Of a stretch of DNA of 64,000 bases, positions 1 through 64,000 are shown one piece after another. The stretch's first letter is position 1. Each line of letters starts with the position of its first letter. Position numbers and translations under genes: made by a program. The notes below the pieces were generated by a model. That model had not been told where the DNA came from, made no database searches, and saw nothing but the letters and a program-made list of their open reading frames with translations. This stretch comes from Nitrospirae bacterium MYbin3. GTDB lineage: Bacteria; Nitrospirota; Thermodesulfovibrionia; Thermodesulfovibrionales; Dissulfurispiraceae. The stretch is taken from assembly GCA_002753335.1 (NCBI GenBank), contig PEAD01000012.1, forward strand, positions 1 through 64,000, written 5' to 3'.

Positions 1-1624
1 GTTCCGGGGACGATTTTTTTGTGACGGCTTCATCGGCAGCAGCCTCATCCTGCGCAGGAGAAAAAAGCGAACAATGGCCTTCTCCATGAAATTCGATGAT
101 ATCTACTACATCCGGCTTTCCTGTGGTTATTGTGCCGGTCTTATCTATAAGCACTGTTTTTATTCCGTGGCAGAGCTCAAGAGCGGCAGCATCCCTTATT
201 AAAATCCCGTTTTCGGCGCCTTTGCCGGTGCCCACCATTATTGCTGTGGGTGTAGCAAGGCCAAGGGCACATGGACAGGCTATAATCAAGACCGCTATAA
301 AATTCATAAGCGCAAGAGCAAAAGAGGGGCCGGGAACAAGGAAAAACCATAAACAGAAAGTAAGCGCTGCGATGCTGATAACTGTGGGAACGAATATCGA
401 GGCGACCTTATCTGCAAGTCTCTGTATCGGAGCCTTGCTGCCTTGGGCCTGTTCAACAAGCTTTATTATTCTGGCTAAAGCGGTGTCCTTGCCCACCTTC
501 TCGGCCACAAAGATGAAACTGCCCGCGCTGTTGATAGTGCCGCTAAAAACAGTATCACCCTGAGCTTTTTCGACCGGAAGGCTTTCTCCCGTAAGCATCG
601 ATTCATCAAGGCTCGAAAAACCTTCGGTAATTTTTCCGTCAACCGGTATCTTCTCACCCGGTCTGACGATTATTACATCACCTATGGTCACCTCTTCTAT
701 AGGCAGGTTTTTCTCTATGCCGTCACGTAAAACCGCAGCGGTCTTGCTCTGAAATCCCATCAGTTTTCTGATTGCGTCTGATGTCCTGCCTTTTGCTTTT
801 GCCTCAAGCAGTCGTCCGAACAGGATCAAAGTGATTATGGTGGCGGATGTGTCGAAATAAACCTGAGGCGTTACCCCGCTTGCCGAAAAAAGTTCAGGCG
901 CAAAGACCGCAGCCAGACTGTAAAAGTAAGCGGCCATAGTGCCTACGCTGATCAGCGTGTTCATATTTGCAGAACATAGCCGCAGGGCAGCGAAAGCGGC
1001 TTTGTGGAAATTCCATCCGATTAAAAACTGAACCGGAGTTGCAAGCAGGAATAAAATAAAACGGTCCGAAATCAGAGGTATGCTGAACATGCTTCCGATC
1101 ATTATAGGGGCCGAAAGTATCATGCTTGCAGCCAAACGGTTTCTCAGAGTTTTATATTCCTGCTCCCGCCGCTCGCGTTCTCTGTCTATAAACTCTTCTT
1201 CGGTATGTTCTGCACCATAGCCTGCTTCGCGAATGACATCTCTTATTTCGGTTATGCTTATTATCGTCGGGATGTATTCCACCGAGGCTTTCTCGGAAGC
1301 CATATTCACCGATGCTTTCATAACTCCGTTAATCTCCATTAATGCCCGTTCCACTGCTCCAATGCAGGCAGCGCAGGTCATGCCGGTGACCGCAAGGTCT
1401 GTTTTGGCAGTAACAACTCCGTAACCCTCTCCGGCTATGGCATCAATGACAGTTCGTATCACGGCTTGGGACGGCGGTTCGTTGAATTCTATTGAAGCCC
1501 TTTCGGCAGGAAGGTTGACGGATACAGCCTTAACGCCTTCAAGCCTGCCGACTGTTCTTTCTATTGCTGATGAGCAGGCGGCGCAGGTCATTCCTGATAC
1601 GGGGATATCTATCTTGTGGGTCAT
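1..1624 (-). CDS. copA: Copper-translocating P1B-type ATPase, 3' end runs off the window
   Basis: Not in the ORF track. Manual translation from ATG 1624 gives [17 protein letters not shown]; two GMTCAAC HMA motifs, [12 protein letters not shown] and DKTGT are present. Confidence 0.93.
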
Positions 1625-1702
1625 AAACTGTTTATTTTAGAAAAGGCCATAAATAAAAAGCAAAATATTGCCTTAAATTTCGTTATATTCGATAATAAAC
1701 AG

Positions 1703-4700
1703 ATGACAAGCAAAAGAACTCTGCCGTCTTTTCTAAGGCCATTTGTGGCTTTGATGAACAGTCTGAGATATCCTTACAAAATTCTGCTGGTGGGATCGGT
1801 TTTCACTATGCTGACCATAAGTTTGTTCACCCTGTACCTGAGAAATATTAATGCGCAGATATCTACGGCAGAGAGGGAGATGAAAGGGTTTCAGAATGCC
1901 AAGCATGTGGAGCAGCTTATACGCAATGTGCAGCTGCATAGAGGCATGATGAGCGCTTTTTTGAGCGGGGATTATAAATTCCGTAAGCATATAGGGCCTA
2001 AGCATCTCGAGATAAAGCAGGGGGTTCAGCTTTTTGATGAAAAGCTAAAGCTGGACCCATCGATTCTCGGCTCTGCCGAACCATGGGAGCGCGTAAAAAA
2101 TCATCTTAAGGAGCTGCTGGCCTGCTGTTTCGAGCTGTCTCCGTCCGAAAGCTTCAGTCGGCACACCAAAGTAATAAGGGAGCTTAGCGATGTTCTGACA
2201 AGGGTATCAGAAAATGCGGACCTGTTTCTGGACCAGCATGCGGATACTTACCATCTCATAAGGTTTTCCCTTGAAGATGTTCAGGATGTCATAGAAGGTT
2301 TAGGGCAGGTCAGGGCAGTAGGCACTGCAGCGGTAACGCGCGGTTTTTTGGATAATACGGATTCGGTTATGCTTTTGAATCTGGTCAGCCTTATTAGGCG
2401 GGATATGGATAAGAGTATTCATAATATGCAAGAGGCATATTCTTTTAACCCTCAGATAAGAGAAGCACTGCAGGCAAGGCAACAGGCTTTTTATAAGGAA
2501 ATAGATGAACTGCTGACTCTTGTGGAGAATGATATCATCAAAAAAAGTTCTAAAAAGATTTCGACCGACTTTTTTTTCGAGCGGACAACAGAGGTTATAG
2601 AGGATGGCTACATTCTGTTGTCGGATGCGATTTCTGTTACAGATAAGCTGCTTAAAGAGCGTGTAAGACAGGCTAATCTGCGAAAAATATTGCTTATCGT
2701 GTTTGCCTGCATCTCTGTTATTGTGCTGACTGTTTTAGGGACCGCCTCCTATCTTTCTATGACCAATATGCTTGATGAGTTTTCGAGCGTATCAAAGGAT
2801 ATTGCTGACGGGAATTTTTCATCGCGGGTCAGCATCCATACTCATGATGAACTCGGCAGGGTGGGTGAAAATTTCAACGCAATGGCGCTGAAGCTCGAAA
2901 GCTATGTAAGTGCGTTGAGAGAAAGCGAGGCCGAATACCGCACTATTCTGCGCACTACAGGGGACGGGTTCTGGATAGTGGATATGCAGGGCCGGTTTAT
3001 CGATGTTAATGATTCTTACTGCGACCGCATAGGATATACAAGGGAAGAGCTGCTTGGAATGCGCATAGGCGATGTCGAGATTGTTGAGAATTCTGAACAG
3101 ACGCGGGCTCATATAGAAAAGATACATATATCGGGATCTGACCGTTTTGATACAAGACATCGCTGCAAAGACGGGTCGGTAGTTGATTTTGAGATCAGCG
3201 TTAATTATCTGGACCTGTCCGGGGGGCGGCTTATAGTATTTCTTCGTGATATCACAGAGAGAAAGCTGCTTGATGAGCAGATAAAAGCGGCCAAGGAAGC
3301 GGCAGAAGCGGCCAATCGCGCCAAAAGTGAGTTTCTGGCAAACATGAGCCATGAGATACGCACGCCTATGAATGCGGTCATAGGGCTGAGCCACCTTGCA
3401 TTGATGACCGACCTGAGCCTCAAGCAGCGCGATTATCTGACTAAAATCGAAATATCGGCACAAGCGCTTCTGGGCATAATAAACGATATACTCGACTTCT
3501 CGAAGATTGAGGCTGGCAAGCTTGTGATCGAGTCGGTGTTGTTTGACCTTACGGACAGCATGCACCAGATTATGGGGCTTATATCTGTGGGCGCAAGGGA
3601 AAAGGGGTTGAAGATAGAGCTCTCGATATCTACTGATGTGCCTCATTTTTTGATTGGAGACCCGATGCGCTTGCGTCAGGTTCTAATAAACCTCGTGAAC
3701 AATGCTGTAAAGTTTACCGAACGGGGTTTGGTGATGATCAGTGTGGAGGCTGAAGATGGCGGTGATTCTAAAGAGGAGATAATCCTCAGGTTCGGCATAC
3801 GCGACACCGGTATCGGGTTGACCGAAAAACAGCGGCAGTCACTCTTTAATGTTTTCACTCAGGCAGATTCTTCAACTACAAGGAGATATGGAGGTACAGG
3901 GTTGGGCCTGAGTATCTCTAAAAAGCTTGTTGGAATGATGGGCGGCTCGATCTCTGTGGAGAGTGAATACGGTAAAGGAAGCCTGTTCACATTCACAGCG
4001 CGCTTTGGCAGGGCCCGGGATGAAGATATACGGACAGCCGCAGGGGGCGGAGTTTTAGATATTGCTGCCAAGCAGTTGTCAAGACTTCAGGGCAGCCGGA
4101 TATTGCTGGTTGAGGACCATCTAATCAACAGGCAGGTTGCGATAGAAATTCTCAAAAATGCCGGGGCAACGGTGGATGTGGCTTCAAACGGCCGTGATGC
4201 GGTCGATATTGTTCTTTCAGGAGAGGCGTATGACCTCGTGCTTATGGATATCCAGATGCCCGAAATGGATGGGTACGAGGCCACCCGCCGCATTCGTGAA
4301 AAAAAGGGATTCGAAGAACTGCCTATCATCGCAATGACCGCACATGCCTTGGATGAAAAGCGTGAGAGATGTCTTGTCGCAGGCATGAACGACCATATAG
4401 CCAAACCTTTCTTTCCGGAGGTGCTTTATAAAACCCTCAGCCGCTGGCTTTCTAAAAAAGAGCGGGCTGGCAAACCGGTTCATCCTACGTTCAAGGATGA
4501 GGCAGAGATTCATCTTCCTGAAGTGCTGCAGGGAATTGATCTGACCGAAGCTTTGAACCGCATATCCGGAAACCGGCAGCTTTTTATGAATATTTTAAAA
4601 GGCTTTGCTCAAGACAATAAGGGCAAAATCGCTGAGATACGCAGCCTTGTGGAAGCGGGTGAAGAGGACAGGGCAAGGAAGATGCTGCACGGCTTAAAGG

Positions 4701-5143
4701 GCATATCCGGGAATATTTCGGCAACCGGATTGTATGCAGCAGCCGGGGCTCTGGAATCTGCGCTCAGAGAGGGTGATTTTGACAGGCTGCCGGCTTTGCT
4801 GAATGAAGCTGAACAGAGGCTTGACGAGGTTATTGCTGCTGCCGGCAAGGCGGAGGAATTCAGCAGGGGCAAGGGCGATCAGCTTTCATCCGCAGCTTCC
4901 GGCTATCTGCCAAACACAGATGCTGTGAAGGTCATTTTGGAGAATTTATCCAAAGAGCTTCTGACCCATAATCTCAGTGCGTTGAATACTGCAGGACAGC
5001 TTAGGTCTGTTCTGCTCAAAACTTCGGTAGCAGAAGATTGTGTCATGTTGGAGAAACTTATAGACAGGCTTGATTATAATGGAGCGATACAAATGACGAA
5101 AAACATATCACAAAAACTTAGTATTCGGATGTCGTCTATATGA
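1703..5143 (+). CDS. Hybrid sensor histidine kinase (NIT-like periplasmic domain, HAMP, PAS, HisKA, HATPase, REC, Hpt)
   Basis: Two TM segments flank [11 protein letters not shown]...[12 protein letters not shown]...[10 protein letters not shown] (NIT-like); [10 protein letters not shown]-box, GGTGLGL, LMDIQMP receiver, LHGLKG Hpt. Start moved to ATG 1703 because the track start overlaps copA. Confidence 0.9.
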
Positions 5144-6048
5144 GCGGTACAGCGCAGCAAGAACAGCGCATTCTTATCGTGGACGACAAGTCTCTGAATA
5201 TTCAGGTGCTGAACGAGCTGCTTAATAACGATTACCATGTCTTTTTCTCGACCAGCGGAGTTGATGCATTGGAGCGTATTCCCGGCCTCAAGCCTGATTT
5301 GATCCTGCTGGACATTATGATGCCTGACATGGACGGCTATGAGGTTTGCCGCAGGCTGAAGGCCGATCCTGAATCGGCGGATATTCCTGTGATCTTTATA
5401 ACCGCAATGACAGAGGAGGATAATGAAGCCGAAGGCCTGAATCTGGGCGCTGTGGATTATATTACCAAGCCCTTTAATCCGGCTATCGTGCGCTTGAGGG
5501 TTAAAAATCAGCTTGAGCTAAAGCGGCAGCGCGATCTTCTATCACAGCTCTCTTTGCTGGACAGTCTGACCGGCATAGCCAACCGCAGGTCTTTTGACGA
5601 ATATCTTGAACGCGAGTGGCGCAGGGCAACGCGCACCGGAAGCCTGGTTGGCCTCATAATGCTGGACATAGATTACTTTAAGAACTACAACGATACCTAC
5701 GGCCATGCTATTGGTGACGAATGCCTTAAGGCTGTTGCAAAGTCGGTGGAAACGGCGCTTGAACGCCCGGCTGATTTTGCGGCCCGCTACGGCGGCGAAG
5801 AATTTGCGTGTGTGCTGCCCGAAACAGATCTGCAGGGGGCGGTAGTTATTGCCGAACACATTAAAGCTGCGGTGCGGAGGCTTGATATACCACATTCCTC
5901 TTCGCAGATTGCGCCATATGTTACGGTCAGCATCGGGGTATCTGTAATGCTTCCGTCTTCAGGGTTGCAGCCCAAGGCTCTTATAGAAGCCGCAGACCTT
6001 ATGCTTTATGATGCAAAACATAAAGGCAGAAACCGCATTTCGGCCTGA
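5140..6048 (+). CDS. REC-GGDEF diguanylate cyclase (PleD/WspR-like)
   Basis: LLDIMMP receiver; RPAD I-site and GGEEF; ATGA overlap with the kinase. Confidence 0.92.
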
Positions 6049-6065
6049 TTTAACAGAGAGCTTTC

Positions 6066-6293
6066 TTAAACCGATTCTACCGATTTTACTTCAGGTATGA
6101 CCCTTTTCATCTCGGCTTCGATGCCGCCTTTAAGCGTCATAAGAGACATGGGGCAGGAGCCGCATGCGCCTTTAAGGCGAACTTTTACAATATTGTCATC
6201 TGTTATTTCTACAAGCTCAACATCTCCTCTATCACGCTGAAGCGCCGGCCGTATTCTGCTTATAACCTCTTCAACCTTAGTTCTGTCAATCAT
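6066..6293 (-). CDS. NifU-C/Nfu-type Fe-S carrier protein
   Basis: IRPALQRDRGDVELV and GACGSCP motif. Confidence 0.9.
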   Translation of the reverse strand: MIDRTKVEEVISRIRPALQRDRGDVELVEITDDNIVKVRLKGACGSCPMSLMTLKGGIEAEMKRVIPEVKSVESV

Positions 6294-6430
6294 TTTATCC
6301 TCCGGAGAATTTTTTATTGTGGCTTAAAAATAACATATATGATTTAACTCATACAAACAATTCGGCCATCTGTGCAAAAATAAAACATAAGCTTCGGAGA
6401 GCAAATCCGGCAGCATACAGGAGGCATCAA

Positions 6431-6748
6431 ATGGCAACTGTTTTAGATTTAAAGAAACTGATCAAATTTAATCCGGACAAAATTTCTAGGGAGATGCTGG
6501 CAGAGACGGCAGAAATGCGTGTGGCCCTGATGTGCCTTGAAGCAGGGCAGGAACTGGCGCCTCACAAGGCTCCGCTCAGGCTGATGATGTATTGCGTGCA
6601 GGGCAAGGGCGAATTCATCGTAGGCGAAGAGGTGATCGAGGCTGATGAAAGGACAGCGATTATCTGCGACCCTATGGTGTCTCACGGCTTTAAGGCCAAC
6701 AAAGGAGATAAACTTGTGGTCATGGCGGTTGTTACGCCTGTTGATTAA
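6431..6748 (+). CDS. Cupin-domain protein
   Basis: GQELAPHKAP and PMVSHGF cupin motifs; GGAGG SD before ATG 6431. Confidence 0.8.
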   Translation: MATVLDLKKLIKFNPDKISREMLAETAEMRVALMCLEAGQELAPHKAPLRLMMYCVQGKGEFIVGEEVIEADERTAIICDPMVSHGFKANKGDKLVVMAVVTPVD

Positions 6749-6754
6749 TCACCG

Positions 6755-6784
6755 AAGGGAAAGGGCAATGCCCTTTCCCTTTTC
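6755..6784 (+). terminator. Intrinsic terminator after the cupin gene
   Basis: AAGGGAAAGGGC-aat-GCCCTTTCCCTT followed by T residues. Confidence 0.75.
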
Positions 6785-6857
6785 AAGCAATCCCGATTGT
6801 TGACGATAATATAAAAAGTTTGTTATTTTAAAAATTATCATCAAACCGGGGAGAATA

Positions 6858-7130
6858 ATGGAAAACAACATCAGAAGAGAAACGAGATACCCACTTGTAA
6901 AAACTATCTATTACACCGCCGAATCCGAACAAAAGAAGAACACATACAAAGGCGTAGTTAAGAATGTCAGCAATTCAGGACTCTGTATTTATCTTTCTGG
7001 ATTGGTGGATGAGGGCAAAAGCATAAGCATCAACAGCGTATTGCCTATCTCTTGCGGTAAGGCTGTTGTACGCTGGGTCAAGCAGATCGAGACCGGTTTT
7101 TATATGGCAGGGCTTGGTTGTGTAAATTAG
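6858..7130 (+). CDS. Stand-alone PilZ-domain protein
   Basis: RRETRYP (RxxxR) and NVSNSG (D/NxSxxG), ending VVRWVK...AGL. Confidence 0.8.
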   Translation: MENNIRRETRYPLVKTIYYTAESEQKKNTYKGVVKNVSNSGLCIYLSGLVDEGKSISINSVLPISCGKAVVRWVKQIETGFYMAGLGCVN

Positions 7131-7154
7131 GAAAAATTTATTTCAAAGGCGCTG

Positions 7155-8231
7155 CTAACCATGCAGCGCCTTTTTTATTGAGTCTCCGCTTATGTCTTTT
7201 ACGATCTTCACGCTGCCTATTTTTTCGGGCAGAACAAACTTTATATTTCCGGACACAGCTTTTTTGTCGAGCTTCATATGGTAATTGAGTGCATCAATAT
7301 TCATCTCTGACGGAATTTCGGAAGGCAGTCCGTAGGCTTCTACAACCTTTTTAATTCTGACCGCATCCTCAGTTTTCAGCAGCCCAAGTTCAGCCGCCAG
7401 CTTTGCCGCAGCGCACATGCCTATGGCAACAGCTTCGCCATGCAGATATTTTGAGTAGGCGGTTTCTGTCTCGACAGCATGTCCGACAGTATGGCCATAG
7501 TTTAATATGGCGCGCAGCCCGGATTCCCTTTCATCCCCGGATACGACTTCAGCTTTTATTTCACACGAGCGTTTTACGATGTGAGTAATAGCATCTTTTT
7601 TAAGCGACAGCAGGTCTGTACAGCGCTCCTCCATAAACTCAAAAAGATTAGCGTCTTTAATGACTCCATACTTGATAACCTCGGCTATGCCGCATAGAAC
7701 CTCTCTTTGCGGAACTGTTTTCAGTGTTGCTGTGTCTATAAGGACTAGCTTGGGCTGATAAAAAGAGCCGATCATATTTTTGCCAAGCGGGTGGTTGACA
7801 CCTGTTTTGCCTCCGACAGAGCTGTCAACCTGCGCCAAAAGTGTTGTTGGTATCTGCACAAAATCTATTCCACGCATGTATAAAGAGGCTGCAAAGCCTG
7901 TGATGTCGCCTATGACGCCGCCGCCAAGTGCGATTAGGCAGGACTTTCTGTCATGCCTGTTTTTGAGCAGTTCGCCCAGTATGTTGTAACATTGAGAAAA
8001 ATCTTTATACGTTTCTCCGTCAGGTATCAGGATCGTTTCACAGTTTATCCCTGATTTTTTCATCGAGAGCAGTGCGCGTTCGCCGTAAATATCAAAAACC
8101 GTAGGATTGCTTACAATTGCAGCCCTGCTGAATACGAAAGGCGTCAGTTTGTCGCCTAGGGAATCTAAAATGCCTTCACCGATAATTATTTCATAGCTTC
8201 TTTCGCCGAGTTCCAGCCTAACACTTTCCAT
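7155..8231 (-). CDS. aroB: 3-dehydroquinate synthase
   Basis: GGGVIGD, PTTLLAQVDSSVGGKTG, LNYGHT; AGGAG SD before ATG 8231. Confidence 0.96.
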   Translation of the reverse strand: MESVRLELGERSYEIIIGEGILDSLGDKLTPFVFSRAAIVSNPTVFDIYGERALLSMKKSGINCETILIPDGETYKDFSQCYNILGELLKNRHDRKSCLIALGGGVIGDITGFAASLYMRGIDFVQIPTTLLAQVDSSVGGKTGVNHPLGKNMIGSFYQPKLVLIDTATLKTVPQREVLCGIAEVIKYGVIKDANLFEFMEERCTDLLSLKKDAITHIVKRSCEIKAEVVSGDERESGLRAILNYGHTVGHAVETETAYSKYLHGEAVAIGMCAAAKLAAELGLLKTEDAVRIKKVVEAYGLPSEIPSEMNIDALNYHMKLDKKAVSGNIKFVLPEKIGSVKIVKDISGDSIKKALHG

Positions 8232-8760
8232 TTTTTTCTCCTGCTTTGGCGTCATTAAGATGAGGCAGTACGCTGATTACCTCATCAGCCACTAAAAGCG
8301 GGGTCATGCCATCCGTTTCTATGATGATATCAGATTTTTCATAGTAAGGCCTTCTTAGCTCCATCAATTCCTTTATCTTCTGAAAAGGGGCGGGCACCTG
8401 CAGGAGCGGCCTGTTCTTGTTAGATCCGATGCGCCTGAATACAACCTCTGGCGAGGCCGAAAGGCATATCAGTATTCCGCTGCTTTTAAGGTTTATGATA
8501 TTTTCTTCCCTCAGCACAGCACCGCCGCCGGTGGATATAACGAGGTTTTTCATGCCCGAGACTTTGCGGACAGCCTCAGTCTCAATCTCGCGGAAAGCCT
8601 TTTCTCCTCGCTCCTCGAATATCCGGGTTACGGGCATTCCCTGCTCTTTTTCTATAAGCTGATCAATATCCATAAATATTAATCCGAGTTTTTTTGCCAA
8701 CACCTTTCCAACTTCGGTCTTGCCGGTACCCATAAATCCTGTAAGTACGATATTTTTCAA
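8218..8760 (-). CDS. aroK: Shikimate kinase
   Basis: GFMGTGKT P-loop, GEKAFR, STGGG, RPLL. Confidence 0.95.
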   Translation of the reverse strand: MKNIVLTGFMGTGKTEVGKVLAKKLGLIFMDIDQLIEKEQGMPVTRIFEERGEKAFREIETEAVRKVSGMKNLVISTGGGAVLREENIINLKSSGILICLSASPEVVFRRIGSNKNRPLLQVPAPFQKIKELMELRRPYYEKSDIIIETDGMTPLLVADEVISVLPHLNDAKAGEKNGKC

Positions 8761-8825
8761 TGTTGAGCAGTCCTCTTTTTCTAACGGGGTTGACCCCTTT
8801 TGTTTGTCCCACTTATTATATATTC

Positions 8826-9362
8826 ATGAAAAGATTTTTTTGTACACGTTTTTTTCTTCTCCTGCTTTATGTTCTTTGCTTTATTTCTATATCCGAGGCT
8901 GTGCAGCCCGGCTCATACCGAGTAACAGAGGTTAACGACGGAGATACCGTCACCATAAGGACGAGCAGTTTCATAGGCATACCCTTTAAAACCGAGCGCG
9001 TGAGGCTGATAGGCATAGATGCGCCTGAACTCAAGCAGGAAAACTGGGGAAGAAAATCCAAGAGGTATCTGAAGAAGCTTATCAGTGATAACGACTGGGT
9101 TGTTCGTTTAGAGCTGGATGTAGATCAAAGGGATAAATACGGCAGGCTGCTGGGTTACCTCTGGGACAACAGGGGAAGAATGATAAACGAGCTTATGGTG
9201 GAACACGGCCATGCCCTGCTTTACACTATCCCGCCGAACGTCAAGTATGATGAACGCTTTATTACTGCACAGAAGCGCGCCCAGTCCAAGAAGGTCGGGG
9301 TGTGGCATAAAGGCGGTCTTCAGAAAAGTCCCCACCAATGGAGAGAAGAACATCCGCGATAG
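8826..9362 (+). CDS. Secreted thermonuclease (SNase family)
   Basis: Signal peptide; DGDT, VRLIGIDAPE, DKYGRLLGY. Confidence 0.9.
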   Translation: MKRFFCTRFFLLLLYVLCFISISEAVQPGSYRVTEVNDGDTVTIRTSSFIGIPFKTERVRLIGIDAPELKQENWGRKSKRYLKKLISDNDWVVRLELDVDQRDKYGRLLGYLWDNRGRMINELMVEHGHALLYTIPPNVKYDERFITAQKRAQSKKVGVWHKGGLQKSPHQWREEHPR

Positions 9363-9368
9363 TCGTTC

Positions 9369-10121
9369 TTATTTTCTTCGCTGTCTGAGCGCCTCGTAAG
9401 CAATAATTCCTGCGGCTACGGACACATTAAGCGAATTTACCTTTCCGAGCATAGGCAGGCTTACTATATTGTCGCACATGTCCTTTACGGTGCGCCTGAG
9501 TCCATGACCTTCAGAGCCTACAACAATAGCCAGCGGTTCTTTCATGTCTATATCCCACATCGACAGGTTTGAGCCTGCTTCGGCGCCTATTATTGTTATA
9601 TCTTTTTTCTTCATCTTTTCTATGGCATGTTTGATGTTTACGATTTCTACTATGTTGGCATGTTCCATAGCTCCTGCAGATGCTTTAGAAGCGGTTTCGG
9701 TTATGCCCGCAGACCTGTGCGACTGGAAAACTACTCCGTGCATTCCTGCCGCATCAGACACTCTTAGCAGCGCTCCGAAGTTTCTCGGGTCCTCGATGCA
9801 GTCGAGAATCATAAAGAAAGCTGCTTCCCTTTTCTGTTCCGGAAGGGCAAGCAGTTCTTCGATAGTCATTCTTTTTTTTGATTTAACCGATGCTGCTACG
9901 CCCTGATGGCCTTTCGAAAAACGGGCATCGAAAAAGTTCTTTTCTTCAAACTTTATCTGCACCCCGCTTTCACGTGCAAGCTGCAAAATCTCATCGGTGA
10001 TCGATTGCCGTTGCTTTGAAATATGCACAGAAACGACCTTGTCTCTGGTTTTGAGAGCTTCGATTACCGGATTAATGCCGTAAATCAAATGCGTAGCCCC
10101 GTGTTTGTTGTTCATTATCAC
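9369..10121 (-). CDS. rlmB: 23S rRNA Gm2251 2'-O-methyltransferase (SPOUT)
   Basis: HQGV, DPRNFGA, GSEGHG, SLNVSVA. Confidence 0.93.
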   Translation of the reverse strand: MIMNNKHGATHLIYGINPVIEALKTRDKVVSVHISKQRQSITDEILQLARESGVQIKFEEKNFFDARFSKGHQGVAASVKSKKRMTIEELLALPEQKREAAFFMILDCIEDPRNFGALLRVSDAAGMHGVVFQSHRSAGITETASKASAGAMEHANIVEIVNIKHAIEKMKKKDITIIGAEAGSNLSMWDIDMKEPLAIVVGSEGHGLRRTVKDMCDNIVSLPMLGKVNSLNVSVAAGIIAYEALRQRRK

Positions 10122-10146
10122 CGCCGCCTCTATTTTGTTTTCTGCG

Positions 10147-10176
10147 TTGACGCTTCAACGCTTTTCCTGATACTAT
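10147..10176 (+). promoter_or_regulatory. Sigma70-type promoter for tRNA-Arg
   Basis: TTGACG-N18-TACTAT with extended -10 TG, 11 nt upstream of the tRNA. Confidence 0.6.
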
Positions 10177-10187
10177 TAATATTCCGT

Positions 10188-10261
10188 GCGCCCTTAGCTC
10201 AGCTGGATAGAGCGCCAGACTACGAATCTGTAGGCCGGGGGTTCGAATCCCTCAGGGCGCG
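10188..10261 (+). tRNA. tRNA-Arg(ACG), CCA not encoded
   Basis: GCGCCCT/AGGGCGC acceptor stem, TAGCTCAGCTGGATAGAGC D-arm, CTACGAA anticodon loop, GGTTCGAATCC T-arm. Confidence 0.96.
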
Positions 10262-10316
10262 CTTTCTTTTTCAAAGCTTCACCCATTTTCAGCCTTTCGC
10301 TAAAGTCTTTTGAGTG

Positions 10317-10706
10317 CTATTCACTTCTTTTTATCAATCCGGCTATTTCTATAAGCACATCTTCAAGAGAGGGGCGCAGGGCGGGCAGCAGTCCTTCGTT
10401 GATGTGTTTGTGGTCAGGATAGGTTGGAAATTTCTTGGCTTGAGGATCAACCGCATTGTCAAAGCGAAAAATCAAGGCTCCGTCCTGTGTTAGATAATTA
10501 TAGCCGTACTTAACGATATTTATGTCTTCATACTTAAAGACCACAAATTCCTTAAAATAGAGCTTTGACGCGTTTGTGAAGGTAATCGTTCCATAAATGA
10601 ATGCCGCATTGGTCGGCCGCTCTTCAAAGGAAATGTTTTGGGATTCGACAAAAGGGCATGCGGAAATTACATCAAGGATTTCGGCGACATAATCCTTTAT
10701 CTGCAT
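10317..10706 (-). CDS. DUF6516 (TumE-like) putative toxin
   Basis: KYGYNY...LIFRFDNA...FPTYPDHKH signature; overlaps the upstream small gene by 10 nt. Confidence 0.72.
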   Translation of the reverse strand: MQIKDYVAEILDVISACPFVESQNISFEERPTNAAFIYGTITFTNASKLYFKEFVVFKYEDINIVKYGYNYLTQDGALIFRFDNAVDPQAKKFPTYPDHKHINEGLLPALRPSLEDVLIEIAGLIKRSE

Positions 10707-10987
10707 ATCTCTACGGCTTCAAGTTCCCTGAGTTCAGCTTCAATATGTTTTGAGATTTCGAGTTCGCCTTCAAGTTCGATAAGCTGCATGTCATTTGCAT
10801 CCGTATGCTCAACCTCGCCCTTCATCAGCTTATCAATATCAACGCCAAGGGTTCCTGCCAACCGGCTGATTTTTTCTTTAGTTATCCCAAGCGTTCCCGT
10901 AAGAATACGCTTTTCCCTGCTTATGGCGTTAAGCAACAGGGGGATAACCATATCTGGCGAATTGCTTTTTAAGGATATGGTCTGCAT
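10697..10987 (-). CDS. Putative antitoxin partner of the DUF6516 gene
   Basis: Small acidic helical protein (GEVEH...IELEGE) directly upstream of DUF6516; GGAGG SD before ATG 10987. Confidence 0.6.
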   Translation of the reverse strand: MQTISLKSNSPDMVIPLLLNAISREKRILTGTLGITKEKISRLAGTLGVDIDKLMKGEVEHTDANDMQLIELEGELEISKHIEAELRELEAVEICR

Positions 10988-11112
10988 AGCTGACACCTCC
11001 TTTTTCTAATAGTTTAGCATACAAAGATTTGGTAAAAGTCAGTAACAGTATTACAGGCATAGAAATTTTTACTGATACCCCTCTCACAAGGGTATAGACC
11101 AGATTAGATCGA

Positions 11113-12690
11113 TTATATTTTTTTTGATTTGTGCGATAGGAAGTATTTCACTATCATCCATCCGGCCAAGAGTGAAATGTGATGATGCAGGGCAAGGAGA
11201 CTTTGCCGCTCATAACAAACGATTACTCCATTTAGCGCAAAAGGCAGTATCAGTATTGCAGGCCTAGAAATCTTTGCTGATAATCCTCCCACAAGGCTAT
11301 AGACCGCATTAGATGACCCATAGTCTTTGTCTATTAGAAAATGGCTGTACCCCTCAGGAGTAACTAAGGGCAAAGCTGTTCCCAATAGCATGTGAGTAAT
11401 AGGGTTAGACAGCCAGAGACCAAAGACCACAAGGATCCAAAAGAGTCTTGGCCCAAAAATCCATTCTATCGCAGAGCCAAAAAAAAGCAAAGACAGTTGG
11501 TCTCCAAAGAGATGTCTCAGGTGGTTATGAAACAAAGGCCCTAAGAATAAACCTTTTAAGGTAACATCGCCGGGGATATAAGCACTTTGCAAATACAGAT
11601 TGAGCACTATGTCAGTATTGACTTTTAAAATGTGCACGGCCACACATAATACCGACAGCATTAAAGTCCATTTGATTTTGGTTAAAGCGGACAAGATGCT
11701 GCTGTTAATAAAGTTATGTTCTTTTGTCAGGAAGTGTGCATTGGTAGTTTCATACAGGGTCTTAAGTTTATTGGCGTTCGAAGCTATATAAAGCCTGTCC
11801 CATCTGCTTGGCTTTAGCTTCGCCTTGAATTCATAAAGGGTTTTGAAATTATATTTCCATGACCATAATTTATATACAAGCCTCTGCATAGCTGCTGCTG
11901 CGCCTTTGCTTTCTATTTTTGCAAGCGCACAATTGCCGAGTCGTGCCTCTTTTATCCCATTGCCTAACAATATGCGCATTGCTTCTACCATTAAAAGTTC
12001 GATGCTTCCTGCCCGCGCTTTGTCGGCGCGAATCCAGTCAGCAAAATAATAGCCGGCAATTTCATGGTTTTCATTATAATAGGGCACTGCAGTCAGAAAG
12101 GCCTGTGCCTTGCCACCTGCCTCAAGCACAAAAAGTTTTTTTAATTGTATTGATTGAAAAGGATCTGAAATGCTCAGAAAAGAGAGCTGCTGATTGTCTT
12201 TTGCTTCAAGCCATTGTCTGTATATGCTTTCAAGTTCTTTTTGCAATGCCTCGGAACATTGCTGCCATGATAGTTCGCTTATTTTTGCTCCTCTGAGCTT
12301 GAGGGATTTCGCTACTTGAAGGTGATTCAAGGGGTCTGCCTCATTGAAATAATCGCTAAGATTAAATATGGGCTCAACACCGGACTGCATTATATCAAAT
12401 CCGGCAAGACGCAATTCATCAGCCAGCTGTTTCCCTATCGGCAATATGACTGCACTTTTGCCTGCAGAGGCTGCGGCCACTGCAAAGGCTTTAAAGGCAT
12501 CAGCACGACTGTTTTTGGGTGTCAGCGGTTCTGCCGCAGCAATCCATGCCCCGTCTGTTTCTAAATATCGTATGCATCCTTCATCACATTTATAAGATTT
12601 AAAATGAGGATAAAGAGAAATAAATGAACTGGTTCTGTCGCCGTATTTGTATAATTCCTGAAGCAAATTGTCAGTTTGGTTGTCGTTCAT
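11113..12690 (-). CDS. DUF2156 (MprF C-terminal aminoacyl-transferase-like) domain fused to a C-terminal rhomboid-like membrane domain
   Basis: DWIR...GSIELLM...LGNCALA...YNFKTLYEFKAKLKPSRW resembles DUF2156; LFHNHLRHLFGDQLSLLFFGSAIE, DYGSSN and LHH resemble rhomboid motifs. Confidence 0.72.
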   Translation of the reverse strand: MNDNQTDNLLQELYKYGDRTSSFISLYPHFKSYKCDEGCIRYLETDGAWIAAAEPLTPKNSRADAFKAFAVAAASAGKSAVILPIGKQLADELRLAGFDIMQSGVEPIFNLSDYFNEADPLNHLQVAKSLKLRGAKISELSWQQCSEALQKELESIYRQWLEAKDNQQLSFLSISDPFQSIQLKKLFVLEAGGKAQAFLTAVPYYNENHEIAGYYFADWIRADKARAGSIELLMVEAMRILLGNGIKEARLGNCALAKIESKGAAAAMQRLVYKLWSWKYNFKTLYEFKAKLKPSRWDRLYIASNANKLKTLYETTNAHFLTKEHNFINSSILSALTKIKWTLMLSVLCVAVHILKVNTDIVLNLYLQSAYIPGDVTLKGLFLGPLFHNHLRHLFGDQLSLLFFGSAIEWIFGPRLFWILVVFGLWLSNPITHMLLGTALPLVTPEGYSHFLIDKDYGSSNAVYSLVGGLSAKISRPAILILPFALNGVIVCYERQSLLALHHHISLLAGWMIVKYFLSHKSKKI

Positions 12691-12727
12691 TAATTATGAG
12701 CAAGCAGACAGGATTGTTTGGAGTCTC

Positions 12728-13426
12728 TTATTCCCCAAGGTACGCTTTTCTGACCCCTTCGTTGTGAAGCAGTTCTTCGCCTGTTCCATGAAGTTTTACG
12801 ATCCCGCTTTCAAGCACATATGCCCTGTGTGCAAGCCTTAGAGCTGCTCGGGCATTCTGTTCAACCAGCAGTATTGTGCAGCCCTCGATGTTCAGCTCTT
12901 TTATTGTTTTGAATATCTTGCTCACCATAATTGGCGCAAGGCCGAGAGACGGCTCATCGAGCAAAAGCATTTTTGGATTTGCCATCAAGGACCTGCCTAT
13001 AGCCAACATCTGCTGCTCGCCACCGCTTAAGGTTCCGGAGGGTTGATTGCTGCGTTCATGCAGTACAGGAAAGAGTGAAAAAATATGTTTGATTTTTTCT
13101 TTAAGTCCGCTATTGTTCATAAATGCGCCCATCTCAAGGTTTTCGAGCACCGACAGGCGTGGGAAAATCCTCCTCCCCTCCGGAACCTGAGACAGTCCAA
13201 GACCGACTATCTCATGGGGATCCATGCCCTCAATTTGCTGCCCGTTGAATTCTATTTTTCCGCAATCAGGCTTGAGCACGCCTGATATGGTCATAAGTGC
13301 GGTTGATTTGCCCGCACCGTTGCTGCCGATTAGACAAACAATCTCACCCTTCATGACTTCTATATCTATTCCTTTGAGGGCTTTTATATGGCCGTAGGAT
13401 GTATGTATTTCTGAGAGACGAAGCAT
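12728..13426 (-). CDS. livF: Branched-chain amino acid ABC transporter ATPase
   Basis: GSNGAGKS, VPEGRRIF, LSGGEQQM, DEPSLGLAP. Confidence 0.94.
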   Translation of the reverse strand: MLRLSEIHTSYGHIKALKGIDIEVMKGEIVCLIGSNGAGKSTALMTISGVLKPDCGKIEFNGQQIEGMDPHEIVGLGLSQVPEGRRIFPRLSVLENLEMGAFMNNSGLKEKIKHIFSLFPVLHERSNQPSGTLSGGEQQMLAIGRSLMANPKMLLLDEPSLGLAPIMVSKIFKTIKELNIEGCTILLVEQNARAALRLAHRAYVLESGIVKLHGTGEELLHNEGVRKAYLGE

Positions 13427-14193
13427 CAGTGCGCAGCCTCTTTTCCCAAGTATGCCTCTATAACCATAGGGTCGGTGCGCACCTCATCAGGGGTGCCTTC
13501 TGATATTTTTACACCGTGATCCAGAACTACTATCCTGTCCGAAATCCCCATTACCAGCTTCATGTCATGTTCTATAAGAATGACTGTTTTTCCCAGTTCC
13601 CGAATTCTTTTGATTAGGGTCATGACCTCAGAGGTTTCGCTAGGGTTCATGCCGGCCGTAGGTTCATCAAGCAGTATCAATTTGGGCTCTGCAGCAAGCG
13701 CCCTTGCTATTTCAAGCCTGCGTTGGTTGCCGTACGAAAGGCTGTTGGCGGGCAGATCAGCAAAGGAATCTATTCCTGAGAGTTCGAGGTACTCGAACGC
13801 TTTTTGCCTGGTTTCAAGTTCGCTTTTCCTGAACCCTGCGGTGCGCAGCGCTGCAGAGGCAAAACCATATTTGATCTTGGAATGCTGCGCCACCATAACA
13901 TTTTCTATCGCCGACATGTCAGAAAAGAGCCTGATATTTTGAAAAGTGCGGGCAATGCCGGCTTCGAGTATTTTATGGGCAGGGAGCCCCGAAATAGCAG
14001 CGTCCATGAAGGTTATGCTGCCCTTGGTGACTGAGGCAAGCCCCGTAAGGCAGTTGAAAAGTGTGGTTTTGCCTGCACCGTTGGGACCTATAATGCTGAC
14101 AATAGATTCCTGTTGAATCTTGAAAGATACGTCTTCTATAGCTTTTATGCCGCCGAAATGTTTGGTAACGCCTTTAACGTCCAGCAGATGCAT
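13426..14193 (-). CDS. livG: Branched-chain amino acid ABC transporter ATPase
   Basis: GPNGAGKTT, ARTFQNIRLF, LSYGNQRRLEIARAL. Confidence 0.94.
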   Translation of the reverse strand: MHLLDVKGVTKHFGGIKAIEDVSFKIQQESIVSIIGPNGAGKTTLFNCLTGLASVTKGSITFMDAAISGLPAHKILEAGIARTFQNIRLFSDMSAIENVMVAQHSKIKYGFASAALRTAGFRKSELETRQKAFEYLELSGIDSFADLPANSLSYGNQRRLEIARALAAEPKLILLDEPTAGMNPSETSEVMTLIKRIRELGKTVILIEHDMKLVMGISDRIVVLDHGVKISEGTPDEVRTDPMVIEAYLGKEAAH

Positions 14194-15268
14194 CTTTCGC
14201 CCCTATAAGGCCCTGCGGCCTGAATATCATCAATACTACAAGACATAAGCCGAGAATCAGCATTCGATAAAGCTGGGCGTCCCTTAGCAGTTCGGGCATG
14301 ATTACGAGTATGAAGGCGCCGAGTATCGAGCCGTAAACATTCCCTATGCCTCCAAGGATGACCATGCTTAATATCAAAACAGACTCCATGAAGGTAAAGC
14401 TTTCGGGAGATACGAACTGCATCTTGGCGGCGAACAATGTTCCGGCAATTCCTGCCCAGAAAGTGCCGAAGGCAAAGGCATAGAGCTTGTAAGCGGTTGT
14501 GTCTATGCCCATAGTGGATGCGGCTATCTCGTTTTCTTTTATCGCCAGCCATGCCCGGCCTGTTTTAGAAAATTCAATTCTGCGTATCACAAAAACAGCA
14601 GCGATGACCACCATAAACACTAAATAGTAATAATACTGGAGTTTGCCGAGAGAAAATCCGGCAATGTAAGGAGGCTCTATTCCGGCTATTCCGTTGGGCC
14701 CTTTGGTGAAGGTATCCCAGTTGTTGAGGACTATACGGACTATTTCGCCGAAACCTAAAGTTACTATTGCAAGATAATCTCCTTTTAGTCTGAGTGCAGG
14801 CACACCCAAAACAAGTCCTGATAGTGATGCAAAGCATGCTGCTATCGGAAGCGAGGGCCAGAAGCCCAGCCCGAGCCTTGTGTTCAGGAGCGCATAGGTG
14901 TAGGCGCCTATGGCATAAAAGGCTGCGAATCCTAAATTTAACTGGCCGGTGAATCCGACTATGACATTAAGTCCTAGTGCCAGAAGGGCATATATTCCGA
15001 ACATGATAAGTACATCCAGATAGTAGTCTTTTAACGCAAAAGGAAGCAGTGCGAATATCGTAATCGTCAAAACCGGAAGAAAACCGCTCAAGCCGGAAGC
15101 TTTAAAGGGAATCTGGGGGATTTTGAGTTTGCGAATATAAGGCGCAGCAGAAATCCCGGCAAGCACGAACACAAAAAGTATAACTGCTGATTTTAAATCT
15201 TTGAGAGGCAGGAACAGAAGGGCGGCACACAGGGCGGATGCAACTGGAGAATGCAGGAAGCGTTTCAT
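14174..15268 (-). CDS. livM: Branched-chain amino acid ABC permease
   Basis: LRLKGDYLAIVTLGFGEI, FRPQGL. Confidence 0.93.
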   Translation of the reverse strand: MKRFLHSPVASALCAALLFLPLKDLKSAVILFVFVLAGISAAPYIRKLKIPQIPFKASGLSGFLPVLTITIFALLPFALKDYYLDVLIMFGIYALLALGLNVIVGFTGQLNLGFAAFYAIGAYTYALLNTRLGLGFWPSLPIAACFASLSGLVLGVPALRLKGDYLAIVTLGFGEIVRIVLNNWDTFTKGPNGIAGIEPPYIAGFSLGKLQYYYYLVFMVVIAAVFVIRRIEFSKTGRAWLAIKENEIAASTMGIDTTAYKLYAFAFGTFWAGIAGTLFAAKMQFVSPESFTFMESVLILSMVILGGIGNVYGSILGAFILVIMPELLRDAQLYRMLILGLCLVVLMIFRPQGLIGAKDASAGR

Positions 15269-15269
15269 T

Positions 15270-16172
15270 CTACACTTTTTCCTCAACGCTTGTGCCTAGC
15301 AGGCCGGAAGGTTTTATTAAAAGTATTATCAGCAATATTATGAAGGCATAAACATCTTTGTATTCGGCAGAAACGTAGGCCGAGCCGAGGCTTTCTATAA
15401 GGCCGAGAACAACTCCGCCGAGCATCGCACCGGGGATGTTTCCGATGCCGCCAAGAACAGCTGCGGTAAAGGCTTTGATTCCTGCCACATAACCTATAGA
15501 GTAGTTCACAAGACCGTAATAAGCTGCGACCATGACACCGGCCGCTGCTGCAAGCCCTGCTCCAATAATGAAGGTCACCGAAATTATCCTATCGACGTTG
15601 ATTCCTACCAGAGATGCCATTGTCATGTCTTGGGCCGTTGCCCGCATAGCTTTGCCTGTTCTGGTTTTTCTTATGAAAAGATGCAGCCCGAGCATCATTA
15701 GGCCTGATGCGAAGATGATTATGAGCTGAAGGCTTGTAGCGCTTGCCCCCAAAAAATTAAAAGAAGCATCTCCAAATTTTTGAGGAAATACTTTGTCTGT
15801 TGCGCCCTGAGTAATCATCACGTAGTTTTGCAAAAAAATCGAGATGCCGATCGCGCTTATCAAAGGGCTTAGTCGTGGAGCTTTGCGCAAAGGTCTGTAC
15901 GCAATCTTTTCTATTGTAAAGCCGTAGGCAGAGCAGAAAAGTATTGTAAGCAGGACCGTGAGCGCAAAAGCGAGCGGGAAGTTTGATGCGGCAAGACCTG
16001 ATGAAGTGAAGAGAGCGAGAAAGATAATCCCGAAATAGGCGCCGAGCATATAAATTTCACCGTGTGCGAAATTTATGAATTCCAGAATGCCGTAAACCAT
16101 TGTGTAGCCTAAAGCTATAACGGCATAAACGCAGCCTACAGTCAGCCCGTTTATCAACTGCTGAAGCAGCAT
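15270..16172 (-). CDS. livH: Branched-chain amino acid ABC permease
   Basis: QQLINGL...ALGYTMVYG...INFAHGE, KAFTAAVLGGIG. Confidence 0.94.
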   Translation of the reverse strand: MLLQQLINGLTVGCVYAVIALGYTMVYGILEFINFAHGEIYMLGAYFGIIFLALFTSSGLAASNFPLAFALTVLLTILFCSAYGFTIEKIAYRPLRKAPRLSPLISAIGISIFLQNYVMITQGATDKVFPQKFGDASFNFLGASATSLQLIIIFASGLMMLGLHLFIRKTRTGKAMRATAQDMTMASLVGINVDRIISVTFIIGAGLAAAAGVMVAAYYGLVNYSIGYVAGIKAFTAAVLGGIGNIPGAMLGGVVLGLIESLGSAYVSAEYKDVYAFIILLIILLIKPSGLLGTSVEEKV

Positions 16173-16178
16173 GGCAGG

Positions 16179-17036
16179 CTATTTCTTGACCTGTCTTAAG
16201 GCTTCTTCGACCTCGGCAAAATTCGGTTTTACATTGCCGGGGATCACCCTTCTGCCGAACTCTACCGATATCTGGGGGGCGGCTCCGCCGACAAAAGCGA
16301 CGAGCGCGACTTTAATTACATTGAGGTATTCGGCCTGTTCTTTAGCCGCAAATTCGAGGTTTCTTGCCAAAGGTCCGGCAAATCCGTAGCACATCAGAAC
16401 GCCCAGAAATGTGCCGACAAGCGCGGCGCCGATGCTGTTGCCGAGAACATCAGGAGGTTCGCTTATTTTTCCCATAGTTATGACGACGCCCAGAACAGCA
16501 GCCACGATTCCAAGCCCGGGCAGCGAGTCGGCAACATTTGCGACGCTACCGGATGGTATCAGCGCCTCTTCGTGATGTGCTTCTAGTTCAGCATCAAGCA
16601 GGGATTCAAGTTCATGAGGTGCGATGCTGGTGGTCATGACGGTTCTTAGGGTATCTGCTACGAGGTCAACCGCATGATGGTTGCTCAGGAAACTGCCGTA
16701 TTTGCTGAATATATTGCTCTCTTTTGGATTATCCACGTCAGCTTCTATAGAGACTAGGCCTTCTTTTCTTATCTTGGCAAATATTTCGCTCATAAGCTGA
16801 AGCACTTCAATGTAGTCATTTTTGCTGTATGACTTGCCTTTAAGAACGCCGAGAACTCCGCCTATGACCAGCTTTATAACTTTCATTGGCGATGCAATGA
16901 TAAATCCACCAAGAGCTGCGCCTCCTATAATCAGCAGTTCAATGGGCTGAAAAAGGGTGGACATATTCCCATGCTCGAGCATGTATCCGCCGATAACACA
17001 AACCGTAACTATTACAGCGCCTATTATTGGAAGCAT
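16179..17036 (-). CDS. motA: Flagellar stator A subunit, long (E. coli MotA-like) type
   Basis: LPGLGIVAAVLGVV, GAALVGTFLG, VEFGRR; 285 aa. Confidence 0.92.
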   Translation of the reverse strand: MLPIIGAVIVTVCVIGGYMLEHGNMSTLFQPIELLIIGGAALGGFIIASPMKVIKLVIGGVLGVLKGKSYSKNDYIEVLQLMSEIFAKIRKEGLVSIEADVDNPKESNIFSKYGSFLSNHHAVDLVADTLRTVMTTSIAPHELESLLDAELEAHHEEALIPSGSVANVADSLPGLGIVAAVLGVVITMGKISEPPDVLGNSIGAALVGTFLGVLMCYGFAGPLARNLEFAAKEQAEYLNVIKVALVAFVGGAAPQISVEFGRRVIPGNVKPNFAEVEEALRQVKK

Positions 17037-17048
17037 TTAAACACTCCG

Positions 17049-17588
17049 TTATTTTCTTCTTTCACGAAGAATCTCTCTTTGTTGTTTGAAGACGAACTGG
17101 ACTATCAAGTCCTGTATATTATCATCCATTGGTAAAAATTTAACAGCCATACTATAGTTCTCGCCTGACTTATCAGCGGTTACGACTTCGCCATATATAT
17201 ATAGGGCTACCGGCGGTATTAGCGGAAGCAGCATCTTTATTTCGAGCAGATCGTTTTTATCGTATCGCTGCGACGATGTGAAGCTCAGCCCTCCTGCGCT
17301 TATGTTCACTGTAGTAAAAGGAAGCAGTCCAAAGCCTTCCCGCTGAAAAGATAGCATGTTAATTATTGTATCTGTTTTTGAGTTCAGTATAATAAGCCAG
17401 TCCTGAAGTGCTTTGTTGTCCAGATCCGGCAGCATTCTTCTGTCCACAAGGTCGATGTTACCCGAAAGCTTGGACTTTACCGTAGCCTTGCGCTCGGCCG
17501 AAACGAGGGAGACACCGAGGGGTATGACGGCGTCAATCCTCGAAAATTCACGCATTATGCTGTACTGTTCTTGGTCTTTCGCAAGCAT
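17049..17588 (-). CDS. PilZ-domain protein with N-terminal extension
   Basis: REFSR (RxxxR) and NISAGG motifs; C-terminal QQREILR. Confidence 0.8.
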   Translation of the reverse strand: MLAKDQEQYSIMREFSRIDAVIPLGVSLVSAERKATVKSKLSGNIDLVDRRMLPDLDNKALQDWLIILNSKTDTIINMLSFQREGFGLLPFTTVNISAGGLSFTSSQRYDKNDLLEIKMLLPLIPPVALYIYGEVVTADKSGENYSMAVKFLPMDDNIQDLIVQFVFKQQREILRERRK

Positions 17589-17603
17589 GATTTAAAGTAG
17601 GTA

Positions 17604-17612
17604 ATTATAGCA
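17604..17612 (-). promoter_or_regulatory. Extended -10 promoter between motB and pilZ
   Basis: TGCTATAAT on the minus strand in the 38-nt gap. Confidence 0.5.
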
Positions 17613-17626
17613 CATTGTCGGTTCAG

Positions 17627-18265
17627 CTAATTGCCGATAATCAGCTCCACTCGCCTGTTCTTGGCCTTGCCTTCTTCTGTATCATTTAGCGCCACCGGTC
17701 TGTATTCAGCATAGCCCGCAATTGAGAATCTGTTTGGATCGAGCCCCTTTGTTATGAAGAAATTCAGTATGCTCGATGCCCGAGCCGTAGAGAGTTCCCA
17801 GTTGGATGTGTATTTCCCTCTGCTTAACGGAACATTGTCGGTATGTCCTTCGATCAGGATTTTTCCGGGAGCAGAGCTCAATACTGGCGGAAGCTTGTCA
17901 AGAATAATTTCTGCTTCTTTTTTTATATCTGCCGAGCCCGAATCAAAAAGCACTCCGTCAGCAAAAGTAACTATTACGCCGCGCGGCTCTGTTTTTGCCG
18001 AAATTCCGTTGACATCCTTTATCTTGTCGCGTATGTCGTCAACCAGCGCTCTGGTCTTTTCTTCATAGACCAGAACAGGCGCTTCAATAACTTTAAAAGC
18101 CTGCCGCAGCGAACCGCTGATCTTCTCTGCTTTGGCTTTGTCGAGGGAAGAAAGAGCGTACAGTGCAGCAAAAAAAGTGAAAAGCAGGGTTATAAAATCA
18201 GCATAAGAAACGAGCCACCTTTCGTGGTTTTCGTGCTCTTCTTCTTTTTTTGCTCTCTTGCTCAT
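17627..18265 (-). CDS. motB: Flagellar stator B subunit (MotB/MotD-like, OmpA-type peptidoglycan-binding domain)
   Basis: WLVSYADFITLLF with the conserved Asp; GHTDN, NWELSTARA, KNRRVE. Confidence 0.93.
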   Translation of the reverse strand: MSKRAKKEEEHENHERWLVSYADFITLLFTFFAALYALSSLDKAKAEKISGSLRQAFKVIEAPVLVYEEKTRALVDDIRDKIKDVNGISAKTEPRGVIVTFADGVLFDSGSADIKKEAEIILDKLPPVLSSAPGKILIEGHTDNVPLSRGKYTSNWELSTARASSILNFFITKGLDPNRFSIAGYAEYRPVALNDTEEGKAKNRRVELIIGN

Positions 18266-19023
18266 TCTTCGACCCTGCTGCTTTCATCAAGAAAAGCATT
18301 AAGCCGCATTTTTAGAAAGTAAGGGTTAACACCGCTTTCTATGCCTATGATGCCCTCGATTATGAGTTCTCTAAGCTGAATCTCTTCGTTCATCCTGTTG
18401 ATTATCTTCTTGGCCATAGGCAAAAAAACGAGGTTGGCCGAAGCGACGCCGTAAACCGTAGCCACAAAGGCAACCGCGATTCCGCTGCCTATCTTAGAAG
18501 GGTTAGACACATCCTGCATAACCTGTATGAGTCCCAGCACAGCGCCTATTATGCCTATAGTCGGCGCATAGCCCCCTGCTGATTCAAATACCTTTGAAGC
18601 CTTTTTTATGCGCTCTTCGTAGGTTACTATCTCCTGATATAAAATTTCTTTTATCATTGCCGGAGACATACCGTCAATCATAAGAGACAAGCCTCTTTTC
18701 AGAAACGGGTTGTCGATTTTCTTTAGTTCATCTTCGAGCGCTATAAGTCCCATTTTACGGGCCTTAACTAAAATGCCGAGTATCGATTGTATTATTTCGA
18801 GAGGGTCATGCTGCTGTCGCATGAAAACCACAGAAATAGCCTTAAATGCGTTAATCATGTCTTTTGCCGAAAAACTCAACAGTGTGGCGCCGAAGGTTCC
18901 GCCAAAAACTATAAGACCTGCAACTAACTGGACAAGATGCCCTGCATTGCCGCCCTCCAGCACGTTGCCGCCTATTATAGCGCCGAGCCCTATCAGTATG
19001 CCTAAAAATGCTGCTATGTCCAT
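18262..19023 (-). CDS. motA: Flagellar stator A subunit, short (MotC/PomA-like) type
   Basis: GGYAPTIGIIGAVLGLI, IAVAFVATVYG; ATGA-coupled to motB. Confidence 0.9.
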   Translation of the reverse strand: MDIAAFLGILIGLGAIIGGNVLEGGNAGHLVQLVAGLIVFGGTFGATLLSFSAKDMINAFKAISVVFMRQQHDPLEIIQSILGILVKARKMGLIALEDELKKIDNPFLKRGLSLMIDGMSPAMIKEILYQEIVTYEERIKKASKVFESAGGYAPTIGIIGAVLGLIQVMQDVSNPSKIGSGIAVAFVATVYGVASANLVFLPMAKKIINRMNEEIQLRELIIEGIIGIESGVNPYFLKMRLNAFLDESSRVEE

Positions 19024-19149
19024 AATTCATCCATAACTGTTGTCCTGAGTTAATGATTATATTATCACAGAATAGTGATGGTTGCACTTAACGGTGCCAA
19101 CTTTTTTCTGCTCCTTGCCTGCCTTTTCAAAAAAAGGTATTATTGAAGC

Positions 19150-19707
19150 ATGGAAAAGCCAAAAAAGAATAACACCACCGCAATAATACACAGCCGAGAA
19201 AATCCGGACATAATCGGCAGCATTTTAAAGAAACATAAGAATATAGCGATATGCGGAATTCAGGGCGTGGGCAAACTCACTATAATTGTTGAAGCCGTGA
19301 AAAACTCCGAAGGCGTTTTTTTTCTCGAAAATACATTTGATTATGACGGGAAGATTAAGGAGCGGGGATACTCAAAATACATAAAATATCTTCTGTCTTT
19401 AAAAAACGATATGACCATAGTCAGTAGTTTTCATGAACTTGAACAAAAACAGACTTCGGTGAAAGCGCTTATAGTTGATGGTATTTACGGAAGAAATTCG
19501 GATGAAATAGAGGCCTTATTTAGGATGCTTGATAATAAGAATTTGATAGTTATGCTGATAGTCAGGTGCATAAAAGACCTCGCCGCAATGCTAAGAAGAT
19601 TCGACATAGTTGTAGAGCTTACTCAGGACGGCGCCTTGCTTCTATCGATAGAAAACGCTGAGCATATCGCGAAAGTTTTAAACAAGAGACAGCAGTCCGA
19701 TTCTTAA
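19150..19707 (+). CDS. Hypothetical protein with a degenerate P-loop
   Basis: IAICGIQGVGKLT (Walker A-like) and ALIVDG (Walker B-like); AT-rich. Confidence 0.55.
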   Translation: MEKPKKNNTTAIIHSRENPDIIGSILKKHKNIAICGIQGVGKLTIIVEAVKNSEGVFFLENTFDYDGKIKERGYSKYIKYLLSLKNDMTIVSSFHELEQKQTSVKALIVDGIYGRNSDEIEALFRMLDNKNLIVMLIVRCIKDLAAMLRRFDIVVELTQDGALLLSIENAEHIAKVLNKRQQSDS

Positions 19708-19825
19708 CTTGAGAACTCCTGCTTCAAATATGTAGCTTTTTTTTGTTGCTACAACTAAATTTATTCTGTTTGAACTTTAAACTTCAAAGATGCTAGTCTA
19801 ACGAGCTTTTGCGGAGGAGATATTT

Positions 19826-20428
19826 ATGGAGATAGTGCTTGCCACTCGAAACAGGAAAAAGTCTGAAGAGCTTCAGAGGATTCTTGCGGGTGCAGATGTC
19901 ACGGTGCTTACGCTCAATGACTTTCCTGACTGCCCTGAAGTGGTTGAAGACAAAGATACCTTTGAGGGCAATGCGATTAAAAAGGCTTCTGAGGTTGCCA
20001 GCTATACAGGCAGGGTAGCGGTGGCGGATGATTCGGGCCTTGAAGTTTATGCGCTTGGCAATGCTCCGGGCGTTTTTTCGGCCCGTTATGCAGGAGAAAA
20101 CGCTGATGATGAGAAGAATATCAGAAAACTTCTTGATGAAATGAAAGATATTGAGCCGGCTAAAAGGGGCGCCCGGTTTGTCTGTTGCATAGCTTTTGCT
20201 CAGCCGAATCATCAAACCAAGACCTTTTTAGGGTTTGTTGAGGGGGTTATAGGTACCGAGGTTCGAGGTTCAGGAGGCTTTGGCTACGACCCGGTTTTCT
20301 ATCCTCTAAACTCTTCTAAGACTTTTGCTGAGATTACCCCTAAAGAAAAGGACGAGGTAAGCCATAGAAAAAAAGCTCTGGAGGGTTGGGGAGATTATCT
20401 CAAAAAAACCTATTTTTCAAAAACATAA
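19826..20428 (+). CDS. rdgB: Non-canonical purine NTP pyrophosphatase (Ham1 family)
   Basis: ATRNRKK, ADDSGL, GFGYDPVF, SHR. Confidence 0.95.
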   Translation: MEIVLATRNRKKSEELQRILAGADVTVLTLNDFPDCPEVVEDKDTFEGNAIKKASEVASYTGRVAVADDSGLEVYALGNAPGVFSARYAGENADDEKNIRKLLDEMKDIEPAKRGARFVCCIAFAQPNHQTKTFLGFVEGVIGTEVRGSGGFGYDPVFYPLNSSKTFAEITPKEKDEVSHRKKALEGWGDYLKKTYFSKT

Positions 20429-20526
20429 ATAAAATTAATGTAATAATTATAATTTTAAATTTGCATAAAATTAACAGTTCATATAATTTATAGCGTTTCC
20501 TCAAAAATCTTCAGGGGGTTTTCTAA

Positions 20527-21174
20527 ATGAGAATAGTTCTTCTTGGCGCACCTGGTGCCGGCAAAGGCACACAGGCAAAAATAATTGTAGAGAAATACGG
20601 GATCCCGCAGATATCTACAGGAGACCTCTTAAGGGCGGCTGTTGCTGCAGGAACAGCGCTTGGCAAAGAGGCAAAGGCGGTAATGGATAAGGGTGAGCTT
20701 GTTCCTGACAGTGTTGTTTTGGGTATGGTCGAGGAGAGGCTTCAGAAGGATGACTGCAAGAAGGGTTACATACTCGACGGCTTTCCGAGGAATACCAAGC
20801 AGGCAGAGGCGCTTGATGCTATGCTCTCAAAGCTCAATATGGCGTTAACAGCTGCTTTGAGCGTAGATGTTCCTCTTGAAGACCTTATGAAGAGGCTGAC
20901 CGGCAGGAGGACCTGCAAGTCTTGCGGTCAGATGTACAATGTTTATTACGGCCCGTCAAAGAAAGAGGGTGCGTGCGATAAATGCAGTGGCGAGCTCTTC
21001 CAGCGGGATGACGACAAGGAAGAGACGATAAAAAAGAGGCTCGAAGTTTACACAGCGCAGACCGCCCCTTTGATCGAATATTACTCAAAGAAGGGAATTC
21101 TCAAGTCGGTCAGCGGCACAGGCAGCATAAATGATATATTTGCTAAGGTTTCCGAGCTTCTCGGACTTAAATAA
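20527..21174 (+). CDS. adk: Adenylate kinase with a zinc-lid
   Basis: GAPGAGKGTQA, LDGFPR, CKSC...CDKC. Confidence 0.97.
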   Translation: MRIVLLGAPGAGKGTQAKIIVEKYGIPQISTGDLLRAAVAAGTALGKEAKAVMDKGELVPDSVVLGMVEERLQKDDCKKGYILDGFPRNTKQAEALDAMLSKLNMALTAALSVDVPLEDLMKRLTGRRTCKSCGQMYNVYYGPSKKEGACDKCSGELFQRDDDKEETIKKRLEVYTAQTAPLIEYYSKKGILKSVSGTGSINDIFAKVSELLGLK

Positions 21175-21214
21175 AGCGGCTTATTCAATAAAAACATAAA
21201 TGAGGAGGAAGTAA

Positions 21215-22408
21215 ATGATCAAACCACATGGTTCAGACGAACTAAATCCATTGTTCGTATATGACACGGCCAAAAATGAAGCCCTGCAGAAAGAGGCTGA
21301 AGGCCTGGCTTCTATTGTTGTGAGCTCAGGTGCAGCAGCCAATGCTGTTATGATGGGTTCGGGGTATTTCAACCCGCTGACAGGGTATATGAACAAGGCT
21401 GACGCTTTGTCGGTTACCAACAACATGAAGACCACATCCGGGCTGTTCTGGCCTGTTCCGGTATTGAATCTGGTTCAGAGCGCGGGTTCGATAAAGGCTG
21501 GTGACCGTATTGCTCTTAAAGATCCGAACGTGGAAGGCCATCCTGTACTTGCAGTTATGGATGTTAAGGCTGTTGAGGAGTTCAGCGATGCCGAAATAGA
21601 ACTAATCTCCGAGAAGGTTTATCGTCCGAACCATAAAGAAGCCCATCCTGGAGTTGATGCACTCAAAGCCCAGGGTAAAGTCTGTCTTTCCGGTCCGATT
21701 CAGGTTTTGAACTTCTCTTATTTCCAGTCTGAATTCCCAGATACTTTCCGCACCGCAGTCGAAATTCGCAACGAAATCGCTGAACGCGGATGGAAGAAGG
21801 TTGTTGCTTTCCAGACAAGAAACCCTATGCATCTGGCACATGAAGAACTCTGCCATATGGCAATGAAGCGTTTGGGATGTGACGGTCTTGTTATACATAT
21901 GCTGCTTGGCAGATTGAAGAAGGGCGATATTCCTGCGCCTGTTCGTGATGCTGCCATCCGCAAGATGGTCGAGCTTTATTTCCCGCCTAACAGCGCAATG
22001 GTTACCGGCTACGGCTTCGATATGCTCTATGCAGGTCCGCGTGAAGGTGTATTGCATGCTGTATTCCGTCAGAACATGGGCGCAACCCATTTCATAGTAG
22101 GCCGCGACCATGCCGGCGTAGGCGACCACTACGGTGCATTTGATGCTCAGAAGATATTTGATGAGGAAGTACCGGCCGGCGCGCTTAAGATCGAGATATT
22201 CAAGGCTGACCACACAGCATGGTCTAAGAAGCTGAATAAAGTTGTCATGATGTGCGAGGCGCCTGACCATGTAAAAGAGGACTTTGTTCTTCTTTCCGGA
22301 ACAAAGGTCCGTGAAATGCTGGGCAAGGGCATCGAACCGCCTAAAGAATTCTCACGTCCCGAGGTGGCCCAGATTCTGATTAAATACTACCAGAGCCTTG
22401 AGAATTAA
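21215..22408 (+). CDS. sat: Sulfate adenylyltransferase (ATP sulfurylase)
   Basis: FQTRNPMHLAH, YAGPRE, GRDHAGVG, SGTKVR. Confidence 0.97.
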   Translation: MIKPHGSDELNPLFVYDTAKNEALQKEAEGLASIVVSSGAAANAVMMGSGYFNPLTGYMNKADALSVTNNMKTTSGLFWPVPVLNLVQSAGSIKAGDRIALKDPNVEGHPVLAVMDVKAVEEFSDAEIELISEKVYRPNHKEAHPGVDALKAQGKVCLSGPIQVLNFSYFQSEFPDTFRTAVEIRNEIAERGWKKVVAFQTRNPMHLAHEELCHMAMKRLGCDGLVIHMLLGRLKKGDIPAPVRDAAIRKMVELYFPPNSAMVTGYGFDMLYAGPREGVLHAVFRQNMGATHFIVGRDHAGVGDHYGAFDAQKIFDEEVPAGALKIEIFKADHTAWSKKLNKVVMMCEAPDHVKEDFVLLSGTKVREMLGKGIEPPKEFSRPEVAQILIKYYQSLEN

Positions 22409-22437
22409 ATTTGGAATTTGCGTAAACAATAAACATT

Positions 22438-22498
22438 GAAGCGCGGAGGTGCGGAGGTTAAAAAGTTTTTTGCTTCCGAGCTTCCCAACTTCCGAGCT
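22438..22498. repeat. Imperfect 8-nt-period tandem repeats arranged as a loose inverted pair
   Basis: gaagcgcg-gaggtgcg-gaggtt versus gcttccga-gcttccca-acttccga-gct. Confidence 0.55.
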
Positions 22499-22590
22499 AT
22501 ACGAAAGGGGGTGTACCGAGTAAGCAGTATTTGCAGCAAAGGCAGTTGGTTGTTTTAGTAAATTAATTTAATTTAAGGAGGTTGTACAAA

Positions 22591-23010
22591 ATGCCGAGTT
22601 TTGTTATCACAGAGAAGTGCGATGGATGTAAGGCTCAGGATAAGACTGCATGCCAGTATATTTGCCCTCACGATCTGATGGCCCTGAACAGGGATATCAT
22701 GAAGGCATACAATCAGGAGCCTGAGCAGTGCTGGGAATGCTTTAACTGCGTAAAGATCTGCCCTCAGCAGGCGATCGAGACAAGAGGGTACTCAGATTTC
22801 GTGCCGCTCGGATCCAGCACGGTTCCGATGAGAGGAACTGACTCCATTATGTGGACCATCAAGTTCAGGAACGGAATACTCAAGAGGTTTAAGTTTCCTA
22901 TCAGAACAACAGCGGAAGGTTCGATTGATCCGTATGCAGGCAAGCCGGCTCCGGATTTTGCAAACCTCAATAAACCCGGCTTCTTTACCGGACCGGCAAG
23001 AGCCGAATAG
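22591..23010 (+). CDS. aprB: Adenylylsulfate reductase beta subunit
   Basis: MPSFV...CDGC...CQYICP...CWECFNCVKICP, WTIKFRNG. Confidence 0.97.
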   Translation: MPSFVITEKCDGCKAQDKTACQYICPHDLMALNRDIMKAYNQEPEQCWECFNCVKICPQQAIETRGYSDFVPLGSSTVPMRGTDSIMWTIKFRNGILKRFKFPIRTTAEGSIDPYAGKPAPDFANLNKPGFFTGPARAE

Positions 23011-23023
23011 GAGGATATAATAA

Positions 23024-25027
23024 ATGGAAAAAGAAACTTGTACGTTTTCATATTGTGCAAAACCTGCGATAGTCGAAGTTGAGTGCGATCTTCTGATCCT
23101 CGGCGGCGGTATGGCAGGATGCGGTGCAGCTTTCGAAGGAGCCCGCTGGGCGAATGAGAAGGGAATGAAGGTTGTAATGGTTGACAAGGCAGCAACAGAC
23201 AGAAGCGGCGCGGTCGCTATGGGCCTGTCAGCTATCAACACATATGTTGGCGAGAACAAGGTTGCCGATTATGTGAAATATGTAAGAAACGACCTTATGG
23301 GTATCATCAGGGAAGACCTTGTGTATGACCTCGGCAGACACGTTGATGATTCAGTTCAGCTGTTTGAAGAGTGGGGCCTCCCGATCTGGAAGAAGGGCGA
23401 TGATGGATTCTCCCTCGACGGTTTCCAGGCAAGGGATGCAGGCAAAAAGAGCCTTAAAGAAGGCGGAACACCTGTAAGATCCGGAAAATGGCAGATAATG
23501 ATCAACGGTGAATCTTACAAGGTTATCGTTGCAGAGGCTGCAAAGTTGGCCCTCAAGACCAACAGGGAAAAGACCGGAATGGATCAGAACCATTTCGAAA
23601 GGGTATTTATCGTTAAGGCTGTAATGGATACCAATGGAAAGAACGTTGCAGCAGCCATAGGCTTCAGCACAAGAGAGAATAAGATATATTCTTTCAAGGC
23701 TAAGGCGATGATCTGTGCAACAGCCGGAGCGGTTAACTGCTTCAGGCCGAGATCTGTTGGTGAAGGTATGGGAAGGACTTGGTACCCTGTTTTCAGCTGC
23801 GGTTCCGGTTATGCTTTCGGAATGCAGGCAGGCGCTGAGCTGACCCTTATGGAGAACAGGTTCGTACCGGCAAGATTTAAAGACGGCTACGGCCCTGTTG
23901 GCGCATGGTTCCTTTTCTTCAAGGCAAAAGCAACTGACAGCTACGGAGAAGACTATTGCACAAACAAAGAATATTTTGACGATGCAGTTGCCAGATATGG
24001 CGATTATGCAAAAGGTCTCGGCACCGCTATCAGAAACCATCTGATGATGAGAGCTATGAAGGACGGCAAAGGCCCGATCATCATGAGAACTCATGAGGCG
24101 ATGCAGGCTTTGGGCGCAGCCTTTACCGAGAAGCTCGGTGAAAAAGAAGGCAAGAAGAAGATGAAGCACCTCGAGGCAGAGGCATGGGAAGACTTCCTCG
24201 ATATGGCTATCGGACAGGCATCCATCTGGGCTGCAAACAACATCGAGCCTGACAAGACACCTTCCGAAATTATGCCTACAGAGCCTTATCTCTTGGGCTC
24301 ACATGCAGGCTGTGCAGGCTTCTGGGTAAGCGGCCCTGGCGATCTGCCAGGCACACCAGAGCACTACAGTTGGGGATACAACAGAATGTCAACCGTTCCG
24401 GGTCTCTTTATGGCGGGCGACGTTGTTGGAGCTTCCGGCCACAAGTTCTCCTCAGGCTCACACGCAGAGGGTAGAATCGCGGCCAAGTCGGCGCTTCAGT
24501 ACATTCTTGACCACGCTGACTACAAGCCGTCTCCGAAGATGTCTCTCGATGAGATTGCGGCTGAACTCTATCTGCCGTTTGAGATCTACGAGAAACACAA
24601 GGTATTTACAACCGATCCTGTTATCAACCCGAACTACATCGGACCAAAGGCTCTCCAGTTGAGACTCCAGAAGATCGCTGACGAGTATTTCGGCGGAGTT
24701 GCAACATGGTACATGACCTCAAAGACGATGCTTGAAGAAGGCCTCAAGAAGCTTGAGATGCTCAAGGAAGACGCAGCTAAAATGGCTGCAAAAGACCTCC
24801 ACGAGCTCTTAAGGTGCTTTGAGAACTACCACAGAATTCTGTCGGTAGAGGCTCATGCAAGGCACATCCTCTTTAGGGAAGAGTCCAGATATCCTGGCTA
24901 CTACTACAGGGGCGACTTCAACAAGATCGATGACGTAAACTGGAAGTGCTTCACCAACTCGAAGTACAACAGCGAAACCAACACATGGGAATTCAAAAAG
25001 GTTCCTTATGTGACGATGTATCAATAG
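23024..25027 (+). CDS. aprA: Adenylylsulfate reductase alpha subunit
   Basis: RSGAVAMGLSAINTY, GKWQIMINGESY, GHKFSSGSHAEGR. Confidence 0.98.
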   Translation: MEKETCTFSYCAKPAIVEVECDLLILGGGMAGCGAAFEGARWANEKGMKVVMVDKAATDRSGAVAMGLSAINTYVGENKVADYVKYVRNDLMGIIREDLVYDLGRHVDDSVQLFEEWGLPIWKKGDDGFSLDGFQARDAGKKSLKEGGTPVRSGKWQIMINGESYKVIVAEAAKLALKTNREKTGMDQNHFERVFIVKAVMDTNGKNVAAAIGFSTRENKIYSFKAKAMICATAGAVNCFRPRSVGEGMGRTWYPVFSCGSGYAFGMQAGAELTLMENRFVPARFKDGYGPVGAWFLFFKAKATDSYGEDYCTNKEYFDDAVARYGDYAKGLGTAIRNHLMMRAMKDGKGPIIMRTHEAMQALGAAFTEKLGEKEGKKKMKHLEAEAWEDFLDMAIGQASIWAANNIEPDKTPSEIMPTEPYLLGSHAGCAGFWVSGPGDLPGTPEHYSWGYNRMSTVPGLFMAGDVVGASGHKFSSGSHAEGRIAAKSALQYILDHADYKPSPKMSLDEIAAELYLPFEIYEKHKVFTTDPVINPNYIGPKALQLRLQKIADEYFGGVATWYMTSKTMLEEGLKKLEMLKEDAAKMAAKDLHELLRCFENYHRILSVEAHARHILFREESRYPGYYYRGDFNKIDDVNWKCFTNSKYNSETNTWEFKKVPYVTMYQ

Positions 25028-25037
25028 TTGAAAACTG

Positions 25038-25070
25038 TTTTGGGGAGGGCATCGCCCTCCCCAAAATTTT
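25038..25070 (+). terminator. Hairpin/terminator after aprA
   Basis: TTTTGGGGAGGGC-atc-GCCCTCCCCAAAA-TTTT. Confidence 0.75.
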
Positions 25071-25221
25071 CTCTGACAATTGCATGGCGCAGAGTGTAAA
25101 ACAGCGGTTTTGCAATATGCCCTGTGCAGTTTGAGTGAATAAAATCCTCCCCGAAAAGCCGGAAGCGGCAAGGAGAGGTTCTAAGAGTAGAAGCAGATTA
25201 CTGCCCTTAAGGAGGAAACAA

Positions 25222-26475
25222 ATGGCAGAGAGCAAAAAAGTTTTAGTTATAGGTGGCGGTTTCAGCGGACTTACCGCTGCTGTGGAAACGGCCGAAGCCG
25301 GATCCGAGGTGATTCTTATCGAGAAGACCCCTTTCTTTGGCGGAAGGGTGACGCAGCTTAACAAATACTTTCCCAAGCTTTGTCCGCCGAACTGCGGTCT
25401 TGAGATAAATTTCAAGAGGATTAAGAACAGCGGCGATGTTGCCTTCCATACATTGGCAGAGGTTGAGAAGGTGTCGGGGCAGGAGGGGAACTTTGATGTA
25501 ACCGTAAAGGTGACACCGAGGTTTGTAAATGATAAATGTGTGGGCTGCAATGCCTGCGCAGAGGTCTGTCCTGTCGAGATTCCCAACGAGTTTAATTTTG
25601 GCTTGGATAACACAAAAGCGGCTTATATAACCCACAATCAGGCATTTCCGTTCATCTATGCAATAGACGGAAAGCACTGCAAAGGCAAGGCCTGCGGCAA
25701 GTGTGTGGAGGCCTGCAAATACGGCGCAATTGACCTTGATATGAAGCCCGAGACGCTTACATTTAAAGTGGGCTCAATTATACTTGCTTCAGGATGGGAT
25801 CCTTATGATGTTGCCAAGCTGGATACTCTTGGCGCAGGCAATATAAAGAATGTCATAACCAATATGCAGATGGAGAGGCTTGCATCTCCCAACGGCCCGA
25901 CAGGAGGAAAGATACTTAGGCCTTCAGACGGCAAAGAGCCTAAGAATATAGCCTTTGTACAGTGCGCGGGCAGCAGGGACGAAAACCATCTGCCTTACTG
26001 TTCTTTTATCTGCTGCATGGCATCTTTGAAGCAGGCCACATATTTAAGGGAGCAGTATCCGGATTCAAAGGCCAACATATTTTATATTGATATCAGAACA
26101 CCCGGCCGTTATGAACAGTTCTACTGGAAGGTTAAAGAAGACCCGAACATAACTCTCACCAAAGGCAAGATCGCAAAGATTACGGATGACCCGGCAACAG
26201 GAAACCCGATTATTGAGGCCGAAGATATTCTTTCGGGAAAGAAGATTAAACAGGCATTTGATATGGTGGTTCTTGCTACCGGCATGGTGCCGTCAACAAG
26301 CGTATCAAAAATTCCTGTTGAGGTTTCATATACGCCTGAAGGCTTTGTTATGCCGGCAACCCTCAAGAAAGGTGTCTATGCGGTAGGCACGCTCAAGAGC
26401 CCGGTTGATGTTGCAAAGTCGGTGCAGGATGCAACAGGGGTTGCAATCAAAAGCATTCAGAGTGTTAGGAGGTAG
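25222..26475 (+). CDS. qmoA: Quinone-interacting membrane oxidoreductase subunit A (HdrA-like)
   Basis: GGGFSG FAD motif, YFPKLCPPNCGLE, QCAGSRD, CSFICC; GGAGG SD before ATG 25222. Confidence 0.94.
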   Translation: MAESKKVLVIGGGFSGLTAAVETAEAGSEVILIEKTPFFGGRVTQLNKYFPKLCPPNCGLEINFKRIKNSGDVAFHTLAEVEKVSGQEGNFDVTVKVTPRFVNDKCVGCNACAEVCPVEIPNEFNFGLDNTKAAYITHNQAFPFIYAIDGKHCKGKACGKCVEACKYGAIDLDMKPETLTFKVGSIILASGWDPYDVAKLDTLGAGNIKNVITNMQMERLASPNGPTGGKILRPSDGKEPKNIAFVQCAGSRDENHLPYCSFICCMASLKQATYLREQYPDSKANIFYIDIRTPGRYEQFYWKVKEDPNITLTKGKIAKITDDPATGNPIIEAEDILSGKKIKQAFDMVVLATGMVPSTSVSKIPVEVSYTPEGFVMPATLKKGVYAVGTLKSPVDVAKSVQDATGVAIKSIQSVRR

Positions 26476-26483
26476 AGGATACT

Positions 26484-28709
26484 ATGGAAAAGAAATTCGG
26501 TGTATATATATGCAAGGGCTGCGGTATTGGTGAAACGGTAAATATAGAGAAGCTTAAGAAGAACACAGCCGGCGGAGCAAGAATTCCCGCAGACTCTATT
26601 AAAGAGCATGATGTTCTCTGCAGCTCTGAAGGGCTTGAGCTTATAAAAAACGATATTAAAGAAGGGACCAATACTATTATTATTGGCGCCTGTTCTCCGC
26701 GCGTAAAGTTCGAAGAGTTTGATTTCTCCGGTTCGCTTGTCGAAAGGGTAAACCTGCGGGAATTTGTTTCTTGGGTTTCTGAGCCTATGACCGAAGCGAC
26801 CCAGACGCTGGCCGAAGATTATGTGAAGATGGGCGTTATCAAAACACAGAAGGGCAATATGCCCGAACCGAACATACTGCCTGATCTGAGCAACGAGCTT
26901 ATGGTTGTGGGCGGCGGTATCACAGGAATCACGGCGGCGCTTGAGTCTGCCAATGCAGGCTACAAAGTAACACTTGTTGAGAAAGAGGCGGAACTTGGCG
27001 GATGGTCCGCAAAGCTCTACAAAGAAACTCCGAGGCAGTACCCATTTGATAAGCTTGACGACCCCATTATATTCGACAAGATAAAAGAAGTTGAGTCTCA
27101 TCCTAATATAAAAGTCCGCAAATCAACGATGGTTGAAAAGACTGACGGTCAGCCCGGGTTGTTCGACGTAACTCTTTCATCCAATGGTTCGACCGAAACA
27201 ATAAAAGTTGGCGCAATCGTTATGGCGGCCGGATGGAAGCCTTATGATGCTTCCAAGCTTGGGCATTTAGGCTATGGCAATCCTAATGTTATCACTAATG
27301 TCCAGATGGAAGAGATGGCGAAGAAGGGCAAGATTGTTCGCCCGTCAGACGGTAAAGAGGCCACAAAAGTGGCGTTCATTCAGTGCGCAGGCTCCCGCGA
27401 TGCAAACCATCTTCCTTACTGTTCATCGTTCTGCTGCGGAACATCTCTTAAGCAGGCGCTTTATGTAAGGGAGAAAAACAGCGATGCTGTTGCGATGATT
27501 TTCTACAAGGACATAAGAACTCCGGGACAGTCGGAGCTTTTCTATAAGAATATGCAGAACAATCCGGGAGTGCTGCTTACAAAGGGTGAAGTGACGGCTA
27601 TAACCGATGCAGGCAACGGCAATCTGTATGTTGAGGCTGATGATACTTTCCTTGGTGAAAAGATAAAGGTTGAGGCGGATTTGGTTGTGCTTGCAACCGG
27701 CATTGTTCCCTCAACAAGAGGGCCTCAGGAATATCTTGATGGACTGACCGAAGCTGGCAAGAAGGGCGATGATGCCAAAAAGGCTTATGTTGAAGGCACG
27801 GAGAAGCCAGATTTCATTCTTAATTTAGGCTACCGTCAGGGACCTGAAATTCCGACGCTCGAAGGGGCTTACGGATTTGCGGATTCGAATTTTATCTGCT
27901 TTCAGTACGAAACCAGAAGGACCGGCATCTATTCGGCAGGTTGTGTAAGACAGCCGATGAACATGTCCGAGGCAGCACAGGATGCGGCCGGAGCAGCATT
28001 AAAGGCGATCCAGTGCGTTGAGCATGTGGCTAAAGGCGTAGCAGTGCACCCAAGAGCATGGGACACCACTTATCCAGACCCTATGATGATTAAATGCACA
28101 TCATGCAAGAGATGCACAGAGGAATGTCCTTTCGGAGCTATTGATGAAGATGAGAAAGGAACGCCTTTCTACAGAATCAACCGCTGCCGCCGCTGCGGCA
28201 CATGTATGGGTGCCTGTCCTGAAAGGATAGTTTCCTTCAAGGACTTCAGCGTGGATATAGTAGGCTCGATGATAAAGGCTGTTGATATCAATGAGGACGA
28301 TTTTAGAGTTATTGTTCTGGCGTGCGAAAACGATGCCTATCCGGCATTGGACAGCGCGGCTATCAAGAAGATGAAGTTGAATCCGGCGGTCAGGATTATT
28401 CCTGTGCGCTGTCTCGGCTCTACGAATTTGGTCTGGGTTACGGATGCCTTTTCAACAGGCATTGACGGGCTTATGCTTCTTGGCTGTAAGTATGGCGAGA
28501 ACTACCAGTGCCATTTTGTAAAGGGAAGCGAGCTTGCAAACTATCGTTTCAGCAAGGTCAAAGAAACTCTCGATAAGCTTCAGCTTGAGTCTGACCGTTG
28601 CCAGCTCGTACAGGTTTCGATTTCGGAGTATGACAAGCTACCGCAGATGATTAACGATTTTGTTGAGAGGATAGAGGAAATCGGCCCTAATCCGTTCAAG
28701 GAAATGTAG
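26484..28709 (+). CDS. qmoB: Qmo subunit B (HdrA-like, ferredoxin and MvhD-like domains)
   Basis: FICFQYETRRTGIY, CTSCKRCTEECP, ACENDAYPA...GCKYGENYQCHF. Confidence 0.94.
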   Translation: MEKKFGVYICKGCGIGETVNIEKLKKNTAGGARIPADSIKEHDVLCSSEGLELIKNDIKEGTNTIIIGACSPRVKFEEFDFSGSLVERVNLREFVSWVSEPMTEATQTLAEDYVKMGVIKTQKGNMPEPNILPDLSNELMVVGGGITGITAALESANAGYKVTLVEKEAELGGWSAKLYKETPRQYPFDKLDDPIIFDKIKEVESHPNIKVRKSTMVEKTDGQPGLFDVTLSSNGSTETIKVGAIVMAAGWKPYDASKLGHLGYGNPNVITNVQMEEMAKKGKIVRPSDGKEATKVAFIQCAGSRDANHLPYCSSFCCGTSLKQALYVREKNSDAVAMIFYKDIRTPGQSELFYKNMQNNPGVLLTKGEVTAITDAGNGNLYVEADDTFLGEKIKVEADLVVLATGIVPSTRGPQEYLDGLTEAGKKGDDAKKAYVEGTEKPDFILNLGYRQGPEIPTLEGAYGFADSNFICFQYETRRTGIYSAGCVRQPMNMSEAAQDAAGAALKAIQCVEHVAKGVAVHPRAWDTTYPDPMMIKCTSCKRCTEECPFGAIDEDEKGTPFYRINRCRRCGTCMGACPERIVSFKDFSVDIVGSMIKAVDINEDDFRVIVLACENDAYPALDSAAIKKMKLNPAVRIIPVRCLGSTNLVWVTDAFSTGIDGLMLLGCKYGENYQCHFVKGSELANYRFSKVKETLDKLQLESDRCQLVQVSISEYDKLPQMINDFVERIEEIGPNPFKEM

Positions 28710-28749
28710 TCCAATTAATGATAAAGATGATTATGAATAGGAGGAATAT

Positions 28750-29886
28750 ATGACAGAACAGATTAAACCTGATCTTAACTTTATAAACAGCGTTATCGAC
28801 GCAGGCGGTGAATCGCTCAAGAAATGCTTTCAGTGCGCCACATGTACTGTTGTATGCGGAGTAACGCCTGATGACAAGCCTTTTCCCAGAAAAGAGATGA
28901 TCTATGCGCAGTGGGGCTTGAAGGACAAACTGATAAGCAACCCAGACATATGGCTATGCCACCAGTGCAGCGACTGCACCGCCCATTGTCCGCGCGGAGC
29001 AAAGCCGGGAGAGGTTCTTGGCGCTATAAGGAAGATGACAATAAAGCATTATGCAGCTCCTGCTGCCCTTGCCAATATGGTTGCAGATTCTAAATATCTG
29101 CTTATGCTGCTTGCGCTGCCGGTTATTATATTCCTTTTGGTGATAGCGTCGCAGGGGCATCTGACCTCGTTTCCTGAGGGTAAGATAGTTTACTCCAAGC
29201 TGGTTCCTATTCCGTTCATCGATGGCATATTTACCGCAGCAGCCATATTTGCGGCGGTGGCGTTCTTTGGAGGAGTAAAAAAATATTGGGCAGATATGAG
29301 CAAGGGCGTGGAACTTAAGGGCGATCTTGCGTCTGCCGTTAAAGAAACAATAATGGAAATTATAAGCCACAAGAGGTTCGATAAATGCAATGTGACCAAA
29401 GACAGATCTCTGGCGCATCTTCTGGTTTTCTTTTCTTTCATCGGTCTTGCGATTACTACGACATGGTGTGTATTTTATCTTTACGGCAACAAGCTTTTGG
29501 GCATAGAGAAATTCGCTTTTTTCAACTTTGGCGCTTCGCCGTATCCTTTGTATGATCCTCTCAAAATAGTCGGCAATATAAGCGCGCTTGCGCTTTTGAC
29601 CGGAATAACCCTTGTTATAAGCAACAGGATGAAAAACAAGGATAAGGCAGGGGAGGGCAGTTACTTTGACTGGATATTTATTGTCGTGATATATGTAATC
29701 GCGGCATCCGGAATACTGTCAGAGGTTCTCAGGCTTGCCGACATTGCGGCGCTTGCTTATCCGATGTACTTTATCCACCTTGTGTTCATATTCTTTCTTT
29801 TTGCATATGCACCTTTTTCGAAGATGGCGCATATGGTTTACAGGACTACAGCGATGGTTTTTGCTAAGTGTTCGGGCAGGGGATAG
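28750..29886 (+). CDS. qmoC: Qmo subunit C (HdrC-like Fe-S domain plus heme-b membrane domain)
   Basis: CFQCATCTVVC, CHQCSDCTAHCPRGAKPG, TM helices, SKMAH. Confidence 0.94.
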   Translation: MTEQIKPDLNFINSVIDAGGESLKKCFQCATCTVVCGVTPDDKPFPRKEMIYAQWGLKDKLISNPDIWLCHQCSDCTAHCPRGAKPGEVLGAIRKMTIKHYAAPAALANMVADSKYLLMLLALPVIIFLLVIASQGHLTSFPEGKIVYSKLVPIPFIDGIFTAAAIFAAVAFFGGVKKYWADMSKGVELKGDLASAVKETIMEIISHKRFDKCNVTKDRSLAHLLVFFSFIGLAITTTWCVFYLYGNKLLGIEKFAFFNFGASPYPLYDPLKIVGNISALALLTGITLVISNRMKNKDKAGEGSYFDWIFIVVIYVIAASGILSEVLRLADIAALAYPMYFIHLVFIFFLFAYAPFSKMAHMVYRTTAMVFAKCSGRG

Positions 29887-29901
29887 GAAGGAGGAGGCAA
29901 T

Positions 29902-30339
29902 ATGGCTATCAAGATAAAAGACATACTTAAAGACAAAGGACTCGAAGTCATTTCTGTTGATAGTACAGTGACGGTGGATACGGCCGTAAAAAAGATGATG
30001 GAGAGGAACATAGGCGCGATTCTTATTTATGAGGAAGGCAACTTTGTGGGCATGTTCACCGAGCGCGATGTGCTTAAGTGCTGGGTGAATAAGGGGGCGT
30101 TCGACAAGGTTGTCATAAAGGATGTTATGACTAAAGACCTGTTAATCATAACGCCAGAAGATGATCTCAACTATGCCATGAGCATTATGACCAACAAGCG
30201 CATCAGGCATCTGCCGGTAATAGACAAAGGCAGGATGGTCGGTCTTGTATCGATTCGTGATGTGGTCAAATACCATGTTGGCCAATTAGAGTCAGAGGTT
30301 CATTATCTTAAGGATTTTATAATTAACGAAACAGAGTAG
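29902..30339 (+). CDS. Tandem CBS-domain protein
   Basis: GMFTERD, IRHLPV, SIRDVVK. Confidence 0.9.
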   Translation: MAIKIKDILKDKGLEVISVDSTVTVDTAVKKMMERNIGAILIYEEGNFVGMFTERDVLKCWVNKGAFDKVVIKDVMTKDLLIITPEDDLNYAMSIMTNKRIRHLPVIDKGRMVGLVSIRDVVKYHVGQLESEVHYLKDFIINETE

Positions 30340-30467
30340 CTTAAAAAACTGAAGGGGGAGGTGACAACCAGAGGTTTTTAAAAATTTGTTTAGGGAAAGT
30401 TTTTTTGTGGAATGGAAGATTAATTTGGGTTTCTTAATTTTTTAATCATAGATAGCAAGGAGGAAGA

Positions 30468-32534
30468 ATGAGTTCAATTATTTTGTTTTCTTTAGTTTGC
30501 GGCTTGGCGGGTGTGGCTTATGCACTTTACACCGCAGCGTGGGTATCCAAGCAGGATGCCGGAAGTAAACGTATGCAGGACATTTCAAACGCGGTAAAAG
30601 AGGGGGCGTATGCTTTTCTTGCCCGCGAGTACAAAACTGTTGCTATGGTTGCCGCGGTTCTGTTCGTGGTTCTTTTTGTGGTGCTCGGTTCATGGACCGC
30701 AATAGGATTCCTTATCGGAACGGTCGGCTCGGCATTTGCAGGCTTTGTGGGCATGTGGGTTACTGTCCGTGCAAATGTTCGTACAACACAGGCAGCTTCA
30801 AAGGGTCTTCAGAATGCTTTGACTCTGTCGTTTAAAGGCGGTTCTGTTACAGGCATAATGGTCGTTGGCCTGGGTATTATCGGACTTGCAGGCTACTTTG
30901 CTATGGCAAGAAGCATGGCTGGAGAGCAGGCGTTCCATGCACTTGTAGGCCTCGGCTTTGGCTGCTCCTTAATGTCTGTATTTGCACGTATTGCAGGCGG
31001 CATCTATACCAAAGCTGCTGACGTAGGTGCAGACCTCGTAGGAAAGGTCGAGGCAGGTATTCCTGAGGACGATCCAAGAAACCCGGCTGTTATTGCTGAC
31101 AACGTTGGCGACAACGTTGGCGACTGTGCAGGTATGGCAGCAGACCTCTATGAAACTTACACCGTTACACTTGTTGCAGCGATGCTGTTGGCAAAATCTA
31201 TTTTTGGCGCAGGCAGCCCGTGGGTTGAATTCCCTCTCTTGTTGGGCGGCGTTTCTATCATAGCGTCAATAATAGGCACATACTTTGTAAAGCTGGGCCC
31301 CAGCAATTACATTATGGGAGCTCTCTATAAGGGCTTGGCTGTTTCGGGCGTTCTAGCTGCCGTAGCTTTTTATGGTGTTACCGAGTGGTTTATGGGACAG
31401 CTTGGCGGAAATACCGGAGGCTTTACATCAGGAAGCATCTTCGGCACAGCCTTTATAGGTCTTGCCCTTACAGGCCTTATAGTTTGGATTACAGAATACT
31501 ACACAGCCAAGGAATTCAGGCCTGTGCAGATTATCTCCAAGGCCAGCCTTACCGGCCACGGAACAAATGTTATCGCCGGGCTTGCGATGAGCATGGAAGC
31601 CACAGCGCTTCCGGCATTGGTCATCGTTGGCGCGATACTCGGTTCTTACGGCCTCGGTGGCGGATTCAGCGGCAATGTTGGCGGTGGTTTGTTTGCGATC
31701 GCTCTTTCTGCAGTATCCATGCTTTCTATGACCGGTATTGTTGTTGCAATTGACTCTTACGGCCCGATTACTGACAACGCAGGTGGCATCGCTGAAATGG
31801 CCGAACTGCCTTCTTCTGTTAGAGATATTACCGATCCTCTCGATGCGGTTGGCAATACCACAAAGGCCGTTACCAAAGGGTATGCCATCGGTTCAGCAGG
31901 TCTTGCAGCGCTCGTTCTTTTTGCAGAGTACGCGCGAGAGCTTGCACACAAGATGGGCAATGTGACATTTGATCTTTCAGACCCGTTGGTCATAGGCGGT
32001 CTCTTTATAGGTGGCGCAATCCCTTACTACTTTGGCGGCAGGCTGATGCTTGCGGTCGGCAGGGCAGCAGGTGGTGTTGTTGACGAGGTTCGCAGACAGT
32101 TCCGCGAGATTAAAGGAATTATGGAAGGAACAGGCAAGCCGGAGTATGGCAAGTGCGTTGACATCGTCACCCAGTCTGCCATTAAAGAGATGATGGTGCC
32201 TGCGCTTATCCCGGTTGTCATGCCTATAGTCGTAGGATTTACCCTTGGCCCTAAGGCTCTTGGCGGCTTGCTGATCGGAAGCATCCTGACCGGACTTTTC
32301 CAAGCTATCGCCATGACAAGCGGCGGCGGCGCATGGGACAACGCAAAGAAGGCTTTTGAAGACGGCGTTACGGACGACAAGGGTGTTGTGCATAAGAAGG
32401 GCAGCGACGGACACAAAGCCTCTGTCACAGGTGATACGGTAGGCGATCCTTACAAGGATACGGCTGGTCCGGCTATCAACCCGATGATCAAGGTTATCAA
32501 TATCGTCGCACTGCTTATAGTTCCTCTTTTATAA
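30468..32534 (+). CDS. hppA: Membrane H+-translocating pyrophosphatase, K+-independent type
   Basis: [26 protein letters not shown] (Lys form), [14 protein letters not shown]. Confidence 0.96.
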
Positions 32535-32549
32535 TTTTCTATGCAATCG

Positions 32550-32586
32550 AGAGGCCGGTAATCATGATGATTGCCGGCCTCTTTTT
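32550..32586 (+). terminator. Intrinsic terminator after hppA
   Basis: AGAGGCCGGTAATCA-tga-TGATTGCCGGCCTCT-TTTT. Confidence 0.85.
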
Positions 32587-32689
32587 GTTTGAAAAGTTTG
32601 ATGTAGTTTTAGGCTTTAATATCTGCTATAATCATTCTATCTGTTTTTATACAGCTAATATCTATCAACAAACATAAGGAGGATAAGAA

Positions 32690-33118
32690 ATGGCAAAGGC
32701 TAAAAAAGCGAAGAAGGCTGCACCGAAAAAGGTAGTAAAGAAGGCTGCTGCGAAAGGGGCTAAAAAGGCTGCTGCACCCAAGGCTATCACACCTGACAAG
32801 CTTGCAAAGCTTTCATTTGAGGAGCTTGTTTCTGCAAACATTACAGCAATGACACAGACCATAGGCAACTTGAGCGATACGGTCGATATTATTTCACAGA
32901 AGATGGAGAGCTTGGCATTCCATGTAATAGCGATAGAAGGTGTTCTTGCTGAGGTCGTTGCAGCAAGCGGCGTTGACATTGCAGCTATCAACAGCAATAT
33001 CAATTGCCGGGTAGCAGGCGGCACCGATGGAAAAGGCAATGCAAACAGGGCGATAGATATAGCTGCAACAATAGTCGCACCGTTGCCGAAGAAAAAAGCG
33101 GCTGTACGCAAGCGTTAA
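32690..33118 (+). CDS. Hypothetical protein with a Lys/Ala/Pro-rich histone-H1-like N-terminal tail
   Basis: MAKAKKAKKAAPKKVVKKAAAKGAKKAAAPK then a helical domain; strong SD, own TGCTATAAT upstream and terminator downstream. Confidence 0.8.
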   Translation: MAKAKKAKKAAPKKVVKKAAAKGAKKAAAPKAITPDKLAKLSFEELVSANITAMTQTIGNLSDTVDIISQKMESLAFHVIAIEGVLAEVVAASGVDIAAINSNINCRVAGGTDGKGNANRAIDIAATIVAPLPKKKAAVRKR

Positions 33119-33134
33119 AACTTTTTTTGCTCAT

Positions 33135-33168
33135 AAAACGGGAAAGGCTTACAGCTTTTCCCGTTTTT
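33135..33168 (+). terminator. Intrinsic terminator
   Basis: AAAACGGGAAAGGCT-tac-AGCTTTTCCCGTTTT-T. Confidence 0.8.
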
Positions 33169-33242
33169 GTTTTTAGATGCTTGCCAAAAAGTATTTTTTT
33201 TTAGTATTATAGTTATCCAAATTTATTGCAGGAGGGATAAAC

Positions 33243-33443
33243 TTGAAGGAAGGTATTCACCCCAAATATAAAGAAGCAAAAGTGCTCTGCGCCTGCGGCG
33301 AAACATTTGCCACAAGGTCAACGAGGGAGGCGATCCGCCTTGATATATGCTCTAAATGCCACCCTTTCTTTACCGGCAAGCAAAAGCTTGTAGACGCTGA
33401 AGGAAGAGTGGAGAAGTTTAAGAAAAAATACGCAAAGAAGTAG
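33243..33443 (+). CDS. rpmE: 50S ribosomal protein L31, zinc-binding form
   Basis: [23 protein letters not shown]. Confidence 0.97.
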
Positions 33444-33462
33444 CTGCTTTTTTAAAAAATAT

Positions 33463-33494
33463 GGGATTAGGTTTGCACATTCCTAATCCCTTTT
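33463..33494 (+). terminator. Hairpin/terminator after rpmE
   Basis: GGGATTAGG...CCTAATCCC-TTTT. Confidence 0.65.
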
Positions 33495-33516
33495 ATTTTG
33501 TCTTGAGGAGCTTATT

Positions 33517-34416
33517 ATGCAAAACATAGGCGGACAGGCGGTAATTGAAGGCGTTATGATGAAGTCCAAAAGCGGCTGGAGTGTTGCTGTACGAGGCCCT
33601 AAGGGCGATATCAGCTTTAAGACCGTAAAGAGCCGCACTATGCCTAAGATTCTTCAACTGCCTGTTATACGCGGAGTTGCCGCTCTTTTCCATGCACTTA
33701 TAATAGGGGTGAAGGCTATCGAGTTTTCTGGAGGCGTCGCCTATCAGGAGGACAACGATGAAAAACCGGTGGGGGCGTGGACCATTAGTTTTTCGATACT
33801 CGCCGCAATTTTTCTGGCAATGTTCCTTTTTAAATTTCTTCCGTTGTACATAACTACCCTGCTCAGTGATGTGAATCAGGGAATATCCCAGAGTTCGTTT
33901 CTTTTTAATTTTATCGACGGAATTTTACGTGTCGGCATTTTTCTTTTGTACATTTTTTCTATAGGGCTTTGGAAGGAAATGCGCAGGATTTATGAGTATC
34001 ACGGTGCAGAGCATAAGGTTATATATGCGTTTGAGGCGGGCGAACCGCTTACGGTTGAGAATGCCAGAAAGTACAAGCCGTACCATACAAGATGCGGAAC
34101 GAGCTTTCTTTTGATTGTGATGGTGCTAAGTATAATAATTTTTATGGCGATTCCAAAGGACTGGACATTTGCCGAAAAGCTGTTTTCACGGCTGCTGCTG
34201 GTGCCGTTTATTGCCGGAATCTCTTATGAGGTGCTGAAACTTTCTGCAAAACTGCACGAAAATCCGATATTCAGGCTTGCTATATTGCCTGGACTGCTTC
34301 TCCAGAGGATGACCGTACGGGAGCCTGATGATTCACAGATAGAGGTTGCGATAGCGGCGATAAAAGAGGTTCTTACTCTTGAGCCGGACTTGAAAGAGGC
34401 CTGCAGGCAATGTTAG
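33517..34416 (+). CDS. DUF1385 membrane protein
   Basis: [26 protein letters not shown]; usual rpmE-prfA context. Confidence 0.9.
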
Positions 34417-35471
34417 AAAAGCTTTTGCTCATAGAAGAAAAATACGAGGCAAACAATCAGGCCTTGATGGACAATATTGTTTTGTCGAATCCTCAGGAGT
34501 ATCAGCGTTATTCAAAAGAGCAGTCGGAGCTCACACCTATTGTTGAAAAGATCAGGGAGTATAAAAAGCTGCTTAAGGGCATAGAGGATTCGGAGGAGAT
34601 GCTCAAAGGCGGTGATGCTGAGATAAAAGAGCTTGCGCAGGAAGAGCTCGAGGAGCTCAAGAAAAGAAAGCCGGAGCTTGAAGAAGAGCTCAAACTGATG
34701 CTTTTGCCCAAGGACCCACGGGATGACAGAAACGTAATACTTGAGATACGTGCAGGAACCGGAGGCGAGGAAGCGGCCTTGTTCGGCGCATCTCTTTTCA
34801 GAATGTACGCAAAGTATGCCGAGGCAAGGAGATGGAAGATAGAGGTTATAGATTCAAACCCTACCGGACTTGGCGGCATTAAAGAAATAATAGCCAATAT
34901 AACCGGAAAGGGCGCATACAGCAAACTTAAATACGAGAGCGGTGTGCATAGAGTGCAGCGCGTACCGGTCACCGAGGCTTCAGGCAGAATACACACATCA
35001 GCCGCTACTGTGGCTGTTCTCCCGGAGGCTGAAGAGGTTGATATAAAGGTTGAGGAAAAAGATTTGAGGATCGACACCTTCTGCGCATCAGGACCCGGAG
35101 GTCAGGGCGTCAACACCACCTATTCTGCAGTAAGGATAACTCATGTTCCCACAGGCCTTGTTGTTCAGTGTCAGGATGAACGCTCGCAGATAAAGAACCG
35201 TGATAAGGCTATGAAAGTGTTAAGGGCGAGGCTGCTTGAGCTCGAGATGGAAAAGAAGGAGAAGGAGCGAGCCCAGGACAGAAAAAGTCAGGTCGGTACG
35301 GGCGACAGGAGCGAACGCATACGTACTTACAACTATCCGCAGAACCGTGTCACCGACCACAGGATCGGGCTTACGCTTCACAAGCTTGAGCAGGTGCTTG
35401 AAGGTGATCTTGAAGAAATGATCGATGCGCTTAACACACACTACCAGGCCGAGAGGCTCAAGGATTTATAG
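34410..35471 (+). CDS. prfA: Peptide chain release factor 1
   Basis: RVPVTE (PxT) and GPGGQGVN motifs. Confidence 0.97.
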
Positions 35472-35500
35472 CTGTTTCTGACTGTTCTATTTCGGTCGGT

Positions 35501-36334
35501 ATGAAGAGTATGTTTTTTTCGGTTATAGCGAGCATAGTGTTCGGATATGCTATCTTTTTGGGATTAATCTATCTTACTCAAGACAGCATGGTCTATTTCC
35601 CCGTAAAGGAACTTTTTACAAATCCCAAGCAGTCGGGCATGGAATACGATGAGGTCATGTTTAGTACCTCAGACGGCATTACCATATCCGCATGGTATAT
35701 TCCTGTTCAGTCTGGTGTACAGGAGAGGGGTACGGTTCTGTTTTGCCACGGCAATGCCGGCAATATTTCTCATAGAATAGATTCGATACGCATCTTTCAT
35801 GAACTCGGCTTTTCGGTGCTGATTTTCGATTATCGCGGGTATGGCAACAGCGGGGGCAAACCATCCGAAGACGGTACATATCTTGATGCCGAGGCTGCTT
35901 GGGAATATCTTACGATGACAAAGAAGATAAGTCCAGATAAGATAATCCTTTTCGGCCGTTCGCTGGGAAGCGCTGTAGCAGCAGAAACAGCGCTAAGAAA
36001 AAAAGCGGGTGTTCTTGTAATAGAGTCTGGCTTTACATCGCTGTCCGATTTAGGCAGCTTTATTTATCCTTACCTTCCTGTTAGGCTTATCGCAAAATAT
36101 AAATATTCGACTATTGATAAAATCAGCGGTATAAATATTCCGAAACTTTTCATTCACAGCCCTGACGACCAGATAGTGCCTTTTAAACAAGGCAGGGAGC
36201 TATACGAAAAAGCGGCCGGCCCGAAGGAATTTCTGGAGATAAAAGGCGGCCACAACGATGGTTTTATGGTCACCGGAAGGCCTTATATAGACGGAATGAA
36301 CAGGTTTATTTCGGATCATCTTATGCCGAATTGA
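35501..36334 (+). CDS. Membrane-anchored alpha/beta hydrolase (Bem46/ABHD-like)
   Basis: HGNAGN, DYRGYG, GRSLG nucleophile elbow, GGHND. Confidence 0.9.
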   Translation: MKSMFFSVIASIVFGYAIFLGLIYLTQDSMVYFPVKELFTNPKQSGMEYDEVMFSTSDGITISAWYIPVQSGVQERGTVLFCHGNAGNISHRIDSIRIFHELGFSVLIFDYRGYGNSGGKPSEDGTYLDAEAAWEYLTMTKKISPDKIILFGRSLGSAVAAETALRKKAGVLVIESGFTSLSDLGSFIYPYLPVRLIAKYKYSTIDKISGINIPKLFIHSPDDQIVPFKQGRELYEKAAGPKEFLEIKGGHNDGFMVTGRPYIDGMNRFISDHLMPN

Positions 36335-36438
36335 AAAAAGATTAGAATGAAAAAATAGTTTGACACGCGCTATACTATTTAAATACATTGAAAACTTTTT
36401 AATTTACGTTTCAGAAATTAAAATCTGATGGGGGCAAT

Positions 36439-37155
36439 ATGAAAAAAATTGCTATTTTTCTTGCAGCAGCAGCTTTGTTTTCGGGAATAGCTTTTGCCGG
36501 AGAAAAAGAGGAGGCGATCGCTGTTGCCGTTGCGGATTATCTTTTGTCCGCAAGGGACGTGCTGTCGAATAACCAAATACTGATAAACGATGCTTCAAAG
36601 GGAGATAAGGGTTTTACACCGGACGTTTATGAAAAACAGGTACAGGTCAGGTTTCTTGCAGCGGCAGGCATAGATGTAAAATCGCTTACGGGCAAAGAGA
36701 ACGAAGAGCTTCATAAGGCGATATATAAGATACATGCTGCCGCAAAAGAAGTGATTGCCGAGGCGCAGGCGCAGATAAACGAGAAGGGCAAGGGTTTTAA
36801 GTGGTTTAACCCGGCCGTCTTCGGGAGGCGCGTTGGCGAGAAGCTCCAAGCTTCAGGGATTACAGTTAAGCAGACGAGTCTCAAGTATCGTAACGATAAA
36901 AATAAGCCGGATGAGTTTGAGTCAGGAATGCTTAAGAAATTTGAAGCCGGCAAAAAAGACGCTCATTTTGAAGAGGCTGTAGTAAATGGGACTAAAATGG
37001 CGCGGTATATTCTTCCGGTCCATGTTTACAAAGGCTGTCTCAGCTGCCACGGCGATCCTATAGGTGAAAAAGATATCTCCGGATATGCAAAAGAGGGCTA
37101 CAAAGAGGGACAGATTCGAGGCGCTATAAGCGTGATGGTTCCTATAAAACAATAA
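36439..37155 (+). CDS. Periplasmic DUF3365 (Tll0287-like) monoheme c-type cytochrome
   Basis: Signal peptide; RNDKNKPDEFE, CLSCHG, GYKEGQIRGAISV. Confidence 0.85.
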   Translation: MKKIAIFLAAAALFSGIAFAGEKEEAIAVAVADYLLSARDVLSNNQILINDASKGDKGFTPDVYEKQVQVRFLAAAGIDVKSLTGKENEELHKAIYKIHAAAKEVIAEAQAQINEKGKGFKWFNPAVFGRRVGEKLQASGITVKQTSLKYRNDKNKPDEFESGMLKKFEAGKKDAHFEEAVVNGTKMARYILPVHVYKGCLSCHGDPIGEKDISGYAKEGYKEGQIRGAISVMVPIKQ

Positions 37156-37176
37156 CTTTACTGTAAGGCTGGTTTT

Positions 37177-37659
37177 ATGGAACGACGCAGCAAAGAGATG
37201 ACCCGGATCAATCCTGAGGATATATTAAGAAAAAGGTTTTCCGCGCGCTTCAGGGGGGCTTCGCGCAAAAAGGTGCTTGAGTTTCTAGACACCACAAGTC
37301 TTATGCTGCGGGATGCCTTGGTCGAGAATATGGATTTAAGGGAGCGGCTTAAGGCATCGGCAGATACTCTTAAAGAGCGCAAGGATGAGAGCAATTTGGT
37401 TATCGATAAACTGACTGTTTCGATACAGGAAGCCAAACATATGCGCTCTGAGGCTCTAAACAGGGCATTTCAGATTATGGCCCAAACTGATGAAAAGGTT
37501 GAGCGCATGATTGCCAAGGCCCAGCTTGAATCTATCAAAATTCATGAAGACATAGACCAGGCAAGGATATTGAAGCTTCATTTCCAAAACGAGCTGGATA
37601 TGCTTGTGGGCAATCATCTTGAAATGATTGAGCATGTTATTACAGGAAAGGGCGAGTGA
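37177..37659 (+). CDS. Divergent DivIVA-domain coiled-coil protein
   Basis: INPEDILRKRFSARFRG...VLEFLD resembles the DivIVA N-terminus; start may be 37198. Confidence 0.65.
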   Translation: MERRSKEMTRINPEDILRKRFSARFRGASRKKVLEFLDTTSLMLRDALVENMDLRERLKASADTLKERKDESNLVIDKLTVSIQEAKHMRSEALNRAFQIMAQTDEKVERMIAKAQLESIKIHEDIDQARILKLHFQNELDMLVGNHLEMIEHVITGKGE

Positions 37660-37660
37660 G

Positions 37661-38353
37661 TTATTTTGCCTTTCCTGTTTTCTGATTCATAAGATACATT
37701 TCTAGCGAGTTCTTGTATGTGCTTTCGCAGTTTAGCTTTTTGAAGATAGATACAATATCTTTATATACTGTTTTGTCACCAATGCTCCGTGCCATCAAGT
37801 AGCCGTAAAAGGGGCCTTCTACAATTGATTTTTTCAGTTCATCAAGAGGGATTTCTTCAACAATTTTTCCGCAATACATCACATCCACAACATCTTTCAA
37901 TACAGCTGCTGCCTGAGGAGAATTAAGATTGAGGCTGTTTATAAACTTGCGGCTTGTTTCTGGCTCCACAGCAGTCTGCGCCGGACTTAATGCAGTGGCG
38001 GACTCAGCTTTTTGAGCAGGCTGTTGGGGCTGCTGTGTTTGCTCGGGTTTCGCAGCTGCAGGCAGAGTTTGAAGAGGTTTGTCTGCAGTCTTAACTTCAG
38101 TAGAAGATGACTGGACTTCAGAAACTTTAGCCGGTAGTGGCTGGACATCTTTTTTCAAAACTTCTTGTTGTTCTTTTGCAGGTTCCGCTTTCTGTTGTCC
38201 CTTCACCTCTTTTTGTTCCGGTTTCTTTTCTTCAACCTTGTCTTTAGGGTTTTTATCGAACCAATTAAGAGGATTCAGCTCTAAAGCAAACGCTGTGTGG
38301 GTAAAAGCCGGTATAAGCAAAACCACAACCATAGCAAAAAAAAGTCTTTTCAT
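37661..38353 (-). CDS. Secreted hypothetical protein with a Q/P/K/E-rich linker
   Basis: MKRLFF...AFA signal peptide; GGAGG SD before ATG 38353. Confidence 0.7.
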   Translation of the reverse strand: MKRLFFAMVVVLLIPAFTHTAFALELNPLNWFDKNPKDKVEEKKPEQKEVKGQQKAEPAKEQQEVLKKDVQPLPAKVSEVQSSSTEVKTADKPLQTLPAAAKPEQTQQPQQPAQKAESATALSPAQTAVEPETSRKFINSLNLNSPQAAAVLKDVVDVMYCGKIVEEIPLDELKKSIVEGPFYGYLMARSIGDKTVYKDIVSIFKKLNCESTYKNSLEMYLMNQKTGKAK

Positions 38354-38493
38354 TATCGCCTCCTGATATTTTCTATAATTAGTTTTCTGGGCAATTATGT
38401 ATCGAATATACATTGTTCCAATCTAGAAGTAAAACATAGTATCGCAAAAAAGAGCCATACATTTCTGCACAGCTCTTTGTATATAGTTGATGA

Positions 38494-38651
38494 AATGTCT
38501 CTGTGGTGGGCCACAAGCCTCTTTTTCAATTGTGGGAGCTTCGGCAGATGCTTTAGGCTTCCCCCTCGCTTCTGGGGGCTTGCTCACCACATCTTGTTCC
38601 AGCTCCATTGCTGCTTATAATTCCTTATGGCTTACACCACAGAGAGTCATT
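38494..38651 (-). ncRNA. ssrS: 6S RNA
   Basis: Terminal stem UCUCUGUGGUG/CACCACAGAGA, UAAGCC/GGCUUG, a large A-rich central bubble, GGAGCU/AGCUCC, and an apical UGGUGAGCA...GAAGCCUAAA resembling E. coli 6S; promoter upstream. Confidence 0.8.
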
Positions 38652-38672
38652 GCAATCTTCTCGTATGATAAA

Positions 38673-38701
38673 AGCCTATCACCGAAAACAATCTTCGTCA
38701 A
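38673..38701 (-). promoter_or_regulatory. Sigma70 promoter for the 6S RNA
   Basis: TTGACG-N17-TAGGCT with extended TG on the minus strand. Confidence 0.6.
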
Positions 38702-38728
38702 GATAAATTTTGACAGATAAATTTTGAC
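38701..38728. repeat. Exact 14-bp tandem duplication AGATAAATTTTGAC x2
   Basis: Read directly from the sequence. Confidence 0.85.
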
Positions 38729-38906
38729 AAATAGGTATAGAAAAAGATTTCTTAACTGCTTCAAAATTCTATGCGGTTAGAGTATTTTTCAAGGCTAATC
38801 CTATTTATAAACTTGACTGAAACTTTGTTTTTGATTTTTACCTTCTCAACTAGTGCATTAGATAAGCCATATGGGAATTTAGCGATTTCTGTTGCTATAA
38901 TTAACA

Positions 38907-41900
38907 ATGCATGCTGCATCAGGAAAATACATTCAAGGCTTTGAACATTGTCTATTCAGGCTGTTTCATAATACGCTTCTTTATTCTTTGCCTGTCTTTC
39001 TGACGCTTATATTTGCGAACATATCTTTTGCTGAAGAGCAATGGGCCAAGACCTTCGGCGGCTCAGGCCGGGAAGAGGCATATTCAGTAGAGCAGACTAG
39101 CGATGGCGGATATATTGTTGCCGGCTACACTGATTCGTTCGGTGCAGGCAATGAAGATGTATGGGTTATGAAGTTCGATGCCAGCGGCAATATAATGTGG
39201 CAAAAGACTTATGGAGGCACAGACAGCGACTGGGCAAACTCTATAAAACAGACTTCTGACGGCGGGTACATAGTTGCCGGTGTTACATATTCTTTTGGAG
39301 CAGGCAGTTCCGATATTTGGGTGCTGAAGCTTTATGACAATGGGTCTGTGCAGTGGCAGAATACATACGGAGGCACAGACAGTGACTTTGCCAACTCGGT
39401 TAGCCAGACCAGCGATGGCGGATATATTGTTGCTGGAGTAACCTATTCGTTCGGAGTTGTCAATGCGGATGCGTGGGTTTTGAAGCTCGCGGCTAACGGG
39501 ACTGAGCAATGGAATACAACATACGGCGGTGCAGGCAATGATTTTGCGAACTCTATTCAACAAACTTCGGACGGTGGATATATTGTTGCTGGGGACACAG
39601 ACTCTTTTTATACGGATTATGCTGACCATAGGTACGAGAACAGGAATGTCTGGGTTATAAAGCTAAACCCCACAGGAGGCGTCACATGGGAGCGTATATA
39701 CCAAGGCACCTCATTTGACTTTGCGAACTCTGTGCAGCAAACAAGCGATGGTGGCTATATCGTTGCTGGCTACACGTGGTCGTCCGGCGCAGGCAACGAG
39801 GATGTATGGATACTGAAGCTGGCAGATACAGGCGCTCATCAGTGGCAATACACTTACGGAGGCGCTTACAATGACTGGGCATATTCTGCCAGACAGACCT
39901 CTGATGAAGGCTTTATCGTTGTTGGAGTCACCTATTCTTTTAATTCGGCCAACGGTGATATTTGGATTCTAAAACTTTACAATAACGGCACTATCCAGTG
40001 GCAGAAGTCTTATGGGGGAGTTAGCGGAGACGGTGCTTATTCGATACGCGAGACTTCTGATGGCGGCTATATTGTTGCAGGAGTCACGTATTCGTTCGAT
40101 GCGGTGAGCGGCGATTTCTGGATTCTTAAGCTGCCCGGAAGCGGTTCGATCACCTTTTCTGCCGGAAGCGGCGCATCCCAAAACAATACCAGTTCGACTT
40201 TGGCAGCCAGCTTTATCAAGTCGGATGTAGTAACAGTATTCTCAACGCTTAACCCCGTGGACAATGTGTCGAATACATTTGTTACTCCTAAGGACAGTCT
40301 TGCTGCTGTAGCTTCCCAAAGGGAGGGGACATGTTCGTTCACTCTCTCATCAGACAATAAATCTTATACATCTGAAGGAGGTGTGGATAATGTAACGGTT
40401 GCCGCTTCTCTTGGCAGCTGCACATGGCAGGCTACAACGAGCAGCTCATGGATAACCATTACCTCAGCGACGAATTTTACAGGAAGCGGCACTATGAGTT
40501 ACTCATATCCGGTCAACACGGGAGCTGTGAGGACCGGAGCGATAATCTTAGGCGGGAAAACGCTTTCTGTGACACAGAACGGCTGTACCTTTGCGCTTAC
40601 GTATGATAACACTTCATTTTCCTATTCAAGTGGAACCCGCAGCATAATAATCAGTCCGTCAAGTCAGGAATGCACATGGGAGGTTGTGAATAACTCCTCA
40701 TGGATTTCGATCACTAACAATACGAGCGGTTCAGGCAGTTATACGCTTGGATATTCTGTTTCGGCGAATACAGCATCGAGTATGCGCACTGCCAATATTA
40801 CTGTAGCAGGACAAACGGTCACTATAACGCAGGAAGCTATCTGTAGTTATACACTTTCGTCCTTGGAGCAAGCGTTCACTTCGACTGGCGGCAGCGGCAG
40901 CGTGAATGTAACCGCAACTCCGTCGAACTGTTCATGGAGCGTAAGCAAAAACGCAAATTGGATAACCCTTACTTCGGCCACGAGCGGCACTGGAAACGGC
41001 ATAGTGACATACACAGTGGCTGGCAGATCAGATTCAGGGCCCAGTTTTTCTGGCGCGCTAACTATTGCCGGTCTGACACATTCCGTTACTCAATCGGCTG
41101 CTACATCAGGCCAGTCAAATAATTTAGCCGGAACCAGCGGTTCAGGGACAGGCTCAACAACGGTGACAGGTACAGGAACGACCGGTACAACAGGAACTGG
41201 CACAACCGGCAGTTCGACAACAGGAACCGGTGGTACTACAGGACAGACGGCTACAGTTGTGGTTGGCGCCGATACTCCTATTTTTGCAACCGCTTCAGAC
41301 CAGGTTACAACATCCTCTTCTCAATCAGAAAGCGCGGCTAAGGCAGGTGTGTCGGTTCCGGGCAGCGGATGTTTATACACCCTCTCTTCATCGAGTGTTT
41401 CGATGGGACCTGCCGGCGGCACGGGATCCGTAACGGTTTCTGTATCTTCCAAATCTGCCAACGCATGCACATGGATTGCTTCGAGCGGTTCTCAATGGAT
41501 ATCCATAACAGGAGGAGGGTCTGGAGCAGGCACAGGTGTTGTAAGTTTTTTTGTATCGCCCAATAATGGCAGGGAGAGAACCGGCTCTCTTGCAATAGCC
41601 GGACAAACGATTGTTGTAACACAGGAAGAGCTGCCGTGCACATATTCGATAAATCCGCAGGGGCAGGCTTTTAGCAGCTTCAAGGGTTCTGGTTCAGTTG
41701 TGGTTGCGGCGTTTCCTGAATATTGTGTTTGGGATGCTTTCAGCAGCGATTCATGGCTTTCGGTTTCTTTTGGGGACAAAGGCATGGGCAATGGGGTGGT
41801 TTATTACGGAGTTGCCGAAAATGCAGGCTCCGCTGCCCGTGTCGGCACTATCAAGATCGCTGGATATACGTTTCCGGTTACTCAGGAAGGCGTGCAATGC

Positions 41901-43421
41901 AATTTTGTGCTGTCTAAGAGCGCTCATAATTTTGGCGTTTCGGGTGGAGAGGGCGATGTCATGGTTTCGACCATCGATCCGAAATGCCCTCGTGATGTTG
42001 TCAGCAATGCCGACTGGATAAAAATTACTTCAGGAGATTCAGGGACCGGAAGCGGAACCATAGGCTTTTCGGTGCCTGCCAATACAGGGGCACCCAGAAA
42101 ATCTACATTTACGGTGTCTGGCAGGCCGTTCACCGTATCACAAGGTTCAGACTGCGCCTATGCTATTTCTCCTCTAAGCAAGTCTTTTAGTTTGTCCGGC
42201 GGCAGCGGTGAAATAGAGGTTAAGACCTCTATGAGTACCTGCAAATGGGATGCAGCATCAGAGGTTGAATGGATCACCGCAAGCGGGTCGGATACCGGCG
42301 GCGGCAGGCTTCAGTTTTCGGTTTTGGCCAACAGCGGACCACCGAGAACAGGAACAATAACTGTTGCGGGGCAGCAGTTTACGGTCACTCAGGGTTCGGA
42401 TTGCGGGTACGAGGTTTCTCCTACAAGCCAAGCGGTTGGTTTAGGCGGAGGAACAGGAACAATAAACATAAAGACCTCTGCCGAATCATGCATAAGAACT
42501 GCTTTGAGCAATGCGGACTGGATAAATGTTACCTCCGGCTCGGAGGAAAAAGGTAGCGGTGCTATAACTTTTTCTGTTGCGGCCAACAGCGGGCCGCCAA
42601 GGACCGGGACTATCAGTGTTGCTGATCAGTTGTTCACCGTTACTCAAGGTTCGGAGTGCGCATATACCGTATCCCCAACCAGCCAGTCTTTCAGCATAAA
42701 TGGAGGATCTGGAGCTATAAGCATAAAAGCCTCGCGAGGCGACTGCAAGTGGGAAGTTGCCAACAGCGCAGACTGGGTTGTATTGACCTCGCCACCTGCA
42801 GGAAGGGGCAGCGGTATTGTCCGCTTCACCGCGATATCTAATACAGGCCTGCCGAGAAGCTCTAAAATTGAGGTGGGAGGCGCCAAGTTTGCTGTATCGC
42901 AAGAGGGCTGCGGTTATACTGTTTCACCCGCTATGCTCAATTATCCTGCAGGAGGCGGAACCGCGAGCTTGAGCGTAAAAACAACCGGTGATAAATGCAG
43001 CAGGGAAATAAACGCGGTTGTTGATTGGATAAATATAGGTTCAGGCAAGAATGAGTTAGGCAGCGGCAGCATTCTTGTAAATGTTTTCCCCAACAAAGGT
43101 CCTGCAAGGAGCGAGCAGATATTTATAGGCGGACAGGCTGTGATGATTAAGCAGGATTCGGGCTGCTCGTTTAGTTTTTCGTCCCAGACTCAGTCTTTTG
43201 GAGCATCCGGAGGCCAGGGCAGCATTTTCCTGAAGGCATCTTCGGATGTATGCATCCCTCAAGCCGTAAGCGGTTTAGACTGGATAGTGATCGATCCGGC
43301 AGTTGGTGAAAAATCTGCCGGAGTTGTAAAATATTCAGTATTGGCGAATACCACCGGCAAAAAGAGGGAAGGCTTTATAACAGTTTCTGGCAAAAGGTTT
43401 GTTGTAATTCAGGATAAATAA
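38907..43421 (+). CDS. Large secreted protein: 7-repeat beta-propeller, 11 BACON-like Ig repeats and a Thr/Gly linker
   Basis: Seven TSDGGYIVAG-type repeats; eleven C-x-[YF]...C...W[IL]...G.G...[NG]...R...[VI]TQ units; signal peptide ending SFA. Confidence 0.85.
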   Translation: MHAASGKYIQGFEHCLFRLFHNTLLYSLPVFLTLIFANISFAEEQWAKTFGGSGREEAYSVEQTSDGGYIVAGYTDSFGAGNEDVWVMKFDASGNIMWQKTYGGTDSDWANSIKQTSDGGYIVAGVTYSFGAGSSDIWVLKLYDNGSVQWQNTYGGTDSDFANSVSQTSDGGYIVAGVTYSFGVVNADAWVLKLAANGTEQWNTTYGGAGNDFANSIQQTSDGGYIVAGDTDSFYTDYADHRYENRNVWVIKLNPTGGVTWERIYQGTSFDFANSVQQTSDGGYIVAGYTWSSGAGNEDVWILKLADTGAHQWQYTYGGAYNDWAYSARQTSDEGFIVVGVTYSFNSANGDIWILKLYNNGTIQWQKSYGGVSGDGAYSIRETSDGGYIVAGVTYSFDAVSGDFWILKLPGSGSITFSAGSGASQNNTSSTLAASFIKSDVVTVFSTLNPVDNVSNTFVTPKDSLAAVASQREGTCSFTLSSDNKSYTSEGGVDNVTVAASLGSCTWQATTSSSWITITSATNFTGSGTMSYSYPVNTGAVRTGAIILGGKTLSVTQNGCTFALTYDNTSFSYSSGTRSIIISPSSQECTWEVVNNSSWISITNNTSGSGSYTLGYSVSANTASSMRTANITVAGQTVTITQEAICSYTLSSLEQAFTSTGGSGSVNVTATPSNCSWSVSKNANWITLTSATSGTGNGIVTYTVAGRSDSGPSFSGALTIAGLTHSVTQSAATSGQSNNLAGTSGSGTGSTTVTGTGTTGTTGTGTTGSSTTGTGGTTGQTATVVVGADTPIFATASDQVTTSSSQSESAAKAGVSVPGSGCLYTLSSSSVSMGPAGGTGSVTVSVSSKSANACTWIASSGSQWISITGGGSGAGTGVVSFFVSPNNGRERTGSLAIAGQTIVVTQEELPCTYSINPQGQAFSSFKGSGSVVVAAFPEYCVWDAFSSDSWLSVSFGDKGMGNGVVYYGVAENAGSAARVGTIKIAGYTFPVTQEGVQCNFVLSKSAHNFGVSGGEGDVMVSTIDPKCPRDVVSNADWIKITSGDSGTGSGTIGFSVPANTGAPRKSTFTVSGRPFTVSQGSDCAYAISPLSKSFSLSGGSGEIEVKTSMSTCKWDAASEVEWITASGSDTGGGRLQFSVLANSGPPRTGTITVAGQQFTVTQGSDCGYEVSPTSQAVGLGGGTGTINIKTSAESCIRTALSNADWINVTSGSEEKGSGAITFSVAANSGPPRTGTISVADQLFTVTQGSECAYTVSPTSQSFSINGGSGAISIKASRGDCKWEVANSADWVVLTSPPAGRGSGIVRFTAISNTGLPRSSKIEVGGAKFAVSQEGCGYTVSPAMLNYPAGGGTASLSVKTTGDKCSREINAVVDWINIGSGKNELGSGSILVNVFPNKGPARSEQIFIGGQAVMIKQDSGCSFSFSSQTQSFGASGGQGSIFLKASSDVCIPQAVSGLDWIVIDPAVGEKSAGVVKYSVLANTTGKKREGFITVSGKRFVVIQDK

Positions 43422-43446
43422 GAAAATAACGATCAGGGAGGCTATA

Positions 43447-44565
43447 GTGAAAAAAGGGGTTTTGTTTTCTGTTTGTTTTTTTGTTATTGCGGCTTTTTTA
43501 GTCGGATGCGGAGCCAAGAAAGACGATACAATTAAGGTCGCAGTTGCCGGCCCTATGACCGGTTCGATAGCCAAAATGGGATCAGATTTTAAAAACGGAG
43601 CAACAATTGCTGTTGAAGAATGGAATGCCAAGGGCGGCGTATTGGGCAAGAAGATAGAGATTGTTATAGGGGATGATGCATCTGATCCCAAGCAGGCTGT
43701 TGCGGTTGCCAACAAGCTTGTCAACGGAGGCATGGCAGGTATTGTCGGGCATTTCAACTCGAGCTGCTCCATACCTGCATCCGAGGTTTATAACCGTGCA
43801 GGTATTCCGATGATAACTCCTGCATCCACAAACCCGCAGCTTACTGACAGAGGCCTTAAGGGCGTATTCAGGATATGCGGCAGGGACGACCAGCAGGGCA
43901 AAGTGGGCGCCGAGTTTGTGAAGGGAAAGCTCAACTCTAAGAAGGTCGCGGTCATTCATGACAAGACCACATATGGGCAGGGGCTTGCGGATGAGTTCAA
44001 GAAAAATCTTTCTGCCGCCACAGAAGTTGTTTATTACGGCGGCGTAACAATAGGTGATAAGGACTTCAAATCTGTGCTCACTTCGGTAAAGGAAAAGAAG
44101 CCCGAGATTATATACTTTGGAGGCGTTTTCCCCGAGGCTGGACTGATGGTAAAGCAGGCTAGAGAGATAGGGCTGAGCTCTCCGTTCATGAGCGGAGACG
44201 GCACGATAGATCCTAAGTTCATAGAGATAGCGGGTGAAAAGGCTGCCGAAGGCACGTATTTGAGCTTCAGCCCTGATCCTAAGAATATCCCGGCGGCACA
44301 AGCCTTTATCGAGAAGTACAAAGCTAAATTTGGAGAGCTTGGCCCCTATTCGATATACGCTTACGATGCTATGAACGCTTTGCTGACAGGGATAAAGGAA
44401 GCAGGTTCAGCCGATGGCAAGCCTGTTACCGACAAGCTGCATGCGTTGGAGTTTTCTGGGGCCCTAGGCAAGTACAGGTTTACCGAAAAAGGCGACATTG
44501 CCGGCTCGCCCTATGTAATCTGGATAACAAAAAACGGCAAATTCGAGGAGCATTGGAAACCTTGA
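43447..44565 (+). CDS. livK: Branched-chain amino acid ABC substrate-binding lipoprotein
   Basis: Lipobox LVGC; GHFNSSCSIPAS, GRDDQQG, HDKTTYGQGLA. Confidence 0.92.
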   Translation: MKKGVLFSVCFFVIAAFLVGCGAKKDDTIKVAVAGPMTGSIAKMGSDFKNGATIAVEEWNAKGGVLGKKIEIVIGDDASDPKQAVAVANKLVNGGMAGIVGHFNSSCSIPASEVYNRAGIPMITPASTNPQLTDRGLKGVFRICGRDDQQGKVGAEFVKGKLNSKKVAVIHDKTTYGQGLADEFKKNLSAATEVVYYGGVTIGDKDFKSVLTSVKEKKPEIIYFGGVFPEAGLMVKQAREIGLSSPFMSGDGTIDPKFIEIAGEKAAEGTYLSFSPDPKNIPAAQAFIEKYKAKFGELGPYSIYAYDAMNALLTGIKEAGSADGKPVTDKLHALEFSGALGKYRFTEKGDIAGSPYVIWITKNGKFEEHWKP

Positions 44566-44567
44566 CA

Positions 44568-44597
44568 TTGACATAACATAGGCTAACTAACTATAAT
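44568..44597 (+). promoter_or_regulatory. Consensus sigma70 promoter of rpmH-yidD-yidC
   Basis: TTGACA-N18-TATAAT; a second TTGACA lies immediately upstream. Confidence 0.8.
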
Positions 44598-44628
44598 TTT
44601 AGTTCAAATTTTTTTGGGAGGTTGAAGC

Positions 44629-44769
44629 GTGTCAACTTATACGACCTTTAATCCGCATAACAGCAGACGCAAAAAGACGCACGGCTTTCTTGTCCGCATG
44701 CATACGCCCGGCGGCAGAAAGATCATCAAGAATAGAAGGCGCAAAGGCCGGAAGCGCTTGGCCGGATAA
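44629..44769 (+). CDS. rpmH: 50S ribosomal protein L34 (not in the ORF track)
   Basis: GTG start after [51 protein letters not shown]. Confidence 0.95.
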
Positions 44770-44790
44770 CGGCGGACTGAAGCAGTATTC

Positions 44791-45000
44791 TTGAAGGCAG
44801 TTTTAATCTTTTTTGTAAAGTTTTACAGATACGCAGTTTCGCCTATTCTGCCTTCAAGCTGCAGGTTTGAGCCTTCATGTTCGGCCTATTCGCTTGAGGC
44901 TATTGAAAAATACGGAGCCCTGAAGGGCTCTTTTCTTTCTTTTAAGAGATTGTTGAAGTGCCATCCATTTCATCCGGGAGGATATGATCCGGTTAGATAA
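44791..45000 (+). CDS. yidD: Membrane protein insertion efficiency factor
   Basis: [26 protein letters not shown]. Confidence 0.95.
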
Positions 45001-45020
45001 ACTCCGGTTCACACGCAAGT

Positions 45021-46589
45021 ATGGAAAAAAGAATGTTTCTCGCCATAATCATTTCGGTTGCGATACTTATAGGTTCGCAGTATTTTTATATGCAGTTCAT
45101 GCCTCCTCCGCCTCTTCCTGATAATACGAGCTTAAGCGAAAAGAATACCAAAGAAACCCAGCCACAGCCGCCGCAACAGATGGCTGCAGGGACAACAGAT
45201 GCACAGAAGCCCGCAAAACAGATTGCGGGTAAGCCTACAGCACCAGCGGTCGTTAAAGAGATTAAGGTTGAAACCGATTTTTATACGGTTGTTCTGACAT
45301 CACAGGGCGCTTCGGTTAAATCAGTAGCGCTCAAACATTATAAAGACAAAGATGGCAAACCGATAGTTCTTAAATCGGATGATATGCTTAGACCATTGTC
45401 TTTAGGTCATGACGACAGCTTCGGTCTTGCAGGCGCATTGTTTAGCACCTCCAGTGGCGACATAACTCTGCAATCCCCTGCCAAACCGGCTTCGGTGGTT
45501 TTCGAATATTCGTCAGAAGGCCGTTCTATCCGCAGAACCTATACATTTATTTCCGGCACATATGGGATTGATGTCAAGGATGAAACGAGCGGTATTCCGT
45601 CATATTGGGTTGCTCTTGGCAAAGATTTTGGCGTTTACGAAAAAGACGATTCGGTGCATTTCGGGCCGGTTGTTTTGAGGGATACAGACAGAGATGAATA
45701 TACGCAAGGAAAAGTAAAGGAGCCCAAGGTTTACAATGCCGGAGTAAAGTGGCTTGCGCAGGAAGATAAATATTTCTTTGCCTCTATTATTCCTAAAGGG
45801 GCCCTGCAGGAGACCAAAATATGGGACAGGCAAAACGATATTGTCGCTGCGATTAAGGTTGGCGGCGGCTCGAACAACTATATGTTTTATGCAGGCCCCA
45901 AGGAACATGACAACCTGAAAAAGTTAGGAGTAGGACTGGAGCATATAGTTGATTTTGGAATGTTCTCGATACTCGCTCTGCCGCTTTTTTGGCTGCTTAA
46001 GGTCTTCTACAATGTGACGCATAATTACGGTATTGCCATAACTATCGTAACTGTCATTGTCAGGATTCCTTTCATCCCTATAATCAATAAGGGACAGGCC
46101 TCGATGAAGCGTATGCAGGAGATTCAGCCGAAGATGGCCGAAATTAAGGAAAAATACAAGAACGACCCTCAGAAAATGCAGAAAGAAACCATGGAGCTTT
46201 ACAAAAAGCACAAGGTGAATCCGTTCGGCGGATGTCTGCCTATGCTTCTTCAGATCCCGGTATTCTTTGCCCTATATAAGGTGCTGCTTCTTGCCATAGA
46301 ACTCAGGAATGCGCCTTTAGCCCTTTGGGTGACCGATCTGGCATCAAAAGACCCATACTATGTGCTGCCTATAATCATGGGCGCCACAATGGTTATACAG
46401 CAGAAGATGACGCCTTCTGCAATGGATCCGATGCAGCAGAAGATGATGATGCTTATGCCGGTAGTATTTACTTTTATGTTTTTGACATTCCCGTCTGGGC
46501 TTGTTTTGTACTGGCTGGTAAACAATGTCCTGAGCATAATTCAGCAGTACTTTGTGAACAAGAAGGCCGAAAAAACCGCCGCAGCCTAA
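45021..46589 (+). CDS. yidC: Membrane protein insertase
   Basis: YAGPK, GGCLPMLLQIPVFFALY, PSGLVLYW. Confidence 0.97.
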   Translation: MEKRMFLAIIISVAILIGSQYFYMQFMPPPPLPDNTSLSEKNTKETQPQPPQQMAAGTTDAQKPAKQIAGKPTAPAVVKEIKVETDFYTVVLTSQGASVKSVALKHYKDKDGKPIVLKSDDMLRPLSLGHDDSFGLAGALFSTSSGDITLQSPAKPASVVFEYSSEGRSIRRTYTFISGTYGIDVKDETSGIPSYWVALGKDFGVYEKDDSVHFGPVVLRDTDRDEYTQGKVKEPKVYNAGVKWLAQEDKYFFASIIPKGALQETKIWDRQNDIVAAIKVGGGSNNYMFYAGPKEHDNLKKLGVGLEHIVDFGMFSILALPLFWLLKVFYNVTHNYGIAITIVTVIVRIPFIPIINKGQASMKRMQEIQPKMAEIKEKYKNDPQKMQKETMELYKKHKVNPFGGCLPMLLQIPVFFALYKVLLLAIELRNAPLALWVTDLASKDPYYVLPIIMGATMVIQQKMTPSAMDPMQQKMMMLMPVVFTFMFLTFPSGLVLYWLVNNVLSIIQQYFVNKKAEKTAAA

Positions 46590-46602
46590 GATTATGCTTA
46601 CT

Positions 46603-46654
46603 ATATAAAGGCATCAAAGTACATGATCATGTGCTTTGATGCCTTTATATTTTT
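46603..46654 (+). terminator. 48-bp near-perfect palindrome/terminator after yidC
   Basis: ATATAAAGGCATCAAAGTACATGA|TCATGTGCTTTGATGCCTTTATAT (one G-U pair), then T residues. Confidence 0.8.
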
Positions 46655-46697
46655 GCTTTATCTGTAGAAATTTAGTATTGTAAAACAACTTTATTTT

Positions 46698-47939
46698 ATG
46701 GAGAGGTTTTTGAAGAAACCACTGGTATTTTATCTTATTGATGATGACTTGGATGTTTTGACCCTTGTTAGGTTTTTGCTGGAAGACGCCGGTTATCAGG
46801 TATATTCTTCAACTTCGAGCAAAAAGGCTGTTGAGGAGATAATCGCAAAACGCCCCGATGTGGTGTTGACAGACATAATGATGCCTGAACTTGATGGCTT
46901 TGAAGTCTGCAAAAAACTCCGTGAGGTCGACGAACTTAAGAACACAAAAATAATAATGCTCACAGCAAAGACATATGATTTTGATCGCAGAAGGGCGCAT
47001 CAATTAGGGGCTGATGACTATGTGCACAAACCCTTTATTACAGAAACTTTTGTAGCACAAATAGAAGCATTGATAGCAGACCGCATGACCCTAACTTACT
47101 GGGGAGTCAGGGGTACACTACCTGTGCCGGGCAATAGAGCGCTGCGTTATGGCGGAAACACATCATGCGTTACGCTTTCTTTTAAAGATGATCAGTTTTT
47201 TGTTTTTGATGCCGGCACCGGGATAAAGGAGCTGTCAGACCATCTGCTGTCTCAGGGAAAGTTGAAAAGCTCTGCGAAAATTTTTATTTCGCACCCTCAT
47301 TGGGATCACATAAACGCTTTGCCTTTTTTTGCTCCAATGTACATACAGGGAGGAGAATTCGAGATCTGCGGGCCTCTGCAGGGCGATATGACAATGCGCG
47401 AGATGATAAGCTACCAGATGGACAGCATTTATTTTCCGATCACTATTCGTGAATTCGGAGCAAGGGTTTATTTCAGAAATCTTCGTGAAGAAAAAATATC
47501 ATATGATGGTACGGACATATCAACCATGCTTTTGACCCATCCTGGAAATTGTTTAGGGTATCGCATAAAGCGTAAAGACACCACTGTATGCTACGTGACC
47601 GACAATGAGTTGTTTCTTGACGGAGCTCCAGAATTTAATGCAACTCAATTCAATAAATTGGTATCTTTTGTGCAAGGTGCAGATATTCTTATCACAGACA
47701 CCACATACAGTGATGAAGAGTACAAAACAAAGGTGGGATGGGGGCATTCCTGTGCAAGTCAGGTGGCTCGTCTTGCACATAATGCAGGAGTTGGGACGCT
47801 CCATCTTTTCCATCACGACCCCAGCCAAGACGATGATGCTATAGATAAAAAACTGGCTCAGGCAGAAAAGGCTTTAAAAGAGCTGGGATCTTCAACAAAA
47901 TGCATCGCACCTGCAGAACGTGACAGCTTTACCATATGA
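46698..47939 (+). CDS. Response regulator receiver fused to an MBL-fold metallo-hydrolase (phosphodiesterase-like)
   Basis: LTDIMMP receiver; WGVRGT, YGGNTSC, SHPHWDH, GWGHS, FHHDP; start may be TTG 46710. Confidence 0.88.
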   Translation: MERFLKKPLVFYLIDDDLDVLTLVRFLLEDAGYQVYSSTSSKKAVEEIIAKRPDVVLTDIMMPELDGFEVCKKLREVDELKNTKIIMLTAKTYDFDRRRAHQLGADDYVHKPFITETFVAQIEALIADRMTLTYWGVRGTLPVPGNRALRYGGNTSCVTLSFKDDQFFVFDAGTGIKELSDHLLSQGKLKSSAKIFISHPHWDHINALPFFAPMYIQGGEFEICGPLQGDMTMREMISYQMDSIYFPITIREFGARVYFRNLREEKISYDGTDISTMLLTHPGNCLGYRIKRKDTTVCYVTDNELFLDGAPEFNATQFNKLVSFVQGADILITDTTYSDEEYKTKVGWGHSCASQVARLAHNAGVGTLHLFHHDPSQDDDAIDKKLAQAEKALKELGSSTKCIAPAERDSFTI

Positions 47940-47967
47940 CGTGGATGCTGCTTCATAGACGCAGGAA

Positions 47968-48270
47968 CTACTCGTAAACTATTTCCAAACGGTCGAGGTA
48001 GTCAGTAAGTTCGTCGATCAGTTTTTTTATCTCAGTGCCGTCACCGCTTTTTGCTGCGCTCTCAAGTGTTCTGCCCATTTCGGTTATCTTGTCAAACCCA
48101 TAACCGCTGCCCGAACCCTTCAGGTCATGACCTATTTTGCGCAAGCCATCATAATCGTTTTTTGCCAGCGCCTCACTCAACAAACCAATATCCCTGTGTC
48201 TGTTGTCGATATATCCCGGTACAAGGTCTGCTATATCAGGGTCGACCTTTACAATGATTTTCTCAGGCAT
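47968..48270 (-). CDS. Stand-alone Hpt phosphotransfer protein
   Basis: GHDLKGSGSGYG. Confidence 0.9.
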   Translation of the reverse strand: MPEKIIVKVDPDIADLVPGYIDNRHRDIGLLSEALAKNDYDGLRKIGHDLKGSGSGYGFDKITEMGRTLESAAKSGDGTEIKKLIDELTDYLDRLEIVYE

Positions 48271-48286
48271 GTTTCACCTCACTTTA

Positions 48287-49273
48287 TTAACCTTTTCCAT
48301 CATAATATTCCGCCCTGTTCCTTCCTTTTTCCTTTGCTTTGTAAAGAGCCTTGTCAGCTTCGTTGATAAGCTTTTCTGTTGATGACTCCATTGTCGGGAC
48401 AACGGATGAGACCCCCAAGCTTAAGCTCACCAGACCGTATGAAGACTTGTCATGAGGAATACTCAGGGAAAAAATATTTTGACGCATCTTCTCTGCAAGC
48501 TGCATTCCGCCCTCTTTGCCTGTGTCTTGCAGCACAACGATAAACTCTTCTCCCCCATATCGCGCTACCAGATCTCCCGGTCTATGAACCGCAGCCTTTA
48601 AAACAGCCGCAACCTTTTTGATTACTTCATCTCCGGCCTGATGCCCATGTGTGTCGTTATAGAGTTTAAAATGGTCGATGTCAGCCATGATTATTGACAG
48701 AGAGGCCTCATTCCTGACTGCACGGCGCCATTCTTCATAAAGGTAATGGTCAAGGAAGCGTCTGTTTGCGATATTTGTAAGGCTGTCGATGGCAGATAAA
48801 GTCTGCAGCATTTTGTTTGCGGTTTCGAGCTGCTGCATCGTCTCAAGCAGCTCTTTTTCGCGGGCTTTTCTCTGGTCCATTTCGTGCTTCAATCTCAGTG
48901 CGGAACTGACTCTCGCCAGGAGTTCTTCTTTTTTAAAAGGTTTTTTGATATAGTCCATAGCTCCAACTGCAAAGGAGTTCTGTAGATCCTGAACTGTTTC
49001 GTTGGCCGTGAGCATGATTATCGGGATATCTTTAAAAGCCTCGTGATTCTTAATTGTCATTGTAAGCTCGATGCCGTTAATTCCGGGCATCATGATATCC
49101 ATTAGTATCAGTTCTATATCATTGTTAGGACTCAGATTCTCAGATAATCCGACAAAAGTCATTGCTTCTTCAGCAGAGCTGCAGCTAACTAAATCCTTAT
49201 AGCCTGCGTTCTTCAGGAAGGTTTCTGTAATATTAATAATATCTCTGGAGTCGTCTATAATCAGAATACTCAT
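48287..49273 (-). CDS. REC-GGDEF diguanylate cyclase
   Basis: LMDIMMP receiver; RPGD I-site and GGEEF. Confidence 0.92.
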
Positions 49274-52200
49274 AGGTTTCCGTGCCTTGCTATCGCCTCA
49301 AACAGCGTCGCTTTTTTTATAGGTTTTGTGAGATGCCCGTCGCATCCGGCCACCATGCTTTTCTGCTCATCTTCTTTCATTGCGTGTGCCGTAAGTGCAA
49401 TAATAGGCGTCCTTTTTTTGTTGTCCTTAAGTTCTATTTCACGAATATGCCTTGTGGCATCATACCCATCCATCACCGGCATTTGTACATCCATTAAAAT
49501 AATATCATACTTGCCTGCCCTGAATTTTTCTACCGCGATCTCCCCATTTTCTGCCGTTTCGACAGTATGCACCGTCTTTTTCAGATACGAAAGCATGAGG
49601 AGGCGGTTGTCCTCATTGTCCTCGACAAGCAGTATGTTCAAGGCTTTTTCTCCGCTTTTTTGACTGGAGGAGGAAGAAACCGCTTCAGCTTTTTTTGAGG
49701 ATATTTTTTCTGCTTTACCGACTTCAAACTGCGCTGTGAAAAGGAATGTGCTGCCTTTGCCGATTTCGCTCTCCACCCATATTTTGCCGCCCATAAGTTC
49801 GACCAGTTTTTTTGAAATGGCAAGGCCGAGGCCTGTGCCGCCGTATTTTCTGGTTGTTGACGAATCGGCCTGCGTGAATTTATCGAATATGATGCTCGCT
49901 TTTTCGGGTGGAATTCCGATTCCGGTATCCTTCACAGAGAAGCGCAGTTCTACTATTTCAGAGCCTTGAGAGGTATTAACCGAACTCAGTTTTTCAACAC
50001 CGATCACAATCTCACCCTGCTCGGTGAATTTTATTGAATTGCCTACAAGATTTATAAGAATCTGCATCAGGCGATGAGGGTCTCCGATTAGGTCGGTAGG
50101 AACATCATTAAGCAGTGTACAGCCTATACGGATGCCTTTTGCAACCGCCTTTACCGACATGAGTTCACATAATGTCTTAAGAATAGAGTTAAGGTCTAGT
50201 TGTGTATTCTCAAGGACTATAAGGTCCGCTTCCACCTTGGACAGGTCCAGTATGTCATTTATTAGGCCGAGAAGATTTTCACCAGCATTACGCGATATGT
50301 CAACATACTTGCGCTGCTCCGCATTCAATTCAGACTCCAGCAGAAGGTCGGCCATGCCGATTATTGCATTCATGGGCGTCCTTATTTCATGGCTCATAGA
50401 GGCCAGAAAATCGCTTTTAGCCTTGTTTGCTTGCTCCGCCTCCTCTTTTGCTTTTTGCAATGCCTCTTCGTATTGCTTGCGCTCTGTTATATCACGGATG
50501 ATTCCGGTGAAAATGCGGCGATTGGTCAGAAATACCTCGCTTACTGATAGCTCTATCGGGAAGGTTGTTCCATCTTTGCTTTTACCGACCACTTCACGCC
50601 CGACACCGATAATGCGCTTATTGCCTGTAGTGAGATAGTTTTTCATGTAATTGTTGTGATTGCTGTGGAAGGGTTCCGGCATAAGCATCTTGATGTTCTT
50701 TCCGATTACTTCAAGCGCGTCATAGCCGAATATTTTTTCGGCAGAAGCATTAAAGCTTTCAATTAGCCCGTCTTCATTTATGGTGATAATTGCATCCACT
50801 GTATTGTTCAGAACAGTGCTCAGCCTGCGTTCTCGTTCCTGCAGCATCAATTGGCCCAGTTTCTGCTCTGTTATATCCATCCCTATGCCGAGAAATCCTC
50901 TGACATTTGCTTTCTCATCAAAAAGGGAAGTAACCGAAAGCCGCACCTTGAATTTGCTGCCGTCTTTCCTAATATAAGTCCATTCGTTTTCATCCGGAAC
51001 TCCATGTCGGGCCTTTGCCACTAAGACCTCAAACCCCGGTTTTATTTCAACGCCCAATTCTGCTGAAAGTTCTTTTGCCCTTGCAGTCACTTCTTCAGGG
51101 GCATGGATAATTGCCGGGGTTAACTTATTTACTACTTCCTCAGACCTATAGCCAAGCATATTCTCAGCAGCACGGTTGAAAGTCAATATTGTGCCTTCAG
51201 AGTCTGTGGATATAATCGTAAAGTTTGCGCTGTCCAGAATGGTTTTTATAAGCTCATTGCTCTCCCTGAGTTCTGATGTTCTTTCTTTTACGATTTTTTC
51301 AGTTCTTCTCTGTTGGCCTGATAGGGCTAGCAGAAAAGAACTCAGAAGTCCGCTAAAAAAAAGTCCTCCGGCCAGCAGGCTCCAAGATTGCAATGACTTT
51401 GTTCTAATGATATATTCTTCGGAAGGCCAGAAACGGATGCTCCAACCCCTATCGGCAACCCTTATGTGCTCTAAATGCCAGGTTTTTGAAGGTGAAGGCT
51501 CTTTTGTGTTTGTGACGGTATTGTTTGAGTAGAGAAATTTGTCTGTGCCCTCTGTATCATCATCATAGATGCTTAAATTTATTTCCTTAATTTTGAGATT
51601 ATCAAGAGAGTGTTGAATCATTTTTTCGATTATCAAAGCGCCTGTTATGTATCCTTTGAATATCGTATTAGGTTTTTTAATATCTGCGTCGATTGAATTG
51701 TGGATAAAAAGCGGGGTCATGAATAGAAAACCGTAGCGTTTTTTATCATCCTGAACCAGTTCAATTCTTTCGGTCGCAACAATATTGTTTGTGTCGTGTG
51801 CTTTTTTAAGAGCAGCTAAGCGCTTGGGGTTTGACGCGAGATCGAAGCCGAAGGCTTTCTCATTGCCTTTGTATGGTTCAAGATAATCTCAAGGGACATA
51901 GGCGGAACGTTTTGAGGCCGGAACGAGTTTGCCGCTATGGTCTCTCTCTGCTATAAAAAATGAAGGGTAACCGTCGCGCCTTGCCGTAGCTTCATATTTT
52001 AATCTTTCGGAATTTGGAACATTTGGCGCCCATGAAAGGACCTGGACTCCTTTATGTTTCGACAAAGACTCCTCTGTAAAAATTTTAAACATCTTTCTGT
52101 CAATATTTCCGGAACTTCTGAAGAAACTCGCAATCGATCTTATTATGTCCTCATGTATATGAACGTCGGTCTGAATTGATAAAGCCATTATTTTGGCTTG

Positions 52201-52887
52201 GGCATTAAATTCTGCTCTGATTCTGTCTTCTTCTTCTTTGCTTGCATAAATATATGAAAAAATCGAAAGCATAAGTGTTATAAGAAGAGGCAGTGCAACA
52301 GATATTTTTCTTTTCCTCCAAGTTTCTGCTGGTTCGGCGAACCATATAAACATCAGGGGAGTGGCTATAATAACTCCGATTACATCACCCACCCACCAAG
52401 TCAGCCAGTTGATGAGAAGTCCTGTTTTGGTCATGACCCCGGCCGATATAAGTGTCGATGTTCCTATGGTAGCGCTCGAGATGCAGGCTATTGGGGCGCC
52501 AAGAATGAAAAACTTGGCTATTGTTTTTCCATCTTCCAGAGCATTCGGAAAGCCTACAAAACGTTTTATCAGAAACGCTCCGAAAAGGGCCTGAATTGCT
52601 GCGCCGCTTCCGATGCCTGATGATACAAGCAGTGATTTTAAAATGGTCTGAGAGCTTGATGTATCAAAAGAAAGTGAGAGGTTTATAAGAAAAGAGCCAA
52701 GCCAGACAGCAGGCCAGAGGCGGTAGCCATAAAGCAATAGACCGGCGAGGGCGACTCCAGATGCCGGGAAAATAGCGGTAGCATAACCGGGCGGCACGGC
52801 AAGAAGCAGGCCTAAACGCCCCGATAGAAAGTAGGCTGCTGCAAACCCTATAATTTTCATAACGGAACTATTTATACCGATGGGCAT
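49270..52887 (-). pseudogene. MASE1-CHASE-PAS-PAS-HisKA-HATPase-REC hybrid kinase interrupted by one in-frame TGA at 51889-51891
   Basis: Track ORFs 51889..52887 and 49270..51720 share a frame; the gap reads [26 protein letters not shown]...LVQ...GFLFMTP, an intact CHASE core. Confidence 0.82.
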
Positions 52888-52900
52888 AGTTGAAGAAATA

Positions 52901-53278
52901 TTATTTTTTTACCACTCCGCTGATTTTGTTGCCGATAATCTCTGCAGTGAACGGTTTGATAATATAGTCGGTTACCCCTAATTTCATGGCATTGAGAATG
53001 TATTCCTTTTCATTATGTGCGGTGACCATAATGAAAGGTATATCCTTAATGCCATCCTGTTCTTTCATCCATTTGAGTATTTCATCGCCATTCATTTCGG
53101 GCATCTCCCAATCGCACAGCACAACGTCGTATGTATTTACTTGGATCTTGCTTAGAGCATCCTTTCCGGAGCTTACCAAATCCATCTCGATATCAGGAAA
53201 GGACATTTTTAGAAACGATTTTATGAGCAGCCTCATTTCTGCCACATCGTCAATTACAAGAACCTTAAGCTTTTTCAT
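52901..53278 (-). CDS. Single-domain CheY-like response regulator
   Basis: VIDD, CDWEMP, FIMVTA, IIKPF. Confidence 0.9.
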   Translation of the reverse strand: MKKLKVLVIDDVAEMRLLIKSFLKMSFPDIEMDLVSSGKDALSKIQVNTYDVVLCDWEMPEMNGDEILKWMKEQDGIKDIPFIMVTAHNEKEYILNAMKLGVTDYIIKPFTAEIIGNKISGVVKK

Positions 53279-53281
53279 ATT

Positions 53282-54985
53282 TTACAACTCCTCTTCAACA
53301 ACGGTTACCCTGTCCAGTTCTTCAACTGTTGTTAGACCACGCAGGACTTTTTTCATGCCGTCGTATCTTAGGGTTGTGTAGCCGGTTTTCTTTGCGCGCT
53401 CTTGTATTTCGAGGATGGATGCGCCTTTTGAAACAAGCTTTCTTATTTCGCTGTTCATGATGAAAATTTCGTGTATAGGGATGCGGCCTGAATATCCTGT
53501 TCCATTGCACTGCTCGCAACCCTTACCCCGATAGAAAACTACTTCGGTTTTGCCGTCGGAGATGAAGTAATCTTCGACCTCTTCAGGCGACAGGTTGTAT
53601 GGCTCTTTGCAGTTGTCGCATATTTTACGCACAAGCCTCTGTGCCATTACCCCTATAATTGAAGGAGCAACAAGAAACGGCTCCACTCCTATCTCCATTA
53701 GTCTTGTTACCGCTTGAAGCGAATTGTTGGTGTGCATGGTGGTAAGCACCAGATGTCCGGTAAGCGCCGCCTGTGAAGCGATCTTGGCCGTTTCTGCATC
53801 CCTGATTTCTCCCACGAGAATAATGTCAGGGTCCTGCCTGAGGAATGAGCGCAGGGCAGAGCCAAAGTCGAGATTGATGGTATGGTTTACCTGCACCTGA
53901 TTGACACCTGTAAGCCTGTACTCTACGGGGTCTTCTATGGTCATGATGTTGATTCCCGGTTTGTTGAGTGACTTCAGTACCGCATAAAGTGTAGTTGTTT
54001 TGCCCGAACCGGTTGGTCCGGTAACGAAAAAAACACCGTTTGGCGAGTCGATTATTCTATTGAGAGTTTTCATAACGGTAGTCGAAAAGTTCATCTCTGA
54101 AAGGTCAGGCACCTCTTTCTTCTTTATCTGACCGAGCACTCTTAATACAATTTTTTCACCATATATTGTAGGTACGCTCGAAAACCTGAAATCTGCTGAA
54201 TGGGTGGTCAATTCAAGGCTGACTCTGCCGTCCTGAGGCTTTCTCTTTTCGGTTATATCCAGTTTTGCGATTATCTTAAGTCGTGAAACAAGTGGAGCAA
54301 GAAGCCGCGAATCCAGTTTAAGCCTTTCTTGCAGGACACCGTCTATTCTAAACCGTATCTTGACCTTCTCCTCTTCAGGTTCGATATGGATGTCGCTTGC
54401 CCGCTCTTTCATCGCAAGCAAAAGCATATTTCTTACGAATTCAACCACCGCCTGATCCCCGGCAAGTTTTTTGAGCTGCTCCTCGGTTATAGTTGAAGTG
54501 CCTTTGAACAGGGCGCTTTCGGCAATTCGGTTTACCAGCTCGCTCAGGCCGCTGTCCGATTGGTAATTGATATCGATGGCATCTTTTATTTCGTCAGAGA
54601 AAGAAAACACAGGACTTACAGGACAGCCTGCCAAACGCTCCGCCTCTTTAAGCGCTAATGTATTAGTCGGGTTTGCGACAGCTATTGTAAGGGCATCACC
54701 GAGTTTGTAGAGCGGAAGCATAACATTGTTGCGCGCAAAATTTTCGGGGATTTTTTTTATCGCATCCGGCTTTATAAGTGTCTTTGCGATAGGGACGTAA
54801 GCTATGCCCAAGGAGTCCCCCCACATTTTGCCCAGCAAATCTCTTTTAGCTACACTTCCTTTGGCAAGGTAAGACAGGATGGCGCCGGCATTGCCGCCGA
54901 ATTTTTCATTGAGTCTTTCGGAATCCTCCTGAGTCAGTATATTTTCATCTATGAGCGCTTTTATGAAAGATGGATTCTTAAGCAT
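53282..54985 (-). CDS. PilB/GspE-family traffic ATPase with a degenerate MshEN-like N-terminus
   Basis: ASDIHIEP, GPTGSGKTT, TIEDPVEY, LRQDPD, GHLVLTTMH, CDNC/CEQC zinc motif; likely start ATG 54985. Confidence 0.92.
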   Translation of the reverse strand: MLKNPSFIKALIDENILTQEDSERLNEKFGGNAGAILSYLAKGSVAKRDLLGKMWGDSLGIAYVPIAKTLIKPDAIKKIPENFARNNVMLPLYKLGDALTIAVANPTNTLALKEAERLAGCPVSPVFSFSDEIKDAIDINYQSDSGLSELVNRIAESALFKGTSTITEEQLKKLAGDQAVVEFVRNMLLLAMKERASDIHIEPEEEKVKIRFRIDGVLQERLKLDSRLLAPLVSRLKIIAKLDITEKRKPQDGRVSLELTTHSADFRFSSVPTIYGEKIVLRVLGQIKKKEVPDLSEMNFSTTVMKTLNRIIDSPNGVFFVTGPTGSGKTTTLYAVLKSLNKPGINIMTIEDPVEYRLTGVNQVQVNHTINLDFGSALRSFLRQDPDIILVGEIRDAETAKIASQAALTGHLVLTTMHTNNSLQAVTRLMEIGVEPFLVAPSIIGVMAQRLVRKICDNCKEPYNLSPEEVEDYFISDGKTEVVFYRGKGCEQCNGTGYSGRIPIHEIFIMNSEIRKLVSKGASILEIQERAKKTGYTTLRYDGMKKVLRGLTTVEELDRVTVVEEEL

Positions 54986-55127
54986 CTTTCTTAACCTTGG
55001 CTTTTTGCCTTGCCTGCACAAGTTTTTTAATGTCATCCTGAGTCAGTTTTTTTGTTTTGGCTCTTTCTGCTTCCTCGTCTTCTTTTATCTCAGCAAGCAG
55101 TTTTTTTAGGTCCAGTCTCTCGTTCAT
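54978..55127 (-). CDS. Unannotated 49-aa helical protein
   Basis: MNERLDLKKLLAEIKEDEEAERAKTKKLTQDDIKKLVQARQKAKVKKDA; GGAGG SD, ATGA overlap with the upstream REC gene and 8-nt overlap with the ATPase start. Confidence 0.75.
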   Translation of the reverse strand: MNERLDLKKLLAEIKEDEEAERAKTKKLTQDDIKKLVQARQKAKVKKDA

Positions 55128-55519
55128 TGCAAGCCTCCCAGGCAACCCAGCCAGGATTCTTCTATGAGTTTCTTCATCTCTGCTAGAGGTGTATCTTTTC
55201 TTATGTAATTGGATGCACCGTCCTCAAGGCATTTTTCGACTATGCTGAGATCGGAGACGGATGTGAGCATAATAACAAGCGCATCAGGAAATTCAGCTAC
55301 TATCTCCTTAAGCGCTTCTGTCCCTGTCTTCAACGGCATATTTATATCCATTAGAAGCATGTCTGGTTTTTCTTTTCCAAACAACTCGATAGCTTCAATT
55401 CCATTTTTAGCCTCACCTACAACAGTGTAATTCATCATGGTGAGGGCTTTTTTCAAAAGCAGTCTTATGTGAGGCTCGTCATCAGCAAGGAGAACCCTTG
55501 GAATCCGTATTTCTGTCAT
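55124..55519 (-). CDS. Single-domain response regulator
   Basis: LADD, LMDINMP, MLTS, YIRKD; ATGA overlap with the kinase stop. Confidence 0.9.
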   Translation of the reverse strand: MTEIRIPRVLLADDEPHIRLLLKKALTMMNYTVVGEAKNGIEAIELFGKEKPDMLLMDINMPLKTGTEALKEIVAEFPDALVIMLTSVSDLSIVEKCLEDGASNYIRKDTPLAEMKKLIEESWLGCLGGLQ

Positions 55520-56397
55520 TTTAGACCTCCTGTTGGTAGTGAGAAGCAGAATCGTGCACCTTTGCTGGCATTGCTTTCCACCCATATTCTTCCTTCATGA
55601 GCATCTATTATCTTTTTGACTATTGAAAGTCCGAGTCCAGTGCTTTTTTCTCCGCCTGTGGGCCGAGCGCTTAACTTCTGAAACTCACCGAACAGTTTGC
55701 CTTTGTCATCATCAGAAAGCCCCGGCCCTTGATCAGAAACAGATGCTATGGATTCGCCTTTTTCTGAATCATATAAAGCCTCGACCCTGACAGTTGATCC
55801 TGCGGGCGAAAATTTAATGGCATTCCCTATAAGGTTGTCAACCACCTGATTGATACGGCTTTCGTCAAAGGCCAAGTCAGGCAGATTGGGGATGGATGCA
55901 TCTATGACGATATTTTTCTTGCCTGCGGTCATAGAACATATTTTTATGCGCTCCTCAATAACTTTTTTCAGTGAGCCGATTTTCTTTTTCAGGTCGAGCT
56001 TGCCGCTCTCTATGACAGAAACATCGAGAAGTTCATTTACAAGCGAGAGCATCTGGTCGCTTGTTGAATTTATCATTGCGATTATTTCCTTCTGGTCATC
56101 AGTCAGATTTTCGTTATCCATAATCAGCACTTCACTCAACCCGCGTATCGCCGAAAGCGGGTTTCTCAGGTCGTGGGCTGCAATGCCGAGAAATTTGTTT
56201 TTCAACTGGTTGAGCTCCGCAAGCTGTCTTTCAGCTACCGAGTAGCTAAGGACAAGAGTTCTCAGGAGCTTCTTTTTAATTTCCTCGTCCTGTTCCTTTG
56301 CCCTGCGCTCCATTACCTCTCTTATAAGCAGAGTTGTACCTGATGTCCGTGCATTATCTTCTATAATTGAGCGCAGCAGTAGTTGGTCAGTTCCCAT
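55516..56397 (-). CDS. Cytoplasmic histidine kinase without a recognisable sensor domain
   Basis: AAHDLRNPL, NLIGNAIKF, DQGPG, STGLGL; no TM segment. Confidence 0.9.
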   Translation of the reverse strand: MGTDQLLLRSIIEDNARTSGTTLLIREVMERRAKEQDEEIKKKLLRTLVLSYSVAERQLAELNQLKNKFLGIAAHDLRNPLSAIRGLSEVLIMDNENLTDDQKEIIAMINSTSDQMLSLVNELLDVSVIESGKLDLKKKIGSLKKVIEERIKICSMTAGKKNIVIDASIPNLPDLAFDESRINQVVDNLIGNAIKFSPAGSTVRVEALYDSEKGESIASVSDQGPGLSDDDKGKLFGEFQKLSARPTGGEKSTGLGLSIVKKIIDAHEGRIWVESNASKGARFCFSLPTGGLK

Positions 56398-57271
56398 TTT
56401 CTACCGCCATCTTTTTCAGACATGTCAAATCGCCGAGTTCACAGACTTTTATGTCTTCGATAATACTGTCAATGCCAACCGCTTCAAGATTTAAAAGCTT
56501 TTCGCAGATCAAAAGTATGTCCTCTTTTCTGCTTATGATGCTGCCGTGCTGGGGAGCGACAAGAGTGAACTTGTTTTCAGCTATCCGCTCTATGGCGTAT
56601 CTAAGTATCAACCCTGATGGCATCAGTTTTTGGTGAAAGTTGAGGATATCGTGAATAGGGCAGTCACTTTTTCCCTTGCTGCAGGTTTTATAATCGGTGC
56701 AGGTGCGGCAATCCTCTTCCAGCTTAAGAAACAGCTCCCACTGCCTGCTGTAACTGCCGAACAGATCGCTGCTGAAAAGGACTCCGGTTTGTTCATCAAG
56801 TGTGACAAAGCTTCCTGTGGAATGTGCGTAAGGTGTTTTTATAAAACGCAAAGTTCTTCCTGAGGAGAATTTGTATGAGTATCCCATCTCATCTATGGAC
56901 ATCATATCTGAGGTGACATAGTAATGTCTGATAAAAACATTGTTCGTTTTTTCTGAAATAATTTTTAGCTCTTTGGAACCTATGATGTCTTCAAAATTAG
57001 ATAAACTGCCGCATAGGTCAGGATCATAGTGCTGATATATGAGGGCCTTGATAGAATCCGGATTAAGGCCTGTCTGGAGTATTTTCATCATCACGGTCGG
57101 AAAGTCTGGGCGGCTTCCGCCGTCTATCACCATCGCCTCATCGCCGTCCACTATCAGGTACGGATTGCAGTGCAGGCCGGATTCTTTATCAAAAAAGCCG
57201 ACCCAATAAACGCCTTCCGCAATCTTAACAGGACGGTTGTAATCCAGATTTAAATTTGCGATATCGTTCAT
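56387..57271 (-). CDS. ODP-like (oxygen-binding di-iron) MBL-fold protein with a Cys-rich insert
   Basis: CNPYLI, QHYDPDLCG, TPYAHSTG, FSSDLFG, APQHG; no flavodoxin domain; insert CRTCTDYKTCSKGKSDCP. Confidence 0.75.
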   Translation of the reverse strand: MNDIANLNLDYNRPVKIAEGVYWVGFFDKESGLHCNPYLIVDGDEAMVIDGGSRPDFPTVMMKILQTGLNPDSIKALIYQHYDPDLCGSLSNFEDIIGSKELKIISEKTNNVFIRHYYVTSDMMSIDEMGYSYKFSSGRTLRFIKTPYAHSTGSFVTLDEQTGVLFSSDLFGSYSRQWELFLKLEEDCRTCTDYKTCSKGKSDCPIHDILNFHQKLMPSGLILRYAIERIAENKFTLVAPQHGSIISRKEDILLICEKLLNLEAVGIDSIIEDIKVCELGDLTCLKKMAVENGN

Positions 57272-57454
57272 AGATTTGCGCCACCTTTTTATTAAGAATT
57301 TAAACTGCTATTCTGATAATATTATCAGGCAATGCTCATATAGTCAATTGTTTTTAATTGTTTTTTTCTGCAGGTAATTTTGAACGAATAAAGAAAAACT
57401 ATTATGATATAATTAGAGCTATAGTTGATTGCGTATAAACGGGGGAGTTTTAAA

Positions 57455-57850
57455 ATGGGGAAAATTAAAATATTGGTAGTTGATGATGAAAGCACAATAC
57501 GCGAAATTATTAAAGATATGATAACCTCTAATTTGCGTAAGTCATTGCCCGAGATTACCGTTGAAAGCGCAAGCACCGGAGCAGAAGCGATCAAGGATTT
57601 GAAGAATAACAAATACGACCTTCTTTTATGCGATTGGCAACTTTCGGATATGACAGGAGATAAGGTAATAGAGTGCTTGAAGGCTTCGACAGAATTGAAT
57701 CAGACCCCATTTATAATGATCACCGCTTACACCGATAAAGAAATTATCGCCAAGTCGTTAAAGCTCGGGGCGGCAGGATTTATAGTAAAGCCTTTTAATG
57801 CCAAGACTTTAACGGATAAAATAACTCATGCCCTGAAGGCGAGGGCATAA
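57455..57850 (+). CDS. Single-domain CheY-like response regulator
   Basis: VVDD, CDWQLS, FIMITA, IVKPF. Confidence 0.88.
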   Translation: MGKIKILVVDDESTIREIIKDMITSNLRKSLPEITVESASTGAEAIKDLKNNKYDLLLCDWQLSDMTGDKVIECLKASTELNQTPFIMITAYTDKEIIAKSLKLGAAGFIVKPFNAKTLTDKITHALKARA

Positions 57851-57897
57851 ATTCCACCCTAATGTTGGTGGGAACTTTTATATAACAGGAGGATATT

Positions 57898-58287
57898 ATG
57901 TCAGACTTTACCATCAACTCAGGCGCCGCGTTGCCCGGCAATGTTTATACACCACAAAACGACCCCACAAAGGCGGTTAATCGGCCTGCTGTTGCTCAGA
58001 ACACCGGTGTTGTTGCAAAAGATATCGGGACGGTTGTCCTTTCTGTTGAAAAGAGCGAGGCAAAGGCTAAAGAAAAAGAAACTCAGGCCCAGACTCAGGA
58101 AAAGCAGGACTCAATAGAAACAACAAAAAGAGTTCATTTTTCTTATGACCAAGAAAGCGGTGAATCGATCGTCAAGTTTATCGATGATAATGGCAAGATT
58201 GTTCTTCAGGTGCCGTCCGAAGAATACCTTAGGATACGAAGCATGATGAGCAAAGACGCTGAACCGCTTATCAGTAAAAAAGCTTAG
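57898..58287 (+). CDS. FlaG-family protein
   Basis: VHFSYDQESGESIVKFID...IVLQVPSEE...ISKKA. Confidence 0.72.
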   Translation: MSDFTINSGAALPGNVYTPQNDPTKAVNRPAVAQNTGVVAKDIGTVVLSVEKSEAKAKEKETQAQTQEKQDSIETTKRVHFSYDQESGESIVKFIDDNGKIVLQVPSEEYLRIRSMMSKDAEPLISKKA

Positions 58288-58346
58288 AAGCTAATATAAG
58301 TCAACTGATTAAGAGAAGCAGGCATCCGATATGCCGGAAGCAAAGC

Positions 58347-60146
58347 TCAAGCACATGTCCTGTTTCTCCCTTTTTCTTTGGCACGGTATAGTAAGTTATC
58401 AGCATTTTTTACGAGGTCATCAGCGGACTTTAACCCTTCATAAACAGAAGTGACGCCAAGGCTTATAGTAACCCTGCCGTCAGGCTGAGTCTTGCCTCCC
58501 GCAAATTCTGTTGACTCTATCTCTTTTCTCAGCCTCTCAGCTATAGTAAAGGCCATTTCTTTTCCTGTCTCCGGCAATATTACGACAAACTCTTCTCCTC
58601 CGTAGCGGGAAACTATATCGGAGCTTCTAAATATCTTTTTCGCGATCATCGAAAAGTCTTTGAGCAGTTTGTCGCCTTCAGGATGGCCATTTGTATCGTT
58701 ATATTTTTTGAAATAATCTATATCCATCATCACAAGAGAAAGCTCTCTTTTGTATCTGCAAGCCCTTTCAAATTCCTCATTCAGGCGTTCTGTGAAATAC
58801 CTGCGGTTAAAAAGCGATGTCAAGCCGTCCGTAATCGCAAGAATTTTTGTCTCTTCAAACAGCATCGCGTTTTCTAATGCTATTCCAACTTGGCTTGCTG
58901 TGGCGATCAAAAGTTCATATGATGCTTCATCGAAGGTTTCACCGCCCACCCGATAAGCATTCAACAATCCGATCACCTGCCCCCTTCCCTTAAATGGCGC
59001 ACAGATAAGGGAGCTTATGTCATCGTCAAGACCTTCGGTCGGGATAAAGCTTGGGTGGGCAGAAAGATCATTCAGCATTTCGGCAATGCCGATTACAGCA
59101 ATAATCCCGTAAACACCTTCGCCCAGTCTAAAGCGCGCTTCCTGAGCCTTATCCGCTCCTGCTACAATCTTCAGCTCTTTGCTTTGGGCATCTACAAGCA
59201 TCACGCTCAACCTATGGAGCTTAAGCGCTTGGCTCACGCTCTCCACAACCTGATTTAAGAGCTTCTCCATTTCAAAGGTTGCGGAGAGATTTTTGCTTAT
59301 GTTGTAAAGTGCATAAAGCTGGAGTATGTTTTGGTCCAGCCGGCGGTTTGCTTTCTCCAAACTTGCTGAATATTCTTTTACCTCATCTATTTTTTCTTTC
59401 AGGGACTGCGCCATAGTGTTAAATTGGGTTCCCAATAAACCGATTTCGTCATCGTTCTGAACATTGACCCTGTGTTCAAGGTTTCCCTGGCTTATAAGAT
59501 TTGCGGAGCTTGTGAGTTCTAACAGGGGCAAAGCTATTTTCCGTTTGAACATGAAACCAACAAAAAAACTTCCGAATAGGACTATGACTACTATTGCCAT
59601 AAAAATACCGAAGAGTCTTCTGCTTATTGCGTCGGTCTTTTTATTATGTTTATCCATCTCTGACCATATCAGGTTGTGCAGCTTTTCGATTTTTATTGCA
59701 AGATCGCTTCCAAATGCATCCATCTCTTTCATAAGGGCCGATGACTTTCTATTGCTTGTAGGATTGTTTGTTGAAAGAAGCACGAGTGCCTTCTGCTGCA
59801 GCTCAATAAATCCTTTTTCTATTTCTTGCGCCTGCGTTTTTTCATCATCTGCTTTGTTTGCAACAGCCTTCATTTTTTCGAGCAGGGCAGCGGTCTCTGT
59901 AATCAGCTTGGCAAAATTTCTTCTCTCTTCAATGTCTCCTGTTATAAGGTAATCATTAGGGGGCATCAATGTTTTATGAATCAATGACTGGAGGTCGCCG
60001 ACAAGCTCAATTTTATGGGCAAGTTCGATGCTTTTGTTGTTAATGGCCTGATAGGAACTCAGACTTATGTAGCTGAAAACTGCAAATAAAACAAACAATG
60101 CAAAACCGATCCCATGAAAACCTAAAAGCCTCTTTGTTATTCCCAT
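58347..60146 (-). CDS. Membrane diguanylate cyclase (helical periplasmic sensor, HAMP, GAF, GGDEF)
   Basis: Two TMs, DEIGLLGTQFN HAMP, GAF ending IALENA, RSSD I-site and GGEEF. Confidence 0.9.
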   Translation of the reverse strand: MGITKRLLGFHGIGFALFVLFAVFSYISLSSYQAINNKSIELAHKIELVGDLQSLIHKTLMPPNDYLITGDIEERRNFAKLITETAALLEKMKAVANKADDEKTQAQEIEKGFIELQQKALVLLSTNNPTSNRKSSALMKEMDAFGSDLAIKIEKLHNLIWSEMDKHNKKTDAISRRLFGIFMAIVVIVLFGSFFVGFMFKRKIALPLLELTSSANLISQGNLEHRVNVQNDDEIGLLGTQFNTMAQSLKEKIDEVKEYSASLEKANRRLDQNILQLYALYNISKNLSATFEMEKLLNQVVESVSQALKLHRLSVMLVDAQSKELKIVAGADKAQEARFRLGEGVYGIIAVIGIAEMLNDLSAHPSFIPTEGLDDDISSLICAPFKGRGQVIGLLNAYRVGGETFDEASYELLIATASQVGIALENAMLFEETKILAITDGLTSLFNRRYFTERLNEEFERACRYKRELSLVMMDIDYFKKYNDTNGHPEGDKLLKDFSMIAKKIFRSSDIVSRYGGEEFVVILPETGKEMAFTIAERLRKEIESTEFAGGKTQPDGRVTISLGVTSVYEGLKSADDLVKNADNLLYRAKEKGRNRTCA

Positions 60147-60241
60147 TTTTGATTTATCCCCTGCGCACTATTATTTTGATGAAATTGCCTTAATTATACT
60201 AAATTCAATCAGGAGGTGCCTGAAAGAGCAAGTCTTTGCGG

Positions 60242-60811
60242 TTACTCCCTCGGCTTTGCAAGAACCTCTAATACTCTCAAATCAAGCGTGCGCTTTGAAG
60301 CGGCCGATTTTATTATGAGCACAGTGTCTGCTCCGCGGGCTGTTCCTGCCACCGCAATAACCTCTTCGCATTCCGGAATGAGTCCTGCGTCTGCAGCCAT
60401 AAGAACTATCTCGACAGCTACTTTTGTTCCCTGACCGAATATCCTGAGCGTATTTGCAAAAATAAGTGTTGGATAGAGCCCCTGGAATTTTGCTGCAAAG
60501 GCTGTTTCTATGCTGTGCGTCACCATAGTGCCTGTGTGGATCTTTGCTCCTGCTGATTCGATCGCTTTTTTCCTGTCTTCGGCAAGCTCGATTACATTTG
60601 GACCTTTGAAGTTCGCGCAGTGTGTTACGGCTACAATGTTAGCGCCGGTTGTTTTGAGCTTCTCTGCAAAGAGAAGCGCGGTGTCTCCTTCGGTTGTTGC
60701 AACAACAAGATGTTTGAATCCCCGCTCGCGTATAGCCTTATCAACTATTGCAAGACATGTTTCTGTGTTAGCCTTTCCTGATTTCTCAAAGTATGCTGCG
60801 GTTGATTCCAT
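60242..60811 (-). CDS. Pyruvate-kinase C-terminal-like domain protein (COG1751 type)
   Basis: YFEKSGKANT, VVATTEGDTA, GQGTKVAVEIVLMAADAG, GTARGADT. Confidence 0.8.
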   Translation of the reverse strand: MESTAAYFEKSGKANTETCLAIVDKAIRERGFKHLVVATTEGDTALLFAEKLKTTGANIVAVTHCANFKGPNVIELAEDRKKAIESAGAKIHTGTMVTHSIETAFAAKFQGLYPTLIFANTLRIFGQGTKVAVEIVLMAADAGLIPECEEVIAVAGTARGADTVLIIKSAASKRTLDLRVLEVLAKPRE

Positions 60812-60824
60812 AAACTCCCCCTGA

Positions 60825-61970
60825 TTACCATTCTTTAAGGATAGATAAAAGTCTCTCGATGTCTTCATCATTGTGCGACGCGCTCACCGACAGCCTGATT
60901 CTTGGCGTGTGTACAGTGGGCGGCCTTATGGCAGGCGCGTATATGCCTTTGTCCGAAAGGTGCTGAGCAAGGCTGAGCGAATTTTCGATCGAACCTGTGT
61001 TTAAAGGTATAATCGGTGTTTCGCTTTTCATCGTGTCAAAACCGAGCTTTTGCAGCCCATCAAAAAGTCGTGCCCTGTTTGTCCAGAGCTTTTCTATAAG
61101 GCGTTTATCCATGCGGATGAGTTTAATAGCCGCAAGAGATGCAGCCGCCACAGAGGCCGGAAGCGCGGTTGAGAATATGAATCCCCGTCCTGAATTTATA
61201 AGCCAGTCTATGACCGCTTTTTCTCCAGCGATAAAGGCGCCGAAGGAGCCGAGCGCTTTAGAAAACGTGCCCATCTGGATTATTGAGGAATCGGGCTCTA
61301 TGCCAAAATGTTTTAATGCCCCGCAGCCTTCCCCCAGCACACCCGTTCCATGCGCATCGTCAAGGTAAAGAAGCGCGTCGTGGTTCTTGCAGATTCGGTG
61401 CAGCGCTGCAACAGGAGCGATGTCGCCGTCCATGCTGAACACCGATTCGGTGACAATAATTTTTTTGCCTTCGTGTTGATCCATCAGTTCGTTTAGATGT
61501 TCGATGTCGGCATGTCTGTATATAACCTTCTTTGCACTGCTGAGTCTGCATCCGTCAATGATGCTCGCGTGGTTAAGTTCATCGCTGAATATCGTGCAGT
61601 TCTCGTCAGCAATTGCGGGTATTGCGGTTATGTTTGCGGAGTAGCCTGAATTGAGCACCAGAGCGGCTTCGGATGATTTGAACTCCGCGATTGAGTGTTC
61701 AAGCTCTTTGTGGATTTCTGTTCCTCCGGCAAGCAGACGTGATGAGCCTCCACCCGCACCGTAGGCATCGATGGCTTTTTTTGCGGCTTCGACAAGCTCT
61801 GTGCTGCCTGCAAGGCCCAGATAGTCGTTGGATGCAAAGCTGATGTATTCAACTCCACCAATCAAAATTTTTGACGCGTCCCTGCTTCCTGACAATGATC
61901 CTCTGTCTTTAATTTTGCGCAAAAGATTTTTTTGCCGGAGCTCTTCCAAATTTTTATCGAACAGTCTCAT
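60825..61970 (-). CDS. bioF: 8-amino-7-oxononanoate synthase
   Basis: SNDYLGL, DELNHASIIDG, FSMDGD, DDAHG, TFSKALG. Confidence 0.93.
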   Translation of the reverse strand: MRLFDKNLEELRQKNLLRKIKDRGSLSGSRDASKILIGGVEYISFASNDYLGLAGSTELVEAAKKAIDAYGAGGGSSRLLAGGTEIHKELEHSIAEFKSSEAALVLNSGYSANITAIPAIADENCTIFSDELNHASIIDGCRLSSAKKVIYRHADIEHLNELMDQHEGKKIIVTESVFSMDGDIAPVAALHRICKNHDALLYLDDAHGTGVLGEGCGALKHFGIEPDSSIIQMGTFSKALGSFGAFIAGEKAVIDWLINSGRGFIFSTALPASVAAASLAAIKLIRMDKRLIEKLWTNRARLFDGLQKLGFDTMKSETPIIPLNTGSIENSLSLAQHLSDKGIYAPAIRPPTVHTPRIRLSVSASHNDEDIERLLSILKEW

Positions 61971-62057
61971 TGGTTCGAGATAGACCCTATATATTGTGGT
62001 CGTTTAGAGGCTGAGACCACAAAATACATAACTGAATATAAAAATGTGTTTTTTCTA

Positions 62058-62087
62058 TTGACATACAATGTGTGTTGGCCATATTCT
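62058..62087 (+). promoter_or_regulatory. Promoter of the dcw cluster
   Basis: TTGACA-N18-TATTCT. Confidence 0.6.
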
Positions 62088-62093
62088 ATCCTT

Positions 62094-62118
62094 GTGGTAA
62101 AAAGTGGTGAAAAGTGGT
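62094..62118 (+). promoter_or_regulatory. MraZ-binding direct repeats
   Basis: GTGGT x3 at 10-bp period just upstream of mraZ. Confidence 0.85.
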
Positions 62119-62126
62119 AAATAGAT

Positions 62127-62582
62127 ATGGCGACATTTAAAGGAACATATTATTACTCCCTGGACCCGAAAGGCAGAATCATGATCCCTGCTCCTTTGCG
62201 CGAAGTATTTTTCACCAAGTACAACAATTCCAAACTATATATCACGAATGCTCCGTTTGACAAGTGTCTGCATGCATATCCTGTTGGTGAATGGGACCTG
62301 CTTGAGGAAAAGCTGAGGGCTGCGCCGAAGTCTGATGAGGCGGTCCAGTTTTTCATGAGGCGTGTAATTGCTGCAGCGGTGGAGTGCGAACTTGATAAGC
62401 AGGGCAGGATAATGATCCCTTATGAACTTCGCGAAAACGCTATCAGCAGCAGCGAAATAGTGATAGCCGGGCTTGTGGACAGGCTTGAAATATGGGACAA
62501 GGCAAGATGGAAAGAGACTATCGATCCTGCAAGAGTTGACAGGAAGATTTTGGAGCCGAGGCTCGCGTCTTTCGGCATATGA
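62127..62582 (+). CDS. mraZ: Transcriptional regulator MraZ
   Basis: Two DxxGR motifs (DPKGR, DKQGR), RLEIWD. Confidence 0.95.
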   Translation: MATFKGTYYYSLDPKGRIMIPAPLREVFFTKYNNSKLYITNAPFDKCLHAYPVGEWDLLEEKLRAAPKSDEAVQFFMRRVIAAAVECELDKQGRIMIPYELRENAISSSEIVIAGLVDRLEIWDKARWKETIDPARVDRKILEPRLASFGI

Positions 62583-63451
62583 TGGTCCATCAGCCGGTAA
62601 TGATCGAGGAGACTTTAGAAATGCTTAACATCAAACAGGATGGGACTTATGTTGACGCCACTGTCGGTCTAGGCGGGCATTCTTCAGCTATCCTCTCACG
62701 TCTCGATGAGCACGGCCGGATAGTGGGCATTGACAGGGATGATAATGCGCTTAGCATAGCTTTTGAGCGGCTCGGCAACAACAGAGTTCATCTGGCAAAG
62801 GGCAGCTTTTCGTCGATAGACCGGATACTGGCTTCTTTTGGTGTTGCGGGGTTTGATGGTGTTGTTTTCGATCTTGGGCTTTCGATGATGCAGCTCAAGG
62901 ATTTAGGCAGGGGCTTCAGCTTTAATTCAACAGAGAGGCTTGATATGAGGATGGACCGGTCTCAGGCTCTTTCTGCATGGGATGTGGTTAATCGCTATCA
63001 GGAGAAGACGATCGAAAAGATATTGAAGGAATACGGGGAAGAACGGCTTGCCACTAAGATCGCAAAGGCCATTATTTCAAATCGCAAGCAGGCCGCAATA
63101 AACACATGCTCAGAACTTGCCGAAATTGTTTCGGCTGTTTACGGCTACAGGGGAAAGATACATCCTGCAACGAGGACTTTTCAGGCTTTGAGAATAGAAG
63201 TGAACAGGGAACTGGACGAACTCAGGGAGGGGCTTTCTGCCGCTGCATCAGGCTTGAGGAACGGCGGCAGGGTTTGCGTAATATCCTACCACTCGCTGGA
63301 AGACAGAATAGTAAAAAACTTTATTCGTGACGGAGCAAAGTCCGGCGCCTTAAGAAATATTACCAAGAAGCCGCTTGTGCCCAAGGCTGAAGAAACAAAA
63401 AGGAATCCCGCCTCGAGGAGCGCAAAACTTAGGGGGGCCGAAAAAATATGA
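62579..63451 (+). CDS. rsmH: 16S rRNA m4C1402 methyltransferase
   Basis: DATVGLGGH, LDMRMD, TFQALRIEVN, SYHSLEDR, RSAKLR. Confidence 0.97.
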   Translation: MMVHQPVMIEETLEMLNIKQDGTYVDATVGLGGHSSAILSRLDEHGRIVGIDRDDNALSIAFERLGNNRVHLAKGSFSSIDRILASFGVAGFDGVVFDLGLSMMQLKDLGRGFSFNSTERLDMRMDRSQALSAWDVVNRYQEKTIEKILKEYGEERLATKIAKAIISNRKQAAINTCSELAEIVSAVYGYRGKIHPATRTFQALRIEVNRELDELREGLSAAASGLRNGGRVCVISYHSLEDRIVKNFIRDGAKSGALRNITKKPLVPKAEETKRNPASRSAKLRGAEKI

Positions 63452-63816
63452 GAAGGGTCAAGAAGAGTTTCTTTTCGATGATCGCAAGACCTCTTCTTGT
63501 TGTTTTGGTAATCTTGTCAGCCTTCACCATAGTATGGATAAGGTCAACCGTCGTATCTCTGGAGTATTCGATAAACAATCTGGAAAAAAAGAAGATGCAG
63601 GCATTGAAAGAGAGCAAGCTGCTTTCGGCCGAAAAGGCGAATCTTTTATCGATAGAGAAGCTCGAAAAAGTCGCATCCAATAATTTTGTGATACCCGACA
63701 GGGTAAAGGTTGTGCAGGTGAGACAGGGTTGGGTAAAGGTGCCGCAGAAGGTGGCCCTTTCGGTTGAGGAAGGGGAATTTTCTCCCCGCAGAATGCTTAA
63801 GAAAATTATGGATTAA
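63448..63816 (+). CDS. ftsL: Cell division protein FtsL-like
   Basis: One TM plus a coiled coil, located between rsmH and the PBP gene. Confidence 0.7.
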   Translation: MRRVKKSFFSMIARPLLVVLVILSAFTIVWIRSTVVSLEYSINNLEKKKMQALKESKLLSAEKANLLSIEKLEKVASNNFVIPDRVKVVQVRQGWVKVPQKVALSVEEGEFSPRRMLKKIMD

Positions 63817-63824
63817 CAATAGAT

Positions 63825-64000
63825 ATGAAAAAAAGAGCGATTATACTTGGGGTTTTGGTAACTATCGGGTATATCGCTGTTGCCGCCAGACTGTCCCAGA
63901 TAATGCTTGTTGAACACGACCTGTTTACGGCAAAGGCTAAAGGGCAGCAGATAAAAAAAGAGGCGGTGCCTGTTAAGCGCGGAATGATACTTGACAGGGC
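63825..64000 (+). CDS. ftsI: Penicillin-binding protein FtsI, N-terminal part only
   Basis: MKKRAIIL...TM...KRGMILDR; dcw gene order. Confidence 0.8.
   Translation, partial: MKKRAIILGVLVTIGYIAVAARLSQIMLVEHDLFTAKAKGQQIKKEAVPVKRGMILDR

Follow-up and report, generated by a model that had tools for sequence, protein, structure and literature searches.

A conserved receiver, small-peptide and PilB/GspE-type ATPase operon preceded by an ODP-family protein and a short histidine kinase in a Nitrospirae genome

Results

Layout of the locus

Nine genes lie on one strand of the window, the 64,000-nt stretch of Nitrospirae bacterium MYbin3 DNA that was analysed (Table 1). From the ODP gene to the Hpt gene, the junctions measure -11, -4, -4, -8, +3, +13, -4 and +16 nt, and therefore the preliminary description was correct that neighbouring genes overlap or are at most 16 nt apart. 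Its statement that the window is devoid of pilin, PilC/GspF, secretin, MCP and CheW genes was also borne out, by searches with queries from the same genome. Queries for putative GspF, GspG, GspD, MshG, MshL, PilA and PilT matched the window only at the ATPase itself, while MCP and CheW queries gave no match in the window or in the 31 other module loci described below. The kinases observed at module loci are of the HisKA type. Scans of the sequence for promoters (23 vs 16.4 +/- 3.6 in shuffles) and terminators (10 vs 9.9) gave counts near shuffle level.

Table 1. Genes and sequence features of the locus
Feature	Positions	Strand	Basis and remarks
ODP-family protein	56387..57271	-	PF19583, 184 bits
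C188-x2-C191-x5-C197-x6-C204 insert in ODP	56660..56710	-	alignment
Short histidine kinase	55516..56397	-	Pfam HisKA + HATPase only
N-terminal ~66-aa helical tag of kinase	56200..56397	-	predicted ODP-docking element
REC1, single-domain receiver	55124..55519	-	Pfam
49-aa peptide ORF	54978..55127	-	no Pfam
PilB/GspE-type ATPase	53282..54985	-	MshEN + T2SSE
REC2, single-domain CheY-like receiver	52901..53278	-	Pfam
MASE1-CHASE-PAS-PAS-HisKA-HATPase-REC hybrid kinase	49270..52887	-	in-frame TGA 51889-51891
REC-GGDEF diguanylate cyclase	48287..49273	-	Pfam; intact GGEEF + RxxD
Hpt protein	47968..48270	-	Pfam

The ODP protein and the short kinase

The ODP-family protein is a stand-alone MBL domain of 294 aa that has no flavodoxin domain and scores well above the PF19583 cut-off of 27.2 bits. 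Its AF2 model (pLDDT 78.7) has ODP structures as top Foldseek matches, and its best PDB sequence matches are 6qrq/6qnm. The metal set (H-x-D-x-D, His, Asp, Gln-His) is complete, with H81, D83, D85, H150, D169, Q241 and H242 as presumed ligands; apart from the motif-5 Gln, we take these assignments from alignment to 6qrq/6qnm. The motif-5 Gln is described as an ODP feature in PMC7785958. The protein likely reads O2 or Fe(II). An ODP copy in genome G898 is without two of the presumed iron ligands (H81N, D85R).

The four-cysteine insert corresponds to a gap in the 6qrq/6qnm alignments, i.e., it is absent from both solved ODP sequences. The cysteines are invariant in seven of seven aligned ODPs. 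Of eight further ODP loci, seven have the insert; these loci include L204, which the seven-sequence alignment also contains. The insert may form a second metal site.

The short kinase is soluble, with HisKA (H75) and HATPase domains and no known sensor domain, and Pfam thus agrees with its earlier designation as sensorless. Its DHp region is identical at 15-24 of 32 positions to those of 13 of the 15 module kinases, compared with a median of 9 for kinases of its own genome. A profile of the N-terminal tag, built from six module kinases, matches the ODP-adjacent gene in five of eight other ODP loci at 15.7-33.4 bits, the best of 3,444 control ORFs reaching only 5.9 bits. The tag-bearing neighbours in those loci are a SpoIIE phosphatase and class III cyclases. 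The three neighbours missed comprise one that is truncated, one at E 0.1 and one beside a non-cysteine ODP; a SpoIIE neighbour in G217 was likewise missed (E 0.12). That the tag heads other output enzymes beside the same four-cysteine ODP type supports docking of ODP on the tag, which we consider likely. Such co-travelling is as expected if ODP is the trans-acting input of the kinase, as the preliminary description proposed, and lends support to that proposal.

The receiver and the peptide

REC1 has the residues D13-D14, D58 and K108 and a YIRKDTP signature, its loop reading K-D-T where that of CheY reads K-P-F. The adjacent peptide consists of two conserved blocks, Y[DS]LxxMLxE and [LIV][DST]Qx[ED]IxxL[FI], joined by a variable linker. 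A database search at E<=1e-3 places it in a family of 1,642 proteins, which has no Pfam or NCBIfam counterpart at cut-off and no significant PDB match; ESM Atlas searches with two peptides gave no usable feature match and just short-helix structure matches. The second block, a predicted helix, aligns in register with the FliM N-terminus (pairwise E 0.001, probability 21.7). This match is weak and in part reflects a generic helix N-cap, and Gln30 is retained in only 20 of 27 peptides. For the FliM-like motif, 18 of 32 peptides score better than shuffled versions (p<0.05) and 14 do not; the block is weak in one Verrucomicrobial subclade. The peptide is predicted to be an adaptor between the phospho-receiver and the ATPase.

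In G898, which has no free peptide, the peptide is fused to MshEN-PilT, a PilT-family ATPase encoded by a neighbouring gene; the evidence for such a fusion comes from this single genome. Two other candidates were rejected: P0121, the sole longer database match, looks frameshifted rather than truly fused, and the peptide is not a detached MshEN half-motif, as it does not align to the MshEN motif (E 0.34).

The ATPase clade

The ATPase has the full N1D-N2D-CTD layout, with PilF/PilB as best PDB matches. It keeps Walker A/B, the Asp and His boxes, the arginine fingers, the pore acids D396/E398 and four Zn cysteines, the residues being mapped here by motif and their roles as given in bioRxiv 10.1101/082750. 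It falls below the cut-offs for both PilB (TIGR02538; 554.9 < 675.65) and GspE (TIGR02533; 567.8 < 630.25), and has no gsp neighbours. Phylogenetic comparison with housekeeping PilB/GspE, a check proposed in the preliminary description, placed the module ATPases in a separate clade: 49 module rows, which include duplicate rows of the same gene, lie on one side of a branch with SH-aLRT 99.9, apart from all five paralogues of this genome, its own PilB (L002) among those outside. The c-di-GMP motif NF053729 was found in none of 10 module ATPase N-termini, compared with three of four own paralogues above cut-off and a weak match in the fourth. The MshEN motif is a tandem RLGxx(L/V/I)(L/V/I)xxG(L/V/I)(L/V/I)xxxxLxxxLxxQ, and imperfect versions may still bind c-di-GMP, according to PMC5013675.

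The term "orphan", used earlier for this ATPase, applies to the window, which is free of machine genes, but not to the genome, which elsewhere encodes a T2SS, PilB-PilT, an MSHA-like locus, PilT/PilU, pilins and two more stand-alone PilB-like genes, and has three platform proteins. Several other PF00437 ATPases are present in all five module genomes checked. The surroundings of all 31 other module loci yielded no platform, pilin or secretin gene, so that a machine partner is an assumption. A metagenome scan with generic ATPase patterns yielded one clade member among 79 loci, and a plasmid search gave nothing above 60% identity, the best among the listed matches being 38-43%.

Conservation of the module

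All 31 other loci for which upstream sequence is available, spread over five phyla, have a receiver gene upstream of a clade ATPase gene; 30 of them have a free peptide, the 31st being the G898 locus with the fusion. Two loci whose ATPases begin at a contig edge (L017 and L121) are omitted from the count, and some of the 31 are short contigs. For 14 of the loci the peptide profile was the sole means of detection, and each of them has both REC and ATPase neighbours. The same order recurs across the five phyla at ATPase identities of 42-61%; many loci are kin (Verrucomicrobiota), and the counts therefore overstate independence.

ODP and the short kinase adjoin this core in 5 of the 31 loci. The order ODP-kinase-REC-peptide-ATPase is identical in G402, G780 and G404, in the last across two contigs overlapping by 55 nt, while the peptide has moved in G898 and the five-gene half is rearranged in G401. 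Among 401 genomes of the G404 phylum, all four ATPase-positive genomes carry an adjoining ODP-kinase pair (two of these belong to the training set), and this ODP-like match occurs in just 11 genomes. In Opitutales modules the kinase is of REC-HisKA-HATPase type and shares this DHp region, and no ODP lies nearby; ODP is therefore not essential to the module. In Opitutales loci an Hpt gene directly follows the ATPase gene (Pfam-confirmed in L033 and L041), and elsewhere, too, Hpt or hybrid-kinase genes are seen close to the core.

The conserved core is thus a receiver-peptide-ATPase operon, here preceded by ODP and the short kinase. The preliminary description suggested neighbourhood analysis of the gene set; the five-gene half recurs, but the full set of nine is not conserved as a unit.

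The downstream half

The MASE1-CHASE-PAS hybrid kinase reported earlier has the domains described, but the description missed that an in-frame TGA within CHASE splits the gene into ORFs of 332 and 816 aa. When the TGA is read as X, the CHASE match runs uninterrupted over model positions 2-189 (139.6 bits); in a relative, Val occupies the site of the TGA. The hybrid kinase is a single gene that either a mutation or an assembly error has broken. Neither GGDEF nor MASE1-CHASE was found at any of the 31 other module loci, REC2 has no counterpart at its position in them, and a MASE1 homologue is present in only 2 of 60 family genomes. REC2, the broken hybrid kinase, the cyclase and Hpt are a lineage-specific local addition.

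Discussion

Although the steps are predicted, the module suggests a route from signal to motor. We put at about an even chance a scheme in which ODP acts through the kinase to yield a phospho-receiver, which a peptide adaptor couples to an accessory ATPase, the latter serving a pilus or secretion platform in trans. ODP would sense O2 or Fe(II) and dock on the kinase tag, and the kinase would phosphorylate REC1. The peptide would then bridge phospho-receiver and ATPase, its FliM-like second helix binding the receiver and its first helix the N-terminal domain of the ATPase, taking over from c-di-GMP control. The spare ATPase would act on one of the cell's platforms, and c-di-GMP from the local cyclase could act on the motif-keeping housekeeping PilB and MshE-like motors. 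Each binding step is inferred, as are the ligand, the direction of regulation and the machine acted on, together with oxygen as the signal and attachment or motility as the output. The scheme is favoured by the co-conservation of receiver, peptide and ATPase, the fusion in G898, the in-register FliM alignment, the separate ATPase clade with its intact catalytic motifs and missing c-di-GMP motif, the tag on other enzymes beside ODP, and the platforms encoded elsewhere in the genome. Weighing against it are the weakness of the FliM match, the K-D-T loop of REC1, the lack of machine genes near the module loci, the restriction of the fusion to one genome, the presence of ODP at only 5 of 31 loci with two ligands lost in the G898 copy, and the ODP neighbours that the tag profile missed.

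More tentatively, and as something short of an even prospect, a detached flagellar-switch-like peptide may hard-wire a phospho-receiver to a dedicated PilB-family clade, with c-di-GMP control exchanged for a phosphorelay, which would amount to a new kind of motor control. Its inputs would be interchangeable. A four-cysteine ODP, its second metal site redox-sensitive, would be one of them and could pair with whichever output enzyme bears the ~60-residue tag.

There are alternative scenarios. It is unlikely, though worth weighing, that the ATPase is a machine-independent signalling or scaffolding enzyme, for example one that localises or times the receiver-peptide pair, and no filament motor. 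Such a role would account for the lack of machinery genes near all 31 loci, the neighbours being only signalling genes, and for a clade of its own below the PilB and GspE cut-offs. However, the proposed PilC-contacting pore residues and the Zn module are conserved, the five genomes checked hold several other PF00437 ATPases, and this one has three platform proteins.

Somewhat less probable still, the peptide may have a single partner, as a sink, phosphatase aid or PilZ-like chaperone or inhibitor, the receiver acting directly on the ATPase or elsewhere. Small PilB partners are described as chaperones (PMC12533971), G898 retains receiver and ATPase without a free peptide, and the FliM-like block is weak in the Verrucomicrobial subclade; on the other side, two separately conserved blocks with a variable linker suit two partners, and the peptide gene overlaps both neighbours.

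We consider it improbable that all nine genes work, as first proposed, as a single oxygen-triggered system with both the ATPase and c-di-GMP under its control. Tight coupling at all junctions, intact cyclase motifs and the recurrence of Hpt or hybrid kinases near the core are what such a system would show, but the c-di-GMP arm is unsupported because GGDEF and MASE1-CHASE are absent from the 31 loci (some of them short contigs), the ATPase is without the c-di-GMP motif and the hybrid kinase is interrupted; the scarcity of MASE1 homologues in the family also argues against it. Finally, a chance aggregate of functionally unlinked mobile signalling genes is very improbable overall: the cluster lies in a ~13.6-kb block that is absent from a 99%-complete same-genus genome, yidC is directly followed by an FtsY-like gene in a same-family genome, and the cluster is rare in the phylum (1/401), but recurrence of the order in five phyla at the ATPase identities given above and an island GC of 44.1%, like the genome's 44.4%, largely refute this reading for the five-gene half, while it still holds for the downstream half.

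The scheme with a peptide adaptor has parallels in known systems. The ODPs of Treponema denticola (TDE2498)/Thermotoga maritima (6qnm, 6r9n, 6qrq, 6qwo) share the stand-alone MBL fold and motif-5 Gln, and are likewise genetically coupled to a sensor-less signalling protein (PMC7666581, PMC6978683); however, their partner is a chemoreceptor rather than a HisKA kinase with a helical tag, and the protein here has the four-cysteine insert, carries Tyr where they have Gln following the first His, and shares about 25% identity with them (Foldseek 21-24%). Docking of CheY~P on the FliM N-terminal EIDALL helix (PMC9126983) is a tentative parallel to a single-domain receiver beside a short helix, here L[ST]Qx[ED]IxxL, whose match to FliM is in register but weak; here the helix is in a free 49-aa protein encoded beside the ATPase, the "DALL" part is not kept, and the module loci have no MCP/CheW. 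In Xanthomonas PilB-PilZ-FimX (PMC8389850) the PilB N-terminal domain is linked to a signalling protein through a small protein, as proposed here, but that complex works with c-di-GMP on FimX and a housekeeping PilB, and the module with a phospho-receiver, an unrelated peptide and an ATPase clade of its own. An adaptor also carries CheY~P to a type IV filament machine, the archaellum, in archaeal CheY-CheF (PMC9126983), but CheF is a large PH-domain dimer that binds ArlCDE, not the ATPase. PilB, GspE and MshE have the domain layout and all catalytic motifs in common with the module ATPase, which differs in its scores, clade and N-terminal motif and was not found beside a machine. The Che/Chp/Frz/Dif pilus-control systems have CheA, CheW and MCP genes in the locus; MCP and CheW queries are unmatched at module loci, where HisKA-type kinases occur. 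Our literature search found no description of the module; the Muok 2019 PNAS ODP study, outside its scope, may list ODP-kinase pairs.

In the FimX/PilZ and PilG-localisation literature, as far as covered here, two-component signals act on type IV pilus and secretion motors mostly by indirect routes or by routes left unresolved. The candidate link described here is made up of three proteins, all small, soluble and coupled, which lend themselves to purification and direct tests. The module provides a candidate function for an unannotated small family of ~1,600 proteins, and for an ATPase clade filed by annotation as PilB/GspE. The tag, for its part, is a candidate docking site for a sensor family whose partner contact is described as unclear (PMC7666581), and would add kinases, cyclases and phosphatases, mainly in Desulfobacterota, to the chemoreceptors as partners of ODP.

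A conserved five-gene module

The nine-gene cluster contains a real, conserved signalling module of five genes: ODP (a di-iron MBL protein, PF19583), a short kinase, a receiver (REC1), a 49-aa peptide and an ATPase. As the preliminary description stated, all nine genes lie on one strand (minus), carry the named domains and are at most 16 nt apart; the junctions range between an overlap of 11 nt and a gap of 16 nt. The hybrid kinase does have its MASE1, CHASE and PAS domains, but it is not an intact gene, being interrupted by an in-frame TGA. If the stop is replaced by X, the reading frame spans 1,205 aa and its CHASE domain runs on without a break; in a homologue from the same family, the residue at that position is Val. 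The TGA may be a mutation or an assembly error.

The genome to which the window (contig C36) belongs is 93.7% complete. The genome encodes T2SS, PilB-PilT, MSHA-like and PilT/PilU loci (named by gene content, not by family tests) and pilins, all outside the window, in agreement with the claim that the window holds no pilin, PilC/GspF or secretin gene. Two further stand-alone PilB-like genes are also present in the genome. The entire 46.6-60.2 kb block (~13.6 kb) is missing in the same-genus genome G1019, whose flanking genes match at 80-84%; in a same-family genome, yidC is followed by an FtsY-like gene.

Features and their coordinates (window positions unless a genome or locus is given)
Location	Strand	Feature	Remark
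47968-57271	-	Nine-gene cluster	
51889-51891	-	In-frame TGA of hybrid kinase	
46698-47939	+	Receiver fused to Lactamase_B_2 MBL domain	Convergent to cluster; within same lineage-specific block
57425-60146		Divergent single-domain receiver, lone FlaG gene, HAMP-GAF-GGDEF cyclase	Within the block missing from G1019
10317-10996	-	TumE-family toxin gene	99-aa partner upstream; probably a toxin-antitoxin pair
16179-19023	-	MotA/MotB-like stator genes (named by eye)	PilZ-domain gene among them (Pfam)
38907-43421	+	1,504-aa protein	Several BACON repeats
G000:C15:89360-91597		Stand-alone PilB-like ATPase	MYbin3
G000:C1:11703-13493		Stand-alone PilB-like ATPase	MYbin3
G000:C14:3506-5875 (L300:2207-4573)		CHASE2 histidine kinase	MYbin3; beside FecR protein
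L019:9531-9872		Peptide with N-terminal double zinc ribbon	Gammaproteobacterial; free peptide
L231:5473-7140 (G898:C106)		Natural peptide-MshEN-PilT fusion	c-di-GMP motifs intact; directly upstream of ODP

Recurrence in other genomes

An ATPase-query scan of GTDB genomes yielded 80 loci; upstream sequence is available for 15 close relatives among them, and in every one a receiver and small ORF lie directly upstream. Of 201 genomes from the same class as G403, 15 match the peptide profile, and in 14 of 14 new loci there the receiver precedes and the ATPase follows the peptide. With the ATPase profile, 401 genomes from the phylum that includes G404 gave 4 positives, and 401 from the MYbin3 phylum gave MYbin3 alone (950 bits, the next scoring 636, with three candidates scored per genome). 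Receiver and ATPase occur together in 31 other loci spanning Thermodesulfobacteriota, Nitrospirota, Verrucomicrobiota, Marinimicrobia/Fidelibacterota and Pseudomonadota. A free peptide is present in 30; in the remaining locus, that of genome G898, the peptide instead forms the N-terminal end of an MshEN-PilT fusion protein. The ODP of that locus lacks two presumed iron ligands (H81N, D85R).

Across the 31 loci (484 kb), queries for GGDEF, MASE1-CHASE, platform, secretin, pilin, MCP and CheW had no match; several of the loci are short contigs, and divergent genes could escape such queries. The five-gene half recurs elsewhere, GGDEF and MASE1-CHASE do not recur with it in these loci, and the c-di-GMP arm that had been proposed as part of the system is unsupported. 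The downstream four genes (REC2, hybrid kinase, REC-GGDEF and Hpt) are a local addition, plausibly co-transcribed with the rest.

The ATPase and the peptide

The module ATPase scores under both PilB and GspE cut-offs, and its catalytic, pore and zinc motifs (roles as in bioRxiv 10.1101/082750) are intact. A quick, midpoint-rooted tree of 100 rows, duplicates included and the module group picked by profile score, has a branch (SH-aLRT 99.9) that sets the 49 module rows apart, with all five MYbin3 paralogues beyond it. Both stand-alone PilB-like ATPases are on long branches; one adjoins a gene of MinD/ParA type, the other follows a GAF protein. A model of the MshEN c-di-GMP motif, as defined in PMC5013675, matched 0 of 10 module ATPase N-termini and 4 of 4 MYbin3 paralogues, three above cut-off.

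The peptide, whose profile retrieves 1,642 unnamed proteins, consists of two conserved blocks joined by a variable linker. The second block gave no alignment with the MshEN motif. Compared with 25 FliM N-termini, it lines up in register (pairwise E 0.001, probability 21.7), and 18 of 32 peptides match the FliM motif of MYbin3 better than their composition shuffles do. This FliM likeness is suggestive only, since a generic helix cap makes up some of the pattern.

The proposed input

The presumed di-iron ligands of ODP are all retained, among them the motif-5 Gln (an ODP feature, PMC7785958). The protein has an insert of the form Cx2Cx5-8Cx6-7C, and in an AF2 model it adopts the same fold as solved ODPs. 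Of the 31 loci, 5 have ODP and the short kinase beside the core; these include all 4 ATPase-positive genomes of the G404-phylum sample of 401, where 11 genomes have an ODP-like match. A profile of the kinase tag, built from the first 50-66 residues of six module kinases, was run on 8 further ODP loci and matches the gene adjoining ODP in 5 of them, namely four class III cyclases and one SpoIIE; among 3,444 control ORFs the top score was 5.9 bits. The profile missed the other three neighbours and one more in genome G217. Short four-cysteine ODPs in loci L204, L253-L255 and L257 have a class III cyclase on one side and a small helical protein on the other; the latter matches rubrerythrin in L204 and not in L253, those of L254, L255 and L257 being similar by eye.

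In Opitutales modules the kinase has a REC-HisKA-HATPase layout, its DHp (HisKA) region is the same, and the DNA examined around it holds no ODP; judged from these sequences, the input is therefore exchangeable. At 22 of 32 DHp positions the CHASE2 kinase of MYbin3 is identical to the module kinase, whose receiver it may also serve.

Relation to known systems and possible mechanism

The closest known systems are ODP-chemoreceptor pairs (PMC7666581, PMC6978683, PMC7785958), CheY-FliM and CheY-CheF (PMC9126983), and PilB-PilZ-FimX (PMC8389850, PMC12533971). No description of a receiver-peptide-PilB operon was found in searches limited to the open-access literature; the five-gene module is apparently undescribed.

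The mechanism that we propose is plausible, if unproven. By analogy with its family, ODP would sense O2 or Fe(II). Co-occurrence suggests that it probably docks on the kinase tag and sets kinase activity, and the kinase very probably phosphorylates REC1. Phosphorylated REC1 is predicted, with somewhat less assurance, to bind the second helix of the peptide, and the fusion, coupling and loss of the c-di-GMP motif slightly favour a first helix that holds the ATPase N-terminal domain. As a whole, the chain from ODP through kinase, REC1, peptide and ATPase, whose steps are not independent, has about an even chance of being correct and is the most likely reading; at its end, the ATPase would engage a pilus or secretion platform in trans.
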